Virus record (IMG/VR): IMGVR_UViG_3300048888_000044
Coordinates: 1-55,751 of that record
Length of the DNA: 55,751 bases
DNA from: a virus
Taxonomy: Duplodnaviria > Caudoviricetes
Strand: one strand, 5' to 3'
Below, piece after piece: positions 1-55,751 of the stretch (its first letter is position 1; each line of letters opens with the position of its first letter). Below the pieces are notes generated by a model, which worked only from the letters and a program-made list of their open reading frames with translations, had not been told where the DNA came from and made no database searches. The position numbers and the translations under genes were made by a program.

Positions 1-18
1 CATCTTCGTCGGAAGGGA
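1..18 (+). repeat. Terminal 18-nt direct repeat (copy at 55734-55751)
   Basis: CATCTTCGTCGGAAGGGA at both ends. Confidence 0.95.
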
Positions 19-29
19 TTTCGGGAGTG

Positions 30-1289
30 TCAGATTTCGATTCCGATTTCCTTCGCGCTGTGGATCTCTTCAAGCGCCTTGTCGATTGAGTCGAGCTTGA
101 TTTCAAGGTAATAGCCCTTCACCTGTTCGGCGTTCGACCGCAAATGTTCGATGCACTCATCCAGCGTGTCACCGACGCCGATCACCGCTCCGATCTCAGG
201 CAGTTCGTAGAGTTGGGGAACGAAAAAATCCTTCCCGTCGATCTTGCAATGGTTGCGCAGCTTCACGAACTTTCGGATTTCCTCCGGGAACTCCACGGCC
301 TGCCAGTTGTTCGTGGCCCAGGACGAGTGAATCATGGCGATGGCGGCGTACTGGTGCGCCGTTTCAGGTGACGCCATGTTGCCTTCAGCACCTTCAGCGA
401 TGATTTCCGGCCAGTTGGAGAACACTTCCTGCATGGCCTCGTTGGGAGGTGAAGGCAGTCTCGCGCATGGGTCTATGAGAAACACGTCCTTCTCGGGTGT
501 GATGCGAAGCTCCGTGGAAAACCAGCCACGGTAACGTTGTTCCCGAAACCAATCGCTCATCTTCTCGTTGGGACGGCGATACGCCTCGGGGATCTCGGTC
601 CAATCCATCACGCGGCCTATGAATCCGAGGTCTTTTATTTCACAACCTGAGTACGTCTTTGATGGCCACTGTCCGTCCACCGTCCAGGCATCAATACCCC
701 ACTCTACTGCCGGCGATATGTCCGGCTCGACGATGAATTGAACGAGCGTTTTCTTGGCTCCCAATTTGTGCTCCAGCTCGTCGAGCTTGGGCTCCGACAA
801 ATGATAGTTCTCGTTCTTGAACGTCTCGAAGTCACCACGATTGGCGCTGATCTTGACCCACACCTTCTCATGTTCTTTCAAATACTCGCGCAGTGCTTCG
901 ATTCCAACGACTACCGTGGCCGGACTGGGATCGACTCCGTGCTCGTTCAGGATGCGTTTGGAAGCAACCCGGTTGAGCTCGATCAATTCACCCTTTCGAG
1001 CGCCCCAAACCTGCTTTCCCATCTTCTCGCACGCCACCTGCATGTCCCCAAAGTAAACGTCCGGGAAAATGATGATGTCCGATTTCTCGATGGCGTCCCA
1101 GACCCAACGAACACGGTCCATTTCCTCGAAACCGTCTCCCGGCAACAGCGAGTTGGACTTGGGAAACCCGGAAGCCCAAGGGGTCCAGTAGTACGTGTGT
1201 TTGAAACCGGGAGCGCAGGACAGGGCGAAGTCAACGAACAAACCGTTGTCCACCCACGTCACGATCTTGTCTTTCGGGTTGCAACTCAT
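30..1289 (-). CDS. ATP-grasp enzyme, PurD/GARS-like
   Basis: ELIELNRVASKRIL, VWVKI, FIVE...EWGIDAW, LIDPCARLPSPP ATP-grasp-type motifs; overlaps portal stop. Confidence 0.7.
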   Translation of the reverse strand: MSCNPKDKIVTWVDNGLFVDFALSCAPGFKHTYYWTPWASGFPKSNSLLPGDGFEEMDRVRWVWDAIEKSDIIIFPDVYFGDMQVACEKMGKQVWGARKGELIELNRVASKRILNEHGVDPSPATVVVGIEALREYLKEHEKVWVKISANRGDFETFKNENYHLSEPKLDELEHKLGAKKTLVQFIVEPDISPAVEWGIDAWTVDGQWPSKTYSGCEIKDLGFIGRVMDWTEIPEAYRRPNEKMSDWFREQRYRGWFSTELRITPEKDVFLIDPCARLPSPPNEAMQEVFSNWPEIIAEGAEGNMASPETAHQYAAIAMIHSSWATNNWQAVEFPEEIRKFVKLRNHCKIDGKDFFVPQLYELPEIGAVIGVGDTLDECIEHLRSNAEQVKGYYLEIKLDSIDKALEEIHSAKEIGIEI

Positions 1290-3556
1290 TCCTCGTTGAA
1301 GGCGTACCGTTTGGCATGGGCTTCAGCGGCGTCTTTCATTCCCTGGCCCATCAAATCAGCCCTGGTCATCGCGTTCTTGCGTTGAATCTCCGAGGCCGTG
1401 GACAGGTTCTTGCGCTGCTGTTCGGATTGGAAGTCGATTTGTTTGTGAGTCCGCTTCTGCACCGCGGCGGCTTCCTTTTCCTGCAACTTCTGTTTCGTCT
1501 TGGCCTGATTGGCAGCCAGGTCGGCCATGACCTTGGGGTCCAGGTGACCGTTGCCGTTCTGCTGCGCCTGCCGTTGCTCCATTGCCTTGACCTCGTTCAT
1601 CAACTTCCCAAGAGACTTCTGGTAGGCCGTCACCTTTTCCTTGGCTGTTTCGTCCTCGGACAGCTTCCTGATGTGCCTGGCGATGAAGACTGCCACCGCA
1701 TTGAATCCTCGAACGTCTTCGGGCGTGCCGACGCCACCAGATTGCATCACCTGCTGAATCTTTAGCGCGAGAAGATCCAGACACGTCTCGATTTGTTCCG
1801 TGTGGTTCATTCCGGGCTTTGGCTTCATGGGAACTCCTGACCCCATCATCGAACCGAAAGACAACTCGGCGTTGTTCACACTGTCCGTGACCTTGGCTCC
1901 GCCGCTCAATGGCACCAGTTCATTGGCCAGTTTGCTGTCGGACAACGCCTCGGTGTACATGTGAAGAACTTTCCGCTGCGGTTCCGGGTCGAGCAACGGT
2001 CGGATGGCCAACAGTTCCTTCGACTGCGCGATTTCCAGCATCTTGTTGCCACCTCCAACCACCCGCTCGGCCGTAATCTCCCAGGTGTCCACGTCGAGAA
2101 AGGCGTCGGGAATACCTCGGCGTTTACACGCTTCCTGAAACTTCTGAGCATCCTTGTTCTCGGTCTTCTTTTGCGTGAACCGCCGGCACTCTTCCCGGTA
2201 GGCGAATTCCTCCTGTACGTAGGCAAGGTTGAGCAACCCTCCCATGAGTGCGTTGACCTGGTTCACCTTGGCGATGGTTTCGGTGGCGGTCTGTTCACGT
2301 TGAGTTCCGGTGTCGATGTCCTGAGTGTAGGCGCTGCTGGACTCGCTCATTAACTGACGGAACCCGGATTTGGTCTGGTTTATCAGCTCCACGTTGACTT
2401 GGTGCCGTTCCTCGTTCTTAACGATCTGGATGCCCTCCTGCAACACGCCCTTGTCGAAGAAGGTCATACGGTTCAAACGCGCCAGGTCTGCCGGGTTGGC
2501 TACCCGGTACCACGTCTGCAAATCTTCCATCGTACATTCAACTTCCTTGCACCGAAGCCGGTTCATCAAATGGCACACGTCGAACAACTGAAAACCAAGG
2601 CTGCGAACCGAGTGATAGTGGAATGGTGGCTTGTTCGACAGGTCTCCAAACTGGATGTGCAACAGGTTGGACAATTCACGCGCGAAGATTCGTTCTGATT
2701 TGTACACCCACTCGGCGTCGGTCGAGTTGTAATTGGCGTAGGACGCTCCCGGAGCCGGTCCTTCCACGTCCTGAATGATACGCCGCTTCCAACCTTTCGC
2801 GTCACTGTCGTAGAAGAAGAAGTCCCAAAGAACCACTGCCGGCGCGCTGTCGATGGAGTAGAACGTCCCGGTCTGCTTGTACAACTCGAACATCTTTTCC
2901 GGGTTATCAACCCAGGTGTAGTTAGAGGAAGTCAGGTTCTCGTTCTTGATCGCGTCGAGAAGCTTTCTGACCATCGGTTGACGCCATCCCGGGTCAACCG
3001 TCTTTCCCTGAGTTCGGTCAATCAACTCGGAAGGTGGGTACACCCGGCGCACAGCGAAGAAGGGAAGATTCTCCAGGGACGTATCCGTGTCGGTTGGTAT
3101 CAACAGGTCTTCCACGGCCACGTAGCGAGGCCGCCAGTCCCACCGTGACTCCCACAATTGGGCACCGATGCCGTGCAACACCACTCCTGAAAACTTGGAT
3201 CGGATGAGTTGGATATAGGGCCAGCTCCGTTTCATCACCCGGTTGATCCTGGTGGTGACGAAGGAACTCCACTCCGATCGTTTGGTGACATCCCCCCGGT
3301 CTCCACGGATGGTGAAGAAATTCTCCGGTTTCAGGAAGGCGTTCTCGTACTGGGAAAGCGCCTGTTTACCCAGAACGCAGGCTTCCTTGAAATTGACGTT
3401 GACCGGGATCTTGTTGTCGGTTGCCTCCTGTTGCGTGTAGGGAGGCCAGCCGTCGAACAGCTTGTTGATCTTGGTGCGGTTGTCGGAGCGGGTCAGGTCA
3501 GCCCACTTCATGTCCCAGATTACTGATCCGACGTGCGCGGGCGTGGAAAAGTTCAC
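1286..3556 (-). CDS. Portal protein
   Basis: 756 aa; TATETIAK motif, helical C-terminal region; same strand/operon as TerL. Confidence 0.75.
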   Translation of the reverse strand: MNFSTPAHVGSVIWDMKWADLTRSDNRTKINKLFDGWPPYTQQEATDNKIPVNVNFKEACVLGKQALSQYENAFLKPENFFTIRGDRGDVTKRSEWSSFVTTRINRVMKRSWPYIQLIRSKFSGVVLHGIGAQLWESRWDWRPRYVAVEDLLIPTDTDTSLENLPFFAVRRVYPPSELIDRTQGKTVDPGWRQPMVRKLLDAIKNENLTSSNYTWVDNPEKMFELYKQTGTFYSIDSAPAVVLWDFFFYDSDAKGWKRRIIQDVEGPAPGASYANYNSTDAEWVYKSERIFARELSNLLHIQFGDLSNKPPFHYHSVRSLGFQLFDVCHLMNRLRCKEVECTMEDLQTWYRVANPADLARLNRMTFFDKGVLQEGIQIVKNEERHQVNVELINQTKSGFRQLMSESSSAYTQDIDTGTQREQTATETIAKVNQVNALMGGLLNLAYVQEEFAYREECRRFTQKKTENKDAQKFQEACKRRGIPDAFLDVDTWEITAERVVGGGNKMLEIAQSKELLAIRPLLDPEPQRKVLHMYTEALSDSKLANELVPLSGGAKVTDSVNNAELSFGSMMGSGVPMKPKPGMNHTEQIETCLDLLALKIQQVMQSGGVGTPEDVRGFNAVAVFIARHIRKLSEDETAKEKVTAYQKSLGKLMNEVKAMEQRQAQQNGNGHLDPKVMADLAANQAKTKQKLQEKEAAAVQKRTHKQIDFQSEQQRKNLSTASEIQRKNAMTRADLMGQGMKDAAEAHAKRYAFNEE

Positions 3557-3588
3557 TCCGCACTTCTACGCTGTGAAAGACGGTCTGT

Positions 3589-3834
3589 CTAGCCCGGAAG
3601 CAACGCTCCGATGCCGGTAAACATCGTCTTGAAAAACGAGTCGTCGGGAGCGGCTGTCTGTCCTCCGTAAGCCTGGAATGAACCGTCAACCTTTTTGAAG
3701 AGTTGGCCGAGCCGGTTTCCGTTCCCCTGGGTGATCTTGAATTGCCACTCCTGTCCGTTTGAGTCGGTGTAGGAGTAGTCCCGTTCTGCTGGAGAGTTTT
3801 CAGTCCACATGCAGGGACTTCTACACTCACTCAC
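3589..3834 (-). CDS. Hypothetical protein
   Basis: Open frame filling gap before portal; start uncertain. Confidence 0.45.
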   Translation of the reverse strand: MSECRSPCMWTENSPAERDYSYTDSNGQEWQFKITQGNGNRLGQLFKKVDGSFQAYGGQTAAPDDSFFKTMFTGIGALLPG

Positions 3835-4006
3835 AGCCCTCGTCAACGTCTCTTGTGCAACTCGGACACAACTGATCCGCTCCCAGTTTGTCGGCATAGA
3901 CCTCTCGACCGCAACTTGGACAGCAAGACCATTCGTTGTTCGACCGTTCGATGTCACGGTCAGTGACACCTGGAGGAAGATTAGGATTGCCTGGAAGCGA
4001 GTTCAT
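3827..4006 (-). CDS. Small Zn-ribbon protein
   Basis: CPSC...CPSC; NLPPGVT motif. Confidence 0.55.
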   Translation of the reverse strand: MNSLPGNPNLPPGVTDRDIERSNNEWSCCPSCGREVYADKLGADQLCPSCTRDVDEGCE

Positions 4007-4571
4007 TTTCCTCTTTGGTGTGATTGGAGCGATATGTTTCCAAAGCCTGTTCAGAAACATCAACGTAACGCTGATTACTTCCGACATCATGCCCGTTTAA
4101 GACATAGCCTTTAGCGAGTGGAAGTATAAGCATGACAGCACTCGCCAACGCTTCGGCATCGGTGCGGAGTGCTTCAACTAATTCATAAATTGATTTTCCT
4201 CCTGCTTGTTCGTAGGTGGAAACGCCAAACGCTTTCCAAATACGATTCACGATTTCTTTTTCTTCCTCATAATCTTTTTGGAGTTGTTGATTTTCCTCTC
4301 TTAATTGGGTATTCTCAGCACTTAATAATCTCGCTGTGCTTTGCGAAGCAGATAATTCACTTGCTGGAACATCTTGTCTTTGACATGTGGATAGTTCAAA
4401 AACTAATTGAGATACTTCTAATTGAAGTGCTTTAGTTTCCTCTCGCGCATACTCCTGGCAGGCGGTTCGGATTATATTACTTTCTTCTTCGCACATCTCG
4501 TATTTGGCGAGCATGGCTACTGTATTCTGTATGATTTCCTCCAACCTGTCGTTTGTGTTTGTGGTGGTCAT
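3981..4571 (-). CDS. Coiled-coil hypothetical protein (AT-rich)
   Basis: 196 aa ORF, heptad-like pattern. Confidence 0.6.
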   Translation of the reverse strand: MTTTNTNDRLEEIIQNTVAMLAKYEMCEEESNIIRTACQEYAREETKALQLEVSQLVFELSTCQRQDVPASELSASQSTARLLSAENTQLREENQQLQKDYEEEKEIVNRIWKAFGVSTYEQAGGKSIYELVEALRTDAEALASAVMLILPLAKGYVLNGHDVGSNQRYVDVSEQALETYRSNHTKEENELASRQS

Positions 4572-4576
4572 TTGAT

Positions 4577-4972
4577 TTAGTCGTTAAAACCGTGCTCGAC
4601 AATTCTCTGCGCGTCTTCGTTTTCTTGCGCGAGAAGTTCCGCGTCTTTTCTGCGACTCATATGGAGTGCAGCGTGAACATCATCCACCCAATAAAACATT
4701 CCGTTTTTCGGCTCAAATGCGAGATATTGTAGTCCATGCCCTTGAGCCTTTCCGTTTTCAATTAACCATGCGCTTCGTGTTGCCATATTTTCTCCTTGTA
4801 ACAGTTTCCTATATTTCTCAAACCCTTTTCTCAATATCGCTTGCCTGTGTTCGCGCAGTCCCGCCATTGAACATTCTTGCTCAACGTCGTGAATGAGTTT
4901 TTCCAGTTGTGGGGTCATTTCGTTTTCCTCCAAATCATCACAATATAAAATATCATCGTTCTGGTTAGACAT
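4577..4972 (-). CDS. Hypothetical protein
   Basis: 131 aa ORF in operon. Confidence 0.55.
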   Translation of the reverse strand: MSNQNDDILYCDDLEENEMTPQLEKLIHDVEQECSMAGLREHRQAILRKGFEKYRKLLQGENMATRSAWLIENGKAQGHGLQYLAFEPKNGMFYWVDDVHAALHMSRRKDAELLAQENEDAQRIVEHGFND

Positions 4973-5042
4973 CCTAGTAGGAACGCAATTAGAATTTGTA
5001 AGTTAGTTCTCATTTGATTTGATCGCGGGCGTTGAAAGAGTT

Positions 5043-5163
5043 GAGCGCGGCAGACAATTTCAGTCTGCATGCTGTTTGATTCCTGGGCCAAGTCAGCACT
5101 TTCCAGCATCGCCACTTTTCGCATTGCTTGGCGTGCGATTGAGTCTTATTCCTCCACGCGCTC
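5043..5163 (-). ncRNA. tRNA-like structured RNA
   Basis: 7-bp GAGCGCG/CGCGCTC acceptor-like stem, D-like arm, T-like arm GCAGAC-TGAAATT-GTCTGC; no normal anticodon loop. Confidence 0.45.
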
Positions 5164-5362
5164 ATAAATTAAAGGCAACGACGGCCAAAGCTCTTAAAAA
5201 ATTGACTCGCCAAGCTCAGGCTGGATGCGTTCTCCACATTCGTCGTTGCCAAAGTGCATGGCTTTCCGTTATTTGCTTTCAGGGCGCTGTCAGCAACCCC
5301 GGATGTTTTGCAATCCGGCACTTCTTGCAGTCCGGCCACGGTTGGAGCCATGCGTCCAAAAG

Positions 5363-6160
5363 TCATTTCGCCTTGTTCGCCGGGTGCAGCTTCTTCAAGT
5401 CCGGTGACAAATCAGGAGGAACGATCACACGATCTCGTAGAACATTTATCAACGAACCGTCCTTGGACTGGTGAAACAATACCGCTTCGGGCCAGATGCT
5501 CTTCACCGTCCGAACGTTCACCGGGTCCTCATCCGTTCGCTCGGTCTTGAACGTGATCTGGTTATCAGGTCCAGCCCAAAAATGGTGAATGAGTTTTTGG
5601 TCGGTCGCCCTTGGTGGCAGAAACTCGTGACTGGCCATGTCCCAACAACGCGCGCCTTTGGTGTACTCGGCTAGGTCGGAATGAGCGTTCACAGGATACA
5701 CCGACACCGCCGCCAGATGTTGTTTGATGTCTGCCGGCGCCGACACTGCCCCTTCGCTCTTGATGATCGGTCCAAAGTAACGGCGCGGTTGTGAGTAGTA
5801 ACCGTCTGCCAGTTCGTCCAGCCAACCTTTTTTCAATGGAACACAGTCAGGTTCCAGCCAAAGGAAGGGCCATTTCGTCGTCTGCATCAGTTGAAATGAC
5901 AACCGTTCAAACATGCGATTGCACGCCTGCTGATACTGTTCCACCTGGCCAACTGTCACGATGACACTGGAAGCGTGACCGAACACGTCCTGGGCGAGCT
6001 TCTTCAACTCGTCACGATCCTCCTGTTTGATGGCTGAATCAGCACCAAGCAAACAGGAGTGGTTGGGGCAACCTCCAAGCTCTCCGATCCACAGGAGAAG
6101 ATTGCGAGCGAGGGTGAGGTCTTTGGTACAATATGGCAGGAGGACGGTTAAGTGGTTCAT
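5363..6160 (-). CDS. Putative glycosyltransferase (GT-A-like)
   Basis: FLWLEPDCVPL..WLD, VLFHQSKDG motifs. Confidence 0.55.
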   Translation of the reverse strand: MNHLTVLLPYCTKDLTLARNLLLWIGELGGCPNHSCLLGADSAIKQEDRDELKKLAQDVFGHASSVIVTVGQVEQYQQACNRMFERLSFQLMQTTKWPFLWLEPDCVPLKKGWLDELADGYYSQPRRYFGPIIKSEGAVSAPADIKQHLAAVSVYPVNAHSDLAEYTKGARCWDMASHEFLPPRATDQKLIHHFWAGPDNQITFKTERTDEDPVNVRTVKSIWPEAVLFHQSKDGSLINVLRDRVIVPPDLSPDLKKLHPANKAK

Positions 6161-6161
6161 A

Positions 6162-6338
6162 TCATTTCAACAGTTTCGGGTTCAGGCGGACGAGTTCTCC
6201 AGGAGGGATCGGGAACGATTTATTCTTGGGTTTGCAAGAACCAGTCGAAGCGTCGTAACGCAAAGGGTGGCGGTCGAGTGCCTCAAAGTTTTTGAGTATC
6301 CAAGCGTGCTCGTCGGAATTTGGCCAATTTTCACCCAT
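6162..6338 (-). CDS. Small hypothetical protein (58 aa)
   Basis: MGENWPNSDEHAW..., exactly fills gap between neighbours. Confidence 0.45.
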   Translation of the reverse strand: MGENWPNSDEHAWILKNFEALDRHPLRYDASTGSCKPKNKSFPIPPGELVRLNPKLLK

Positions 6339-7005
6339 TGGATTTCTCCTTATTCACCCAACAATCTGTCACTGCCTCGAACTCCTTCCACTGAACGTCC
6401 GTCGTGCGTTCAGCGATGGTCTGGAAAGGCACCCAGACTTTGAGCGGTAGGTGACATGAACACACCGCGCATGTGTGAAGCTCTTCTTCACCGTCAACTC
6501 GAAGTGCCATGCGAAGTTTCTCGCGACGTTGATCGTGGATAGCCTTCGCGATGATCGTGGTGAGCTTTTGGACGAAATGACCTTCCTGATTCTGTGGACA
6601 ATTCAGACAGATATTAGCGCGTGATTGCGCCAGTTCTTGTGTGACTGGTATGCCACCTTCCCCGAGCCAGTCTTTCAGGATGTTAGCGCCGGCCGCAAGT
6701 GCGGCACCCTGTCTGAGGACGTGGCTCGGACTGAACTGATTCGCTGCCCACGGAGACTTTTTTTTTGACTCAACCCAATTCGGGTCAAAGCCGAGTCGTT
6801 CGCATTGATAGGAGTCCAACTCTGTGGCGATGGCTTGCAGGTCGGTTGGTAGGAGACCGTTGCCAACCCGATACTCCTTGATGCGCGCGCACTGATCCCA
6901 AAATCCGTAGGTCAGTCCGTCGAACTTGTGGACCGTGCCGTCGGCCTTCTTCTGAATGTAGGGAAAGCCTCCCGGTGGAAATGTTTGTCGAGTTTTAAGG
7001 GGCAT
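6331..7005 (-). CDS. Cys-containing phage protein
   Basis: RANICLNCPQN, CAVCSC..LKVWVP, CW motifs. Confidence 0.7.
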   Translation of the reverse strand: MPLKTRQTFPPGGFPYIQKKADGTVHKFDGLTYGFWDQCARIKEYRVGNGLLPTDLQAIATELDSYQCERLGFDPNWVESKKKSPWAANQFSPSHVLRQGAALAAGANILKDWLGEGGIPVTQELAQSRANICLNCPQNQEGHFVQKLTTIIAKAIHDQRREKLRMALRVDGEEELHTCAVCSCHLPLKVWVPFQTIAERTTDVQWKEFEAVTDCWVNKEKSNG

Positions 7006-7011
7006 AGGAAA

Positions 7012-7296
7012 TCATCGTAACTTTCTGTTCGCAGCTTTGTCAGCCTGTTTGTTTATGACAGAGAGGCATCCCAGTAGCTGTTCGGAGTATGAGCCAGCGC
7101 GAGATGGGTTTAGTTCTTTCAGACGTTCGGCCTGCCTGATACATCTCTTTGCGTCGGCTTGAAGTTGCACAAGCTCTTCGTAATTGTGCATCGAAGATTC
7201 CAATGTCATGTTTTCGATCCGTCCTTCCCATTCGCCTCTGCCGTTACACTCGGGGCACCTTCCTGTTCCACCGCATTCTTCGCACTCGCATTTCAT
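7012..7296 (-). CDS. Protein with DnaJ-type zinc-finger repeats
   Basis: CEECGGTG-CPECNGRG. Confidence 0.65.
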   Translation of the reverse strand: MKCECEECGGTGRCPECNGRGEWEGRIENMTLESSMHNYEELVQLQADAKRCIRQAERLKELNPSRAGSYSEQLLGCLSVINKQADKAANRKLR

Positions 7297-7302
7297 TGGT
7301 GG

Positions 7303-9114
7303 TCACGCATGGGTCAACATTTTCGACATAAGTAAATTTTGAGTTTTCTTCTCTTCCTTGTCAAGGAAGTTGTTTTGTTCCAACTCGAATGCTCCGGGAA
7401 GACGGTTGATTTGAAATCCAAGACGACGCGCGCCTTCAACGGCGGTGGCCAGCCAGTCGAACTTGTCAGGGGAACGGCCGATGCGTTCCTTCATCTTTTC
7501 CTTGGTCTCGACCTGAACCTTGTTTCCCCTAACTTCCTTCCACTCCCTGAGACATCCCTCTTCCATCACGTCCGGTGGGAGTCCTCGTAGCTGCTCGCTC
7601 TCGATGGTGTAACGAACTGAGTACCACAACTCGGTGACGAAGTTGGCGTACTTCTCGTGACACAACATCAGCCTCTTTTCACCCGTTCGAGGATCTCGAA
7701 TGAACGTGTCGTGTGTTACCGGACGCGATGTGGGTGATCCGCCGAACTCAACCGGATTGACCGCCGGACTCCAAACACGACCGAAGCTGGTTCCCAGTGA
7801 ACCTCGTCCGGTGGCGTCGTGGAAGACGTTCTCCGGTGGAATGTCCTGTGGAATGCAAGCGTCTCGAACAAACGTGGCAATCTGGTCCTCGGGAGAAATT
7901 CCAACGTTCATCTGAATCGGAATGGTGACTGGTATTGGAACGTAGAGAATTAGCCGTCCAGTTTCGTCCATCCCAAACTCGATATGACCACCAACGCAAC
8001 GGTCACCTCCGACAACACCGTAAGCGGCATCGACCGCGTACGCTTTCACTCGCCGGTTGTTCATCCAAATTGGAGATTCGAGGGCGTGATGTGTCTCACA
8101 CAAGTCTCGTGTGATGACCTTGCGCGCGATGAGTCCGGTGATGCGTGCGCCTTTGCACTGTGACCAGTACTCCGACGAGTTGGGACCGTAATCGCGCAAG
8201 GTGTCCTGAATGACGTCGGGTCGGGTGAGGTACGGAAACCGGACTTCACCGGGGAAATCGAAGTTGGGGGAGTCCGTGCCGATCAGGTTGACACAGACGC
8301 CACCGAACTTTCTGGTTTTCCACACCGCAGTCTTTTCCGGCACCGGATGATTGCTCCAACCGCACTCCGGCTCGGCCACCTGATCGAGGGGATCGCCCAT
8401 GCCCAAAGGGTTACCCAGGAAAGCAGCCTTGAAATCGGGGTTGTTACGCAGGTTCGCGATGGCCGCAAGGAAACTCGTGGCCATGAACTGACATTCATCA
8501 GCGAACAGTCTGACTCGCTTCTGTTTTGCGCCGGCGTAACGGCCAAGTCCCTTGTATTGTCCGCGGTCGGACAGGCAGGGAATACAGATGATCCCTTTGC
8601 GAAGGTCGCGAATTTTTCCATCGCCGGCTTCCTGGCTGCTGATCGCGTGCAGGTAATCGACCACGAAACCGGGGAAATCATCGTCCATCTCGTGCGCGCG
8701 TTCCCAAAGTGATTTGATCGAACCCCAGACACGCAACTCCAACCCACGAACGTCGGTGCTGCTCACGAGAGTCAGTGTTTCCTCGGGGAAACAGGCGTAA
8801 TCTGTGAGACCGATCTTGGCGATGGTGTAGGTTTTGCCGCTGTTGGCCGATCCCATCAGTGTCGTGTACTGGTGTGAGAGATATTCCTTCAAGATGAGGT
8901 CAGCCCAACGATGATCGTCGTCATCGGGCCACCACAGGCGCCACAAGTTCTTGTAATGTTGGAACAGACCAAGGCCGAATACGGTTCCGTCTTCGTCTTT
9001 CCACTGACCACCTTTTCGGATGCAGGCTTTCTCGACTTCGATCTCAGGATCGCCGCTGTGGATCTTCCACGTTATCCCGTATTTCGTGGTCGTTTTCATG
9101 CTTGCGTGAGGCAC
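7303..9114 (-). CDS. terL: Terminase large subunit
   Basis: Walker A GSANSGKT, Walker B LFADE, LGNP motif, RNase H-like VDAAYG..GDR and RSPDKFD. Confidence 0.9.
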   Translation of the reverse strand: MPHASMKTTTKYGITWKIHSGDPEIEVEKACIRKGGQWKDEDGTVFGLGLFQHYKNLWRLWWPDDDDHRWADLILKEYLSHQYTTLMGSANSGKTYTIAKIGLTDYACFPEETLTLVSSTDVRGLELRVWGSIKSLWERAHEMDDDFPGFVVDYLHAISSQEAGDGKIRDLRKGIICIPCLSDRGQYKGLGRYAGAKQKRVRLFADECQFMATSFLAAIANLRNNPDFKAAFLGNPLGMGDPLDQVAEPECGWSNHPVPEKTAVWKTRKFGGVCVNLIGTDSPNFDFPGEVRFPYLTRPDVIQDTLRDYGPNSSEYWSQCKGARITGLIARKVITRDLCETHHALESPIWMNNRRVKAYAVDAAYGVVGGDRCVGGHIEFGMDETGRLILYVPIPVTIPIQMNVGISPEDQIATFVRDACIPQDIPPENVFHDATGRGSLGTSFGRVWSPAVNPVEFGGSPTSRPVTHDTFIRDPRTGEKRLMLCHEKYANFVTELWYSVRYTIESEQLRGLPPDVMEEGCLREWKEVRGNKVQVETKEKMKERIGRSPDKFDWLATAVEGARRLGFQINRLPGAFELEQNNFLDKEEKKTQNLLMSKMLTHA

Positions 9115-9149
9115 ACCTTAGTGCAACGGTTGATTTAATTGCAAATCCT

Positions 9150-10145
9150 ATGAGTTCTCCAAATAACTGTTGTAACCCCTGCGCCACAGTTGAGACCGTG
9201 AATGTTCCCGGTCTCGAAGGCGACGCCGGGTTGGCTGGTGATGATGGGACAAACGGGATAGACTCTTTTACGTTCACCACGGCGGACTTCACGATGCCCG
9301 CCGCCAGTGGAACAGAGGTGGTCGAGGTGGCCAATACCGACTGGATGGTCGTGGGCCAACCGATCTTCGTTCAGGTGGCCGGCATGATGCAGGTGGTGTC
9401 GATCGTGGATGGCACACACGTTGAACTCGAAAACCTGGGTTACTCCCAGAACGCGGCGGGTGGAACGAACATTCCGAGCGGCAGCGGCGTGGCACCTGGA
9501 GGGTTTGAACCGGACGTGAGCGGGTTTGCTGCTTCTGGAGTCAACAGTGACATTACCAGGCTGACCGGATTGACGACACCACTGCCGGTAAACGAAGGTG
9601 GAACTGGAGCGACGACGGCGACAAATGCTCGAACTAATTTCGGGTTGAAGTCCAACGCCAACATTGCCGACGTGGTGGCGAATGCGGCGGACACCTACCT
9701 CACCGGATCGGCTCTGCTGATTCCCACGGATGGATTGAAGGCCGGAACGGTGGCGCGATGGAGATTTTTCCTGACCAAGACAGCGGCGGGAGTAGCGGCT
9801 CCAGTCTGGTCGGTTCGAGTTGGAGTAGCGGGAACGACCGGTGACACGGCTCGGCTCACATTCACTGGACCGGCACAGACGGCGGCAGCGGATACTGCCG
9901 AGGTCATCATTGAAGCTGTTTTGAGGAACATCGGTGCGGCCGGAGTGCTGGCTGGAGGTCTGACTCTCAATCACAACCTGGCAGCGACAGGATTCGCCAA
10001 TCAGGGAGCGGTGGTGTTGCAGAACACTTCGGCTGGATTTGACACGACGCCGGCCAACCTGATTCTTGGGGTATCGGTCGATCCGGGTGCGGCGGGAGTG
10101 TGGACGCATCAACTCGTTCGCGCTGAACTTTGGTTGAACAATTGA
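9150..10145 (+). CDS. Virion structural / tail fibre-like protein
   Basis: Short collagen-like stretch, LPVNEGGTGATT fibre motif, Gly/Ala/Thr-rich. Confidence 0.65.
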   Translation: MSSPNNCCNPCATVETVNVPGLEGDAGLAGDDGTNGIDSFTFTTADFTMPAASGTEVVEVANTDWMVVGQPIFVQVAGMMQVVSIVDGTHVELENLGYSQNAAGGTNIPSGSGVAPGGFEPDVSGFAASGVNSDITRLTGLTTPLPVNEGGTGATTATNARTNFGLKSNANIADVVANAADTYLTGSALLIPTDGLKAGTVARWRFFLTKTAAGVAAPVWSVRVGVAGTTGDTARLTFTGPAQTAAADTAEVIIEAVLRNIGAAGVLAGGLTLNHNLAATGFANQGAVVLQNTSAGFDTTPANLILGVSVDPGAAGVWTHQLVRAELWLNN

Positions 10146-10146
10146 A

Positions 10147-10377
10147 ATGCGAATTGACGACTACGCAACGATAGATATTTGGAACGTTGCGGTGGCCAGG
10201 AGAAAATTGGGTATTGACCCAAAGTCTTACACGGTGGCGACTCTGCCGGCGGCCAACAAAGGCGACCGTGCTTTCGTGACCGACGCAAACTCCCCGACAT
10301 TTCTTGGTATCGCAGTGGGTGGAGGCTCGGTGCTTTCCCCGGTGTTTTTCGATGGAACAAACTGGTTGACCGGATAA
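10147..10377 (+). CDS. Small structural protein
   Basis: YTVATLPAA..G.RAFVTDA...PVFFDGTNW motif common at tailspike termini. Confidence 0.65.
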   Translation: MRIDDYATIDIWNVAVARRKLGIDPKSYTVATLPAANKGDRAFVTDANSPTFLGIAVGGGSVLSPVFFDGTNWLTG

Positions 10378-10381
10378 ATGT

Positions 10382-12502
10382 GTGGCTGAAAAAGAAAAAT
10401 CGAAAGATGTCTTCGACGGCTTCACGACGCTGGAGGGTGGCGTCAATTCCGGTGTCGTCCCTTCGCTCGTAAAAGAGAACCAGCTTTCCTTCGCTGCCAA
10501 CGCCACTCTGCGAGGCGGGTATGCCACGGCGCGCGCCATGTTTCACCAGCGCGTTTTGGATTTCGGTGGCAACACGGTACTCGAGTCGCGCTTCAGAACA
10601 GGCCGATGGCAGGGAGGGGAATCCTACCAGTCGGACGCCGGACAGACGTATCTGATCTGGTGCATTGGCGGCCGGCAGTTCGTCATCAAACCTGGGCCGG
10701 TGAAGTTCAAGGTCCAGGAAATCACCATCAACATTCAGACGGTTACGACGCTGGCCTTCGTGGTGCCGGCAGTCGGCTCTACCGTTAGCGTAAGCGTTCT
10801 TGATACAAGTAACCTGCATAACGGGTATCAGGTTGAAATCGCTGGACACAACTACGTTGTGACATCGGTGACAAGTCCAACGACGGTGACCGTAAAAAAC
10901 GTGGACGATGTTCCTGGAAGCGTTATCGGTGTAGGAGCGCAGTTCATATTCTGGGACGTGAATCCCGCGTCCCGATCTCACGCTTGGCTGTGGCAGTCGG
11001 AGAAGTGGATGATAATTAACGACGGTCAGAGCGTTCCCATTTTTTTCGATGGCGCCACCTCGCGACGGTCGAATGTTGCAGGAGATGAACTGACGGCCGG
11101 GAGGATGGGAGTCTATTGGAAGGGACGTAACTGGTGGGTCAACCCGGACGGTCTGACATTTCGTGCGGGAGACTTGGTGTACTCGAGCAGCGGCACTCCC
11201 GCGGAACAGAAGCGCGACGCCGTGCTCAAGCAGACTCAGAATATCTTCCTGACCAGTGGTAATTTCTCAGTGCCAGCCAACGCAGGTCAGATCATGGCGA
11301 TGAAGGCCGTCGCCAACCTAGACGTGTCACTTGGGCAGGGACCGCTTCAGGTGTTGACGGCCACGACGATTTTCAACTGCGACGCTCCGGTTGATCTGAC
11401 GGAATGGCAGAACACCAACAGTGTTCTTTTGAGCGTCAGCCAGATCGAGGGTGGCGGGTTGTCACAGTACTCAACCGTGGTGGCCAACGGCGATTTGTTT
11501 TACCGCAGCTTCGCCGGCATTCAGACATTGATTCTTGGCCGGCGAGATTTTCAACAGCGTTGGGGAAACAAGCCGGTTAGCCGGGAGATGAACCGCATCA
11601 TGCTCGCCGACAACCCGAGCCTACTGGAGTTCTCCACCGCGATCGTGTTCAACAACCGCCTGCTGATGAGCGCCAGTCCAACTGTGTCCGACCGAGGAAT
11701 CTATCATCGCGCCGTGGTGGCGTTGGATTTCGACATTCTTTCCACGTTGCAGGGCAGTCCTCCCCCGATTTACGATGGCGGTTGGACCGGGTTGCAGGTG
11801 TTGCAGATGATGAAGGGCGTCTTCGGTTCGATGGAACGCGCCTTTGCGGCGAGTTTCAACGGGAGTGGCGAGATCGACCTGTTCGAGATCATGCCCTCGG
11901 GCGTGGAGTTCGCCGACACCAACAACGACCTGGAATATCCGGTGGTGTGGTCTCTCGAAACCGGTGATATGTTCAAACGCACCGGTCTGGGAGCGTTTGA
12001 GCGCGTGAGGTTGCAGGATGGGGAGATTTATGTTGATGATATTCGCGGACGGGTGGACATCAGAATTTTTTATCGTCCCGATGCGTACCCGTGTTGGGTG
12101 TTCTGGCATGGCTGGAGCATTTGCGCGAAGCAGGAAGAGTGTCTTCCTGATCCGTTCACCTGTCTGTCGATCCTCAACGCACAGCCGCAATACCGGGTCC
12201 GCATGGGGTTTGGTGAACCTTCTCCGAAACCGTGCGACCCGATCACGAACAAACCGTTTCGCGAGTTCTACACCTGCCAGATCAGGATTCTGGTGCAGGG
12301 TTGGATGCGGATTAGCGGACTCAAACTGCGCGCGGTGGAGACGATGGAGCCGTTGATGGCGCCGATGATGTGCCAGAGTCCGACGTGCGACCTGCTGCCG
12401 GAACTTCCACCGGAACCGGACGTGAACGTGCGAGACGCGTGGTTGACCCACGAGAACAATTGGTGGAGTGTCGATGACGACACGTATTTCCTGATAAGCT
12501 GA
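10382..12502 (+). CDS. Tail tubular B / stabilization-like protein
   Basis: 706 aa beta-rich; position in virion operon. Confidence 0.55.
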   Translation: MAEKEKSKDVFDGFTTLEGGVNSGVVPSLVKENQLSFAANATLRGGYATARAMFHQRVLDFGGNTVLESRFRTGRWQGGESYQSDAGQTYLIWCIGGRQFVIKPGPVKFKVQEITINIQTVTTLAFVVPAVGSTVSVSVLDTSNLHNGYQVEIAGHNYVVTSVTSPTTVTVKNVDDVPGSVIGVGAQFIFWDVNPASRSHAWLWQSEKWMIINDGQSVPIFFDGATSRRSNVAGDELTAGRMGVYWKGRNWWVNPDGLTFRAGDLVYSSSGTPAEQKRDAVLKQTQNIFLTSGNFSVPANAGQIMAMKAVANLDVSLGQGPLQVLTATTIFNCDAPVDLTEWQNTNSVLLSVSQIEGGGLSQYSTVVANGDLFYRSFAGIQTLILGRRDFQQRWGNKPVSREMNRIMLADNPSLLEFSTAIVFNNRLLMSASPTVSDRGIYHRAVVALDFDILSTLQGSPPPIYDGGWTGLQVLQMMKGVFGSMERAFAASFNGSGEIDLFEIMPSGVEFADTNNDLEYPVVWSLETGDMFKRTGLGAFERVRLQDGEIYVDDIRGRVDIRIFYRPDAYPCWVFWHGWSICAKQEECLPDPFTCLSILNAQPQYRVRMGFGEPSPKPCDPITNKPFREFYTCQIRILVQGWMRISGLKLRAVETMEPLMAPMMCQSPTCDLLPELPPEPDVNVRDAWLTHENNWWSVDDDTYFLIS

Positions 12503-12512
12503 AAGGCAACCT

Positions 12513-13343
12513 ATGTCGCTAACCGGTCTCAGAGTAAACCAATTCCCGCTTACCGCCACCGCGATCAACGACGACGATTACTTCGGCATCGCCCAGGACG
12601 TTGGTGGAGGGGTGTACCAGACCAAGAAGGCAAAACGCAGCTTGTTGATGTCAGCAGACGAACAGGCGTATTGGATCATTCAGGCGGCGCTGCTGGATCC
12701 AAAAGCCTATGATTTCCTTGAAGGAGTCACGGTGACAGTTCCACCAAACGTAACCTGGGCTGCGGTGGCGTTTTGGGGTATGCAGGATGCTGGAGGAAAC
12801 CCTTCACAATACCAAAGAATTGCCGACTCCAAAAAGCCGATGGCTCTTGCTCCCGGTGTCGTGTTCACTCCCAGCTTTGCTTTCTCCCACATTTACATTT
12901 GTAAACCCGAACTGGTTACCGGTTCCGATGCTCGTTACTCTTCCGGTTTGAAGGCTAAAAACCTTTATTATCAAAGATTGCAGAGACTCTACACGATACC
13001 TGTTTCAAATCTTACGGTTCCAGTTCCAAACACAACTCCATTTGGAACCGGAGTTGTAGTGAACTTTCCGAATGACTTCACTTACGGAATGATCTGTGAA
13101 GTGTCTTCGTTTGACGTGGCTTGGACAGGATTACTGACAGCGAGTGGGTTGGGGGTAATGAACCTGGATCACGAAGTCGCCGACGACCACGAATCCAGAA
13201 TGACCAATGTTACGCTGACCCCTTTCGCCTTGTCTGCATTTCCATCAGTGAAAAGCAGGGCGGCCAGCATTTCTGGAACGACGGGAACCATGCTATCTGG
13301 TTTCGGAAACGTGTTTTACTACAAACTACCAGTAGATTGGTGA
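12513..13343 (+). CDS. Putative structural protein
   Basis: 276 aa ORF in virion operon. Confidence 0.55.
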   Translation: MSLTGLRVNQFPLTATAINDDDYFGIAQDVGGGVYQTKKAKRSLLMSADEQAYWIIQAALLDPKAYDFLEGVTVTVPPNVTWAAVAFWGMQDAGGNPSQYQRIADSKKPMALAPGVVFTPSFAFSHIYICKPELVTGSDARYSSGLKAKNLYYQRLQRLYTIPVSNLTVPVPNTTPFGTGVVVNFPNDFTYGMICEVSSFDVAWTGLLTASGLGVMNLDHEVADDHESRMTNVTLTPFALSAFPSVKSRAASISGTTGTMLSGFGNVFYYKLPVDW

Positions 13344-13346
13344 TTT

Positions 13347-13736
13347 ATGAGCGCAAACCAAGAGAGAGGATTTTCGGAAAGTGGTCTTTGGGTTCCCGCT
13401 GACGCAAGCGGCGCCGGATTGGTATTCACCAACCTCACAGGCAACTGTCGTTACTTGAGGATCGGAGATTTGGTGGTGTGTTTTTCCAGAATCAGCTATC
13501 CAGTCAACGCCTCCGGTGCTAGCGCCAGTTTCTCAGGATTGCCTTTTTCTTCCAAGGCTACGACCAACTCGGTTGCCAACGGAACAGTGTGGACCGATTC
13601 CGGTCTGGAGCTTCATCTGTTGGTGTCTGCCGGTGGAACCACGGTTTTCATCTACGGCAACGCAGGGATACAATTCACCAACACCCAATTGTCCGGTAAA
13701 GATGTGAGAGCGACTGTGATCTACGAAGCTGCCTGA
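13347..13736 (+). CDS. Fibre/receptor-binding-like small protein
   Basis: G.W.P...YLRIGDLV...SGLPF pattern. Confidence 0.6.
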   Translation: MSANQERGFSESGLWVPADASGAGLVFTNLTGNCRYLRIGDLVVCFSRISYPVNASGASASFSGLPFSSKATTNSVANGTVWTDSGLELHLLVSAGGTTVFIYGNAGIQFTNTQLSGKDVRATVIYEAA

Positions 13737-15625
13737 TGTCCGAAACTTCGTGTCCAACGTGCGATCAGGTTGTTGACTGCTGCGTTCCGAGCGGTCTGGA
13801 CGATTATTTGCTGGTTGGACCGACCTTCTTCAACAACCAGGTGGCGGTGTTGTTTCAATGTCCTCAAGGTTACGTCTGCACGCCAGGAACCTATCCCAAG
13901 CTCATCGTCATTGCGGCGCGAACGATTCCGTGGAACCCGCCGCCGACACCCAACTTCCTTCCACTGACGATCAACTGCTGTGACGGGCCGTTGACAGTTC
14001 AGTATGACCCGAACATTTCACAGTCGGACTACAACGCATTGCTTCAGTCGATGGTTGACGAGGCCGCGCGCCGGCTGGCTGGATGCCAGGAAAAGGCGTT
14101 TCGAGGCAAGAAGAAGAAACAGACGAGTGACGCGCAGACGGTGTTGTGTCCGAACGGCGACCCGATCACCAACGTATCAGGACTTCCTCTGTCCTCGTTC
14201 CTGCCAACCAGTATCACGATTTCGGCAGGTGGAAATGGTTTGACGATGAAAGCAGGAACTTTCACAGGAGCAACCAAGGATGAAGCCAATCAAAAGGCTT
14301 TGGATGAACTGACCAAGCAGTTCAACAAGGCAATCACGTCCGGCAAGCTGGTTTGTGGAACTGTGACAGCGCCATGTTCGATCTTCGAGAACGACAACAC
14401 GTCTCAGGGACATCGGACGATGCCGAACGGGCCTTTGCCAACGGGTGCCAATTTCGCTCCTGCTTGGGCGACTCTGGCTCCTGGGAATTACCAGCTTCAG
14501 TTTGTCAGTGGTGCATATCAGGTGGCGAGTGGTCCGAACCAATTTGCCGTAAACGGCGGAGCCGGAAGTCCGGTCATCGAGTTGTCGGTGCATCATGGCT
14601 CCACATGCACAACCGTTGGCGCGGACAACACCATTGCTGCGAATGCGTTGTTTGATGCGACTGAAGCCGCTGCCGCCGCTGACTTCCTGGCTCAGTACAC
14701 CGGAAATGAGAAAGAGTTCTTCGTTGGTGACGGTTCCGACGACAATGTTTGCATGGTAGAGGATTCAACCAACGGATTGTTGGGAGTCAGCGGAACGACC
14801 AAACCCATCTTCGACCTGGTAAAGATCAAGAAGCTGACCACCGCGCAGCCAGCTTCTCTTCAAATCCAGAATTTCGCCACCTACGCGAACGGTCGTTACC
14901 GGATCATCTACGGTGCTTCGACATCCGGTCTGCTGACGTTTACTTCCAATGCCGCCACGATTCAGGCCGCGCTCAACGCCATGCCGTCGATAATCTCGGA
15001 CGGGGGAGTGACCGTGGTGGTGAATCCGGCGATTCCAAATTTCGGTTCTGGTTTTGACATCACTTGGAACAACAATGGTCTGAGAACCGCGCTCAACCCG
15101 CAACTGACCACGGTGAATCCCGGCATCTTCGGACAACTGTTCATCACCCAGGCTGGCAACGCCGGGCTGCCGGCCATTCAAACGTTGTTCGTGGGCAAAC
15201 GATGCAGCTTCTTCGACGACGACCTGGTGGACCCGGAGTGGGATGGTTCCGTTACCAACCGTTACCTATCCTATCCGGTGTGGCGTCAGTCGGCCACCAG
15301 CTCGGTCAATCCGAATTACCCTATCGACCTGCCGGCCGCTCCGCTCGCTATCAAGGTCAACGAAATGGCGTTCATTGAGTGCTTCGTTTATCTCGCTGCC
15401 AGTGGATTGCCAGGATCGGGTAGTGGCTGCGGTTGGGTGATGATTATGGTGGGATTCATCGGCGCATTTGCCACTCCAAGTTTGCTGTGGTCGGGAGTGA
15501 AGTTCGACGGCCTTACACCAGCCGGCACCTATCACCAAGTCGATTCAACGCAGCTCGATCAACCGTGGACGGATGGCTGTCCGGTGGACATCACGCATGG
15601 GGTTGGACAGATCACTTTGGCATGA
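13736..15625 (+). CDS. Cys-rich virion protein
   Basis: 629 aa; NAATIQAALNAM motif; coupled to neighbours. Confidence 0.6.
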   Translation: MSETSCPTCDQVVDCCVPSGLDDYLLVGPTFFNNQVAVLFQCPQGYVCTPGTYPKLIVIAARTIPWNPPPTPNFLPLTINCCDGPLTVQYDPNISQSDYNALLQSMVDEAARRLAGCQEKAFRGKKKKQTSDAQTVLCPNGDPITNVSGLPLSSFLPTSITISAGGNGLTMKAGTFTGATKDEANQKALDELTKQFNKAITSGKLVCGTVTAPCSIFENDNTSQGHRTMPNGPLPTGANFAPAWATLAPGNYQLQFVSGAYQVASGPNQFAVNGGAGSPVIELSVHHGSTCTTVGADNTIAANALFDATEAAAAADFLAQYTGNEKEFFVGDGSDDNVCMVEDSTNGLLGVSGTTKPIFDLVKIKKLTTAQPASLQIQNFATYANGRYRIIYGASTSGLLTFTSNAATIQAALNAMPSIISDGGVTVVVNPAIPNFGSGFDITWNNNGLRTALNPQLTTVNPGIFGQLFITQAGNAGLPAIQTLFVGKRCSFFDDDLVDPEWDGSVTNRYLSYPVWRQSATSSVNPNYPIDLPAAPLAIKVNEMAFIECFVYLAASGLPGSGSGCGWVMIMVGFIGAFATPSLLWSGVKFDGLTPAGTYHQVDSTQLDQPWTDGCPVDITHGVGQITLA

Positions 15626-15672
15626 CTCCGAAACCCATTGCGGAAACACCAAGAAAGGCGTAAACACGACTT

Positions 15673-16236
15673 ATGGCTGACGAAACCGAGATGGACGTTA
15701 GAATTCCCCCGCTCCCCGCTGGATTCTGTTTCAACGCCACGTCCATTCACAATCTGCTGACTCAGATTCAGGTTTTCTTTCCGAGCGTGTTCGCGGTGTG
15801 GAATTTCGGTCCTGACGAACCAACCGTTGAGAACAGGTCTAAGCCGTGGCACAAGACCGATTCGTCAACCAGCATCGGCGTCGGCGATTTCGATTACAGT
15901 CCAATCTTCGGACTGTGGTTGAAGAATCACTGGATCAACAACGGTGGCAATCCTCCGTTCAACGAGAGGAAGATTTTTGTCGGTAGCCTGACTGATCTGG
16001 AACTCTTCGACGGCGGTGAACCTGGAACCGTCAGCGACACGACCGGGCCTTTCTGGCAGCAAGACACGACGTTCAACAATTTGTTGCCTGTGGGAGTGGG
16101 ATTATTCGCTCCTAATGTGAACGTCGCGGTGCCAGCGCCTGCCATTGCCTCGGCGGGTGCGGCGGGGAATGATCCGGGTGCGATGGCTGTGTACTTCATC
16201 AAACCGACTGGGAGATTGTACGACCGCTCAAGTTAA
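15673..16236 (+). CDS. Putative structural protein
   Basis: 187 aa; DGGE...GPFW..D and VYFIK.T.R..Y motifs. Confidence 0.55.
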   Translation: MADETEMDVRIPPLPAGFCFNATSIHNLLTQIQVFFPSVFAVWNFGPDEPTVENRSKPWHKTDSSTSIGVGDFDYSPIFGLWLKNHWINNGGNPPFNERKIFVGSLTDLELFDGGEPGTVSDTTGPFWQQDTTFNNLLPVGVGLFAPNVNVAVPAPAIASAGAAGNDPGAMAVYFIKPTGRLYDRSS

Positions 16237-17246
16237 TGGAAGACATCCTGACATACGCGGACATCAAGGCCGACGACGGAATCAACGCCGTAATCGGTTT
16301 TTGTCCGGGATCTCCCGAGTACGAGAGTCGTGTCAACGACGCGATTGAACGTATCTACCGCAAGGGCGACTGGTGGACGTCACTCAAGAAGGCGCAGTTC
16401 TGTGTCACCAACGGTTGTGTTGCCTGGCCGAAGTTCGTCGGTCGATTGCGCGCTCTGAAACGTTGCAATCACGCAATTCCAATTACGAACGTCTGGGGTT
16501 CCTTCCTTCCATTCGGTCCAACCGACCTGAACTCGTCCTGCTTCTGCTCGGATTACACGGCATTGAACGAAGGGACTACTCCAGTGTCACGCAACGTGGC
16601 TTGTGGAGCTCTCAATATCAAGGTGCGGGCGTACACGCAGTGTCAGAAAGACCTTGGAAAGATCATTCAACTCTTCGGCATCGACACCAACGGCCAACCG
16701 CTCAGGACGCGGAACAGCGATGATACCTGGGTGGATGGAATCAGTCTGGTTCTGGACAAGCCATTTGTGAGCACGACGATGGACATTCGCGAGATCACGA
16801 GAGCGATCAAGCCGGAGACTGAGTGTCCGATTCGACTTTTTCAGTATGACACGGTGAACGACGTGTTGATTGACATGGCCGAGTACCAGCCGCGCGAGAC
16901 CAACCCGCAATACCTGTTCACCCGCATTGGTGGCTTCAACTGCTGCAATACGACATGCGATGGTCAGCGGTCGATCACGGCGTTGTTCAAGATTGCCCTC
17001 ATCAAACTGCGTGACGACACGGACATCAGCCCGGTCCAGAACCTTCAGGCGATTGCCGCGATGGTGCAGTCGATCAAGGCTGGTCAAAGCGGGGATCGCA
17101 AGGCCAGGTTGGAATACGATTTGGATGCGGTTCACGAGATGAATTTGCAGGAGCGCGACTTTGTGCCGACCGACCAGATTGCGATTGACGTGGCGACGTG
17201 GGGCAGTGCGCGGTTGGAAAAGGCCGGAATCGGCTGGAACATCTGA
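16236..17246 (+). CDS. Head-tail adaptor / tail tubular A-like protein
   Basis: 336 aa; position before ejection-type genes. Confidence 0.5.
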   Translation: MEDILTYADIKADDGINAVIGFCPGSPEYESRVNDAIERIYRKGDWWTSLKKAQFCVTNGCVAWPKFVGRLRALKRCNHAIPITNVWGSFLPFGPTDLNSSCFCSDYTALNEGTTPVSRNVACGALNIKVRAYTQCQKDLGKIIQLFGIDTNGQPLRTRNSDDTWVDGISLVLDKPFVSTTMDIREITRAIKPETECPIRLFQYDTVNDVLIDMAEYQPRETNPQYLFTRIGGFNCCNTTCDGQRSITALFKIALIKLRDDTDISPVQNLQAIAAMVQSIKAGQSGDRKARLEYDLDAVHEMNLQERDFVPTDQIAIDVATWGSARLEKAGIGWNI

Positions 17247-17248
17247 TT

Positions 17249-18211
17249 ATGCCAACGACAACGATTACACGCTACATTGCCCCCGGAGTTGGAACCAAGG
17301 GAACTGGAGCTACCGGTTATGATGTCAACCCGGCACCGAGAACCGGTCAGGGTCCATACGGACTTGTTCCGGGAGCTACCGGACTTCCAGACCCGCACGC
17401 TGACCTGGCGAAGCTGATACCAGGTCTGGACTCTGCCACAGGACAGGCTTCTCAGAATGTGATTCACGAGTTGACGGGTGAATTGCCACCGGATGTGATT
17501 TCTTCAATCGAAGACGAGGGGGCAAGATATGGTGTGACCTCGGGGATGCCCGGTAGCACGCTGGCAAGGAACCGAACCGCCAAGAACGTGGGTTTGACTT
17601 CACTTGGTCTTCAGCGCAGTGGGTTACAGGATTATTTGGGACTGACAACGGGAGTGAAGTCCAATCAGACCGTTCCGCCGGCATTACAAGCCGAGATTGC
17701 GTCCAACAACGCGAACCTGAACGCTGCCCCTGATCCGGCGGCGCGAGCGGCGGAATTGGAAGCAGCCTTCAATCGCGGGCGTGGTGGAGTGCCTGGAGCC
17801 GGTGGTGGTTTCGGAGGTTCAATCGGAGCGCCAAATCTGAGTCCAAGTCCAGGAAATCCTTTCGGCATGGGTGCTCCCAATACGTTCCCGGTCGCTTCGG
17901 GCAACTTTCACGGAACGGGCGGCGGTGGAGGTGGTGGAGGGCCAACGTTTACTCCTGGACCAGCCATTTATCCCGGCGCGACTGGTGAGCCACTGGATTT
18001 CACTGGAGGTCAAAACTTCGATTGGGAGAATGAACTGTTCCCGACCAGCGCGCCAACATTTGATTGGGAAAATGAGTTGTTTCCAACGAGCGGGCCGTCG
18101 GGATTCAACATTGACGACGAGTTGTTTCCGACCAACGCTGGCAACGACCTGTACGACTGGGAAGACGAATTGTTTCCGTCGAACGATGCCGATTACGCGG
18201 ATTACGAATAA
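17249..18211 (+). CDS. Putative DNA ejection (pilot) protein
   Basis: Gly-rich; C-terminal FDWENELFP-type repeats. Confidence 0.55.
   Translation: MPTTTITRYIAPGVGTKGTGATGYDVNPAPRTGQGPYGLVPGATGLPDPHADLAKLIPGLDSATGQASQNVIHELTGELPPDVISSIEDEGARYGVTSGMPGSTLARNRTAKNVGLTSLGLQRSGLQDYLGLTTGVKSNQTVPPALQAEIASNNANLNAAPDPAARAAELEAAFNRGRGGVPGAGGGFGGSIGAPNLSPSPGNPFGMGAPNTFPVASGNFHGTGGGGGGGGPTFTPGPAIYPGATGEPLDFTGGQNFDWENELFPTSAPTFDWENELFPTSGPSGFNIDDELFPTNAGNDLYDWEDELFPSNDADYADYE
18017..18183 (+). repeat. Four coding repeats F/Y-D-W-E-x-E-L-F-P
   Basis: FDWENELFPT, FDWENELFPT, FNIDDELFPT, YDWEDELFPS. Confidence 0.85.
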
Positions 18212-19110
18212 TGGCACCACTGCCGTCATGGATTCAGGGGGAACCTTCACAGTTCTCCGATGCCTACGCTCGTGGGGCGCAGCATGGTATTGCCCTGGCC
18301 GAGATGCGAGACCGTCAGCGAGCGCGTCAAGAACAGCGACAGCTTCAAATGGAAGAGCTGGCGGCGCGGCAGGCTGAACGTCAGGCGATGGCGGCAGAGA
18401 AGGCCAGGGAATTTGAAGGCGAACAGGGTTTGGCGCGCGAGAAAATGGCCAGTGCCGAACGAATTGCCGGTTCGCGCGAGAGCGATCTGAAGGATTACCG
18501 AAAGTCGCAGCTTGACCTGCATGAGGCCGGGTTGAACCTCCAGAAGGCGCGTCTGGACATGCTCAGGAAGAAGTCCGAGGAAACACCCGAAGCATTGGGG
18601 CAACCGGAAGTCATTGTGGACCCGGAATCACAGACGAGAATCGGTTTGAGAATTCCCAACAGCCGGACCAGCGGCCATTTCCAACCGGATCGAGCGCCAG
18701 TGAAAGAGGGAGCTTTGACCGACGTGGACAAAGCGGAGTTGAAAATGGTGGATGCGGCTGAGAAAACCATCAACGCGGAAGCCAAGGCCATGCCTCCGAC
18801 GGACGAACTCAGCCTGGCTCAGATGCGGCGCCGGCTGGCCAACATCAACCGTCAACGCGACACGATTCTGAACCGTCACCGTACACCTGTGGCAATGCCA
18901 ATGGCAGCTCCCGAAGAGACTCCAGAAGATCAAGGTTCTGGAAACATCGACGCTGCGATCGGTACTCCGCGCATGATGTTTTCCAACCCAGGCGACAAAC
19001 CATTGTCTTCCGGGCCTGTGCGTGTCCGTCGCAAGTCGGACGGAAAACTGTTCAACTACAAGGGCGACGCCTCAGAAGTTCCTACTGACAGCTACGAGGT
19101 GTTGCAGTAG
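18211..19110 (+). CDS. Putative DNA ejection protein
   Basis: Helical Q/R/E-rich 299 aa, between pilot-like and very large protein. Confidence 0.5.
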   Translation: MAPLPSWIQGEPSQFSDAYARGAQHGIALAEMRDRQRARQEQRQLQMEELAARQAERQAMAAEKAREFEGEQGLAREKMASAERIAGSRESDLKDYRKSQLDLHEAGLNLQKARLDMLRKKSEETPEALGQPEVIVDPESQTRIGLRIPNSRTSGHFQPDRAPVKEGALTDVDKAELKMVDAAEKTINAEAKAMPPTDELSLAQMRRRLANINRQRDTILNRHRTPVAMPMAAPEETPEDQGSGNIDAAIGTPRMMFSNPGDKPLSSGPVRVRRKSDGKLFNYKGDASEVPTDSYEVLQ

Positions 19111-19119
19111 GGTGGTGTC

Positions 19120-22100
19120 ATGCCGTCCTTCGATGAATCTCTGCTTGAGCCGGTAGGTTTCAACGAAGACCTGTTGGAGCCGGCGGATGAACCACGACCG
19201 AGTTCATCACGATTTGTCGATCCTCTATCGGTTCAGCCATTTTCTCCAGAGGAAGAATCCAAGCTGTCTCAAGCGGTCGATATTGCTCGGATTCGGCAAC
19301 GTCACGCTGGCACTCCAACAGAGCCGGGCATCATCCCGTTGATCCAGTCGGGAATGCACTCGTTGGACGAGTTTATCCAGCCAACTCCGGAACCGGTTGC
19401 TCCCTCGGAATTGGCGAAGGCCGAGGAACAATCTACCACCTTGAATGACATGGTGAACCGAATCCGGTTGAAGGAGAAAATCCAAGCGATCGAGCAACCT
19501 GTAGAAACAGGTTTGAAACAGAGTGTCGTCGGTGGAGTCGAGGCCATGCGAAAACCCTCCGGACTTCTTACTCTTGGAGGCGCTGCTGTGGCCCCCGAAT
19601 TTGTCCTTCCTGCGCTCGCCGCGACGACGGTTCCTCAAATCCCGGACACGATCAAAGAGATTCAGGAAGCACGCAGGACTGGAGACCGCGCGGGGTACTA
19701 CAAGGGAGTGGGAGACCTGCTCCAAGAAGCAGCGGTCGTCGGTGGTTCAGTCAAAGGGATGCGTGGGCGTGGTACCGTCGAGACCGCGCGTCCAGCCGCC
19801 TTCGACGAGGCCAAGATGGAACCGTTGCCGACTGAGGCCGCGGCGAAACCGGATGAAGAAGCACAACCTAAAATTTCGATGGTTGATATAGCAACCAAGT
19901 CGGAAAAGTTTCCTGAAGAATTTTTATCGAATCAAGGTCCGTCTGGAGAAAAACTTTCATCACCTGTGTTTTCAAAAGAATGGGTGAGGTCTATTTCCGA
20001 TGAACTAAAAGACCCGGAAGCGTGGATAAAACTGACTAAGGCGGTTCAAAAAAACGACATCAACCAAACTCTTTCCAGCAAACAAATCGGATACGTGTTA
20101 AGAGAACAGGGAGATGCCTCAATTCCGCAATTGAAAGCTGCCGTAGAAGCAAAAAAGATGATTGAAAGTCACGTCAAGGAATTGATGGCAAAGGGCGACG
20201 AGCAATCAATGTCTGAAGCCATGCAGTATATGGGTTCAGCCCAATTACCTTCCGAAACGGTTGAGGCGGCGGTCAGAAGCGGAAAAACAGATCAGTTTTA
20301 TTCGGATTCAAAATTTCCACCTATCGAACTCACCCCCGAAGACACCTCGTTTGATTACATAGCTTCTGTCAAAAACAGACCAAAACAACCACAGGCGGAA
20401 CCAGCCGTCGGAAAGGAACCCAATGCCAGCAGTATCACAAGCCCAGCAGAAGTTCATGGCGATGTGCGCGAACAACCCGTCGAAGGCGAACAAGCCGTGC
20501 CCGTCAAAGAAGGTGTCTCGGGAGTTCGCCCAAACACCCCGGAAGGGACTGCCGAAGCGAAAGTCGGGGAACAACAAAATGTACTTCCATCACTGACGCC
20601 GGTTCCCATCGGTCCCGGCGCCGCCACGCCGTCAGAGTTCCTTCCTGAAAAGGCTCAGTTGATTCGCACCGCGTTCAAGCAGACGAACCAGCGCCGAGAA
20701 CAACGCGGTTTAAAGCCTGTAACAACTCCCGACGAGGAGAGCGGAAAGCAAGTGTGGGAACACGCGAAGAAGTTGATTGAAGACGACCCCACGGTTGAGG
20801 ACAGGTTGATAAAGGAAATCACGAACACCGGCGTGCCGGTGAATTGGGCGGATCTCAACACACAGGACGCGCTGTTACGGCACCGTTACGTCGATCTGAA
20901 TAACGACTTGGAGAAGGCCAAGAACCGGATGTTTGAGGCTGAGGACGCCGGTGATCCAGTGGCCTTGAGAGAGCATCAACTGAGGTTCTCGTCGATCCTT
21001 CAGGACCTCGATGAATTGGACTTGGCCAACAAGATGATTGGCACCCAATTGGGACGTGGGATGCAGGCTCGACAGAATTGGGTGAACCAGGACTTCTCAC
21101 TCGTGAAGATGCTGGGTGACAAGCGGGCTTCACTTGGCCGCAAGCTCACGCCAGACGAGGAAGCCAAGGTCGCAAAGGAACAGAAGGATTTACAGGCCAA
21201 AGAGGACACCGCGAAGATCGCTGTTGCCAAGGCGGACGCCGAAGCGCGCGCAAAAGACTCCAATCAGACCATGATGGAGCTTGGTGACACGGTGCGGAAG
21301 GAAACGGCTCAGGAAACGAGTCGTGGAGTTGAGCGTGACCTGGTGGGTGAACAGAGGGAAGTCACCGGGAACCTCAAGGACCGGTTCATGGAGCAAGGCG
21401 ACCTGGTGGGAAGCAATCAAGCCATTCGCAAGCTGATGGAGTTGTTGTACCGTCAAGGAATCACCGAACGAGTGCCGATGGAACAGGCGGTCCATGACAT
21501 CCTGACCAAGCAGGTTGACCCGACTCTGACGCTGGAGGAAACACAGGATTTGATGTACGGGTATGGGAAATACAAGCCTCTATCCAAAGACCCGATCAAG
21601 GCCGGCGTGAGAGATATTGTTGGTCAGGGGCAACAAGTCAGAAAGCTGCTCGACTTCTTCAAGGGAGAAGCGCCAAAGAAAACTGGCTTTGAACGTCGAA
21701 TTCCTTCGGACATCGAACGGAACTGGATCAAGGTGGTGAACGAGGCCAAGAAGGCGTTTGGCACAATCCCAACGGACCCCGCGGCAGCACTCAAGTCGGC
21801 TTTGGATTCGATCAACACCCGACTTAAGAACCGGCTGTTGGACTTGCAACAAGAAGTGGCTACACGCCAGAAGATCGTGCGGGAACGCAATCCTTCACCC
21901 TACAACGAGGAAACCATCCGTCTTCGTAACGAGATCGAGGAAGTCAAAAAACAACACGCAGAAATCTTCGGTAAGCCGGCTCTCACCGATGCTCAAAGGC
22001 TGGCCATTGCGGAGAAATCGGCTGACCGACAGATTGAAGAGTTGGAACGGCAGTTGAAGTCCGGTGAGATATTTCCGAAGACCAAGGAGCCTTCGAGTCT

Positions 22101-23724
22101 TACCAGCGCCAAACTCGAAGCGGCAAGAGCACGCATCGAGGAACTGAAGACTACCCGTGACTACGCCCGGGAACTGATTCAACCCAAGTTGGAACCGGAA
22201 GCGCGTAAATTGCTTGGGATCTCACTCCGCTACCTTGAAAAGGAAGCCGAGTACAAACAGAAGCTCGCTGAAGGTGATTTCTCGAAACAGACGCGGCAGC
22301 CGGTTGAACTGAATGCCAACGCTCAGGCAGCCAAAGCTCGCTTTGAAGAGGCCAAGATGAATTGGCGGCGTGGACTGGAAGTCAATCGGATGGCCAACCG
22401 CAGCACGACGGTCAAAGTGGCTGACGCCATTGCCAAGTGGAAGCGTACTGCTGTGCTGCTGTGGCCGACTTCACTCCTGAAGCTCACGGCCGCGGCGGCG
22501 GAAGGCATTGGGATCGGCACCGCAGAAGAAATTATTGGAACTCCTTACGCTCGATTGCTTCCAGAATCGGTCACGTCCAAGGCCGCGCGTTACGGGGAAG
22601 GACTGAAAATTTCAAACGAGGTCAAGGCTTACTCGGACACTTGGTCGAAGCTCATCAAAAACTTCGATTCTGCTCTGAGGACTGGCAACATCGAAACTGA
22701 CCTGTTGCACGGCAAACCGGACATCGTTCCCAAGTCGATGCTGGATTGGATCGGGAACCTTCACTACGCGCTCAAAACGCCGTTGAAGCAATTCGAGTTC
22801 AGCAGGTCACTTCCAATTCTGATGGAACACGCTCGAAGGAATGGCGTGGACATCACCGATCCAGGAGTCATTCAGAGACTCGGAAACGAAGCGTACCGAA
22901 TTGCTGAAGAGAGATTGTTCCTTGAACCAAACGTTTTGACCGACATGTACCAGCGTGCCTTGCAACGGGCGATGGAACCGGAGAAGACCACCGGCAAACC
23001 CACGTTCACCGGCAAGGCTGTGGAGACCCTGTTGCGTTACGAGTTGCCGATCGTGCGTATCCCAACCAACCTGGTGAAGCGGGCCTTCGAGTATTCTTTC
23101 GGCACCTTCACCGGTTCGGCGCGTCTCGCTCGCGCGTTCATGCAAGGAATCGACAACCTGCAACCGGCCGAAGCAGACGCCATCCTTAGAAACTTACGTC
23201 GTGGAACTCTTGGAAGCATGTTTCTGCTCTACGGATTTCTCCACCCGGAACAATTCGGCGGCTACTACCAGGAACGGGAGAAGCGAAGTCCGAACGACGT
23301 GAAGTATGGTGGTGCTCGGATCGGTGGAGTTGATGTTCCAACGGTTGTTCTACATCATCCATTGCTGGAGCAACCCCAAATTGGAGCCACAATGCGGCGA
23401 GTTGCGGATTCTGTATTGCACCGTCGGGACACCGACTTGGGCAAGCTCTCTGCCGGCGCATGGGCGGCGTTGATGGGATTGACCGACGAAGCGCCATTCG
23501 CGCGAGAGATCAAGGATACGGTGAAGAACCTTGGCCAGCCGGAGAAGTTCGTTGGCGAACAGATCAAGTCAGCGATTCCTGGGGCGGTACAATTCACCGC
23601 TCAAGAGCTCGACAAGGACGCTCATGGGAATGTGATTCGACGCAAGCCGAAGACCGTCAAGGAACACATTGAGATGGGAATTCCTGTAATGCGGAAGAAC
23701 GTCCCGGTCAACCCCCGGCCTTGA
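19120..23724 (+). CDS. Large internal virion / ejectosome-like protein
   Basis: 1534 aa, coiled-coil rich, last gene of virion operon. Confidence 0.65.
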   Translation: MPSFDESLLEPVGFNEDLLEPADEPRPSSSRFVDPLSVQPFSPEEESKLSQAVDIARIRQRHAGTPTEPGIIPLIQSGMHSLDEFIQPTPEPVAPSELAKAEEQSTTLNDMVNRIRLKEKIQAIEQPVETGLKQSVVGGVEAMRKPSGLLTLGGAAVAPEFVLPALAATTVPQIPDTIKEIQEARRTGDRAGYYKGVGDLLQEAAVVGGSVKGMRGRGTVETARPAAFDEAKMEPLPTEAAAKPDEEAQPKISMVDIATKSEKFPEEFLSNQGPSGEKLSSPVFSKEWVRSISDELKDPEAWIKLTKAVQKNDINQTLSSKQIGYVLREQGDASIPQLKAAVEAKKMIESHVKELMAKGDEQSMSEAMQYMGSAQLPSETVEAAVRSGKTDQFYSDSKFPPIELTPEDTSFDYIASVKNRPKQPQAEPAVGKEPNASSITSPAEVHGDVREQPVEGEQAVPVKEGVSGVRPNTPEGTAEAKVGEQQNVLPSLTPVPIGPGAATPSEFLPEKAQLIRTAFKQTNQRREQRGLKPVTTPDEESGKQVWEHAKKLIEDDPTVEDRLIKEITNTGVPVNWADLNTQDALLRHRYVDLNNDLEKAKNRMFEAEDAGDPVALREHQLRFSSILQDLDELDLANKMIGTQLGRGMQARQNWVNQDFSLVKMLGDKRASLGRKLTPDEEAKVAKEQKDLQAKEDTAKIAVAKADAEARAKDSNQTMMELGDTVRKETAQETSRGVERDLVGEQREVTGNLKDRFMEQGDLVGSNQAIRKLMELLYRQGITERVPMEQAVHDILTKQVDPTLTLEETQDLMYGYGKYKPLSKDPIKAGVRDIVGQGQQVRKLLDFFKGEAPKKTGFERRIPSDIERNWIKVVNEAKKAFGTIPTDPAAALKSALDSINTRLKNRLLDLQQEVATRQKIVRERNPSPYNEETIRLRNEIEEVKKQHAEIFGKPALTDAQRLAIAEKSADRQIEELERQLKSGEIFPKTKEPSSLTSAKLEAARARIEELKTTRDYARELIQPKLEPEARKLLGISLRYLEKEAEYKQKLAEGDFSKQTRQPVELNANAQAAKARFEEAKMNWRRGLEVNRMANRSTTVKVADAIAKWKRTAVLLWPTSLLKLTAAAAEGIGIGTAEEIIGTPYARLLPESVTSKAARYGEGLKISNEVKAYSDTWSKLIKNFDSALRTGNIETDLLHGKPDIVPKSMLDWIGNLHYALKTPLKQFEFSRSLPILMEHARRNGVDITDPGVIQRLGNEAYRIAEERLFLEPNVLTDMYQRALQRAMEPEKTTGKPTFTGKAVETLLRYELPIVRIPTNLVKRAFEYSFGTFTGSARLARAFMQGIDNLQPAEADAILRNLRRGTLGSMFLLYGFLHPEQFGGYYQEREKRSPNDVKYGGARIGGVDVPTVVLHHPLLEQPQIGATMRRVADSVLHRRDTDLGKLSAGAWAALMGLTDEAPFAREIKDTVKNLGQPEKFVGEQIKSAIPGAVQFTAQELDKDAHGNVIRRKPKTVKEHIEMGIPVMRKNVPVNPRP
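20423..20596 (+). CDS. Nested +1-frame basic protein, DUF3008-like (57 aa)
   Basis: GGAAAGGA upstream; MPAVSQAQQKFMAM...REFAQTPRKGLPKRK. Confidence 0.65.
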   Translation: MPAVSQAQQKFMAMCANNPSKANKPCPSKKVSREFAQTPRKGLPKRKSGNNKMYFHH

Positions 23725-24430
23725 ACCGCGCCACTAGCCACCCAAAACGCTCGGTGCCGGTTTCAATCACTTCCCAAAAACTGTTACCAACAATGGAGTT
23801 TGCGGTTCTGTTGTGTTTACAGTGCCGAACGTCATCAAGCACCAACACAAACGGCGACTTCACAAGTTTCATCAGGTAGGTGAACTCCAGGAAACCCAAG
23901 TGTCCGGCGCTGTCGAGCAACACGAGGTCAGGTCTGAATCCGAAGGCACCCAGAGCGACCCACAACAATTTGTCCGGTCCTTCCGTCTCCTGCTCCTTCA
24001 TATAAAGAGCCGCACGAACTTCTTTCGGATGATCGAAGTAAATTCCCGGGGTTTCATCATCGACGAACTGTTTCTGAATCTCGTCACGCGTCGGCAGGTT
24101 GGATCGGGGGATACTCAGTCCGTGTAGACAGACTACTTCCGGGTTGTTCCGGTAATGCGCGGAAGCAACCTTCCAATAGGTGTACTGCGCCTCGATGGTG
24201 ACGAAGGTGAAGTCGGGACCGTTGCTTTTCAGAGCATCATGCAACACGCGAGTCGTGCCGTTTCCCAGGTAGGTGCCGGTCTCGATCACGTTGCGCGGTT
24301 TGAACCGGGCGACCGTGCGGCGAATGGCGTCCTCGAATTCTCCGTGCTCAGGGGGACTGATAGTCATTCCAACGTTCACCAGAGGATTTGTTTCTACGTC
24401 CATCGACTCGAAAGTTTTTTGACCGTTCAT
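23708..24430 (-). CDS. Class I SAM-dependent methyltransferase-like
   Basis: VIETGTYLGNGTT, LVLLDS, LVLDD. Confidence 0.7.
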   Translation of the reverse strand: MNGQKTFESMDVETNPLVNVGMTISPPEHGEFEDAIRRTVARFKPRNVIETGTYLGNGTTRVLHDALKSNGPDFTFVTIEAQYTYWKVASAHYRNNPEVVCLHGLSIPRSNLPTRDEIQKQFVDDETPGIYFDHPKEVRAALYMKEQETEGPDKLLWVALGAFGFRPDLVLLDSAGHLGFLEFTYLMKLVKSPFVLVLDDVRHCKHNRTANSIVGNSFWEVIETGTERFGWLVARFKAGG

Positions 24431-24585
24431 TCCAAGAAATCTCTATGGCGTTAGCACCCTCAGTCAGCATGCCATTTACAATCACATTCAGTTGAGTGGC
24501 TACAACCTCCATGTTTTCTAGGTGAGAGGAAGTACAGACAATTTTCCTTTGTTGGATGAGCACAATTTGTTCGGGCATAATTTTT

Positions 24586-24840
24586 TCACAGAGGTTTATG
24601 GCAATGGGGGCAAACAAACATTTCCCGTGGAAGATTCAAGAATGCACGCAATTCGTCTTCAGCCATCTTGCCGAAGTTCCAATATTTTCGGCATTCTCCG
24701 CTTATCACTAATTTACGAAGTCGTCTTGTGTTCAATCTTCCATCTACCGTGAAGCACTGAGAATTGGCTATAAAATTCTGACAGCGCACACTCAATTTAT
24801 TCACCAAATCCGACCTCCCTTGACTGTGTGACATACTCAT
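24586..24840 (-). CDS. RNA polymerase alpha-CTD-like protein with C-terminal CxxC
   Basis: LSVRCQN...NFGKMAEDELRAFL...CPHC. Confidence 0.5.
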   Translation of the reverse strand: MSMSHSQGRSDLVNKLSVRCQNFIANSQCFTVDGRLNTRRLRKLVISGECRKYWNFGKMAEDELRAFLNLPREMFVCPHCHKPL

Positions 24841-24889
24841 AACTAAATTTTTACTTGCAAGTGTCGATTCAATGCAAGACAAATAGTGA

Positions 24890-25075
24890 ATGCCAGTAGC
24901 CGAGAGTCGAACATACACCCGCAAACGCGATGGGAAGAGCCGCACGCAGTTCACGGTTTGGATTCTCGACGAGCTGTTGCCGGCGCTGCAAAAGGTGTCC
25001 GCTGACACGGGCAAGGCACAAACCAAGGTGCTCGCCGAGTTCGGAGAGGCCAGATTGAGGAGGGTGAAGGTATGA
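24890..25075 (+). CDS. Small DNA-binding protein (RHH-like)
   Basis: Basic N-terminus, beta strand QFTVWI then two helices. Confidence 0.45.
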   Translation: MPVAESRTYTRKRDGKSRTQFTVWILDELLPALQKVSADTGKAQTKVLAEFGEARLRRVKV

Positions 25076-25084
25076 AACGCAAAA

Positions 25085-25175
25085 TTCTAACGCCAAAGCT
25101 GAGCCGGGACGCTCGAATGAGGACGAATGACTAAACCAACGTGCCAGCGGCCTTGGCTCCAGCGTCTGGTTAGGT
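25085..25175 (-). other. attC-like site 1
   Basis: Minus strand ACCTAAC-CAGAC-GCTGGAGC...GCTCAGC-TTTGGC-GTTAGAA. Confidence 0.9.
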
Positions 25176-25448
25176 GCATTCAGTTGGGGCACTCTCCAAA
25201 TAAAGAGTCTTGTGCTTCAGGATTTCCAAGTCCGACAGGGCAAGAAACTGCGTGGCAGCGTTCAAAGATAATGGCAAAGGAAACAGCCAAACATTGTCGA
25301 AGAGCAATTTGGTGTGCGAATCTTTCTTTTTTAGCGTTTCGTATTCACTTAAAAGATACTGCCAAGACTTCCATTTATCGGTTGGTGGTTCGTGCCCGTG
25401 AGATGGTGACGGCTTTTCGACGCAAATCAGTAAGTGTGGGGTGTTCAT
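25170..25448 (-). CDS. Cassette 1 gene (canonical orientation), hypothetical
   Basis: ATG shortly after GTTAGGT; stop TAA inside ACCTAAC of attC1. Confidence 0.7.
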   Translation of the reverse strand: MNTPHLLICVEKPSPSHGHEPPTDKWKSWQYLLSEYETLKKKDSHTKLLFDNVWLFPLPLSLNAATQFLALSDLEILKHKTLYLESAPTECT

Positions 25449-25464
25449 ATTGTGAAGGGAATGC

Positions 25465-25601
25465 ACCTAACGACCGAAGCTCACCCGCGACGCTGAAGGA
25501 AAAGGAGATTCATGAAAAAGAATAAAACCGATATGAAAAAGAATAAAACCGATGGTCTAACCTCAACGCCAGCGGCGTCGCGGTGCAGCGCATGGTTAGA
25601 C
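25465..25601 (-). other. attC-like site 2
   Basis: GTCTAAC-CATGC-GCTGCACC...GGTGAGC...GTTAGGT; loop holds a 21-nt tandem duplication. Confidence 0.88.
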
Positions 25602-25904
25602 ATCATGCCGAAGCTGTTTACTCTCCAACATCTTTCTCGTCTTCTCTTCCTCGTCAGACAGCCAATTTGGTGGAGTTTGAAGGGCAGCCAGTTTATTCTT
25701 CAATGCCGTATTATCTTTCATAAGTCGCTCTATCGTTTTTATCTGTGTCGCAAGTGTGTCGTCTTGTTTGTCAGCGCGCGCCTGGTACGCTTCCGCCTCT
25801 TCCAAGCCGAGCGAAAGCTGATTGCGCAATATGGCCGTGACTGGCGGCTTCGTGTGTTCAACAATGAGTGCGTCGAGTCTTTGAAGATGTTCGATAAGAT
25901 TCAT
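25596..25904 (-). CDS. Cassette 2 gene (canonical orientation), coiled-coil protein
   Basis: ATG about 15 nt after GTT; stop TAA inside GTCTAAC of attC2. Confidence 0.75.
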   Translation of the reverse strand: MNLIEHLQRLDALIVEHTKPPVTAILRNQLSLGLEEAEAYQARADKQDDTLATQIKTIERLMKDNTALKNKLAALQTPPNWLSDEEEKTRKMLESKQLRHDV

Positions 25905-25912
25905 ACGATGAT

Positions 25913-26002
25913 GTCTAACCCCGGAACTCAGCGACCCGGCGACCAGACGAAGGACTCACCCTCAACGCCCAAGCCGGGTTCGTTGGAGTGACCTGGTTAG
26001 AA
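25913..26002 (-). other. attC-like site 3 (probable founding site of array 1)
   Basis: Plus strand GTCTAAC...ACTCAGCGACCCGGC / GCCGGGTTCGTTGGAGT...GTTAGAA. Confidence 0.85.
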
Positions 26003-26004
26003 TT

Positions 26005-26295
26005 ATGATCTCCCCTCGCCAACTCTTCCTAAAACAGCCGTTCGCATCGAACGTTCAGAACTTTATCGTGCAAGACCAGTTTCAGGCGGCACTGGCCTAC
26101 GCGTTGGCGGACATGGCCACCAGCAGCGCCATCAGCGCCGATCAATTGTCCGGGGCCAAGCTGTTCATCGCGCACCTGAACGTCATCGGGGAACGCATCG
26201 AGGAAGAAAAGTCCGTCGAGTTGCCAACCCTGAGCCAGCCTGATCCACAGCAAATGCAACGCTTGAAAGAGCAACAGAAGAAGGGTAACAAGTAA
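26005..26295 (+). CDS. Hypothetical protein preceding scaffold
   Basis: 96 aa ORF, 2 nt before scaffold ATG. Confidence 0.7.
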   Translation: MISPRQLFLKQPFASNVQNFIVQDQFQAALAYALADMATSSAISADQLSGAKLFIAHLNVIGERIEEEKSVELPTLSQPDPQQMQRLKEQQKKGNK

Positions 26296-26297
26296 TT

Positions 26298-27527
26298 ATG
26301 CCAGCCTCACTCGAAGCCCCTCCAGCACCAGCTCAAACCACTCCAGCACCAGCGCCGTCGCCGACACCACCATCTCAGCCGGTGACGATGCCATCTCCGC
26401 AACCGGCCTCGACCGCTCCGGACCCGGACAAGTTTTTCGACACCCTGGACGACGCTCCCAAGCCACCCGAGCCAAAGCCTGCCTCGACGGAGGCCACCAA
26501 GCCCGATCCCAAGACTCCGGCAAAACCGGGTGAACCCAAGCCTGGAACTGAACCAGCCAAGCCGGCCGGCGAGAAGCCGGAACAGTTCAAGAGCCCGAAG
26601 GAACTGCGCCAGGCGTACGATCGCACGTCGAACGAACTGAAGGCCAAGAACGCCGAGGTGGTGCGCCTGCTGCAACAGCTTGAGACAGCCAAGGCTGGCG
26701 TACAGCCAAACACGACCGAGATAGCGGCACTCACCGAACGGCTGGCGCGACGCGAGAAGGAGTTCTCCGAGTTGGAATCCGAGCTCAAGGTCATCCGTTA
26801 CGAGAAGTCTCCTGAGTACAAGGCCAAATTCCTTGAACCTTTCAACGCGGCGACGAAACGAGCGCATGATGCGGTCAGCCAGTTGGTGATCACCGCCGAG
26901 AACAAGCAGACTGGAGAAAAGTCCGAACGCCGGGCGACCGTGGCCGATTTCAACGCTGTGGCAAGTCTTCCCGAGGGAGCCGCTTGGCAGAAGGCCAGGG
27001 CCATATTCGGCGAGGACGCGCACCTCGTCATGCGCCACTACAACAAGTTGAGTGAGATCGCCGAACAATCACAGGTCGAGATCGAGCGTTACCAGAAGGA
27101 AGCCGCGGACAGGGAGAAGACCGACGTGGCGCGCAGTGCCACTGAACGACAGGCGGCAGAGGCAATGTCACGCAAGGCCGATGAAGGCTGGCAGAAACGA
27201 AGCAAGTGGTTTGCTCCAGTCGAGGGTGACGACGAAGGAAATGCCCTGTTGAAAACCGGGTTTGAACGCGTGGACGCTGACACTGGAGCATTGACTCCGG
27301 CACAACGCATCATCCAGCAGAGTTACGTGCGCCACGCGGCGGCGGCGTATCCCAGGTTGAAGGCCAAGGTGACGGCCTACGAGACGCGCATTGCGGATTT
27401 GGAAGCTAAGCTCAAAGAGTTCGAGAATTCCGAACCTGGACCATCGCGAACGACTCCAGGACTGAAACCCGACAAGGGGATCGCTGAAGATGCCATGACC
27501 GATCCGAAAGCTCCGTGGAACCAATAA
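26298..27527 (+). CDS. Putative capsid scaffolding protein
   Basis: Pro/Ala/Lys-rich N-terminus then long coiled coils. Confidence 0.6.
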   Translation: MPASLEAPPAPAQTTPAPAPSPTPPSQPVTMPSPQPASTAPDPDKFFDTLDDAPKPPEPKPASTEATKPDPKTPAKPGEPKPGTEPAKPAGEKPEQFKSPKELRQAYDRTSNELKAKNAEVVRLLQQLETAKAGVQPNTTEIAALTERLARREKEFSELESELKVIRYEKSPEYKAKFLEPFNAATKRAHDAVSQLVITAENKQTGEKSERRATVADFNAVASLPEGAAWQKARAIFGEDAHLVMRHYNKLSEIAEQSQVEIERYQKEAADREKTDVARSATERQAAEAMSRKADEGWQKRSKWFAPVEGDDEGNALLKTGFERVDADTGALTPAQRIIQQSYVRHAAAAYPRLKAKVTAYETRIADLEAKLKEFENSEPGPSRTTPGLKPDKGIAEDAMTDPKAPWNQ

Positions 27528-27531
27528 CCCC

Positions 27532-27559
27532 TTGACACACGGCAAGGATTTTGTAATGT
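27532..27559 (+). promoter_or_regulatory. Sigma70-type promoter
   Basis: TTGACA-N16-TAATGT directly before HTH gene (probably leaderless). Confidence 0.65.
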
Positions 27560-27817
27560 GTGTCGATGTCACGTTCAAAAGGCCATCGCACGGGTGAGAT
27601 AGAGGGAATTCGGGTTCGTCCGAGTCTGCAACTGCTGAACATCATCAGCGCGTATCCCACGACCAACGCCGCAGCCAAATTTCTTGGTCTCGCCTATTCG
27701 ACGCTCGACAGTTTCATCAATCACGAGGGAGGAATCAGCCTCGACAACGCCGCGCAGATCATCACGCGGACGGGGTTGAGTTACGAACAACTGTTCAAGC
27801 ACAAGAAGGAGAAGTGA
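27560..27817 (+). CDS. Cro/CI-type HTH regulator
   Basis: NAAAKFLGLAYSTLDSFIN...ISLD...YEQLF. Confidence 0.75.
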   Translation: MSMSRSKGHRTGEIEGIRVRPSLQLLNIISAYPTTNAAAKFLGLAYSTLDSFINHEGGISLDNAAQIITRTGLSYEQLFKHKKEK

Positions 27818-28374
27818 GCGACAAACAGAAATACGGACGAGAGGTTGCTCTAAAGGTGGCTGAAGACCTTCAATCCCGACTCAAGCTGGCGTGCCGTAGA
27901 ATGGCTGTGGCTGGATCACTGCGTCGAGGAAAAGAAACCGTTGGAGATGTTGAGCTGCTTTTTGTGCCAGTGCTGGCGGAACGGGCCGATGGACTGTTTG
28001 ACCGCCGCTTGGTGTCCGTGGCGGACGAAGTGTGCAACGAACTGTTGCGCGACGGAATTCTAGCGAAACGCCCAAACGTCAAAGGTCACTTTACGTGGGG
28101 CGAGGCAAACAAGCTGGCGGTGCATGTTGCAAGCGGAGTGCCGGTGGACTTCTTTTCCACGACCGAAGACAACTGGTGGGTGAGTCTGGTGATTCGCACT
28201 GGCAGCAAGGAAACCAACCTGAAGCTGACCAACGGAGCCATTCACCTTGGCAGGAAATTACACGCTTACGGATCGGGAGTTACGATGCCGGACGGAAGCA
28301 CTCGAAAAGCCCAAAGCGAACAGGAAGTTTTTGAACTGTGCGGAGTCCCTTACCTTGAACCGAAAGACCGATAA
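27814..28374 (+). CDS. Minimal family X DNA polymerase
   Basis: AGSLRRGKETVGDVELL, VDFF, RTGS, SEQEVFE..G.PY.EP..R. Confidence 0.9.
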   Translation: MSDKQKYGREVALKVAEDLQSRLKLACRRMAVAGSLRRGKETVGDVELLFVPVLAERADGLFDRRLVSVADEVCNELLRDGILAKRPNVKGHFTWGEANKLAVHVASGVPVDFFSTTEDNWWVSLVIRTGSKETNLKLTNGAIHLGRKLHAYGSGVTMPDGSTRKAQSEQEVFELCGVPYLEPKDR

Positions 28375-28376
28375 AC

Positions 28377-29489
28377 ATGACCACCCAACTATCCAAACCG
28401 AACACCATCGAGTCGATGCTGGCGTCGCCTCAGATACGTCAACGCTTCAACGAGATGCTCGGGCAACGCGCGCCGCAGTTCATTTCGTCGATTATCACCG
28501 TTTACCGTGGATTTTCTTCCCCGGTAGATCCGGCGAGCGTCATTGCCAGCGCCGCCATCGCCGCCACCCTGGACCTTCCGATCGAGAAGAACCTTGGTTT
28601 CGCGCACATCGTTCCTTACGCGGGCGTGGCTCAATTTCAAATGGGAGCGAAAGGACTGACCCAGTTGGCTCTTCGCAGCAATCAGTATTCGGGGATGAAC
28701 GCCGTGGCCATCAATGCGGAGTGCTTCGGTGGGTACGACAACATTGGAGATCCGATCATTCGTTGGGACTTGCTTGACGAGACCAAGGAAGCGATTGGGT
28801 ACGTGTTCGCGTGGCGTCTGACTAGCGGATTTTCAAAGACGGTTTACTGGCCCAAAGCGAAGGTGGTTGCTCACGCTGAACGATTCAGCCAGGCGTACAA
28901 GAAAAAGAAGGCTGACAGTCCGTGGATGAACAACTTTGACGCAATGGCCCTGAAAACTGTGATAGCAAACTCACTGCGACGGTGGGGTATTTTGAGCGTT
29001 CAGATGCAAACCGCGTTCAAATACGACCAGGCGATCATCAAGAACATCGACGCCGAACCGCAGTACGAGGACGATATCCCGTTCGGTCCGGCGACGACCT
29101 CCAAACTGATTTCAGGCGGGAAGAAAACCCGCAAGCAGGAGCCTCAGGAACCGACTGAGCCTGAGCAACCAATTTCCGGCGAGGGTTCTGACGAGTCCAC
29201 CGCCGGCACTCCCGCGCCCATCGCCCCTGGTTCTCCAGATCAGCTCAATGGGCCGGGAGTTGTTCCTTTGGAGCACGGTGACAGTGAGGACGCCAACGAG
29301 GTCATTCGCATCATCATGGCCAACGCGCGTGAGCTGGGAATCGAGGAAAAGTTGCTGATGATGTGGTCCAAGGCGGCGAAACTGGCTTCTGAAAAACAGA
29401 GTCAACTGAGCGACCTGGCGACGCACAAGCTCAAGAAAATCTGCGAACAATGGCCGGCCGTGGTGAAGGAGATTACCGGGAAGTCATAA
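28377..29489 (+). CDS. recT: RecT-family ssDNA annealing protein
   Basis: AATLDLPI..NLGFAHIVPY..AQFQMG.KG..QLALRS, FDAMALKTV; stop is the TAA of attC4. Confidence 0.92.
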   Translation: MTTQLSKPNTIESMLASPQIRQRFNEMLGQRAPQFISSIITVYRGFSSPVDPASVIASAAIAATLDLPIEKNLGFAHIVPYAGVAQFQMGAKGLTQLALRSNQYSGMNAVAINAECFGGYDNIGDPIIRWDLLDETKEAIGYVFAWRLTSGFSKTVYWPKAKVVAHAERFSQAYKKKKADSPWMNNFDAMALKTVIANSLRRWGILSVQMQTAFKYDQAIIKNIDAEPQYEDDIPFGPATTSKLISGGKKTRKQEPQEPTEPEQPISGEGSDESTAGTPAPIAPGSPDQLNGPGVVPLEHGDSEDANEVIRIIMANARELGIEEKLLMMWSKAAKLASEKQSQLSDLATHKLKKICEQWPAVVKEITGKS

Positions 29490-29571
29490 CGACAAGCTGA
29501 GGCACGGCGGAGAAAACCAATGACCATGAAAAGCGAACAATCCCGCCGTTGCCTCCAGCGACTGGTTCGAG
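29484..29571 (-). other. attC-like site 4
   Basis: CTCGAAC-CAGTC-GCTGGAGG-CAACGGCGG / CCGCCGTG-CCTCAGC-TTGTC-GTTATGA. Confidence 0.9.
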
Positions 29572-29953
29572 GACATTCGTGTATCCCGTCGAAGCCAATC
29601 ACTCCACCGTCCTCGGCTACGGAGCAACCTCAAAAGCTGGAAAACCAATGTGGGCGGCGCTGGTGTGGGCTGGCGCACGCAAGGACGGCGGCGCACACAT
29701 GATGAATCCGACCGGAGGCGAATACCTGCACGTCCGCGTGAAGCCTCTGACGGACGGCTGCTGGTATCGCGTCCGCTGCTCCCACTCCCGCGGAAACAGA
29801 TGGCGTGGCGGCGTCGTGGAAAATGTCGAAGTAAAACAAAAACGGGGCAAGTGGCACTGGCACGTCACTGTGTCCTCGAACGTAGAGGTGAGCGGTCAGA
29901 GTGGGCGCGATAAGGCGTCCGCCTGCAAGCCGGACTCAATGCGCCCACTCTGA
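29549..29953 (+). CDS. Cassette A gene, hypothetical
   Basis: Frame open from attC4 into attC5; start uncertain. Confidence 0.5.
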   Translation: MPPATGSRTFVYPVEANHSTVLGYGATSKAGKPMWAALVWAGARKDGGAHMMNPTGGEYLHVRVKPLTDGCWYRVRCSHSRGNRWRGGVVENVEVKQKRGKWHWHVTVSSNVEVSGQSGRDKASACKPDSMRPL

Positions 29954-29976
29954 TTCGCTCGACCGATTTGTTAGAC
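29875..29976 (-). other. attC-like site 5
   Basis: Arms TCAGAGTGGGCGC / GCGCCCACTCTGA with extrahelical bases. Confidence 0.92.
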
Positions 29977-29984
29977 GACGATTT

Positions 29985-30236
29985 ATGAAACAAGACAACC
30001 AATGGCATGACGGAATCGTGTATCAGCACTCTGATGATGGCAAATTCGTGCTCGCTGAAAACTTAGAGGAAGCTGACAAAGACAATCGCCCGATGACGAT
30101 GGAAGGGGGAGGCGTGAAATACCAAGACGTGAAATACAACTGGAATCGCGGACAGCCAATCGTGGACTTCGGCGATTTCAAAATGGTCATCACAGACATC
30201 GGGTTCGTAAAACTGGACGAAACGCAAGTCGTCTAA
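29985..30236 (+). CDS. Cassette B gene, hypothetical
   Basis: ATG just after GTTAGAC; stop in GTCTAAC. Confidence 0.7.
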   Translation: MKQDNQWHDGIVYQHSDDGKFVLAENLEEADKDNRPMTMEGGGVKYQDVKYNWNRGQPIVDFGDFKMVITDIGFVKLDETQVV

Positions 30237-30338
30237 CGAAAAGCTGACGCACAGCCGCGATTAACTATGAGCACGAAATTAACCTGTGACGCTGGACTGC
30301 AACAGACCCCGGCTGTTGCGTCCGGCGTCTTGTTAGCA
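30231..30338 (-). other. attC-like site 6
   Basis: GCTGACGCACAGCCG / CGGCTGTTGCGTCCGGC arms flanked by AAC and GTT. Confidence 0.9.
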
Positions 30339-30617
30339 CCCAAAACCCTCGAAGAACTCATAAACCAAGCCGCCGAAGTGCTGCCTGACTGGTGGGAGAT
30401 ACGAATCGAAGTGCAGCAAGGATACGGGCAAGCAATCGTGACGCGGCCAGACGGCACGGAAGTGCAAATGTCCGATGGCGAGAACGACATCCGAGAACAG
30501 TTTCGTGATGCGCTGGGTCTGGTGCGTGATGAACTGGAAGCAGACAAACTCTTGGGTGCTAACGACAAGCTCAGAGATGGCGCGACAGAGAGGCGTCCAT
30601 ATTCACAGGAAACGTAA
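30267..30617 (+). CDS. Cassette C gene, hypothetical
   Basis: Starts in attC6 loop, ends in attC7 loop. Confidence 0.7.
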   Translation: MSTKLTCDAGLQQTPAVASGVLLAPKTLEELINQAAEVLPDWWEIRIEVQQGYGQAIVTRPDGTEVQMSDGENDIREQFRDALGLVRDELEADKLLGANDKLRDGATERRPYSQET

Positions 30618-30648
30618 TCGCGCCATTCTCTGAAGCGCATGGTTAGAG
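30557..30648 (-). other. attC-like site 7
   Basis: GCTCAGAGATGGCGCGA / TCGCGCCATTCTCTGAAGC arms. Confidence 0.92.
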
Positions 30649-30661
30649 CACGTCAAATACA

Positions 30662-30976
30662 ATGAAAACACTGACACCAGGACACAAATACGAACTCGAA
30701 AACTTCGAGGCCAAAGACCAACCCGGTCAGGTCATCCAGTTCATCGAGAAAACTCCAGTCGCCGGCGAACCCGGCAAACTGGTCACACTCAACGACGGCA
30801 CGACCAACGAGGAAGTGCTCAAGATGCTGATAGACCGCTGCCAGTCTCTCTACGACAAATTCCCGTCGGAGGAAACGGCGTGCTCCATCAGCCATCTCAA
30901 ATCGGCGCTATACGCGCAACAGTCCCGGACATACGAACGCTCTCAACGCGGCGTCGAAGGGAAGCACCTCAAGTGA
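30662..30976 (+). CDS. Cassette D gene: Tad1/Acb2-like anti-defence sponge
   Basis: H.Y...IQF...GTTNEEVL..LIDR...F.SEETAC.I.HL..AL....RT.ER..RGVEG matches the Tad1 pattern. Confidence 0.7.
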   Translation: MKTLTPGHKYELENFEAKDQPGQVIQFIEKTPVAGEPGKLVTLNDGTTNEEVLKMLIDRCQSLYDKFPSEETACSISHLKSALYAQQSRTYERSQRGVEGKHLK

Positions 30977-31001
30977 CAACCGAGCACGGGGAGACTAAGT
31001 G

Positions 31002-31127
31002 CTCTAACGCAGAAGTGAGCGGACAGCCGCCGAGTGCGACTCGCAATGACACCAAAAATCTATGAGCAAAAATAACGAATCGAAACGGAAAAGCGGGGCG
31101 GCTGTTCGCTCCACTGACGGGTTAGGC
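31002..31127 (-). other. attC-like site 8
   Basis: AGTGAGCGGACAGCCGCC / GGCGGCTGTTCGCTCCACT arms. Confidence 0.9.
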
Positions 31128-31325
31128 ATCGGCACAATCCACGACCCAAAAGCTATGTTCCTCCGCAACTACGTCGGGGAAGCAACGTGCGGAAAACTCA
31201 AATACGAAATTAGCACTGGAATGAACGGCTCGCCAATCGTCCACAGCAAGAAATCCGGCAAGTGGTTCTCGCTATCATGGCAAGACATTCTGGCGCTCGC
31301 GGAGAAGGCAGGCGTAGATGCCTAA
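31062..31325 (+). CDS. Cassette E gene, hypothetical
   Basis: Starts in attC8 loop; stop in GCCTAAC. Confidence 0.7.
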   Translation: MSKNNESKRKSGAAVRSTDGLGIGTIHDPKAMFLRNYVGEATCGKLKYEISTGMNGSPIVHSKKSGKWFSLSWQDILALAEKAGVDA

Positions 31326-31444
31326 CGCAGAAGTCAGCGACAGCCGCCGAGAGAAACCATGAACGACACTCTGACATTGGAACAGCCAGCAACGCCTCGA
31401 AACGGAGAGCGGGGCGGCTGTTCGTCTGCACTGATTGGTTCGGC
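31320..31444 (-). other. attC-like site 9
   Basis: AGTCAGCGACAGCCGCC / GGCGGCTGTTCGTCTGCACT; similar to attC8. Confidence 0.9.
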
Positions 31445-32048
31445 ATTTCGGTGTGTCGTAGCTGACCCTCCGTGGCTGCCAACGATGGCACTGGTGAATA
31501 GTCCTGCCAGCGGTATCGGTGCACCGAAGGCAAGTCCGCAACGCCACTACCCGACGATGAGCGTCGAGGAAATCTGCGCCCTGAATCCGCCGTCTGCCAC
31601 TCAATCTCACCTCTGGCTCTGGTGTCTGAATCAGCACACGGATTGGGGTCACACCGTCGCAAAGGCGTGGGGCTTTGAAGTGTTCCAGATGGTGACGTGG
31701 TGCAAACCCGGCCTCGGAACTGGCCGATTCCAATGCAACAGCGAGCAAGTGCTACTCTGCCGGAAAGGAACTCGCCACGGCAATCCGTTCGGGATGACCG
31801 GCGGCACATACTTCAACTGGCCGCGTGGCCGACACTCTGAAAAGCCGGATTCATTCTACGACCTCGTGGAGCGAGTATCACCTGGCCCGCGTCTGGAAAT
31901 GTTCGCTCGCACCCGCAGACTCGGCTGGTCTGCATGGGGCAACGAAATCTCCAGCGACGTAGAAATGCCGAACGCAGAGTCCAGCTATCGGAGTGGGCCG
32001 GTAGCGGCGTCGAATAAACCGGCGGCTCAATCGGCCCACTCCGATTAG
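31359..32048 (+). CDS. Cassette F gene: MT-A70-family adenine methyltransferase
   Basis: ADPPW, HLWLW, HSEKP, RLEMFAR, GWSAWGNE. Confidence 0.9.
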   Translation: MNDTLTLEQPATPRNGERGGCSSALIGSAFRCVVADPPWLPTMALVNSPASGIGAPKASPQRHYPTMSVEEICALNPPSATQSHLWLWCLNQHTDWGHTVAKAWGFEVFQMVTWCKPGLGTGRFQCNSEQVLLCRKGTRHGNPFGMTGGTYFNWPRGRHSEKPDSFYDLVERVSPGPRLEMFARTRRLGWSAWGNEISSDVEMPNAESSYRSGPVAASNKPAAQSAHSD

Positions 32049-32067
32049 CTGCGACGATTGGTTAGCT
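31967..32067 (-). other. attC-like site 10
   Basis: GTCCAGCTATCGGAGTGGGCCG / CGGCCCACTCCGATTAGCTGCGAC with two extrahelical bases. Confidence 0.93.
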
Positions 32068-32074
32068 GCTTTTT

Positions 32075-32503
32075 ATGGGAATGTTTGACGACATCAAGTG
32101 CAAGTATCCGCTGACGGTGGAAGGTGCGAACGCGCTCGCCTACCAGACGAAGGACACCGACGCGCAGCAACTCGACAACTACGAGATTCGAGAGGACGGA
32201 ACGCTGTGGCACGAGAACTACGATCCTCGATTTGAGGAGCACAAAGAAGCGCCTCTCGGCTTCTACATCCACCGCGACAACCTGAGATGGGAGCAAGTGC
32301 CCATAACTGGCGAAGTCCGATTCTACACGATGTATGGCGTCAAAGACGGGCAACTGGTGAACGCCAACGCCCGTGACGGCTGGCTGGAATGGTCGGCCTA
32401 CTTCGCGGACGGAAAACTCAATCAAATTCACCTGCTCGAAAACCGAGCGCCAGATGCAGCTAACGATGAGTTCAGGCGCACAGACCCGCCGTTGAAACCA
32501 TGA
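32075..32503 (+). CDS. Cassette G gene, phage-type hypothetical
   Basis: MGMFD...QTKD...Y.I.EDG.L...TG.VRFY...F.DG.L; stop in attC11 loop. Confidence 0.8.
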   Translation: MGMFDDIKCKYPLTVEGANALAYQTKDTDAQQLDNYEIREDGTLWHENYDPRFEEHKEAPLGFYIHRDNLRWEQVPITGEVRFYTMYGVKDGQLVNANARDGWLEWSAYFADGKLNQIHLLENRAPDAANDEFRRTDPPLKP

Positions 32504-32592
32504 CGCCACTCGAACAATCCAAGCCTGCCGACGAAGCCCGCGACTCTGTGCTGCGAAGCGGGGCTGTGTCGTCCTGCAACGATTTGTTAGGG
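32458..32592 (-). other. attC-like site 11
   Basis: GTTCAGGCGCACAGACCCGC / GCGGGGCTGTGTCGTCCTGCAAC. Confidence 0.88.
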
Positions 32593-33360
32593 CGCGTTTT
32601 GGTGGCGTGCGAATATAGCGGAACTGTCCGCGATGCGTTCAAACTCAAGGGATGGGATGCTTGGTCGTGTGACTTGCTTCCAACCGATGTTCCTGGACAA
32701 CACCATCAAGGAGACGTGGCAGAACTTCTGAAACAGCAATGGGACATAATCATCGCCTTCCCACCATGCACCTATCTCTGCTCGTCTGGAATGCACTGGA
32801 CTGTGCGAGGCAAGCGCGATCCTCAACTGACGGAAGACGCGCTCAGTTTCGTGCGCTCATTCCTCGATGCTCCCTGTGAACACATCGCGCTCGAAAATCC
32901 AGTCGGCTGCATCTCGACGCGCATCCGAAAACCGGACTGCGTGATTCACCCTTGGCAATTCGGACACCCCGAATCCAAGACAACCTGCCTATGGCTCAAA
33001 AATCTTCCGGCGCTCGTGCCGACAAATATCCTGACAAAGCCAGCAAGCGGCCACTGGGAAAACCAATGCTCAACCGGCTCGCAAAACCGACTAGGGCCAA
33101 GCCCAACCCGGTGGAAGGAACGAAGCAAAACATATCAAGGCATCGCCTCCGCGATGGCCGCACAGTGGAGCGCGTTCGTATTAAATTCGCGCACGACTGC
33201 CAAGAGTGTCCCGATTGCGGAGAACCTTTTTGCTTGGAGTGCCAGGAACACTACGCCGACTGCCGATGTGTCGGGCCAAGCAACGCCGAAGATGATGGAT
33301 GGACGCTCATTGAACGGCGTGGAGTGCTCTACGGCGAACGCAACGCGCCCTAACAAATGA
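32500..33360 (+). CDS. Cassette H gene: C5-cytosine methyltransferase-like
   Basis: VLVACEYSG, SCDL, FPPCTYL, ENPVG, HPWQFGH; ATG supplied by attC11 loop. Confidence 0.8.
   Translation: MTPLEQSKPADEARDSVLRSGAVSSCNDLLGRVLVACEYSGTVRDAFKLKGWDAWSCDLLPTDVPGQHHQGDVAELLKQQWDIIIAFPPCTYLCSSGMHWTVRGKRDPQLTEDALSFVRSFLDAPCEHIALENPVGCISTRIRKPDCVIHPWQFGHPESKTTCLWLKNLPALVPTNILTKPASGHWENQCSTGSQNRLGPSPTRWKERSKTYQGIASAMAAQWSAFVLNSRTTAKSVPIAENLFAWSARNTTPTADVSGQATPKMMDGRSLNGVECSTANATRPNK
33165..33353 (+). CDS. Cassette H second ORF, Cys-rich Zn finger
   Basis: CQECPDCGEPFCLECQEHYADCRC; stop in CCCTAAC. Confidence 0.55.
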   Translation: MERVRIKFAHDCQECPDCGEPFCLECQEHYADCRCVGPSNAEDDGWTLIERRGVLYGERNAP

Positions 33361-33366
33361 TTAGAC
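33348..33366 (-). other. attI-like simple site closing array 2
   Basis: Minus strand GTCTAAT-CATTT-GTTAGGG (L, 5-bp spacer, R); no attC arms. Confidence 0.6.
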
Positions 33367-33369
33367 AAC

Positions 33370-33678
33370 ATGGCGCGCCGAGCAAATAGCCGAAATGTCT
33401 GGTGGCAAAATCACTACGCCAAACTGCGCGCCGCCAAGGAACGCAAGCGTCTTGCCGATCCTGATTTCAGCCAGGAAACGAATCCCCTAGTGCCAATTCC
33501 GCGCCCCAAAGCGCGCTTCCGTATCTTGATTGAGGATCAGCAGGTGGGTGACCGGCTCCAGATCAAACTTTATCCCACTCCCTTCCGCGGCCAGTTTGCG
33601 ACGGGCGATGGGATCCGCAGCGTGCGCCAGCTCGAACGCGCCTTTGGCCATATTTTGAGAACAGCTTTTACCGTATGA
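33370..33678 (+). CDS. Hypothetical basic protein
   Basis: 102 aa, coupled to next gene. Confidence 0.6.
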   Translation: MARRANSRNVWWQNHYAKLRAAKERKRLADPDFSQETNPLVPIPRPKARFRILIEDQQVGDRLQIKLYPTPFRGQFATGDGIRSVRQLERAFGHILRTAFTV

Positions 33679-34769
33679 AAAGAACCCCATTCAGCGCCTC
33701 AAACTTTTCACGCCGTCGTCTCTGCAACGGCAGTCTCCCGATGGAGGACGGGTTGCCCGAGGTCGAGAACGAGTGGTCGGCGGAAGGGACGCTGCTGCAC
33801 CACGCCGCGGCGACACAAGTTCACACGGGTCTCAACCAATATCAGTCAGAAGTGGTTCAGCAAGCACTCGGTCATCGAAATCGGTTCATCGACACTCTCG
33901 CTCCACCAGACCCGGACGACTGGAAATTCTTCTTCGAGATCGAACTGCCGTACACTCTCAAGAACAAGACCGTGTTCCTGAACCACGCGGACTACGTGGC
34001 AGTGTTCCCAAAGGCCGTCGCCATCGTGGACTACAAATTCGGCTACGAGGAAGTCGATGCGCCGGAACTGAACGAGCAACTGGCGGTTTACATTGCCTGC
34101 TTGGCCGAGAAATTTGACGTACCGGAATACTACGGCCTGATAATCCCCAGGTTTGGCAATCCGGCGCCACCGGTGAAGTACACGCGCGCGGAGATTCCTG
34201 CCCTGCGAAAGATGATCGAGGACGTGTACGACGCCTGCACACCGAAGGCACCACGCACGCCTGGGGTGAGGCAGTGTACCTATTGCAAAGGTTTTCAGCT
34301 TGGTTTGTGCAAAGAGGCAATCAGCATGGCGATGAATCCAGTCCACAAGTTCAGCGGAAAGTTGCTTCAGAATCCCGGCCAAGTATTGCAATCACTCCCT
34401 GCGACTGACCGCACCAAACTCTTCGACGCCTTCGCGATGGCCGACAAGTTGCGCAAGACGTTCGTGGCCGCAGTCAAACCGATGATTGAGCGAGATCCTG
34501 AGTTCGTTCCTGGATACCGACTCAGCAAGGAGGGTGAGACAAGAAGCAAGGTTACGGATTTGTTCAGCTTAGAGGAAAGGCTGTGGAAAAAATTGAATTT
34601 GTCCCACGAAGGATTTGTGGCTCACTGCTCTATTTCCAACACGGAATTGAAAGATTTGGTTCGCGAGATTTCGGGCCTAAAAGGCAAAGAGCTGGACGCA
34701 AAGGTTGCTGAGTTGACTAAGGGACTGGTGGATACGACGCCGGTGGAAAGGAGTTTGGAGAGGGTATGA
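33675..34769 (+). CDS. Cas4-like PD-(D/E)XK exonuclease (DUF2800-like)
   Basis: C..S, AEGTLLH, AD, IVDYKFG, N.QL..Y, C..C....C. Confidence 0.8.
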   Translation: MKRTPFSASNFSRRRLCNGSLPMEDGLPEVENEWSAEGTLLHHAAATQVHTGLNQYQSEVVQQALGHRNRFIDTLAPPDPDDWKFFFEIELPYTLKNKTVFLNHADYVAVFPKAVAIVDYKFGYEEVDAPELNEQLAVYIACLAEKFDVPEYYGLIIPRFGNPAPPVKYTRAEIPALRKMIEDVYDACTPKAPRTPGVRQCTYCKGFQLGLCKEAISMAMNPVHKFSGKLLQNPGQVLQSLPATDRTKLFDAFAMADKLRKTFVAAVKPMIERDPEFVPGYRLSKEGETRSKVTDLFSLEERLWKKLNLSHEGFVAHCSISNTELKDLVREISGLKGKELDAKVAELTKGLVDTTPVERSLERV

Positions 34770-34996
34770 AAGTCAAAGAACTGATCGTGGCTTTATCATC
34801 TTTGCCACCGGACGCGAACGTGACTCATTTATGGGATGGAGAAGCCCGCACTGCAATCAATCATGTTTGGCTTGCTCGCAATGGTGAGGTTGTTACGGCC
34901 GACGACAACATGGTTTGCTATTCTGAAGGGAGCCGTCCCTGCACTGCTCCGACACAAGCCCAAGATAGATTTTGGAGAACTCCAAACTCAGAGTGA
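34766..34996 (+). CDS. Small hypothetical protein
   Basis: MKVKELI..L..LP.DA.V motif. Confidence 0.65.
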   Translation: MKVKELIVALSSLPPDANVTHLWDGEARTAINHVWLARNGEVVTADDNMVCYSEGSRPCTAPTQAQDRFWRTPNSE

Positions 34997-36429
34997 AAAC
35001 AGCCATGTGTTGTTTGGGCCGGTTCGGGGACATCATCAACACGCTGCCGATGGCGTATGAGGACAGCCGGGTTCGTGGCGCAGTGGACTGGATCGTGTCG
35101 GAAGAGTTCGCCAGTGTTCTCGAAGGTTGCTCCTACGTGCGGCCGGTGATCTACACAGGGCAGTACTGGGACTTGCAAGGAGCGGTGAAACAATTCAGTC
35201 CTCGTTACGCAGAACTACGTATTGTCCAGCCGTGGTCGAGCAATTATCCGGGCGTCCAGTTGACCGAGAGCTTCTGCAAGAGCGCCTGGTGCCAAGTTGG
35301 GCGTAGAGATTGGCCGGGAAGGCTCGTGTTTGATCGGCGGGATCGTGCTCGGGAGGAAAGGTTATGGTCAACGATGTTGAATTCGGTCTCAATGAATCCT
35401 GACCACAAACCTGTCCTGCTGTGCGTTGACAGCACCTCCAGTCCTTTCAAGCACCGGTTGGAACTAATCACCTCTTTGCGTAAACGGTTTGGGGCTGAAA
35501 ACGTTTGGATTCTGGACCCCAAGGCCACGCGCATCTACGACCTGCTCGGGCTCTACGAACGCGCTGCGTGCCTCGTGACGGTGGATACGGCGCACCTGCA
35601 CCTTTCCTGGGCTGTGCCTCGGCTGCCGGTGGTGGCTCTGATAGCCGACACGCCGACCATGTGGCACGGAACAGCCACGAGGCCGAATCAATCGTTTCGA
35701 TGTCGCTACGCGGATTACCCGGCGCGCGCGGAAGAACTGACGCGAGCCGTCGATCAAGCCATTCAACCACGCCCGGAACAGAAGCTGTGGCATTGCTGGA
35801 GCGATTACCAGCGGTCCGGAGACTCGTCGCACCGTCACGATCAAGTCTGTGTGTCCTGGCTGACCGAGTACAACAAGGGTCATTGGGAGCGTGGAGCGTA
35901 TTTCAACGGCAAAGGCCGGCAATTGGGCAACCGAGAGCTTCACGCGGTCAAAGACATCCTCAACCATGCCGCAGACAAGGCGCAGGACAGCGACCTGCTC
36001 GTTCTGACGAACGACGACACCGGTTTTGCGGTCGGAATCACGGAAACGCTCTTGGACGTCGCTGCGTGGCCTCTGCCAGCGGCGTACGCGCATCGGTTGG
36101 ACTGGGACAATAGCTGTCCAACCATTCTCGACGGCGAGACGTATCCTGGGGTTGACCTGTTCGCGATCGGCGTCAAGTTGTGGAAGCAATGGCGGCTGGA
36201 GTTCCCTGACTGCGTAATTGGCGCCGAGCAATGGGATCTGGCCATGCTGGCGTTCATGCGACGCGTTGGAGCTCCTAACCTGGCCGGCGCGATCTGGCAC
36301 CAATCTCACGCGCCAAGCTGGGTCGGTTTCAACTCGGTCGTGGCCAATAATCATAACCGATTGGCTTGCGGGAAATGGTTTGATTCTCAAGGCATTACGG
36401 CAGACCAGGTGATTAACAACGAGTTATGA
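34993..36429 (+). CDS. GT9 (heptosyltransferase-like) glycosyltransferase with second GT-like domain
   Basis: LGRFGDIINTLP, LVTVDTAHLHL; C-terminal LTNDD..G.DLF..WD..WH..H. Confidence 0.75.
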   Translation: MKTAMCCLGRFGDIINTLPMAYEDSRVRGAVDWIVSEEFASVLEGCSYVRPVIYTGQYWDLQGAVKQFSPRYAELRIVQPWSSNYPGVQLTESFCKSAWCQVGRRDWPGRLVFDRRDRAREERLWSTMLNSVSMNPDHKPVLLCVDSTSSPFKHRLELITSLRKRFGAENVWILDPKATRIYDLLGLYERAACLVTVDTAHLHLSWAVPRLPVVALIADTPTMWHGTATRPNQSFRCRYADYPARAEELTRAVDQAIQPRPEQKLWHCWSDYQRSGDSSHRHDQVCVSWLTEYNKGHWERGAYFNGKGRQLGNRELHAVKDILNHAADKAQDSDLLVLTNDDTGFAVGITETLLDVAAWPLPAAYAHRLDWDNSCPTILDGETYPGVDLFAIGVKLWKQWRLEFPDCVIGAEQWDLAMLAFMRRVGAPNLAGAIWHQSHAPSWVGFNSVVANNHNRLACGKWFDSQGITADQVINNEL

Positions 36430-36761
36430 ACACTTTGGGCGGCGCGCGTAGCGATAAAGACACTGACTGCTCTGGTGGTCCATGCCGATCACTCATCTGT
36501 TGGTGTCTCGCCGAGACCGCGCGTCCGTCCTCTATCTATGTCACTCCGGAACTGTGTTCTTTTCAAACGTTTCTGGCGGCAGAGCGTGCCCTCAATGACT
36601 TCGTGGAAAACATGGCTCATAACTATTCACTAAGGGTGCGATCTGTATTTGATCCACTACCACTCACCGCGAGCGAGCAATGGATGTATGACCGATTGCG
36701 AGGGCAACTCGAAGCTGCAAAAGCCGGATACCGAGAGATGGTGAATCGTTGCAAGAAGTAG
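36426..36761 (+). CDS. Hypothetical protein
   Basis: Coupled ORF. Confidence 0.5.
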   Translation: MNTLGGARSDKDTDCSGGPCRSLICWCLAETARPSSIYVTPELCSFQTFLAAERALNDFVENMAHNYSLRVRSVFDPLPLTASEQWMYDRLRGQLEAAKAGYREMVNRCKK

Positions 36762-36762
36762 T

Positions 36763-37290
36763 ATGACTTGGGAATCCATCGACGGCTGGTTCGACTTCGC
36801 CGACGTTTACGACATGATTGCGTCCAAACTCGTGCCCGGCGACATCGTGGTCGAGGTCGGCAGTTATTTGGGTCGGTCAACGGCGTACCTATCGAGCAAG
36901 GTGCCAGCAGACGTGACGATCATCGCCGTGGATCCGTGGCCGCATTTCTCGCCCATTGCTGAACGTGTCGAGGTGAGAGAGGATTTGTACGGTTGCTTCC
37001 TGTCCAACATGTTACAGTGCGGCTGCAAGAACGTCTTACCCCTACGCAAGACTAGCATCGAGGCATCAAAGTGCCTCAGAAACGATTTGGCAGCGGTTTT
37101 CCTGGACGGCGACCACAGTTACGAGGCTGTGAAGGCGGAAATCCCTGCCTGGCTGTCCAAGATCAGGCCCGGAGGCATTCTGGCCGGCCACGACTTCGGA
37201 GCGGAGCACGAGGGCGTCAAACAGGCTGTGATCGAGCTGCTTGGCTCTAAATTTTCGCTCATGGGCCAATGTTGGGTGGTGCAATTGTGA
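36763..37290 (+). CDS. SAM methyltransferase (Methyltransf_24-like)
   Basis: VEVGSYLGRST, FLDGDHSYE, GGILAGHDF. Confidence 0.88.
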   Translation: MTWESIDGWFDFADVYDMIASKLVPGDIVVEVGSYLGRSTAYLSSKVPADVTIIAVDPWPHFSPIAERVEVREDLYGCFLSNMLQCGCKNVLPLRKTSIEASKCLRNDLAAVFLDGDHSYEAVKAEIPAWLSKIRPGGILAGHDFGAEHEGVKQAVIELLGSKFSLMGQCWVVQL

Positions 37291-38063
37291 CCTGGACCTC
37301 GTTCACCATCGTTTGCAACGAAGCGGAGTGGATCGAGGCGCAGGTCCGCTCGTGCGCCGAGTTCTACGACCGAGTGGTGGTGGTGGACGGCGCTGCAAAG
37401 GGTGACGGTTACGGCAAGGGAAACGGGTCCAAGCTCACTGGTGGTCAAATGGGATCAACCGACGGCACTCAAGACATTCTCAGGCGTCTAGAGAAGGAGA
37501 TTCCAAAACTGAAGGTGGTTTATGCCACTAGACCGTGGCAGGGAAAGACTTTCATGTGCAATGCCGCATTGTTCCACGTGCCACACGGCTGGCTGATGCA
37601 AAGGGACGTGGACGAGTTCTGGCACCTCGACGATTTGAAACGCCTGCGCGACGTGGTGGAAGACTCAGACTACACGGACGCAGAGTTTTACGCGTACCAC
37701 TACTGGGGAGATCGCCGGCATCACATGCGCCTATCCAAGGAAATCTGGGGAAACCAACTGCCTTGGCGCCGGCTGTTTCGATACTCGGGCGAGAGGTGGG
37801 AAAGCCATGAACCTCCCAAGCTGGTACGAGAAGACGAGAACGTGTTGAGCATGGACGAAACTCGCGCGCTTGGCTTGATAATGCACCATTACAGCTATTG
37901 CGACCTTGGCCAACTGCGGAAGAAGGAGATTTTTTACAGCATCGAAGGCCAGTTGGTGCCGACGATCGAGCAATGGCGTCGTGATCCGGAGTCAGTGCCG
38001 AAGAACGCGGATCTCGTGGAGTTTACTGGAGTTCACCCCGTCAATCTGCCCGTCGTAGAGTAA
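37287..38063 (+). CDS. GT2-family glycosyltransferase
   Basis: VVVDG...STDGT, DVDEFW, HHYSY. Confidence 0.8.
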   Translation: MTWTSFTIVCNEAEWIEAQVRSCAEFYDRVVVVDGAAKGDGYGKGNGSKLTGGQMGSTDGTQDILRRLEKEIPKLKVVYATRPWQGKTFMCNAALFHVPHGWLMQRDVDEFWHLDDLKRLRDVVEDSDYTDAEFYAYHYWGDRRHHMRLSKEIWGNQLPWRRLFRYSGERWESHEPPKLVREDENVLSMDETRALGLIMHHYSYCDLGQLRKKEIFYSIEGQLVPTIEQWRRDPESVPKNADLVEFTGVHPVNLPVVE

Positions 38064-38489
38064 TCACTTCGACAACAGCCGGAAAAACCGCATCGGTTCG
38101 GTGCGTTCTCCTGACAACGCCTGCGACACGGCCGAATCCGCGGCGGCTGAATCCTGCGTCTCGAGTACCGGAGTCCAATCCACCAGGTTGGTCGAGGTTT
38201 GAAGCTGCCAGGTGACGGCCAGATTCAATTCCTGAGTGGCCCAGGTGATCGAGGTGAGAGTGAAAGCGCCGGTGTCGCCGGTCTCGGCCTTGTATTGCTC
38301 CAGGACGCTGCCGGCGAAGTTGTCCACCTCGTTGGTCTCGGCCTGCTTCCGTTTCTCGTTGAACTGGTCAACCTTCTTCTGCAGCTTGTACACGACGCAG
38401 CCGCCGAGACCGACGACCGCGACCGCTGCCACTACGATGAGGACGGCGAGGGTGAAGCTACCGCGTTGCGAGTTGGGTTTGATTTTCAT
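38064..38489 (-). CDS. Prepilin-like membrane protein with Verrucomicrobia-type C-terminal motif
   Basis: QRGSFTLAVLIVV hydrophobic segment; LQTSTNLVDWTPV...RFFRL. Confidence 0.6.
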   Translation of the reverse strand: MKIKPNSQRGSFTLAVLIVVAAVAVVGLGGCVVYKLQKKVDQFNEKRKQAETNEVDNFAGSVLEQYKAETGDTGAFTLTSITWATQELNLAVTWQLQTSTNLVDWTPVLETQDSAAADSAVSQALSGERTEPMRFFRLLSK

Positions 38490-38651
38490 GCGATTATTTT
38501 TCCTCCTTCGTAACACAGAACCAACGTTCTTTCCCGACCTGGGTTTGCAGCCACCAGCAGTAAAGCCGCGCGGTCCACTGAAACCGGAACCTGGTCGGCC
38601 ACAGCACCGGACCGTCCACGGCGAGTGAGTGAAACGCGATGCGGTAGCGGG

Positions 38652-38879
38652 TCATGGCCCTTTCCTCTTCAGGTCCGCGACGTGAGCCGCGGCGCCGACG
38701 AACAGGCCGACGAAAAAACCAGTGCAGAATATCGGACCTTGTTGACGCGCGCTGATTGAGTCCAGCCAGCACGCCAGCACCATGCCGACGAGACACAGCA
38801 CGCCAATCAGAATCAGCGAGTGCAACGGCTGACGATCCGTCCAGGCGTCCAGGCGTTTGAACCATTGTGGGGTTTTCAT
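38652..38879 (-). CDS. Two-TM membrane protein
   Basis: Two hydrophobic segments. Confidence 0.6.
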   Translation of the reverse strand: MKTPQWFKRLDAWTDRQPLHSLILIGVLCLVGMVLACWLDSISARQQGPIFCTGFFVGLFVGAAAHVADLKRKGP

Positions 38880-39148
38880 GGTGTCTCCTTCGTTGCGGCT
38901 GGGCCATTCGCTCTAAATTCGTTGTAAAGCCCAAATCTTGCGAAACGAATTGCGTCGGGATGAGCCGCAAATGCTTCTTTAAGTGTTAGGGTGCCAATAT
39001 AAATCCAAGTTCCCCTTGGGATAACTAATTTCATAAATACCGTTTCCTCTTTTTTCGGAGAACGGTAGCCGGTATCAAATCCCATGTATTGTGGCTTACC
39101 ACCGCGAGGGTGTTTTTTATGCCATCGCATTGTTTGTGCATAGCTCAT
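38876..39148 (-). CDS. Hypothetical protein
   Basis: Coupled ORF. Confidence 0.55.
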   Translation of the reverse strand: MSYAQTMRWHKKHPRGGKPQYMGFDTGYRSPKKEETVFMKLVIPRGTWIYIGTLTLKEAFAAHPDAIRFARFGLYNEFRANGPAATKETP

Positions 39149-39471
39149 ATTCCCTCCTTCGTTGCGGCGAGGGTGGAAGTCGCAAATTCAAAGTCATTCA
39201 ATGCTCCCTTGAAAGCAGCCTCATTTAACCATTCTTCACGATATGGCTTCCGATTGACTCGCTGCAACGCTTGCCTCAAAACCTTATTTTGCTCCACGAG
39301 GCGGGTTTGAACGGCTCGCAACCGGATTATTTCGTCCATCACGAGCGCGGAACTATCAGGAGACAAACCAAGACACTGCAACAGTTCATAATCAAGCTGC
39401 GTATGCGTCCCCCGCTGTTCCGTGCCGTTGTCGGTTGAGCGCAGGTTCTGGACTGTTTTTAGTTGAGTCAT
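39145..39471 (-). CDS. Hypothetical protein
   Basis: Coupled ORF. Confidence 0.55.
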   Translation of the reverse strand: MTQLKTVQNLRSTDNGTEQRGTHTQLDYELLQCLGLSPDSSALVMDEIIRLRAVQTRLVEQNKVLRQALQRVNRKPYREEWLNEAAFKGALNDFEFATSTLAATKEGI

Positions 39472-39543
39472 AGGGTCATACTTTCCAGCGTATCAGGTTG
39501 TCAGGCGTTTGAATAGCAGGACGATCATGTCAGATGCGCTGGG

Positions 39544-40233
39544 TTAATAGGTGAAACCGAGTGATTCAACAGCGGCCCTAAATTCGGCCATGAGCGCCGG
39601 CAGGCGATCCGCCAAGCGTTGCTCCAATCCTGGTGCTGTCAATTCCTCGTCCGTCGCATCCGGCCACACAGCGGAAGACCTGGCGCTATTCAGCTCGCGT
39701 TCTTTTCCTTCCCCGGTGCGTCCGTAAGGCTGCCATTCGAGTGTCACCGGCGCCGGCTTGGTTGCTGAATACACGTCGCGTTTGCTTCTGTCGGGAAGTT
39801 CCAACACCCAATTGGGAACACCCTCGACTCCGTTGTTCTGGTTTGGACCGCGCGAAGTGTGCTGTCGGAATTCTCCCTTCTTAAGCCCCCAGCAGTCTCG
39901 ATCCCCAGCCAGATAAAGGACGTTTGCGGGGTAGTGCGTCGGTCCATCTGAGCTTGTCAGATGCCATTTGATAAACGGCGCAAGTTCCGGGAAATGTTTG
40001 GCAACCTCGTCGTGACAGCAGCCACCTGAATCTTCACGCCACCGGCCAGCGTCATCTTTCACGTCAATGTCCGCCGTGATGGAAAAGGAGTTGTGTCCAT
40101 TTCCGCACTCGTCATCATAACGCACCTGCGCCTTTATCCGGTACGTGCATCCGTTTTCGCAATAAACCTTTGGTCCATAGAAACGCTTCTGCGACTTGGT
40201 TAATACTGACTCATTCGTTGTCGGTGTGTTCAT
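39544..40233 (-). CDS. Phage-type early protein
   Basis: [27 protein letters not shown]....GP.HY.AN. Confidence 0.75.
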
Positions 40234-40877
40234 AGTTTTAGTTCTCCCGATTCAATCGCGCTCAACATCGCGCGAAGATTGTTTCGGTGCTCCTTCGCCA
40301 GGCGCAAGTAGGCTTCCGGCGGTTTCCCGTTTAACCCTTCCTTGTCGGCAATTTCACGCGCTCTCGCCGCGAATGCCGGCGCCAAGTCACGCCGCGCAAG
40401 CTCGACGCGAATGCAACGCGACAACAGCGGCGAGCCGTCATCCGACTCGAATAACATGTCCTGTGTTCCCTCGTTCGTCGTTGTGAACACCCAAGCGACG
40501 TGGCCTGGAATCCTTTCGAGCGTCACCAGTAGTTGACGCACTGAATCTTTCCTCAGGCCGTGCGCTTCGTTCACAATGAACACGCGACCGTTGCGAACTC
40601 CCATGCCCAACGTCGCGCAATCGCGTTCAAGCTCACGTACGCGTTGCGGTGTCATCTCACCGGCGTCGATCTCAACCGTGTTCCAATCGTCCGCCATGTC
40701 CGCGGCAAGCAACTTGGCAATCGTCGTCTTGCCAGTTCCACTTTGGCCGGCGACCCAATACGCGCGTCCGCCAAATCCTCCCGTTTGCCGTACCGCCAGC
40801 AAACGGTTCACGGCCTTGTCTTGCGCGATAACCTCAGACCAGGTTTGCGGCCGGTATTTCTCGAAAAGGGGTTTCAT
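40230..40877 (-). CDS. Clamp-loader (DnaX/RFC)-like AAA+ ATPase
   Basis: [24 protein letters not shown]. Confidence 0.85.
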
Positions 40878-41062
40878 GGCTTTGTTTCCTGTTCAATCTG
40901 TCTTGCGACCGTCGCGCGTAGCTCGTTTAGCTTTTCCACGGAAACGATTTTGTTGAAAACCCGGTCCGGATAAAACCCGTTGAACATGTTTGGGCCGCCA
41001 GGGAAAATAACCGTTACACTATACTTGCCGTCCCTCCGTTGTTTTACGTTTGCAAGTTTCAT
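40874..41062 (-). CDS. Small hypothetical protein
   Basis: Coupled ORF. Confidence 0.5.
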
Positions 41063-41241
41063 GGCAGTATTTTCACGTCCAGGTTGCGAACGAAGTCAAC
41101 CATTTCGCCGCGCAACCAGGTTTGAAAACCTTGTGGATTTTTGCGCCATGCGTCCATGTCCTGAGTCGCGCACAAGCGTTTGAGAAACACAGTTAACGAC
41201 GCCTCTTCCCCATTGCAGTATTCGAGTCGGATTGTTTTCAT
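41059..41241 (-). CDS. Small hypothetical protein
   Basis: Coupled ORF. Confidence 0.5.
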   Translation of the reverse strand: MKTIRLEYCNGEEASLTVFLKRLCATQDMDAWRKNPQGFQTWLRGEMVDFVRNLDVKILP

Positions 41242-41242
41242 G

Positions 41243-41488
41243 TTAGACGTACTGAACCGGCTTGAATTGTTTCGCGAACACGCCAACGCCGAAGTCCATC
41301 ACGCAAGCGGCGTCAAACGAACTGCCACAGCTCATCAAATAGTCCACGTCTTTTCGCCCGATGCGTTTGACGCGCGGCTCGCAATCGTCCGCCAGACATT
41401 CAATGTAAAAACGGCCTTTGCTTTCAATGACTCGAAAGCGATCCGTTGTCTTGTGAACCAGTCCGCCTTTGCGTTTAGTTGTTTTCAT
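41243..41488 (-). CDS. Small hypothetical protein
   Basis: First gene after leftward promoter. Confidence 0.55.
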   Translation of the reverse strand: MKTTKRKGGLVHKTTDRFRVIESKGRFYIECLADDCEPRVKRIGRKDVDYLMSCGSSFDAACVMDFGVGVFAKQFKPVQYV

Positions 41489-41496
41489 CTGTCGTG

Positions 41497-41560
41497 AATC
41501 TACACTCCCCTTGCCTAGTGTCAACAAAAGATTTGACATGATTAAATCCCCCTGTATGGT
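41497..41560. promoter_or_regulatory. Back-to-back divergent sigma70 promoters
   Basis: Leftward TTGACA-N16-TAGATT; rightward TTGACA-N16-TATGGT, at strand switch. Confidence 0.75.
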
Positions 41561-41612
41561 TCACCCAAGCTCAATCAAGAGCGCAACGAAACAACAAACA
41601 AAACTCGTCACA

Positions 41613-41945
41613 ATGAATACAACAAATCGGATACTCGCCGGAATCGAAAGAGCAAAGGCCGCCATTGCTTCAAAAGGTCTCACAGCGGAAAAGATTGAAG
41701 CCATGCGCAAGTCAATGGACATGTCCTTGGATGAATACTCACGCTTCCAGGAATTGAAGTCACTCGCCAGCACAACAGGACGCCTAACGTTGGACGAAGC
41801 GCAAAGCGTTTATGCGTTCCTCGGGAATACCCCACAGCATTTCAACGATCAACCCCTCGCCGTGAAGTACACTCTAACCAGTGTTTTCCAGTCGTTACTC
41901 AACGATCAAATCATGGCGAAGAATCGAGTCGGCGCCGGTGCCTGA
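41613..41945 (+). CDS. Hypothetical early protein
   Basis: ATG after promoter. Confidence 0.6.
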   Translation: MNTTNRILAGIERAKAAIASKGLTAEKIEAMRKSMDMSLDEYSRFQELKSLASTTGRLTLDEAQSVYAFLGNTPQHFNDQPLAVKYTLTSVFQSLLNDQIMAKNRVGAGA

Positions 41946-41976
41946 TCTCAACTCCAAACATCAAAGACAAATCACA

Positions 41977-42150
41977 ATGAAAGCAAAAATCGAAAACGGC
42001 AAACTCGTCCTCGAACTTGATATTCAACCGACAATCTCGAAGTCGGGCAAAACTCTTCTTGTCGCCGGGACCAAGGGATTTACACAGACTACCGCGGTCC
42101 ACGATGGGAAACAAATCTCCGTGTCAGTCAACGCAACCGTGCCACGTTGA
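41977..42150 (+). CDS. Small beta-rich putative DNA-binding protein
   Basis: SKSGKTLLVA.T.G motif. Confidence 0.6.
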   Translation: MKAKIENGKLVLELDIQPTISKSGKTLLVAGTKGFTQTTAVHDGKQISVSVNATVPR

Positions 42151-42154
42151 GACT

Positions 42155-42457
42155 ATGAGCAAAACTTTAGACTTCGACGCGCGCTTCTCTGTCTCCGGTT
42201 GGCCGGGAATCGCTTTCTACGCTATTGGCTACGCTTCAAACCAAGTTCCCGTAATCGGTTTCACCCTCGACGACGAGGGAAACGAAATCGAATGCGAGAC
42301 TGGCGAGTTTGAACCCGAGACAGATTATTCTCGCGTCGTCGTTGTCATGGTTGGCGACGACCGCAAACATACGGTTGACGTTGACGATCTCACCGAGCTT
42401 GCCGACGGCGCCTATTGTCATTCGTGTGGACAAATCGGTTGCACTCACAACGCCTAA
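42155..42457 (+). CDS. Acidic protein with C-terminal CxxCxxxxC
   Basis: VMVGDDR.H.VD...YCHSCGQIGC. Confidence 0.65.
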   Translation: MSKTLDFDARFSVSGWPGIAFYAIGYASNQVPVIGFTLDDEGNEIECETGEFEPETDYSRVVVVMVGDDRKHTVDVDDLTELADGAYCHSCGQIGCTHNA

Positions 42458-42463
42458 ACCCCT

Positions 42464-42766
42464 ATGCCTAACAACAAATCGAACCCTACCTCAGGACCGT
42501 GGATTGTCTTCGAGGGCAAAGGAAACTTTTACGTCGAAGCACCAGGGTCAAATCCTTCGAGTCGTGTCATGGTTTGCACTATCCACGAAACTTCCGTTTC
42601 TATCGAACAAGCAACGAGAGCCGAACATGACGCCAAGCTCATCGCCGCAGCACCAGACTTATTCGAGGTCGCTCAAATGGTTGCCAGTTCAATCAAGGTT
42701 GAAGAGATGTCACTGATCTCCGCCGCGCGCGCTGCTATCAAAAAAGCAACCGGAGGTGACAAGTGA
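42464..42766 (+). CDS. Phage protein (GPW...AKLIAAAPDL family)
   Basis: Motif recognition. Confidence 0.75.
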   Translation: MPNNKSNPTSGPWIVFEGKGNFYVEAPGSNPSSRVMVCTIHETSVSIEQATRAEHDAKLIAAAPDLFEVAQMVASSIKVEEMSLISAARAAIKKATGGDK

Positions 42767-42981
42767 AAGAAGCAACGCCAATCCAAACTTGCGAGTGCGA
42801 CAATTGCGAGTGGACCGGACCAATAGACAAACTTCGCTGCCAATTGCCAGACATCGAAAATCTTTTTGAACGTCTCGACGTTGGCTCTGAGGTTCCAGCC
42901 GGCGAATGCCCGAAGTGTGGCGCACTAGCTTATCTTAAAACAGACGATTTGATTCTGACACCGGATCTTCTAAAATCGTAA
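42763..42981 (+). CDS. Zn-finger protein
   Basis: CDNC...PAGECPKCGAL. Confidence 0.65.
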   Translation: MKEATPIQTCECDNCEWTGPIDKLRCQLPDIENLFERLDVGSEVPAGECPKCGALAYLKTDDLILTPDLLKS

Positions 42982-42997
42982 TCACTTCTCTACTCTC

Positions 42998-43028
42998 ATC
43001 CCCCGGCTCACTACCGGGGATTTTTTTT
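42998..43028 (+). terminator. Rho-independent terminator
   Basis: CCCCGG-loop-CCGGGG followed by T8. Confidence 0.85.
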
Positions 43029-43066
43029 AGCTTGATTCATTCGCACTCAGGTTTTACGGTGCCAAC

Positions 43067-43534
43067 GTGGTCGCTGATGTTCAAGCTACAGAAGTCCCCG
43101 CCAAGTTGACTAAGCCTAAGCCTTACGTTGACAGAGCAAAGTATCCGCCGCCGAACCAACGCAACCGCGCTTCATTCATTCGCGACGCCCTTGACCTCCA
43201 AAAGGAAATGAAGCGAATGGCCCTTGCGAATGACACGCCTGTTCATCACAAGGCAGCTTGCGCACGCGCTTGGACCGATCTCTGCGAGCGCATTCGCATC
43301 CTCCGCGGTCAACCGATGCCTGGCGTTCTCAGGCCGGAAGGATCCGGCAAGCGAAAAGGCGGACGCGGCAAAGGTGCTGAAGCAGGCGTCAAAGAGGCAG
43401 GAAGCAAGTCCGATCTCAAGCCCCAAGTTACGCCAGCCGATCCGCCGGCGCCGATTGTGGTTGTCCAACCCCAACAGGTTGTGGATTTGCCGGGCGAAAA
43501 CACGGAGCCCGACCACAAGCGCGCAAACGGTTGA
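43067..43534 (+). CDS. Hypothetical protein, possibly terminase small subunit
   Basis: Helical core, ARAW..L.ERIRILRG.P.PG; function is a guess. Confidence 0.4.
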   Translation: MVADVQATEVPAKLTKPKPYVDRAKYPPPNQRNRASFIRDALDLQKEMKRMALANDTPVHHKAACARAWTDLCERIRILRGQPMPGVLRPEGSGKRKGGRGKGAEAGVKEAGSKSDLKPQVTPADPPAPIVVVQPQQVVDLPGENTEPDHKRANG

Positions 43535-43867
43535 CGTTGCAATGGTTTGCAATCGGTCGAAGTGAAGCTATCCAATGTTGTGCGAAACTCTCCTCTATTT
43601 CGATCCAGGATGCCCCAGGACGATTTGACCGCTACCAGGACACCTCCAGGACTCTAATCGTTGATCCTGCCCGGCAAAGCGCGCGCTCTTCAATGCTGTT
43701 TACTGGCTGTTTCAACCCTCGAAAGCATCCTTTTTTGCCCAGGGGTCCCCACACCACCGGCCCGGCGCCCCCCGCAGAGTGTGACGGGCGGGCGTAGAGG
43801 CTCCACATTTGCTAGACCCCATTTTTTCAAAATCATTGACGATGTTCCGACAGGAACGGAAGTGGAA

Positions 43868-44026
43868 TGTAACGCCATGTAACGTTTTGTAACAAACGTG
43901 GATGTTACAAAGTGTTACCCCTGCTTCTGAGTATGAGTATGAGAATGAGTACAGAGGGGGTGTGGGGGAGAGGCGAGAAAGAAATAATTTGACAGTGTAA
44001 CATTTCAGGTGTTACAAGGTGTTACG
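43868..44026. promoter_or_regulatory. Putative replication origin / iteron array with rep promoter
   Basis: 10-bp-phased TGTAAC and GTTAC repeats, GAGTAT-type repeats, TTGACA at 43989. Confidence 0.65.
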
Positions 44027-44766
44027 TGTTCAACAAATTATTTTCAAAGATATTGGATTCTTCGATTTGGCTGGAGCCGACGACGACGCGGATCGTGTGG
44101 ATCACGTTGTTGGCGGCGATGGATGAGGATGGGTATGCGCATTTTAGTGCGCTTCAAAACTTGGCGGATCGGGCGAGGGTAAGTTTGGAGGAGGTGGAGG
44201 AAGCGGTGAAATGTTTTGAATCACCGGATGAGAATTCAGGGAATCCCGACAATGAGGGGAGACGGATAGAGCGTGTGCCTGGAGGATTTCTGGTTTTGAA
44301 CGCGGCGTATCATCGGGACATGATGAACCGGGTGATACAGCGGGAGAAGACGAGGGTTCGGGTGGCAGAGTGGAGGAAAGGCAAGGGAAAGCCGGAGGAA
44401 AAAAAAGAGGCGACGAATTTCAAGGTGCCGGCGATTGAGGAAGTGAAGTTGCTTTTTGCAAAAGGAGGCGGGAGTGAGACGGAGGCGGAAAAGTTTTGGC
44501 ACCACTACAACTCGAAAGGTTGGCTGGTGGGGAAAAGCAAAATGCGTTCGGTATCGAGCGCGGCGGCGGGCTGGATAATGAGATCGAAAGAGGGAACTTA
44601 TGGAAACACAGGAAGCAAAAACGTCGGCAAAGTTAATCCCCGTCTTATTGGGGTCACTCGCGGAAGTACGGACTACGGAGAAGCCATTAAACGAAAATCG
44701 GCTAAGGGAGTGGTCGAACAAATGGCTGAAAATGAACTCAAGTCATCCCCGAATAAGGGAGCTTGA
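44026..44766 (+). CDS. Replication initiator protein
   Basis: KLFSKILDSSIW N-terminus, F..P.IEEV, KF..HY.SKGW.VGK..M C-terminal domain. Confidence 0.8.
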   Translation: MFNKLFSKILDSSIWLEPTTTRIVWITLLAAMDEDGYAHFSALQNLADRARVSLEEVEEAVKCFESPDENSGNPDNEGRRIERVPGGFLVLNAAYHRDMMNRVIQREKTRVRVAEWRKGKGKPEEKKEATNFKVPAIEEVKLLFAKGGGSETEAEKFWHHYNSKGWLVGKSKMRSVSSAAAGWIMRSKEGTYGNTGSKNVGKVNPRLIGVTRGSTDYGEAIKRKSAKGVVEQMAENELKSSPNKGA

Positions 44767-45256
44767 GGAACAGGTGATGAGATTTTGCTGCGGGTTCTAC
44801 AAGTCACCAGACAAGGGCAGGATGTTGCTCGTGCATGGAGAGAACGGTACGGGAAAGACCAGATGCCGGAAAGGGATTGAGCGATGGTATTGGAAGGCTG
44901 GAAGGACGGCGTTGTTTGTTCCGCGTGCTGATCTGGTTCGCGTGCCGGAATTGCAATCTTGGTCCTGGCCAAATTTACTGGACCATCTGAAGGAGGGAGG
45001 ATGGGGAATCGTGGAGGACTTGTGCAAGTGCGAGCTGTTGTTGATCGACGAGCTTGGTGGCGGATATGATCCGTCGTTCATTGGGGTGGACAAACTGTGT
45101 CAGATTTTGAGCGCGCGCGAAAACAAGTGGACAATGATCGTGACGAATATCAGGCCGGACGCGATGGAGAGCACGTTCGACCGCAGAGTGGCGAGCCGGA
45201 TCATGCGCAACTCGACGATTGTGGATTTGTCGGACGTGCCGGACTACAACGCATGA
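44600..45256 (+). CDS. DnaC/IstB-like helicase loader
   Basis: GENGTGKT, LLLIDELG, TN, RVASRI. Confidence 0.88.
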   Translation: METQEAKTSAKLIPVLLGSLAEVRTTEKPLNENRLREWSNKWLKMNSSHPRIRELEEQVMRFCCGFYKSPDKGRMLLVHGENGTGKTRCRKGIERWYWKAGRTALFVPRADLVRVPELQSWSWPNLLDHLKEGGWGIVEDLCKCELLLIDELGGGYDPSFIGVDKLCQILSARENKWTMIVTNIRPDAMESTFDRRVASRIMRNSTIVDLSDVPDYNA

Positions 45257-45429
45257 CAACGTGCCCCGAGTGCGGCCTCGAGTACGAGGAAGACGAGTGC
45301 CCGATTTGTGCGCCGCTGAAGCGAGCGTTGACGAAGGCGCGTGAGCATCGGCGTGAGTACGCGTTCAAAAAGATGGCCGAGCGCGCGGACAGTTTCATCG
45401 AACGCAGTCAACCGAGGGAAATGGAATGA
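45253..45429 (+). CDS. Small Zn-ribbon protein
   Basis: CPEC...CPIC, ATGA-coupled. Confidence 0.55.
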   Translation: MTTCPECGLEYEEDECPICAPLKRALTKAREHRREYAFKKMAERADSFIERSQPREME

Positions 45430-45686
45430 GTGACGCAGAGGTAGAAATTTTAAGAATCAGCCTCCCAATTTTACAGGGATTGCTTTCAAGCGGTCACTAT
45501 ACGTCTCCCGAAAGCGATACGGATTGTGCCAGGGTTTTGAAAATAGACAATGGGCCTGATTGGAAATCTTTGGATGGGGAAAATCAGGTTGTTCCTAAAA
45601 GGCATACCGCACAGGCCATCGAGGATGCTCTGGCATTATCCGCAGAATTGATTGCCACCATCCAACTGGAAATTAAAAACCGATGA
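45426..45686 (+). CDS. Hypothetical protein
   Basis: Coupled ORF. Confidence 0.55.
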   Translation: MSDAEVEILRISLPILQGLLSSGHYTSPESDTDCARVLKIDNGPDWKSLDGENQVVPKRHTAQAIEDALALSAELIATIQLEIKNR

Positions 45687-45777
45687 CCACACCCATCGAC
45701 GATGGCCGAAGAACCTTCTACCAGTCCCTCAAGGAATCGGGGTTCCGCGGGATGCTGCCTGAGAAAGCAACTGAAAC

Positions 45778-46437
45778 ATGACCCCCGAAATCATCAACGA
45801 CAGTCTGAGCTCGATGCTCACACAACTCGCGGCGCGAGACGACGTGAAGACCCTTCTGGAAGTTGGGAGTGGTGATGGCAGCGGGTCGACGCAGGCGTTG
45901 ATCTCCGGACTGAAGTCGAAGGCTGACGCGCGGATTGGCTGTTTGGAAACAAGATTGGACCGGATGAATAGTCTTTCGGAAAATGTTTCCAATCGGGGGG
46001 TCAAGGTGGTTTGCCTTCACTCTTCTTCCGTCCCGGTTTCCAGGTGGATGACGGAGATTCAAGTCAGGGATTTTTACCAGTCGCATCTCACCGCACTCAA
46101 CCAGTTCACGATCGAGGAAGTGATCGACTGGAGGCACGTCGAAATCATGCAGGCTCTCGACCTGGTTCAAAACGGTATCGAATGGCTCAAGTCTGGGTGG
46201 GAAATTCAGGAGTTTGACCTCGTGCTGCTTGACGGCTGCCCCTTCTGCGGTGTCGAAGATTTGAAGGCTGTGATCGGCAGCAAAATCATCGTGCTCGATG
46301 ATGTAAATTGCATCAAAAATTACGAAAACTTCAGAGACCTTAGACTCTATGCGAAACCGGAGTACGAGCTCGTTCACCTGGACATGCAGTGCCGTAACGG
46401 GTGGGCCGTGTTTGTGAGGAAGGACACGAAATGCTGA
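45778..46437 (+). CDS. Class I SAM methyltransferase-like
   Basis: LEVGSGDGSGST, FDLVLLDG, IVLDD; similar layout to 23708-24430. Confidence 0.75.
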   Translation: MTPEIINDSLSSMLTQLAARDDVKTLLEVGSGDGSGSTQALISGLKSKADARIGCLETRLDRMNSLSENVSNRGVKVVCLHSSSVPVSRWMTEIQVRDFYQSHLTALNQFTIEEVIDWRHVEIMQALDLVQNGIEWLKSGWEIQEFDLVLLDGCPFCGVEDLKAVIGSKIIVLDDVNCIKNYENFRDLRLYAKPEYELVHLDMQCRNGWAVFVRKDTKC

Positions 46438-46588
46438 CCGTATTTTTCCCCTCCAGTTTCACGGCCGAGGATTTCGAGTTCTGGGTAAGACAGCGTGAAA
46501 AAGTGTTCTGCAAATCCGGGCTCACTATTTTTTTTGAGCCCGGTGATTGGATTGAATGGTGGGTCGATAATGAAAGGAGTCTCGCTGC

Positions 46589-46951
46589 ATGACCGACAAC
46601 GAAATCAACCTGGAGATAGCGGAGGCTTGTGGGTGGAAGTTTTATGATCGAGTAACAGATAAAAAGTCTGGCACTTCTTGGGATGTATATGCAAAGGATG
46701 GTCGTCGTGCTTCATATATGACTCAATCTCTTCCCAACTACTGCACCGACCTGAACGCGATGCACGAGGTGGAGAAAATTATGGATACTCGGCAACAGGA
46801 TGTTTACGCCGGATTTCTTGGAAAACTTACAGGTGGAGTTCAACGCGATTTTGGAGCAATGGTGATTAAATCGACAACTAAAGTTGTTTCCGCCACTGCC
46901 CGCCAACGCGCCGAGGCTTTCTTGAGAACGATTGAGAAGTGGAAAGAATGA
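46589..46951 (+). CDS. Phage ABA-sandwich-like domain protein
   Basis: EIN..IAE..GW...P.YC.DLNAM.EVE...ATARQRAEAFL. Confidence 0.65.
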   Translation: MTDNEINLEIAEACGWKFYDRVTDKKSGTSWDVYAKDGRRASYMTQSLPNYCTDLNAMHEVEKIMDTRQQDVYAGFLGKLTGGVQRDFGAMVIKSTTKVVSATARQRAEAFLRTIEKWKE

Positions 46952-47118
46952 ACTCTCTCGAACAATGGATCGCCGCTCAAAACGTCATCACGGAAAAGGT
47001 CGTGATGAACCTGCTGCAAGACGAAGGAATCGTCAGCGACAATTGCGTGTGGGCGAAAGACGTGTGCGAGAGCGATTGCGTCCAGGCCGTCGCGTGGTTG
47101 GAAGGGAGAAGGGATTGA
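46948..47118 (+). CDS. Small hypothetical protein
   Basis: ATGA-coupled 56 aa ORF. Confidence 0.5.
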   Translation: MNSLEQWIAAQNVITEKVVMNLLQDEGIVSDNCVWAKDVCESDCVQAVAWLEGRRD

Positions 47119-47313
47119 AGTGACGACGCTCAAGTGGTACAACGAACACGGATTCCTCATGGGTGAACAGGTCATGCCCAAACTCATCAGCGAGTCGGCG
47201 ATCCTCAAGACCGCACGTCGCAAGTCCAGGGAGAAGTCGGGATTCTCCAGCCTGAGAGAAGGAAACAAATTGTCGTGGTTCCTGCGCGGGAAAAAGGTGA
47301 GGTTCAAAAAGAA

Positions 47314-47664
47314 GTGAAACTTCCAAACTATGTCAGCGAAACCATCAAGCGGCTCAACCCGAATTTGTTTGTTCGTCGAGTGGATTCCGAAATCTCCGAA
47401 CCGGACCCGCGGCGAGCACTGGTCGAAGACGTTCAAGCACGGGAAAAAAGCTCACGATGCGTGGCGTATCGCGTGGTACTCGTCGCCCACCGCAAGAGAC
47501 TGGTTGATGATGACAATAACGTCGCCGGCTGCAAACCTCTCAGAGATGCCATCGCAGAAACCTTGAGGATCGACGACGGCGACGAACGAATTCAGTGGGA
47601 GTACGGTCAGGTGAAAACGAGTGGAACCGGGGGTGTGTTCGTCATCATTGAAAAGACGTTGTGA
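47314..47664 (+). CDS. RusA-like Holliday junction resolvase
   Basis: DDDN....KPLRDAI...IDD motif. Confidence 0.6.
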   Translation: MKLPNYVSETIKRLNPNLFVRRVDSEISEPDPRRALVEDVQAREKSSRCVAYRVVLVAHRKRLVDDDNNVAGCKPLRDAIAETLRIDDGDERIQWEYGQVKTSGTGGVFVIIEKTL

Positions 47665-48728
47665 AGGACCGACTGACCATCATTTGCGGAGATGCGCTGA
47701 CGGAGTTGAGAAAACTGCCGGAAGAAAGCGTGCAATGCTGCGTCACGTCACCTCCCTATTGGGGACTCCGCAATTACGGGCATCCTGACCAAATCGGACA
47801 AGAGGCAACGCCAGAAGAATACGTCGAAAATCTCCGCCGCGTATTCGCGGAAGTGCGCCGCGTGCTCCGCAAGGATGGAACTTGCTGGCTGAATCTCGGT
47901 GACAGCTTCTTCGGGTCTTGGGGCAACTACTCCGGCCAGAATCGCGGCAACGGCAAGCAGCGCGAAATAGCCAACGGCTCGCAAGTGCCGAATCACGCCT
48001 ACGACGGCGAGGAAACGATGCGCCCGCCAACTTCCGGGAAGCATCCAACGCTCAAGCCGAAAGACCTCTGCATGATTCCAGCGCGCGTCGCGCTCGCGCT
48101 GCAAGCCGATGGCTGGTGGCTGCGCTCGGACATCATCTGGGCGAAACAAAACTGTATGCCCGAAAGTGTGACGGACCGACCGACGCGCTCCCATGAATAT
48201 CTGTTCCTGCTCACGAAGTCTGAACGCTACCACTACGACCACGAGGCCATCAAAGAACCCTGCATCTACGACACGGGCGCTCCCGGCACAAGCACCGCTG
48301 ACCGCAAGGCCCGCGCCGCCGGAAACAAACTTCTGCCGACTGCCGAGCGAAACGGAATCCGGGCGGCGAATCCGGACAAGCAGCGCGGCCACTCACGCCG
48401 GCACGATGGCTTCAATGACCGCTGGGATAAGATGGAGAAGGCGGAACAATGCTCCGGGATGAGAAACAAGCGCGATGTCTGGACTGTCGCTCCAGCAAAC
48501 TATCCCGAATCGCACTTCGCGACCTTCCCGCCGGACCTGATAAAACCCTGCATCCTCGCCGGCTCGAAGCCTGGAGACGTGGTGCTTGATCCTTTCGCGG
48601 GCAGCGGCACTACCGGAATGGTCGCACTGGAACTGGGACGCAAAGCTCTGTTGATAGAACTCAATCCGGATTACGTGAAGCTCATCGAGAAAAGAACTCA
48701 CGTCACTCCCGGTCTAGCGCTCTCCTGA
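47661..48728 (+). CDS. Beta-class N4C/N6A DNA methyltransferase
   Basis: TSPPY, HFATFP, VLDPFAGSGTT. Confidence 0.93.
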   Translation: MKDRLTIICGDALTELRKLPEESVQCCVTSPPYWGLRNYGHPDQIGQEATPEEYVENLRRVFAEVRRVLRKDGTCWLNLGDSFFGSWGNYSGQNRGNGKQREIANGSQVPNHAYDGEETMRPPTSGKHPTLKPKDLCMIPARVALALQADGWWLRSDIIWAKQNCMPESVTDRPTRSHEYLFLLTKSERYHYDHEAIKEPCIYDTGAPGTSTADRKARAAGNKLLPTAERNGIRAANPDKQRGHSRRHDGFNDRWDKMEKAEQCSGMRNKRDVWTVAPANYPESHFATFPPDLIKPCILAGSKPGDVVLDPFAGSGTTGMVALELGRKALLIELNPDYVKLIEKRTHVTPGLALS

Positions 48729-48912
48729 AAACTTTTTGTTGACACTTCTTCGCTTCCGTGGTTCCGTGACGACGCTGACACGCAAGTGTGACTCGTCCTT
48801 CAGCAAGACGCCGCCAGCGAACGGACAGACCTTCTGAGCCTGGCCAGTAGGCAACGGTTGTAAGGGACCCACCATCCCAACGTCGGTAAACCTGTTGTCT
48901 GAACTCTGGCTT

Positions 48913-50220
48913 ATGGCAAACGATTGCGACCTGTATAAGGACTATCTTTTTGATAGGGCTCCCCACTTCGACCTCGACATTCTCCGGGACTGGTTTCCCA
49001 CCGATGACGCCTGGGTAGGTCATTTTATGACCGGCACCTGGGGAGCGTTCACCGGCGCAGAACACACCTACGACCGGACGCACGTTGCTTTCCCGAACGT
49101 GAGCGGCTGTCGTACGCCCATCACGCGCACCGCCGACACCTGCGAAACGTGTTCCCTGCCCGAGAAGCTCATCGGCTGGGGCACTACGCGCAAGACCTAC
49201 GGTCTGGAAGGTGAATCCTTCCGCACGAACGTCCTGTGCTTCGACCAGATCAACAGCAAAGCCGCGGCGAAGGAACAATTCCAAGGAATCCTGGCCGGAC
49301 TCAAGGATGCCACGCGCATCATCCAGTCCAACTATCTGCGGTTACAGGCGCTTAAAGGTGCGGAAAACCTCTACATCTGCAACGCCGCCAACCCCGATTT
49401 GAAGGTCACCATCAACTCGACCCTGCTCGGAACCGATTGCACCGAGTTGCACCTGGCCGCGGCGAGCCTGCCGACGTCGCAGTTGACCATTCCGTATCTG
49501 GACAATTTCTTCGAGGAACTCCAGTTGACGGGCTATTTCAAGAGCAAATACGTCCCCAACGGCGTGATGAAGCTCATCACCGACCCCACCACGACCAAGA
49601 AACTCCGCAAGGACAACCTCAACGACAACTACCGCTACTCCGACATCGAGAAGGGCAGCGTCATGTGGAAGTTCGGTCTGTCGGGAGGCGTCGGCAACTG
49701 GGGTTTCGCCTGGGATCCCTACCCGGCCCGGTACGAGCGGGTCACCGGCGGTTTGCTCAAACGCATTTTCCCCTGGGACAACGTTCCTGCCACCATCGGG
49801 ATCAAGCCGGAAGTCGCCACGGCCTACAAACGGGCTCGTTACCAGGTCAGCTACATCTGGCACCCGGAAGCCGCGCGCGTCCTCACGCAACAGCTTGAGT
49901 CGATCAACTCGGAAATGCCCTTCCTCGTCCGTAACCTGGGCGGCAAGTGGTATTTCGCGGGCGGAAACAACAGCGAAGTGATCGTCTGGACCGACCCGGC
50001 GACAGGTCAGACCTGCACCGTGGACAACAAACGGCACAATCAGGGCTTGTTCTGGAGCGATTTCGTGAACGCGGTGCGCTACGAGCGACCTGAACTGGTG
50101 CGCGCGATCCTCCACTTGCACGAGCCTCCGTGCGTGGTCGATGATCCGACCTGCTCCAGCGAGCCGGCGTCGGTGGTGCAGAGTTACAGCAGCGGAAACG
50201 CTCTCTGCCCCGAGACTTAA
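48913..50220 (+). CDS. Major capsid protein
   Basis: 435 aa, strong C-ending codon bias, own upstream TTGACA and downstream hairpin. Confidence 0.7.
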   Translation: MANDCDLYKDYLFDRAPHFDLDILRDWFPTDDAWVGHFMTGTWGAFTGAEHTYDRTHVAFPNVSGCRTPITRTADTCETCSLPEKLIGWGTTRKTYGLEGESFRTNVLCFDQINSKAAAKEQFQGILAGLKDATRIIQSNYLRLQALKGAENLYICNAANPDLKVTINSTLLGTDCTELHLAAASLPTSQLTIPYLDNFFEELQLTGYFKSKYVPNGVMKLITDPTTTKKLRKDNLNDNYRYSDIEKGSVMWKFGLSGGVGNWGFAWDPYPARYERVTGGLLKRIFPWDNVPATIGIKPEVATAYKRARYQVSYIWHPEAARVLTQQLESINSEMPFLVRNLGGKWYFAGGNNSEVIVWTDPATGQTCTVDNKRHNQGLFWSDFVNAVRYERPELVRAILHLHEPPCVVDDPTCSSEPASVVQSYSSGNALCPET

Positions 50221-50275
50221 GATTCGGTTAATTCTCACGGGCGAAATTAAAACCTTCGCCCTGAACCTTTAATTT

Positions 50276-50491
50276 ATGGACGAAGGACGAGTATTGGAGC
50301 CGGCGCTGCCTTCCCAGCCGAAGGTCAGCTCGAAGTACACGGCCGGCAACGAGCCTGGCAAGGGATTGTCCAAACAGAAGGGCGCTTCCGACAAGCCTTC
50401 GGGCGGCACCGAGAACGTCATCCCAATGGGCAAAAAGATGGCCAATGACCCCGGCATGGGTCTCGGCAAGACGAACAGCGGTTCCTACTGA
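50276..50491 (+). CDS. Small Gly/Lys-rich protein
   Basis: ORF after capsid gene. Confidence 0.55.
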   Translation: MDEGRVLEPALPSQPKVSSKYTAGNEPGKGLSKQKGASDKPSGGTENVIPMGKKMANDPGMGLGKTNSGSY

Positions 50492-50772
50492 TGGCCTACG
50501 ACAATCCAGGCGAAGAGACTGACATGGAAGATTCACCGTCTTCCGGCGATCAGGAGGCTACCACGATCATCCCGCCGGAACTGACCGGTGGCCAGAAGTT
50601 CGAGCCCGGCGACATCATCGAACTCAAGGTGATGTCCGTGGACGAAGACGGTTCCCTGACCGTGAAGTACAACGATGAACCGGAACCCGACGACGCAATG
50701 AGCGCGATGGACAAGCATTTCGACGCACACAGCAACGACGGCGGTGGCGCGGGCTCCGATCCCACCTACTGA
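50491..50772 (+). CDS. Small acidic protein
   Basis: PGD.I.L.V..V motif; coupled. Confidence 0.65.
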   Translation: MAYDNPGEETDMEDSPSSGDQEATTIIPPELTGGQKFEPGDIIELKVMSVDEDGSLTVKYNDEPEPDDAMSAMDKHFDAHSNDGGGAGSDPTY

Positions 50773-51258
50773 ATGAACGACATTGGCGTCATCCAATTGA
50801 GAAACGGTGAATTTACCATCGTTGATTCAGAACACTTTCAGTGGTTGAATCGGTGGAAATGGTTCGTAAACCACTCTGGATACGCCATCCGTAGAAAGCT
50901 GACCAAAGGAAAATGTAAGGCGATATTTCTGCACCGTTTGGTTAACAAAACCCAAGACGGTCAATTCACTGATCATGTTAACGGGTTCAAGCTTGATAAC
51001 ACCTCCATAAATCTCAGGACAGCAAACAAATCCCAGAATGCCTGTAACTGTCCAAAAAGGAATGATGGCTCCTCATCCAGATTCAAAGGAGTTCGATGGG
51101 ACGAAAAAAGAAAAACCTGGGTCGCCTATCTGAGCGGTGGTAAAAACAAGCATTTGGGACAATTTGATTCTGAGGAAAAGGCGGCAGAAGCGTACAATCG
51201 AGCGGCAAAAGAAAAATACGGAGACTTCGCCAAGTTGAACGTCGTCTCGCAACCATAG
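50773..51258 (+). CDS. HNH-AP2 homing endonuclease
   Basis: LHR...DHVNG..LDN...NLR, SRFKGV.W, HLG.F..EE.AA.AYN.AA...YG.FA.LN. Confidence 0.92.
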   Translation: MNDIGVIQLRNGEFTIVDSEHFQWLNRWKWFVNHSGYAIRRKLTKGKCKAIFLHRLVNKTQDGQFTDHVNGFKLDNTSINLRTANKSQNACNCPKRNDGSSSRFKGVRWDEKRKTWVAYLSGGKNKHLGQFDSEEKAAEAYNRAAKEKYGDFAKLNVVSQP

Positions 51259-51266
51259 GATTTATT

Positions 51267-51623
51267 TTGGCTACCTGCACTCTGAGTAATCTAGACTCGA
51301 CCTCGACCTCACCGTTCGCCACGCTGCCACCGCGTCGGCGTCGCGCGCTGCTGATTTACATGCTCGCGCAGGAAGTGAAGGCTTTGGGTGGAACGGATTA
51401 CATCGCCGCTCCGAACACCCTGTTTGCGGACGTGGCGGCTTATGAGCCATTGATCGAGGCTCAACGTGACGCCGCTCTGATCGAGATTGCCAAGGAAAGC
51501 GCCGTGGCGGCTGGAGCCACGATTTCGTCCAACATCAACACGATCGTCCAGGACACGCCGGAGTTTGAGGAGTACCACGACCAGTTGTTGCTGATTCTTT
51601 TCCTGCGCTGCAAGGTTGGTTAA
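51267..51623 (+). CDS. Hypothetical (possibly virion) protein
   Basis: 118 aa; resembles N-terminus of 52473 ORF. Confidence 0.55.
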   Translation: MATCTLSNLDSTSTSPFATLPPRRRRALLIYMLAQEVKALGGTDYIAAPNTLFADVAAYEPLIEAQRDAALIEIAKESAVAAGATISSNINTIVQDTPEFEEYHDQLLLILFLRCKVG

Positions 51624-51649
51624 CTTCGGGGACCATGTTACGGTGAACG

Positions 51650-52006
51650 ATGGCACCGGAATTCGATGCGGTTGACGAGGGGGACAGGCGTTTCCGTCTG
51701 ATCGAAGACCCACCGTTGTTCGAGCACAACATTCCGCTGGAACAACTGGTGTCGGTCAAGGATGAGGTTACCAGGGAGAAGTGGAAGCTCGACAATGTGA
51801 TCGGTCAAAAGCTGGATTACCTGATAAAATTCAGCGTCCAGTCGAACAACAACCTGTATTACCTGGAAACGGAAGTCATCCGTGGCAAGCAGTTCCGAAA
51901 ATATCTCTGGGGCAGAATCACCATCTTCATCGCCCTGGCGGTGGCGTTTATGGAGTTCCTGGTTCGCATGGCGCCAGCAATCTTCGCTCACATATCAACC
52001 AAGTGA
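51650..52006 (+). CDS. Membrane protein with C-terminal TM segment
   Basis: ITIFIALAVAFMEFLV. Confidence 0.6.
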   Translation: MAPEFDAVDEGDRRFRLIEDPPLFEHNIPLEQLVSVKDEVTREKWKLDNVIGQKLDYLIKFSVQSNNNLYYLETEVIRGKQFRKYLWGRITIFIALAVAFMEFLVRMAPAIFAHISTK

Positions 52007-52007
52007 A

Positions 52008-52472
52008 ATGCCTGAATCCACCGTCAACCAGATCGACGAGTATTACCGGCTCATCGCCGAAAGAACGGCGCGCGGGGAATTGGAACGTCGGCCACTGCGT
52101 TTCCTGTTCATCGACGACGACGAAGAGTTCAATCAGATGGTTCAAATCACGTTCGGGAAATCAGGCATTGTAGTGGACTCCGCGCTCACGGCCAACGAGG
52201 GACATCGCAAGGCCGTCTCCCAAACTCCGCCCTACACGCTGATCGTGCTCGATGTTGTTGGAATAGGAAAACCGTTGCCGGACGCCTTCCGGGATTTGAA
52301 GCGGGACCTGCCTTCCGTTCCCGTCGCCATTTGCACCGGCTACGCCGCGGCGCCGGAAATCCAGGAGTGTTTGAAGTACGGAAACTTCTGGCTGCTGGAC
52401 AAACCACTCGACATAAAACGACTCGCGGGTATCTTCGAGCATTACCGTGACATGCTCGCACCACAAAACTGA
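52008..52472 (+). CDS. Single-domain response regulator (receiver)
   Basis: FLFIDDD, LIVLD, ICTG, LDKP. Confidence 0.88.
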   Translation: MPESTVNQIDEYYRLIAERTARGELERRPLRFLFIDDDEEFNQMVQITFGKSGIVVDSALTANEGHRKAVSQTPPYTLIVLDVVGIGKPLPDAFRDLKRDLPSVPVAICTGYAAAPEIQECLKYGNFWLLDKPLDIKRLAGIFEHYRDMLAPQN

Positions 52473-54038
52473 ATGGCCATAGATGTCAACGCGGTCGTGA
52501 CGGCGGGAAAATCCTACGGTGGTCTATCGCCACTCGCGCGCCGGAAGGTTTACGCGGCCATCCTGTGCGACATCGTGAAGGTTTATTCCCCGTCCTTCAA
52601 CTGCAACACGCAGTCCAACGGTTGCGTCTCGTGCCTGTCACCGGAAAAACTGTCGTTCCTCCAGGTTCAACTGCTCTGCCTCATCAACAAGGTGTCCACA
52701 CCTTCCTTCGATTGTTCCGCCTCGGCGCTCGTGACTTCACAGAGCTGTCTGCTGTGCGCCGAGCCGTCGGTGCAACTCACGGTTCTGGTAACCCTTGCTT
52801 CTGAATCTTTGCTCGTGCTGAACGGATCGGCCAATGTCGATCCCTCGGCGCTACTCACGGCCAACAACTGCATCGCCTGTCTGGATTCACAGGCGTTGGA
52901 GGTGGAAATCGCGTTGCTCCTAATTGGCTGGTTGAGTGTGTTTCAAACGGTGGATGTCCCGGGACTGGTGGATGATTGCGATTGCAATGCTTTTGCTGTT
53001 CCGGGTTCCGTATCGGGACCATTTGGGTTTCTACCGTTGCAGGCGATTCAGTTCGCTCCCCTGGCTACCAGTCCTCCTTCGGCTGGTCCGGATACTCCCG
53101 TGGCGACCGCGGCTACCAATGTGACTGACACCTCATTCAGCGCCAATTGGAACGCCGCCTCTGGCGCCACCAGTTATCGTCTGGATGTTTCCACCAGCGC
53201 CGGGTTCGGAAGTTTTGTCGGGATTTACAACAACCTGAACGTCGGCAACGTCACGACGTTTTCTGTCACCGGTCTTTCGGCGTTCACCCAATACTTTTAC
53301 CGGCTCAGGGCCGTCAACGGTGGAGGAACCAGCGCCAATTCCAACACGATAACGGTCACCACCACAATTCCTCTGACCAACCTCTTGGCTCAATGGGAAT
53401 CCGACACACTGGTGTTGAACGACGGAGATCCCGTGGCCACCTGGAACGACAGCAGCGTGAACGCGCGCAATGCCACGCAGGCCGTCGCCGGGCAACGCCC
53501 GCTCTACAAGGTGAACATTTTCGGGACCAAGCCGGCTATTTTGTTCGATGGCAGCAACGATCAGTTGGGTTTCACGTCCACGGTGATTGGAGCGTTCACC
53601 GCGTTCAGTGTGATCATGCCACTGGCCAGCGGTTCGCCTTACTCGGTAGGACACCTGACCTGGGGGGAAGTGGCCAACCTGAAGGGGTTCATGTTGGATG
53701 GAGACGGCAGCGGCAGTTTCTTCGCGCATTGCACCATCCGGTCCGGCGGGGCGGAAATCCTCAACAAAAAAGGATCCTCGACCAACGCCTCTACAAAGCA
53801 TCTGTTGACCTGGACTTTCGACGGCGCCGCCACAGTCGCCGCCCGCAACAACGGCGCGCCCTCTGTGCTGACCAATAACGACGGTGGATTTGGACCGATG
53901 ACCAACGGACAAATCGGCATGGCCTTTGTGAATTACAACGGGTACATCGCTGCCATCATGGTTTATAACGCCGTTCTGAGCGCGGGCGACATCACGGCCG
54001 TCGAGACCTATCTCAACGGAAAATATCCCTGCTTCTGA
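52473..54038 (+). CDS. Virion/surface protein with FN3 and LamG-like domains
   Basis: FSANW..ASGATSYRLDV..YFYRLRAVN; V..W.D.S, FDGSND, VYN.VLS..I..VE.YL..KY. Confidence 0.85.
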   Translation: MAIDVNAVVTAGKSYGGLSPLARRKVYAAILCDIVKVYSPSFNCNTQSNGCVSCLSPEKLSFLQVQLLCLINKVSTPSFDCSASALVTSQSCLLCAEPSVQLTVLVTLASESLLVLNGSANVDPSALLTANNCIACLDSQALEVEIALLLIGWLSVFQTVDVPGLVDDCDCNAFAVPGSVSGPFGFLPLQAIQFAPLATSPPSAGPDTPVATAATNVTDTSFSANWNAASGATSYRLDVSTSAGFGSFVGIYNNLNVGNVTTFSVTGLSAFTQYFYRLRAVNGGGTSANSNTITVTTTIPLTNLLAQWESDTLVLNDGDPVATWNDSSVNARNATQAVAGQRPLYKVNIFGTKPAILFDGSNDQLGFTSTVIGAFTAFSVIMPLASGSPYSVGHLTWGEVANLKGFMLDGDGSGSFFAHCTIRSGGAEILNKKGSSTNASTKHLLTWTFDGAATVAARNNGAPSVLTNNDGGFGPMTNGQIGMAFVNYNGYIAAIMVYNAVLSAGDITAVETYLNGKYPCF

Positions 54039-54099
54039 AAACGTGCATCCGTTTCAAATTAGTCTTGTGTCTCCTGGCTGTGGCGGTCTTTACTTCGGC

Positions 54100-54741
54100 A
54101 TGTCATATTACAATGGCAATTCACCAGACCGACACACCTTCACACGCCGAATCCAATTGGGTTGGAGATCCCTACTTTTCGCCGCGACGCTGATACTGCT
54201 GTTCGCCTGTCCGCTCTCCGAAGCAGCTTCCATCACCTTTGGCTGGACGGCTTCCAGCGGAACCGTTGCTGGCTACAAACTTTACCAGTCGAACAACGGC
54301 GGGGCTTCATTCGTTCCAGTACTCACAAACGTCACGACCACCTCCACGGTTTCCAATCTGGTCCAAGGCGTCACGTACCAGCATTACGTCACGGCTTTCA
54401 ACCAGGATGCCGAGAGTCTTCCGAGCAACATTTCCACGAACCGGATTCCGTTCGCCGCGCCGTCCGCTCCCCAGAACCTTGTCCCGACGGTGATCTCGGC
54501 CACGCGCATCGACTTGAACTGGCGTGACATGGCGTCCAACGAAAAGGGTTTCAAACTGGAGCGCACCAAGGGTTCCTCAACCGATTTCTCTCTGGTGGCC
54601 ACGCTGGCGCCGGACACGATTTCGTTCATCGACAATTCTTTGAAGCCACGGAGAAGCTACTGTTACCGAATCTACGCCTTCAACGATACTGGGAATTCAG
54701 GGTACTCCGGGCCGGCGTGCGTTAAAACCCTGAATCACTAG
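54100..54741 (+). CDS. Exported protein with two FN3 domains
   Basis: Signal-like hydrophobic stretch ending SEA; W..S..VAGY, L.W.D..NE.GF..ER, YRIYAFN..G.S. Confidence 0.8.
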   Translation: MSYYNGNSPDRHTFTRRIQLGWRSLLFAATLILLFACPLSEAASITFGWTASSGTVAGYKLYQSNNGGASFVPVLTNVTTTSTVSNLVQGVTYQHYVTAFNQDAESLPSNISTNRIPFAAPSAPQNLVPTVISATRIDLNWRDMASNEKGFKLERTKGSSTDFSLVATLAPDTISFIDNSLKPRRSYCYRIYAFNDTGNSGYSGPACVKTLNH

Positions 54742-54744
54742 GAT

Positions 54745-55023
54745 GTGCCGTACCCCGAACTCGGATTTCACCTATTCGTACCAAAAAACGGAGAGAGCCC
54801 GATGGTGGCCAATGTTTTCTCTTCTTACAGTGGCCGCAAGTTGGTCCGTTTCCACCGGATAGACGGCACAGTCATTGTTAGCGGCAAGACCCAGGTGCCG
54901 GTCATCCTTGGCATCGCCGAAAGCAGGGGAAAATTCCTGCCGCTTGGGGCGTTCAGCGGTGATCTTTGGGTGCCTCTGCAAGGTCTGAAAACAAGGCTTG
55001 CCCGCAACGGGAACGGTCATTAG
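54745..55023 (+). CDS. Hypothetical protein
   Basis: 92 aa ORF in operon. Confidence 0.45.
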   Translation: MPYPELGFHLFVPKNGESPMVANVFSSYSGRKLVRFHRIDGTVIVSGKTQVPVILGIAESRGKFLPLGAFSGDLWVPLQGLKTRLARNGNGH

Positions 55024-55034
55024 TGTTCTCAACC

Positions 55035-55604
55035 ATGAGAACAAAAATTACTTCGCTGATCGCTGGCGTCATTACCCTGTTTTCTTTCACGGCTCTGTCT
55101 CAGACCAGCACGAATCCACCGCCTGCTTCCACTTCCATATTTGAGGATATTGGAAACGGTCTCGGATCAGTCACCAACTGGGCCGGCAATCTTTATCTCA
55201 CCTACGCTGCGGACGCGCCCACGCATGTCGGTGGTGGATTGCTCGCGCTCTACAACGTCAACAACAACGTCGGAGCCGGACTCGGTATAGACTGGCTGGG
55301 CGAGTTCAATCTTGTCTCCGCTGACGTGACGCTAAAGCTGCCCATTCACCCTCTCGCTGGACTTGGTTTCTCCAACATTGTCACAACTCCGTTTGTGATC
55401 GGCGGCATTGCCACTCCGATGAGTGGCGCCGGTAAAGCCAACGGTAACATTGCGAGCATCGAAGGAGCAGGAATTGAAATCGACTTCCTGAAGTGGAAGT
55501 CAGTGTCGATCGGTGGTGGTTACGCTTTCGTGAACTGGACTGGAGCAGGGGCTTATTCAGGAAAGCATCACGAGGTATTTGTAAGCTTTCACAAAGGATT
55601 TTAG
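55035..55604 (+). CDS. Putative outer-membrane beta-barrel protein
   Basis: Signal peptide, Gly/aromatic alternating strands, terminal Phe (VSFHKGF). Confidence 0.6.
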   Translation: MRTKITSLIAGVITLFSFTALSQTSTNPPPASTSIFEDIGNGLGSVTNWAGNLYLTYAADAPTHVGGGLLALYNVNNNVGAGLGIDWLGEFNLVSADVTLKLPIHPLAGLGFSNIVTTPFVIGGIATPMSGAGKANGNIASIEGAGIEIDFLKWKSVSIGGGYAFVNWTGAGAYSGKHHEVFVSFHKGF

Positions 55605-55632
55605 TTCGGCGGCGAAAGCCCCACCTGCGACT

Positions 55633-55664
55633 CCCGCCGTGGATTTTTCTGCGGCGGGTTTTTT
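55633..55664 (+). terminator. Rho-independent terminator
   Basis: CCCGCCG...CGGCGGG followed by T6. Confidence 0.8.
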
Positions 55665-55751
55665 ATGGCATCCTCTCGCCTAAAGTGAACGGCCATTCAG
55701 TGTCCTTGAATCCAACGTCCTGATCCCCCTCGTCATCTTCGTCGGAAGGGA

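Follow-up and report, generated by a model that had tools for sequence, protein, structure and literature searches.

A Tad1-family gene in an integron-type cassette array of a phage that lacks an integron integrase

The DNA analysed here, a window of 55,751 nucleotides, is a complete phage of about 56 kb that carries a CALIN, an array of integron-type cassettes that lacks an integrase. Its main features are collected in Table 1. Between the genes for RecT and an exonuclease lies an accessory island that is missing from the related phage L061, in which recT and exo abut; L061 has no attC-like site at either array position, so it provides no 'empty site' for a before-and-after comparison. Within the island we confirmed, inside the predicted cassette and on the plus strand, the 104-residue ORF that a preliminary description had called a cassette-borne, Tad1/Acb2-like anti-defence gene, and the three stretches quoted there, GTTNEEVLKMLIDR, FPSEETACSISHLKSAL and RTYERSQRGVEG, are all present in its translation. 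That description also portrayed the array as a mobile counter-defence arsenal, which is borne out in part: of about nine cassettes, a recognisable role can be given to three, namely the Tad1-like gene and two DNA methyltransferases, but not to the others; one further cassette ORF (32075-32503) resembled only unnamed phage clusters in a protein-atlas comparison, with scores of at most 0.86. A six-frame search of the window revealed no candidate integron integrase, the 71 ORFs scanned gave no Phage_integrase-type Pfam match, and an integron integrase is likewise absent from three complete phage genomes with such arrays.

Table 1. Coordinates of the Tad1-family gene, the attC-like sites and the surrounding features in the window
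Feature	Start	End	Strand	Description
Tad1-family ORF	30662	30976	+	104 aa; sequence homology and predicted fold
Predicted single-gene cassette	30563	31007	+	C of upstream TAA/C to TAA of next site, by homology to canonical attC; holds attC-like site, right box GTTAGAGCAC (30642-30651), ORF and complementary left box GTGCTCTAA(C) (30999-31008)
attC-like site upstream of Tad1 ORF	30557	30648	+	Covariance model, 65.8 bits
attC-like site downstream of Tad1 ORF	31002	31127	+	Covariance model, 59.3 bits
Array B	29484	32592	+	Eight co-oriented attC-like sites by covariance model: 29484-29571, 29875-29976, 30231-30338, 30557-30648, 31002-31127, 31320-31444, 31967-32067, 32458-32592
Array A	25085	26002	+	Three attC-like sites (25085-25175, 25465-25601, 25913-26002) bounding two cassettes without assigned role
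Lone left box GCGCCCTAAC	33345	33354	+	Read by eye
Accessory island	29490	33674	+	4.2 kb
MT-A70 DNA methyltransferase cassette	31359	32048	+	Flanking boxes GTTCGGCATT and AATGCCGAAC complementary 10/10
DNA methyltransferase cassette	32500	33360	+	phrog_757, E 7e-66
RecT gene	28377	29489	+	Left flank of island; TAA stop within left box of first site
Exonuclease gene	33675	34769	+	Right flank of island; DUF2800/PD-(D/E)XK

The sites that bound these genes have the architecture of integron attC sites. A covariance model, used in place of a crude regular-expression and pairing scan that missed sites, gave 11 matches in the window with E-values of 2.3e-4 or below, all on the plus strand, and a next best match at E 0.094; five of the 11 sites were outside its training set, and the result is far beyond chance. 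The reference traits of attC are an R box with AAC/GTT, an unpaired central spacer, an L box, extrahelical bases separated by a 6-bp stem, a conserved distal T, a variable terminal structure and a length of 57-141. The alignment, pair counts and DNA folds show this architecture: the boxes contain AAC/GTT, the spacer is unpaired, a 6-bp stretch separates the two bulged bases (spacing read by eye) and the top varies. The sites in the window are 88-137 nt long. Paired cells amount to 93.7% compared with 72.6% in shuffles, none of 500 of which attained the observed value, and compensatory changes occur at 13 of 19 pairs.

A second signature comes from the boxes of neighbouring sites. In integron cassettes the crossover falls within the R box, which makes the right box of a site complementary to the left box of its successor. 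Successive pairs in the window scored 7, 7, 3, 7, 7, 7, 7, 7, 7 and 6 out of 7 (7/7 in eight of ten pairs), as against 0-5 for a site's own boxes and 0/100 non-adjacent pairs at 7/7. The same box-swap pattern is found in two other phage arrays (L081 and L072) and in two bacterial arrays (L092 and L095). Right-to-left box spacing within the arrays is 203-533 nt, with single genes separating the sites. By eye, the second methyltransferase cassette is closed by the lone left box, which is complementary to GTTAGGGCGC, the right box belonging to site 32458-32592. Since homology to the attC bottom strand places the crossover between A and C, the interval around the Tad1-like gene is a predicted cassette that begins at the C of the upstream TAAC left box and ends at the final A of TAA within the downstream left box, precisely the ends first proposed for it. 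The attC-like architecture, the covariation and the box-swap signature together uphold the description of the gene as cassette-borne.

Repeated hairpins could also be RNA elements that serve processing, stabilisation or translational coupling, in which case the gene would be no mobile cassette. The sites are co-oriented with transcription and all lie between ORFs, the phage has no integrase, and four downstream ORFs have start codons within hairpin loops; several predicted ORFs begin inside the preceding site, and the MT-A70 ORF has no later start codon. However, the box swap couples one site to the next across an ORF and does not link the two boxes within a site, hardly any wobble pairs occur, no Rfam family matches the sites, and the bulge geometry agrees with the attC bottom-strand rules described by Nivina et al. 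(2016). The same site family also forms bacterial arrays whose genes lie on the opposite strand. We consider the RNA explanation very improbable and treat the hairpins as putative recombination sites. The short direct repeat TAACG.A.AAG was separately considered as a promoter or ribosome-site motif and ruled out, being the left arm of long imperfect hairpins.

The orientation of the genes relative to these sites is unexpected for integron biology. The plus strand of the window carries the bottom-strand form of attC, in which the 5' arm bears AAC and the 3' arm the bulges, and the cassette ORFs of the phage do not lie on the attC top strand, as they do in the canonical orientation. In viral arrays, Pfam matches fall in 13 of 61 same-strand ORFs and in 0 of 37 on the opposite strand, whereas bacterial arrays of the same site family have them in none of 19 same-strand ORFs and in 4 of 23 ORFs on the other strand. 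According to Nivina et al. (2016), cassettes facing the promoter had not been seen. The placement of ORFs on the attC bottom strand in phage arrays, the reverse of bacterial arrays, is apparently new.

The site family extends well beyond this phage. A Rhodocyclaceae metagenome-assembled genome (G001) contains one array of at least 12 such sites and another of at least 14, together with an integron integrase (TIGR02249, 351 bits; cut-off 265), the big arrays not being adjacent to the integrase gene. An IMG/VR contig (G005) carries an IntI-like gene, at 249.6 bits below that cut-off, about 2 kb from its array. The site nearest the G001 integrase was set aside: its orientation could not be made to fit the canonical layout, and AAC is missing from its left box. 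Site 30557-30648 shares 92% identity (81/88) with the site that precedes a Tad1-like gene in two unrelated viral contigs, L001 and L002, and Tad1-like genes stand behind such sites in further viral and metagenome contigs. Sites of this family are missing from most Tad1-like loci (52 of 59 in IMG/VR and 72 of 80 in metagenomes). A Tad1 profile gave no match in three bacterial genomes carrying the same site family, a result that carries little weight.

The ORF itself encodes a Tad1-family protein, not Acb2. A profile of 39 homologues matched Tad1 chains in the PDB at E 3.8e-12 (8kbb), 2.2e-9 (7uav) and 2.6e-9 (8kbe), the six distinct Tad1 chain sequences that it matched falling between 3.8e-12 and 2.6e-9, and no Acb2 chain appeared among the 22 PDB sequences found at E <= 1. 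By tblastn, the protein named 'Tad1' of Bacillus phage SBSphiJ7 was matched at E 6e-6 with 37.5% identity over query residues 29-104. In a single-sequence phmmer search, the 104-residue query matched solved Tad1 chains at E 9.2e-4 to 1.6e-3; these query-only values, at only about 1e-3, weigh against the sponge reading. The Pfam model Acb2_Tad1_hairpin (PF24729), a detection model that sets no biochemical criterion, was matched by 15 of the 39 aligned homologues (best E 6.1e-7); it did not match the query at E <= 10, nor when the query stood as the first row of the homologue alignment. A Pfam scan of the query alone returned only DUF1410 at E 0.065, and its PHROGs match is an unnamed family, phrog_2428.

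Structure prediction points the same way. The AlphaFold2 model (pLDDT 94.0, pTM 0.80) places a five-stranded N-terminal sheet (residues 2-44, by DSSP on the model) before a two-helix hairpin of residues 49-66 and 70-95. Among the Foldseek matches listed, those with E < 0.01 are all Tad1 entries (probability 1.00, TM 0.52-0.69, identity 21-25%), the next match has E 0.57, and Acb2 does not occur; the better matches superpose with an rmsd of 4.3-5.5 A, two CmTad1 chains with one of 12-14 A. The profile and structure comparisons that had been suggested as checks resolve the original 'Tad1/Acb2-like' label: the Tad1 half stands on both sequence and fold, and the Acb2 half falls, as the query shows an N-terminal beta-sheet and neither the profile matches nor the Foldseek rows listed include an Acb2 chain. 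The hairpin domain name that Acb2 has in common with this family (PF24729), and its own activity as a sponge, are the points of likeness; the Tad1-type sheet sets the query apart.

Modelled as two copies, the protein is predicted to form an interface with an ipSAE of 0.77 against 0.01 for the best control, a partner pLDDT of at least 83 and at least 98% of contacts common to three runs. Of solved same-chain pairs, 20 of 30 attained the mark used for a dimer, and of single chains 1 of 23 did so. Memory of, or likeness to, solved Tad1 complexes may account for this outcome. The predicted interface takes in residues 72 and 89.

Some homologues raise the question of a virion or other structural protein that shares just the hairpin domain, since several Bacillus phages carry relatives annotated 'putative structural protein' and the 230-aa 'gp184' chain of 8y6v matches the profile at E 8e-4. 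We give this little credence: the protein aligns with Tad1 from end to end, those relatives that are best characterised are sponges, and the gene sits in a recT/exo/methyltransferase region away from the large structural-looking ORFs.

Assignment to Tad1 opens the question of what the protein binds. Alongside SBSphiJ7 Tad1, CbTad1 (7UAV/7UAW/8SMD) and CmTad1 (8KBB-8KBD), it has the beta-sheet followed by a two-helix hairpin, a hairpin alignment over about 60-80 residues, the pocket arginines, the G-x-E-G C-terminus and the predicted dimer; it differs in length, at 104 residues against 123-138 for the Tad1 chains. In the phmmer alignments, R109 and R113 of the CbTad1 pocket for gcADPR and dinucleotides are retained as R89 and R93, and the other two of its four residues are changed (F82 to L63, N92 to T72). 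Both residues of the trinucleotide pocket, a trait of the characterised Tad1 members and not of every homologue, are altered (CbTad1 R90 to E70, T97 to S77), as are all six at the hexamer interface that forms the trimer of dimers (CmTad1 K96/Q98/E99/M102/W103/K106 to H78/K80/S81/Y84/A85/S88). Two deviations noted at the outset, ET in place of EN and a missing Trp after AL, are among these, as T at position 72 and A at position 85 where the alignments show N and W in characterised Tad1 proteins. The suggestion that ligand specificity may differ is reasonable and can be narrowed: the changed residues concentrate in the cyclic-trinucleotide pocket and hexamer interface. By comparison, Li et al. 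found the dinucleotide/gcADPR site substituted in only 12% of homologues and the trinucleotide site in 6%.

These changes recur in part of the family. Among the best 150 family representatives, R89 is conserved in 146 and R93 in 144, the G-x-E-G end is near-invariant, and L occupies position 63 in 141; T occurs at position 72 in 25, and position 70 varies widely (R 56, K 21, E 16, P 12, D 9), being R or K in just 77. The combination E70/T72/A85 is found in 64 of the 120 closest cluster representatives. The nearest Tad1 relatives are borne by contigs of about 52-58 kb (P0007, P0014, P0024 and P0029). Helix 2 in this type is as conserved as in the canonical type (0.91), and 14 positions within residues 64-95 are fixed differently between the two, each more than 80% conserved. 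At the DNA level, helix 2 is 49.5% identical to that of L001, as against 92% in the flanks. From sequence comparison, the E70/T72/A85 relatives form a conserved Tad1 sub-clade with a rebuilt helix 2. Because this sub-clade has replaced the helix 2 surface, its cyclic-trinucleotide pocket is probably lost (R90 being Glu70) and the canonical hexamer perhaps lost. With two of four dinucleotide-pocket residues, both trinucleotide residues and all six hexamer residues different, the ligand could also be none, or of a kind not yet recognised.

The same observations bear on whether a Tad1-fold protein has here taken on a changed job, its rebuilt helix 2 surface binding either a host protein or a signal that Tad1 proteins are not known to bind. 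The 14 differently fixed positions, the drop in helix 2 DNA identity, which resembles a module swap, and the variability of position 70 would all fit such a change, and a 2025 preprint reports that, of 84 sponge homologues tested, 19 had no inhibitory effect on any of seven systems. The near-invariance of both pocket arginines and of the G-x-E-G end speaks against it, as does the persistence of residues 72 and 89 at the predicted dimer interface, and on balance we think a changed job improbable.

We favour instead a Tad1-family signal sponge. The protein would be at least a dimer that sequesters a host immune nucleotide in a pocket at the dimer interface, centred on near-invariant Arg89 and Arg93 (CbTad1 R109 and R113) and on Thr72 (N92). 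Its likeliest ligand would be gcADPR made by TIR proteins, a cyclic dinucleotide or both, and Thoeris- or CBASS-type defence would be blunted. A host integron integrase would exchange the cassettes by cutting TAA/C in folded single-stranded sites. Taken as a whole, a Tad1-family signal sponge on an integrase-less phage cassette array, with the mechanism proposed here, is a reading that we hold to be probable.

Parts of this picture have precedents. CALINs with methyltransferase genes have been described in phages before. Qi et al. 2023 (PMC9892861) reported 17, with five methyltransferase cassettes, in phages that are virulent or uncharacterised; of six phage attC sites tested with IntI1, five recombined. 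Those arrays and ours have in common co-oriented attC sites around single genes, no integrase and DNA methyltransferase cassettes; neither the abstract nor section 3.4 of that paper mentions a signal-sponge cassette, and the arrangement described there differs from the present phage, whose ORFs lie on the strand with the bottom-strand site form and whose sites are common to Rhodocyclaceae arrays. Two preprints describe anti-phage defence encoded by bacterial integron cassettes (bioRxiv 10.1101/2024.07.02.601686 and 10.1101/2024.07.02.601719). As presented there, these too are attC-bounded single-gene cassettes with genes of phage-bacterium conflict, but they hold defence genes on the top strand with an integrase present, whereas the phage array holds a counter-defence gene and no integrase. 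A signal sponge as an integron cassette is apparently new. Phages of the T4 type have their own mobile regulatory cassettes, known as PeSL, which are promoter-plus-stem-loop units shuffled by homologous recombination. Like the present cassettes, these involve single accessory genes in hyperplastic regions, with stem-loop repeats on either side, that are shuffled between genomes; unlike them, the present sites show integron attC architecture and a site-specific box-swap signature.

A bolder reading, which we offer as possible though doubtful, is that phages of integron-bearing Betaproteobacteria keep a 'mirror-image' pool of cassettes of their own, with genes on the attC bottom strand. They would rely on the host's integrase to pass counter-defence genes (Tad1-type sponges, DNA methyltransferases and Mom) between unrelated phages, the Tad1 hairpin would be swapped as a module inside this pool, and the E70/T72/A85 type would bind a signal other than the known Tad1 ones. 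Genes on the bottom strand would therefore be expressed in phage arrays, and antisense and silent if a host integron captured them.

These findings matter on several levels. First, the Tad1 sub-clade is a natural experiment on the question of which surfaces of a sponge can be remodelled with the core pocket retained. Second, new anti-defence genes could be spotted by a simple genomic flag, their location within a phage attC array, most cassettes there having no known function. Finally, if the overall reading is true, these arrays would be a phage-side counterpart to the defence stores of integrons, with attC-bounded counter-defence cassettes movable between unrelated phages, and would give phages a concrete, testable route to acquire and reshuffle anti-defence genes.

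The plus-strand ORF singled out in the preliminary description, whose translation contains every string quoted there, is filed under the Tad1 family rather than Acb2 on evidence from sequence, fold and dimer prediction. Pfam does not recognise the query itself, and PHROGs places it in an unnamed family (phrog_2428, E 1.1e-16). In a phmmer search across all PDB chains, the matches ahead of Sec24D (E 0.17) were six distinct sequences of Tad1 chains (E 9.2e-4 to 1.6e-3). A search among 5.8 billion proteins returned 1446 relatives at E <= 1e-3; a profile built from 39 of them matched CmTad1 (8kbb, 3.8e-12), CbTad1 (7uav, 2.2e-9) and 8kbe (2.6e-9), with no Acb2 chain among the 22 PDB sequences at E <= 1. 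Fifteen of the 39 homologues match Pfam PF24729, the 'Acb2/Tad1 hairpin domain', which the query does not. With tblastn, 37 of 50,697 phage records were matched; Bacillus phage SBSphiJ7, annotated as Tad1, aligned over residues 29-104 (E 6e-6, 37.5% identity). In the AlphaFold2 model (pLDDT 94.0, pTM 0.80), two long helices come after five strands, and the Foldseek matches listed with E < 0.01 are Tad1 entries only (probability 1.00, TM 0.52-0.69, identity 21-25%), the best match after them having E 0.57. Two-copy prediction backs a dimer (ipSAE 0.77 versus 0.01 for the best control; at least 98% of contacts in common between runs; partner pLDDT at least 83), a mark that 20 of 30 solved same-chain pairs also reach, as does 1 of 23 single chains, but as Tad1 complexes are already solved, this pass may reflect likeness only. 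Profile and structure comparison, two of the checks proposed in the preliminary description, agree, and its 'Tad1/Acb2-like' label stands for Tad1 and falls for Acb2.

The query represents a rebuilt sub-type. Using phmmer alignments and the residue numbers of Li et al. (bioRxiv 10.1101/2023.11.15.567273), we mapped F82, N92, R109 and R113 of the CbTad1 gcADPR/dinucleotide pocket to L63, T72, R89 and R93, and R90 and T97 of its cyclic-trinucleotide pocket to E70 and S77. At the CmTad1 hexamer interface, K96, Q98, E99, M102, W103 and K106 become H78, K80, S81, Y84, A85 and S88. The E70/T72/A85 combination is common to 64 of the 120 closest cluster representatives, and 37 carry R/N/W, the canonical set; in both groups the conservation of helix 2 (residues 69-96) stands at 0.91, and 14 positions within residues 64-95 are fixed differently between them. 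The changed residues are thus conserved rather than decayed. The family is large: profile searching among 1.84 billion representatives yielded 4221 matches at E <= 1e-3. Among the best 150 of these, a sample skewed towards the query's relatives, 146 retain R89 and 144 retain R93. N occupies position 72 in 114 of them and T in 25; at position 70 there are 56 with R, 21 with K and 16 with E, and only 73 have W at position 85. From these alignments we infer that conservation of function lies with the dimer-interface pocket, and that the three-fold pocket is probably dispensable or retargeted. A 2025 preprint reports inhibition of CBASS and type I Thoeris by Tad1 homologues; of 84 sponge homologues, 19 acted on none of seven systems.

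The short repeat seen where ORFs end proved to form the left arm of long, imperfect hairpins. An 18-mer taken from it occurs in 16 IMG/VR contigs, each of which shows the full element. This consists of CTAAC, an unpaired spacer of 7 nt, a box that pairs and a variable stem-loop (57-95 nt overall), after which come the return arm, bearing two bulged bases, another spacer, and GTTAG or a close variant. In an alignment of 22 copies, pairing is found in 93.7% of cells, a value that none of 500 shuffles attained (72.6%), and slid controls gave 25-41%; 13 of 19 pairs show compensatory changes, and wobble pairs are rare. A covariance model whose training set left out five of the 11 window sites recovered all 11, on the plus strand, at E <= 2.3e-4 with filters off, the best match beyond them having E 0.094. 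Nivina et al. 2016 (PMC5027507) set out the features of the recombining bottom strand: its 5' arm carries AAC, with the cut falling between A and C; the opposite arm bears the extrahelical bases; the distal T is conserved; 6 bp of stem separate the bulges; the spacer measures 5-6 nt; and the length is 57-141. The window plus strand agrees with these rules, the bulge spacing being judged by eye.

Features of the window and of other contigs.
Feature	Coordinates	Strand	Details
Array A	25085-26002	+	three sites; covariance model
ORFs bounded by array A	about 25127-25525; about 25512-25991		two ORFs
Pol-beta-type ORF	27814-28374		186 aa; palm (E 4e-8) and thumb (E 4e-4) domains
Array B	29484-32592	+	eight sites; covariance model
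Region missing from L061	29490-33674
Cassette sharing the L113 box pair	about 29986-30236		within 29875-30240
Predicted Tad1 cassette	30563-31007
Tad1-family ORF	30662-30976	+	104 aa
Stretches with an ORF start in a site's loop	29484-29571; 30231-30338; 31002-31127; 31320-31460
MT-A70 start region	31320-31460
Modification genes outside arrays	36763-38063; 47661-48728		Methyltransf_24 protein, family-2 glycosyltransferase, N6_N4 DNA methylase (E 3e-52)
AP2-domain and receiver-domain proteins	50773-52472		E 1.3e-9; E 9e-9
IntI-like recombinase, contig L193	26664-27590		TIGR02249, 249.6 bits
Region compared with Tad1 gene, L001	4001-4342
Tad1-like locus, L113	660-1110

The decisive test is the box swap, the pattern expected when circular cassettes cross over within the R box. 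Scored as complementarity between a right box and the next site's left box at seven positions outside AAC/GTT, neighbouring window sites gave 7, 7, 3, 7, 7, 7, 7, 7, 7 and 6, the 3 being the pair across the 3.5-kb gap between the two arrays. The two boxes of one site score 0-5, and none of 100 non-adjacent pairs reached 7. With 11 co-oriented sites and 7/7 in eight of ten neighbouring pairs, the description of the gene as cassette-borne is borne out. The boxes flanking the Tad1 ORF are GTTAGAGCAC and GTGCTCTAAC; as the plus strand obeys the cut-site rules drawn from Nivina et al. 2016, the predicted Tad1 cassette coincides exactly with the interval proposed in the preliminary description. In array A, the left box that comes first, AAATTCTAAC, complements the right box that comes last, GTTAGAATTA, at 6 of 7 positions, which would fit the entry of cassettes into one ancestral site; the related phage L061 has only about 146 bp at this position, without a site.

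Open frames in viral arrays lie on the model's strand in 12 of 52 intervals, opposite in 2 and ambiguously in 38; in bacterial arrays the counts over 33 intervals are 1, 22 and 10. Pfam matches follow suit, with 13 of 61 same-strand and 0 of 37 opposite-strand ORFs in viral arrays, and 0 of 19 and 4 of 23 in bacterial ones. Phage cassette genes are thus encoded by the bottom strand of attC and have the site on their 5' side, the reverse of canonical integron cassettes. After four sites the longest ORF starts within the site's variable loop. For MT-A70, there is no ATG, GTG or TTG between the right box and the DPPW motif, so either the site would encode part of the N-terminus or the start codon would be unusual. 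In the intergenic stretches of the gene train (window 25000-38000), where overlaps by ATGA or GTGA are frequent, no Shine-Dalgarno-like purine run is visible 5' of most starts; the Tad1 ATG is preceded by 13 nt of A-rich sequence.

Comparison with other contigs points to mobility. In L061 (55,865 bp), whose RecT is 84% identical to the window's, exo directly follows recT, and no site occurs in the 15 kb compared. Flanking genes common to the window and 59 IMG/VR Tad1-like loci are weak matches only: three loci match MT-A70 at 26% and one matches the exonuclease at 23%. Sites of the window's family are present in seven of these 59 and in 8 of 80 metagenome loci. At the metagenome contig L113, a Tad1-like protein 87% identical to the query follows a different site, again with complementary boxes on both sides; these, GTTAGACGAC and GTCGTCTAAC, are the pair bracketing another cassette in the window. 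In the unrelated viral contigs L001 and L002, the upstream site with right box (81/88) and the first 30 codons (83/90) are each 92% identical to the window's, versus only 49.5% (47/95) for helix 2 DNA; in L001, helix 1 is at 66% and the last 25 nt at 92%. The gene is thus an internal mosaic, and the uneven identity suggests that the Tad1 hairpin is exchanged as a module between variants.

The 18-mer is also present in 15 bacterial genome contigs, ten with covariance-model matches, which by record title are mostly Betaproteobacteria (Rhodocyclaceae, Azonexus, Cognatazoarcus, Burkholderiales). A Rhodocyclaceae MAG has one array of at least 12 sites and another of at least 14, again showing the box-swap signature; it also has a gene that matches integron integrase at 351 bits, above the cut-off of 265, and does not adjoin the big arrays. 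No integron integrase gene was found in the window or in three complete phage genomes carrying arrays. The likeliest hosts are therefore Betaproteobacteria, and the likeliest recombinase is a host integrase. One IMG/VR contig, L193, encodes a full-length IntI-like tyrosine recombinase, just below the 265 cut-off, about 2 kb past an array of at least eight sites of the window's family; with a viral completeness rating of only 39%, this contig could represent either bacterial DNA or a phage that carries a complete integron.

The recognisable cassettes in the Tad1 array are three: Tad1, a phrog_757 methyltransferase with E 7e-66, and MT-A70 with E 1.4e-17. Among 46 same-strand cargo ORFs, drawn from the 15 of 16 contigs found by site motif alone that gave an ORF, six have Pfam matches, and five of these are enzymes of DNA modification: two hits to N6_N4 methylase and one each to Dam, Methyltransf_11 and Mom. 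Qi et al. 2023 (PMC9892861) describe 17 phage CALINs, five methyltransferase cassettes, and recombination of phage attC sites by IntI1; full-text literature searches found no paper combining attC or CALIN with Tad1. The window record (99% completeness rating, 54% G+C, 55,751 bases) also encodes a small Pol-beta-type nucleotidyltransferase, so assigned from its DNA polymerase beta palm and thumb domains. Its ORF is missing in L061, where its two neighbours abut, and may be another accessory insertion. An AP2-domain protein and a response-regulator receiver domain protein lie further downstream.

With modification genes outside its arrays as well, DNA modification is a heavy investment by this phage. 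Alongside it, the phage carries a putative Tad1-family sponge of a rebuilt sub-type on a predicted integron-type cassette, within a phage CALIN.

Follow-up and report, generated by a model that had tools for sequence, protein, structure and literature searches.

A Cassette Array in an Integrase-Less Phage Ends at a Probable Orphan attI Nearly Identical to the Integrase-Adjacent Site of Other Phages

Results

The cassette array and its neighboring genes

The window, by which we mean the whole stretch of DNA that was analyzed, is an entire IMG/VR virus record of 55,751 bases with a CheckV completeness of 99%. Between recT and the gene for a PD-(D/E)XK exonuclease, it carries an array of eight cassettes, a probable attI half-site and a 102-aa ORF (Table 1). 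The TAA stop of recT lies directly to the left of the far-end crossover, 29489|29490, in the sequence AAGTCATAA, which occurs only once in the window (29481–29489). That eight cassettes fill this interval had been claimed from inspection of the sequence, and the claim was borne out: eight attC-type hairpins delimit as many cassettes from recT to position 33353. In 8/8 cassettes, the xxxxAAC box at the closing end and the GTT box of the cassette's own hairpin are exact reverse complements over 9–13 nt, compared to a maximum of 6 nt for pairs of boxes that do not belong together (n = 56) and a match of only 3–5 nt between the two boxes within one hairpin. Such complementarity between a cassette's own boxes is the hybrid-site footprint of integron cassettes, and it places the cut at AA|C of the plus strand, corresponding to G|TT of the minus strand.

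Table 1. Features of the window, with positions, strands and the basis of each assignment.
Feature	Position	Strand	Basis or remark
Second small array	25085–26002		Three attC (K0–K2)
attC K0	25085–25175		
attC K1	25465–25601		
attC K2	25913–26002		
recT	28377–29489	+	Pfam RecT, 3.1e-32; TAA stop 29487–29489
attC-type hairpins, overall	29484–32592	+ (bottom, recombinogenic strand)	DNA folds; 88–135 nt
Hairpin J0	29484–29571	+	
Hairpin J1	29875–29976	+	
Hairpin J2	30231–30338	+	
Hairpin J3	30557–30648	+	
Hairpin J4	31002–31127	+	
Hairpin J5	31320–31444	+	
Hairpin J5b	31967–32067	+	
Hairpin J6	32458–32592	+	
Array of eight cassettes	29490–33353	+ genes (attC bottom strand)	Boundaries by box complementarity
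Cassette A	29490–29880	+	
Cassette B	29881–30236	+	
Cassette C	30237–30562	+	
Cassette D	30563–31007	+	
Cassette E	31008–31325	+	
Cassette F	31326–31972	+	
Cassette G	31973–32463	+	
Cassette H	32464–33353	+	
Hybrid R box GTTAGGG	33348–33354	-	TTAGGG portion belongs to cassette H
Probable attI, integrase-proximal (L) half	33354–33369	-	Plus strand CAAATGATTAGACAAC; top strand is minus
102-aa ORF	33370–33678	+	Starts directly after the attI half
PD-(D/E)XK exonuclease (DUF2800)	33675–34769	+	Pfam DUF2800, 7.4e-11; phrog_69 exonuclease

The cassette genes are of phage type, and plus-strand ORFs of four cassettes matched PHROG families: those of cassettes D and G matched phrog_2428 and phrog_1615, and those of F and H matched the DNA methyltransferase families phrog_359 (also Pfam MT-A70) and phrog_757, respectively. 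Methyltransferase genes were also found outside the arrays, at 36763–37290 (Methyltransf_24) and 47661–48728 (N6_N4_Mtase, 3.1e-52), so that this phage carries at least four. The boundaries of cassette H were confirmed independently by another viral locus, L067, where a related methyltransferase cassette, whose core aligns to that of cassette H at ~70% identity, shares both its opening GTTAGGGCGCG and its closing ACGCGCCCTAA|C with cassette H, and there continues into another attC. The methyltransferase of cassette H has a Cys-rich C-terminal extension of ~65 aa with CxxC pairs (window 33140–33353); the related cassette in L067, compared at 1100–1175, lacks this extension, yet has the same final 12 nt.

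The 102-aa ORF that starts at 33370 had no match in Pfam, PHROG or NCBIfam and no relatives in viral contigs, and only three 20-residue matches were found in metagenome contigs. A single 262-letter contig from run X8 covers 33410–33671 with 18 differing letters, and its upstream neighbor falls outside the contig. A ninth cassette containing this ORF was ruled out, as it has neither a closing box nor an attC.

The second, smaller array holds two cassettes with minus-strand genes (25170–25466 and 25596–25904) whose TAA stops lie inside the box, as in the canonical build. The AAC box of K0 is complementary to the GTT box of K2 over 9 nt, and the region has the appearance of a solo attC into which two cassettes were inserted. 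At the corresponding position, the close relative L001 (described below) has an unrelated spacer of ~150 nt.

attC hairpins and their recombinogenic strand

Each hairpin is an imperfect palindrome with xxxxAAC at its start and GTTxxxx at its end, and the RYYYAAC and GTTRRRY boxes, paired stem and variable loop are those of attC sites, with some boxes departing from the strict consensus (e.g., GTTCGAG and GTTAGCA). Covariation among 43 family members was assessed on a 20-pair hairpin that we specified by hand and tested apart from the RNAalifold consensus of our covariance model, R1, which contains only 9 base pairs. The specified hairpin was paired in 90.4% of cells, compared to 25–45% when the partner was slid; compensatory change was seen in 13 of its 20 pairs, and 0/500 shuffles reached the observed values. 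We searched for attC with R1, which we built from this attC family. Applied to the window with filters off and E<=10, it recovered the 11 known sites (8 + 3), which are its training set and match by construction, and found nothing at 33300–33500. A weak match on the minus strand at 516–573 (18.3 bits, E 0.019) falls within a long ORF and appears to be a chance hit.

A 16-nt arm common to J4 and J5 was found at 63 loci in viral contigs, about two thirds of them chance matches in GC-rich DNA, and 18 rows (15 distinct sequences) of the 63 passed the context filter; locus L246 was discarded as an AT-rich chance match. The same arm followed by GTT 11–14 nt downstream occurred in >127 stretches of bacterial genomes, mainly MAGs of Verrucomicrobiota, and several of these were in arrays.

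Bulged bases lie on the plus-strand GTT arm in seven of the eight folds drawn; J2 was not resolved in the drawing, and by direct reading its GTT arm is 2 nt longer. In J5 and J6 the bulges are spaced T-3bp-T-3bp-C, and the first bulge is usually C. Nivina 2016 (PMC5027507) describes extrahelical bases on the attC bottom strand, opposite the AAC arm, the first of them usually being G. The window hairpins likewise have extrahelical bases opposite the AAC triplet, and by this rule the plus strand is the attC bottom strand. The same polarity was seen in three Verrucomicrobiota genomes (IntI at 340–389 bits on TIGR02249, cut-off 265), where the plus-type strand of the family is the intI coding strand, and in phage integron loci, where 18/18 attC matches are on the intI strand. 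This evidence agrees with the orientation given in the sequence-only reading, which took minus as the top strand with the cut at AA|C on plus, and it places the attI-proximal end of the array at 33353/33354. The opposite assignment, with plus as the top strand and the canonical order of gene then attC, was rejected by the position of the bulges and by the native intI strand, though it fits several ORF ends.

The end of cassette H

At the end of cassette H, the plus strand reads CCCTAACAAATGATTAGAC (33348–33366), followed by AAC and then by the ATG of the 102-aa ORF. Its reverse complement is the minus-strand GTCTAAT-CATTT-GTTAGGG from which an attI-like entry site had been proposed earlier, and the accompanying observation that cassette H ends without an attC also held, since the array ends in CCCTAA|C and the covariance model finds no attC in this interval. 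The crossover (minus G|TT, plus AA|C) falls between 33353 and 33354, at the junction with the first cassette and in a GTTRRRY-like box; the seventh base of this R box is G rather than Y. The box at 33348–33354 and the GTT box of hairpin J6 (32586–32598) are exactly complementary over 13 nt. After the last cassette the window continues as AA|C-AAA-TGATTA, so that a TGATTAG L-box lies within 33354–33369, three bases from the crossover. GTTAGGG has four matches in the window against 2.66 expected and is thus not rare, which makes the short-motif resemblance on which the earlier proposal was based weak by itself. The weight of the attI reading comes from comparison with real attI sites.

attI sites of integrase-bearing phages

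In phage contigs of Verrucomicrobiota, attI lies 13–20 nt upstream of the intI start. Four phage loci, L247 (the same as L012 and L244), L248, L249 (the same as L245) and L250, are complete integrons, with 2–8 attC, then attI, then intI 13–20 nt further on. All parts are on one strand, with intI following the cassette genes and reading in the same direction. L247 reads GTCTAA|CAAGTGATTAGACAAC, and 13 bases beyond is the ATG of a 315-aa ORF that matches TIGR02249 over model positions 2–314 with 266.6 bits, only just above the cut-off of 265. L249 has the same 16-mer in front of an IntI that is 89% identical, L248 has one change in the 16-mer and an IntI that is 94% identical, and L250, with an IntI of 57% identity, has CAATGATTAGGC at the equivalent place.

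Comparison of the window sequence CAAATGATTAGACAAC to these sites gave 15/16 identical positions with CAAGTGATTAGACAAC (L247 and L249) and 14/16 with CAAGTGATTAGGCAAC (L248), and the region is the sole match in the window with three or fewer mismatches to the phage attI 16-mer. The integrase-side half is thus conserved with attI of integrase-bearing integrons, in a comparison that rests on a handful of loci. Only 16 nt are conserved; the 13 further bases that precede intI in L247–L249 (...CATTGCTAT) are missing from the window, and part of the integrase-binding region may thereby be lost. The flank beyond the recT end of the array is unlike the equivalent flank of L247, L248 and L249, and the whole records that hold L244 and L245 (G305 and G306, both with direct terminal repeats) contain no relative of the window RecT or of the exonuclease/DUF2800 protein. 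With backbones that are unrelated, the similarity between the window and L247–L249 belongs to the integron platform, and the 15/16 identity points to a shared platform and not to a phage sequence that resembles attI by accident. The suggestion that a minimal attI or secondary site had nucleated the array in situ is, as stated, unsupported in the light of this identity.

Chromosomal integrons of Verrucomicrobiota

Among 37 intI loci, ten attI junctions were verified, the criterion being complementarity between the closing box and the GTT box of an upstream attC; six further loci yielded only candidates, and ~21 had no located junction. After AA|C, five of the ten verified junctions (L209, L215, L216, L217 and L237) continue as N3-TGATT(A/G), one (L203) as N2-TGATTA, and four (L233, L204, L202 and L201) with other L-sides. 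A comparison with Verrucomicrobia attI sites had been recommended in the sequence-only reading, and its outcome is favorable: the window's AA|C-N3-TGATTA motif is shared with 5/10 verified junctions. A second attI class, upstream of intI in L201, L205 and L206, reads AA|C AGTAGTA(A/T)TGGGACAAAG followed by repeated GACAAAG / GACAAAC words, which are possibly accessory integrase-binding repeats.

Of the 301 genomes sampled from the phylum, 87 have an IntI above the TIGR02249 cut-off, as do 4/4 genomes that have this attC family in arrays. Some sampled genomes have 3–4 IntI copies, and many of the IntIs are in open frames of 420–560 aa, suggesting long N-terminal extensions. The sampled bacterial IntIs are only 32–42% identical to the phage IntI, and within this sample no clean link was seen between IntI similarity and L-box type.

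Absence of an integrase gene

A TIGR02249 search of the whole record gave no match, and the same search detects Xer-type recombinases in 14/14 control genomes. A tblastn search of the window with the phage IntIs revealed no credible remnant of intI (best E 0.13), and the 33370 ORF stands where the other phages have intI. The combination of intI, attI and cassettes that defines a complete integron is present in L247–L250 and incomplete in the window, which conforms to the definition of a CALIN (at least two attC and no intI) with its 8 + 3 attC. With no integrase or remnant in the window, the site would be an orphan attI, presumably served in trans.

Relatives of the locus and the empty allele

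The sole close relative, L001 (the same contig as L010), has a RecT of 84% and an exonuclease of 73% identity. Its recT stop overlaps the exonuclease start, and it has none of the eight cassettes, the attI or the 33370 ORF. RecT relatives at L002–L009 are 31–43% identical, and attC of this family were found in 0/10 of the loci L001–L010. L001 also lacks a polymerase-beta-like nucleotidyltransferase gene, which in the window lies at 27814–28374 between an 85-aa ORF and recT, a single-gene indel with no attC.

The sequence-only reading had reconstructed an empty allele by joining recT to the 33370 ORF. Removal of 29490–33353 (3864 nt) indeed gives exactly that junction; the allele itself was not observed in the sequences searched. 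No relative with recT joined to the 33370 ORF was found, and the recT|exonuclease junction of L001 is a different one, the outcome that the reading itself had named as speaking against it. Contigs of run X6 with 0 differing letters cover the stretch except for small gaps, and one of them (33227–33818) spans the attI junction. A contig of run X2 covers recT up to 29532, with only short pieces of low likeness beyond, and run X7 gave short pieces only. Among the contigs of the runs searched, none joins recT to 33354 and none represents an empty or differently filled allele, contigs being a form of evidence that drops rare variants. The ancestral state could be recT-attI-33370, or recT-attI-intI with later loss of intI, or one that preceded import of the block.

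Two further contigs differ from the window within the array. One from run X6 is identical to it except for a 19-nt insertion in the J0 loop (window 29539). The other, from run X8 (freshwater), follows cassette F to its end, no more than 2 nt from the boundary, and continues with a different attC arm and then a cassette E-like start; this joint (31974->31048) may reflect cassette reordering in a relative, and is weak evidence because its shorter side has only 31 letters at 85% likeness.

Cassette build in phages and bacteria

In five of the eight J hairpins, an ATG in the loop opens the downstream ORF. A loop ATG opening a bottom-strand ORF of at least 60 codons was found in 22/29 viral attC, and in 7/11 of those in the window, compared to 4/31 bacterial attC, while the canonical build, in which a gene on the opposite strand ends in the box, was found in 13/31 bacterial and 3/29 phage attC. 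These counts compare viral loci L011–L067 and L247–L251 to bacterial loci L076–L153, all chosen by one arm motif, and some of the "bacterial" loci may be prophages.

Discussion

By position and by homology, the site at the end of cassette H is best classed as an attI. The flank past the cut is homologous to real attI sites beside the intI of other phages, and it shares the native L-box of chromosomal integrons, which supports the earlier proposal of an attI-like site. We consider it likely that 33354–33369, with the crossover at 33353|33354, is an integron's attI, the corresponding integrase gene being absent from this phage. To judge from sequence comparison, the array of this phage thus ends at an orphan attI, nearly identical to the integrase-adjacent site of other phages, and no integrase is encoded here.

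Three other explanations were weighed. The array and an attI stub could have come together, out of the integron of another phage, by ordinary recombination that did not involve IntI, with the integrase cut away at the 33370 ATG, in which case the site never worked in this phage and would be an attI through descent alone. That the homology with L247–L249 breaks off abruptly at 16 nt, precisely where a gene begins, is what module exchange at the boundaries of genes would produce; L001 lacks the whole block 29490–33674 and differs by other single-gene indels, such as the polymerase-beta-like gene, and cassette content showed no allele variation in the runs searched. Against this, the far end of the array falls exactly at AA|C, coinciding with the recT stop, and carries no far-end flank of L247, L248 or L249, which favors junctions made by IntI over an arbitrary breakpoint. 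In addition, the two cassettes in a solo attC at 25085–26002 indicate that IntI acted on the phage lineage at more than one place. We therefore regard import as an inert relic as unlikely.

Far less probable is a chance origin, in which the first cassette entered a GWT (attG-like) target in the spacer between recT and the 33370 ORF and the likeness to attI is coincidental. Loot et al. (preprint, 10.1101/2022.09.11.507474) describe insertion of cassettes by integron integrases at GWT sites across genomes, and, like attG as described there, the window has cassettes in a non-integron genome context at a target that contains GTT; positions 6–9 of the reconstructed target differ from the hotspot motif CRGM, so that nothing beyond GTT would be required. 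However, attG, by that description, needs GWT only and differs from attI, whereas the window site carries a conserved attI half next to its GTT. We rejected this explanation because the site is identical at 15 of 16 positions to an intI-adjacent site in unrelated phages, is the only such match in 55.7 kb and lies exactly at the array end, and because its TGATTA L-box has the same spacing as in five native attI.

That the site is merely the inert stump of a ninth hairpin without its body, a possibility that the sequence-only reading had itself raised and that the plus-strand CCCTAAC ... GATTAGAC, resembling two boxes without a stem, might recall, was rejected as very improbable, because R1 gave no match there even at E<=10 with filters off, the plus strand at 33354–35295 contains no GTTRRRY, the sequence past the cut matches attI sites and not attC arms, and the same-ended cassette in L067 is followed by a full attC unrelated to 33354–33369.

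If the site is indeed an orphan attI, any recombination at 33353|33354 would have to use IntI in trans. The integrase could be supplied by a chromosomal integron of the host or by a co-infecting integrase-bearing phage, and its presence in 87 of 301 genomes of the phylum implies that possible donors are common. Cassettes would enter one at a time at G|TT by attI x attC recombination, cassette H would be the most recent arrival, and the recT stop would be left intact at the far end. The order given in the sequence-only reading, with H newest and A oldest if insertion always took place at this site, would agree with the rules of integrons. Because the cassette genes are on the attC bottom strand, which is plus, they would be read by the rightward transcription of the phage, and early transcription in that direction would express them, including the two DNA methyltransferases.

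In class 1 integrons, attI1 lies beside intI and has L and R boxes around G|TT, its core consisting of L (CCCTAAA), a 5-bp spacer and R (GTTRRRY). The window site resembles this classical arrangement in its G|TT crossover, in having, on the integrase side and within a few bases of the cut, an L box like an inverse core, in the first cassette abutting the site, and in the attC bottom strand being the intI strand. It differs in having no intI beside it and only ~16 nt that are recognizable. The phage integrons also differ from classical ones in the placement of intI, which follows the array and reads in the same direction as the cassette genes instead of diverging from them. The sedentary integrons of Verrucomicrobiota (G001–G004 and others) have the same attC family and the same junction, in which a cassette ending xxxxAA|C is followed by an L-box, often N3-TGATTA. 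Most genes of the bacterial arrays lie on the top strand and have their stops in the box, whereas those of the window and the other phage loci mostly start in the loop.

Integrons, attI/attC sites and CALINs in phage genomes, including methyltransferase cassettes, have been published by Qi et al. 2023 (PMC9892861). Like the window, a phage described there has several attC and cassettes and no integrase, DNA methyltransferases are among the cassettes, and phages are likewise seen as drawing on pools of cassettes. As far as the main text of that paper describes, its cassettes are oriented as in bacterial arrays or have divergent attC sites. In comparison to that description, the window array ends at an identifiable attI homologous to those of integrase-bearing phages, its attC family is of the Verrucomicrobiota chromosomal integron type, and its cassette genes occupy the attC bottom strand, with their starts located in the loop of the hairpin. 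In the literature searched, we found no description of an attI common to integrase-bearing and integrase-less phages, no link between phage integrons and those of Verrucomicrobiota, no paper on integrons of Verrucomicrobia phages, and no earlier description of the reversed cassette build. Parts of integrons in phages being already published, the new element here is this reversed build, in which bottom-strand genes begin within the hairpin loop.

In work on integrons, phages have mostly been regarded as occasional bearers of stray attC clusters. The attI type described here would link integrase-bearing and integrase-less phages with unrelated backbones, and both of these to the chromosomal integrons of the host phylum, and it leads to the testable hypothesis that phages can exchange counter-defence genes at a specific docking site with the help of integron machinery acting in trans. 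More tentatively, as a possibility that we rate somewhat below even, Verrucomicrobiota phages may run their own reversed-build integrons, with orphan attI sites that would let integrase-less phages collect cassettes, notably anti-restriction methyltransferases, through IntI from the host or a co-infecting phage. In such integrons, the genes would be on the attC bottom strand with the start codon in the loop, and the array would be co-directional with a downstream intI and read by phage transcription. If this is true, attI and IntI would also drive phage mosaicism. If the reversed build is general, phages would maintain a pool of cassettes suited to their own transcription, with a bearing on the origin of integron cassettes and on the flow of cassette genes between phages and bacteria. 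The loops of phage attC often have an A/C-rich leader before the ATG (GAAACCATG, AACAACCCATG).
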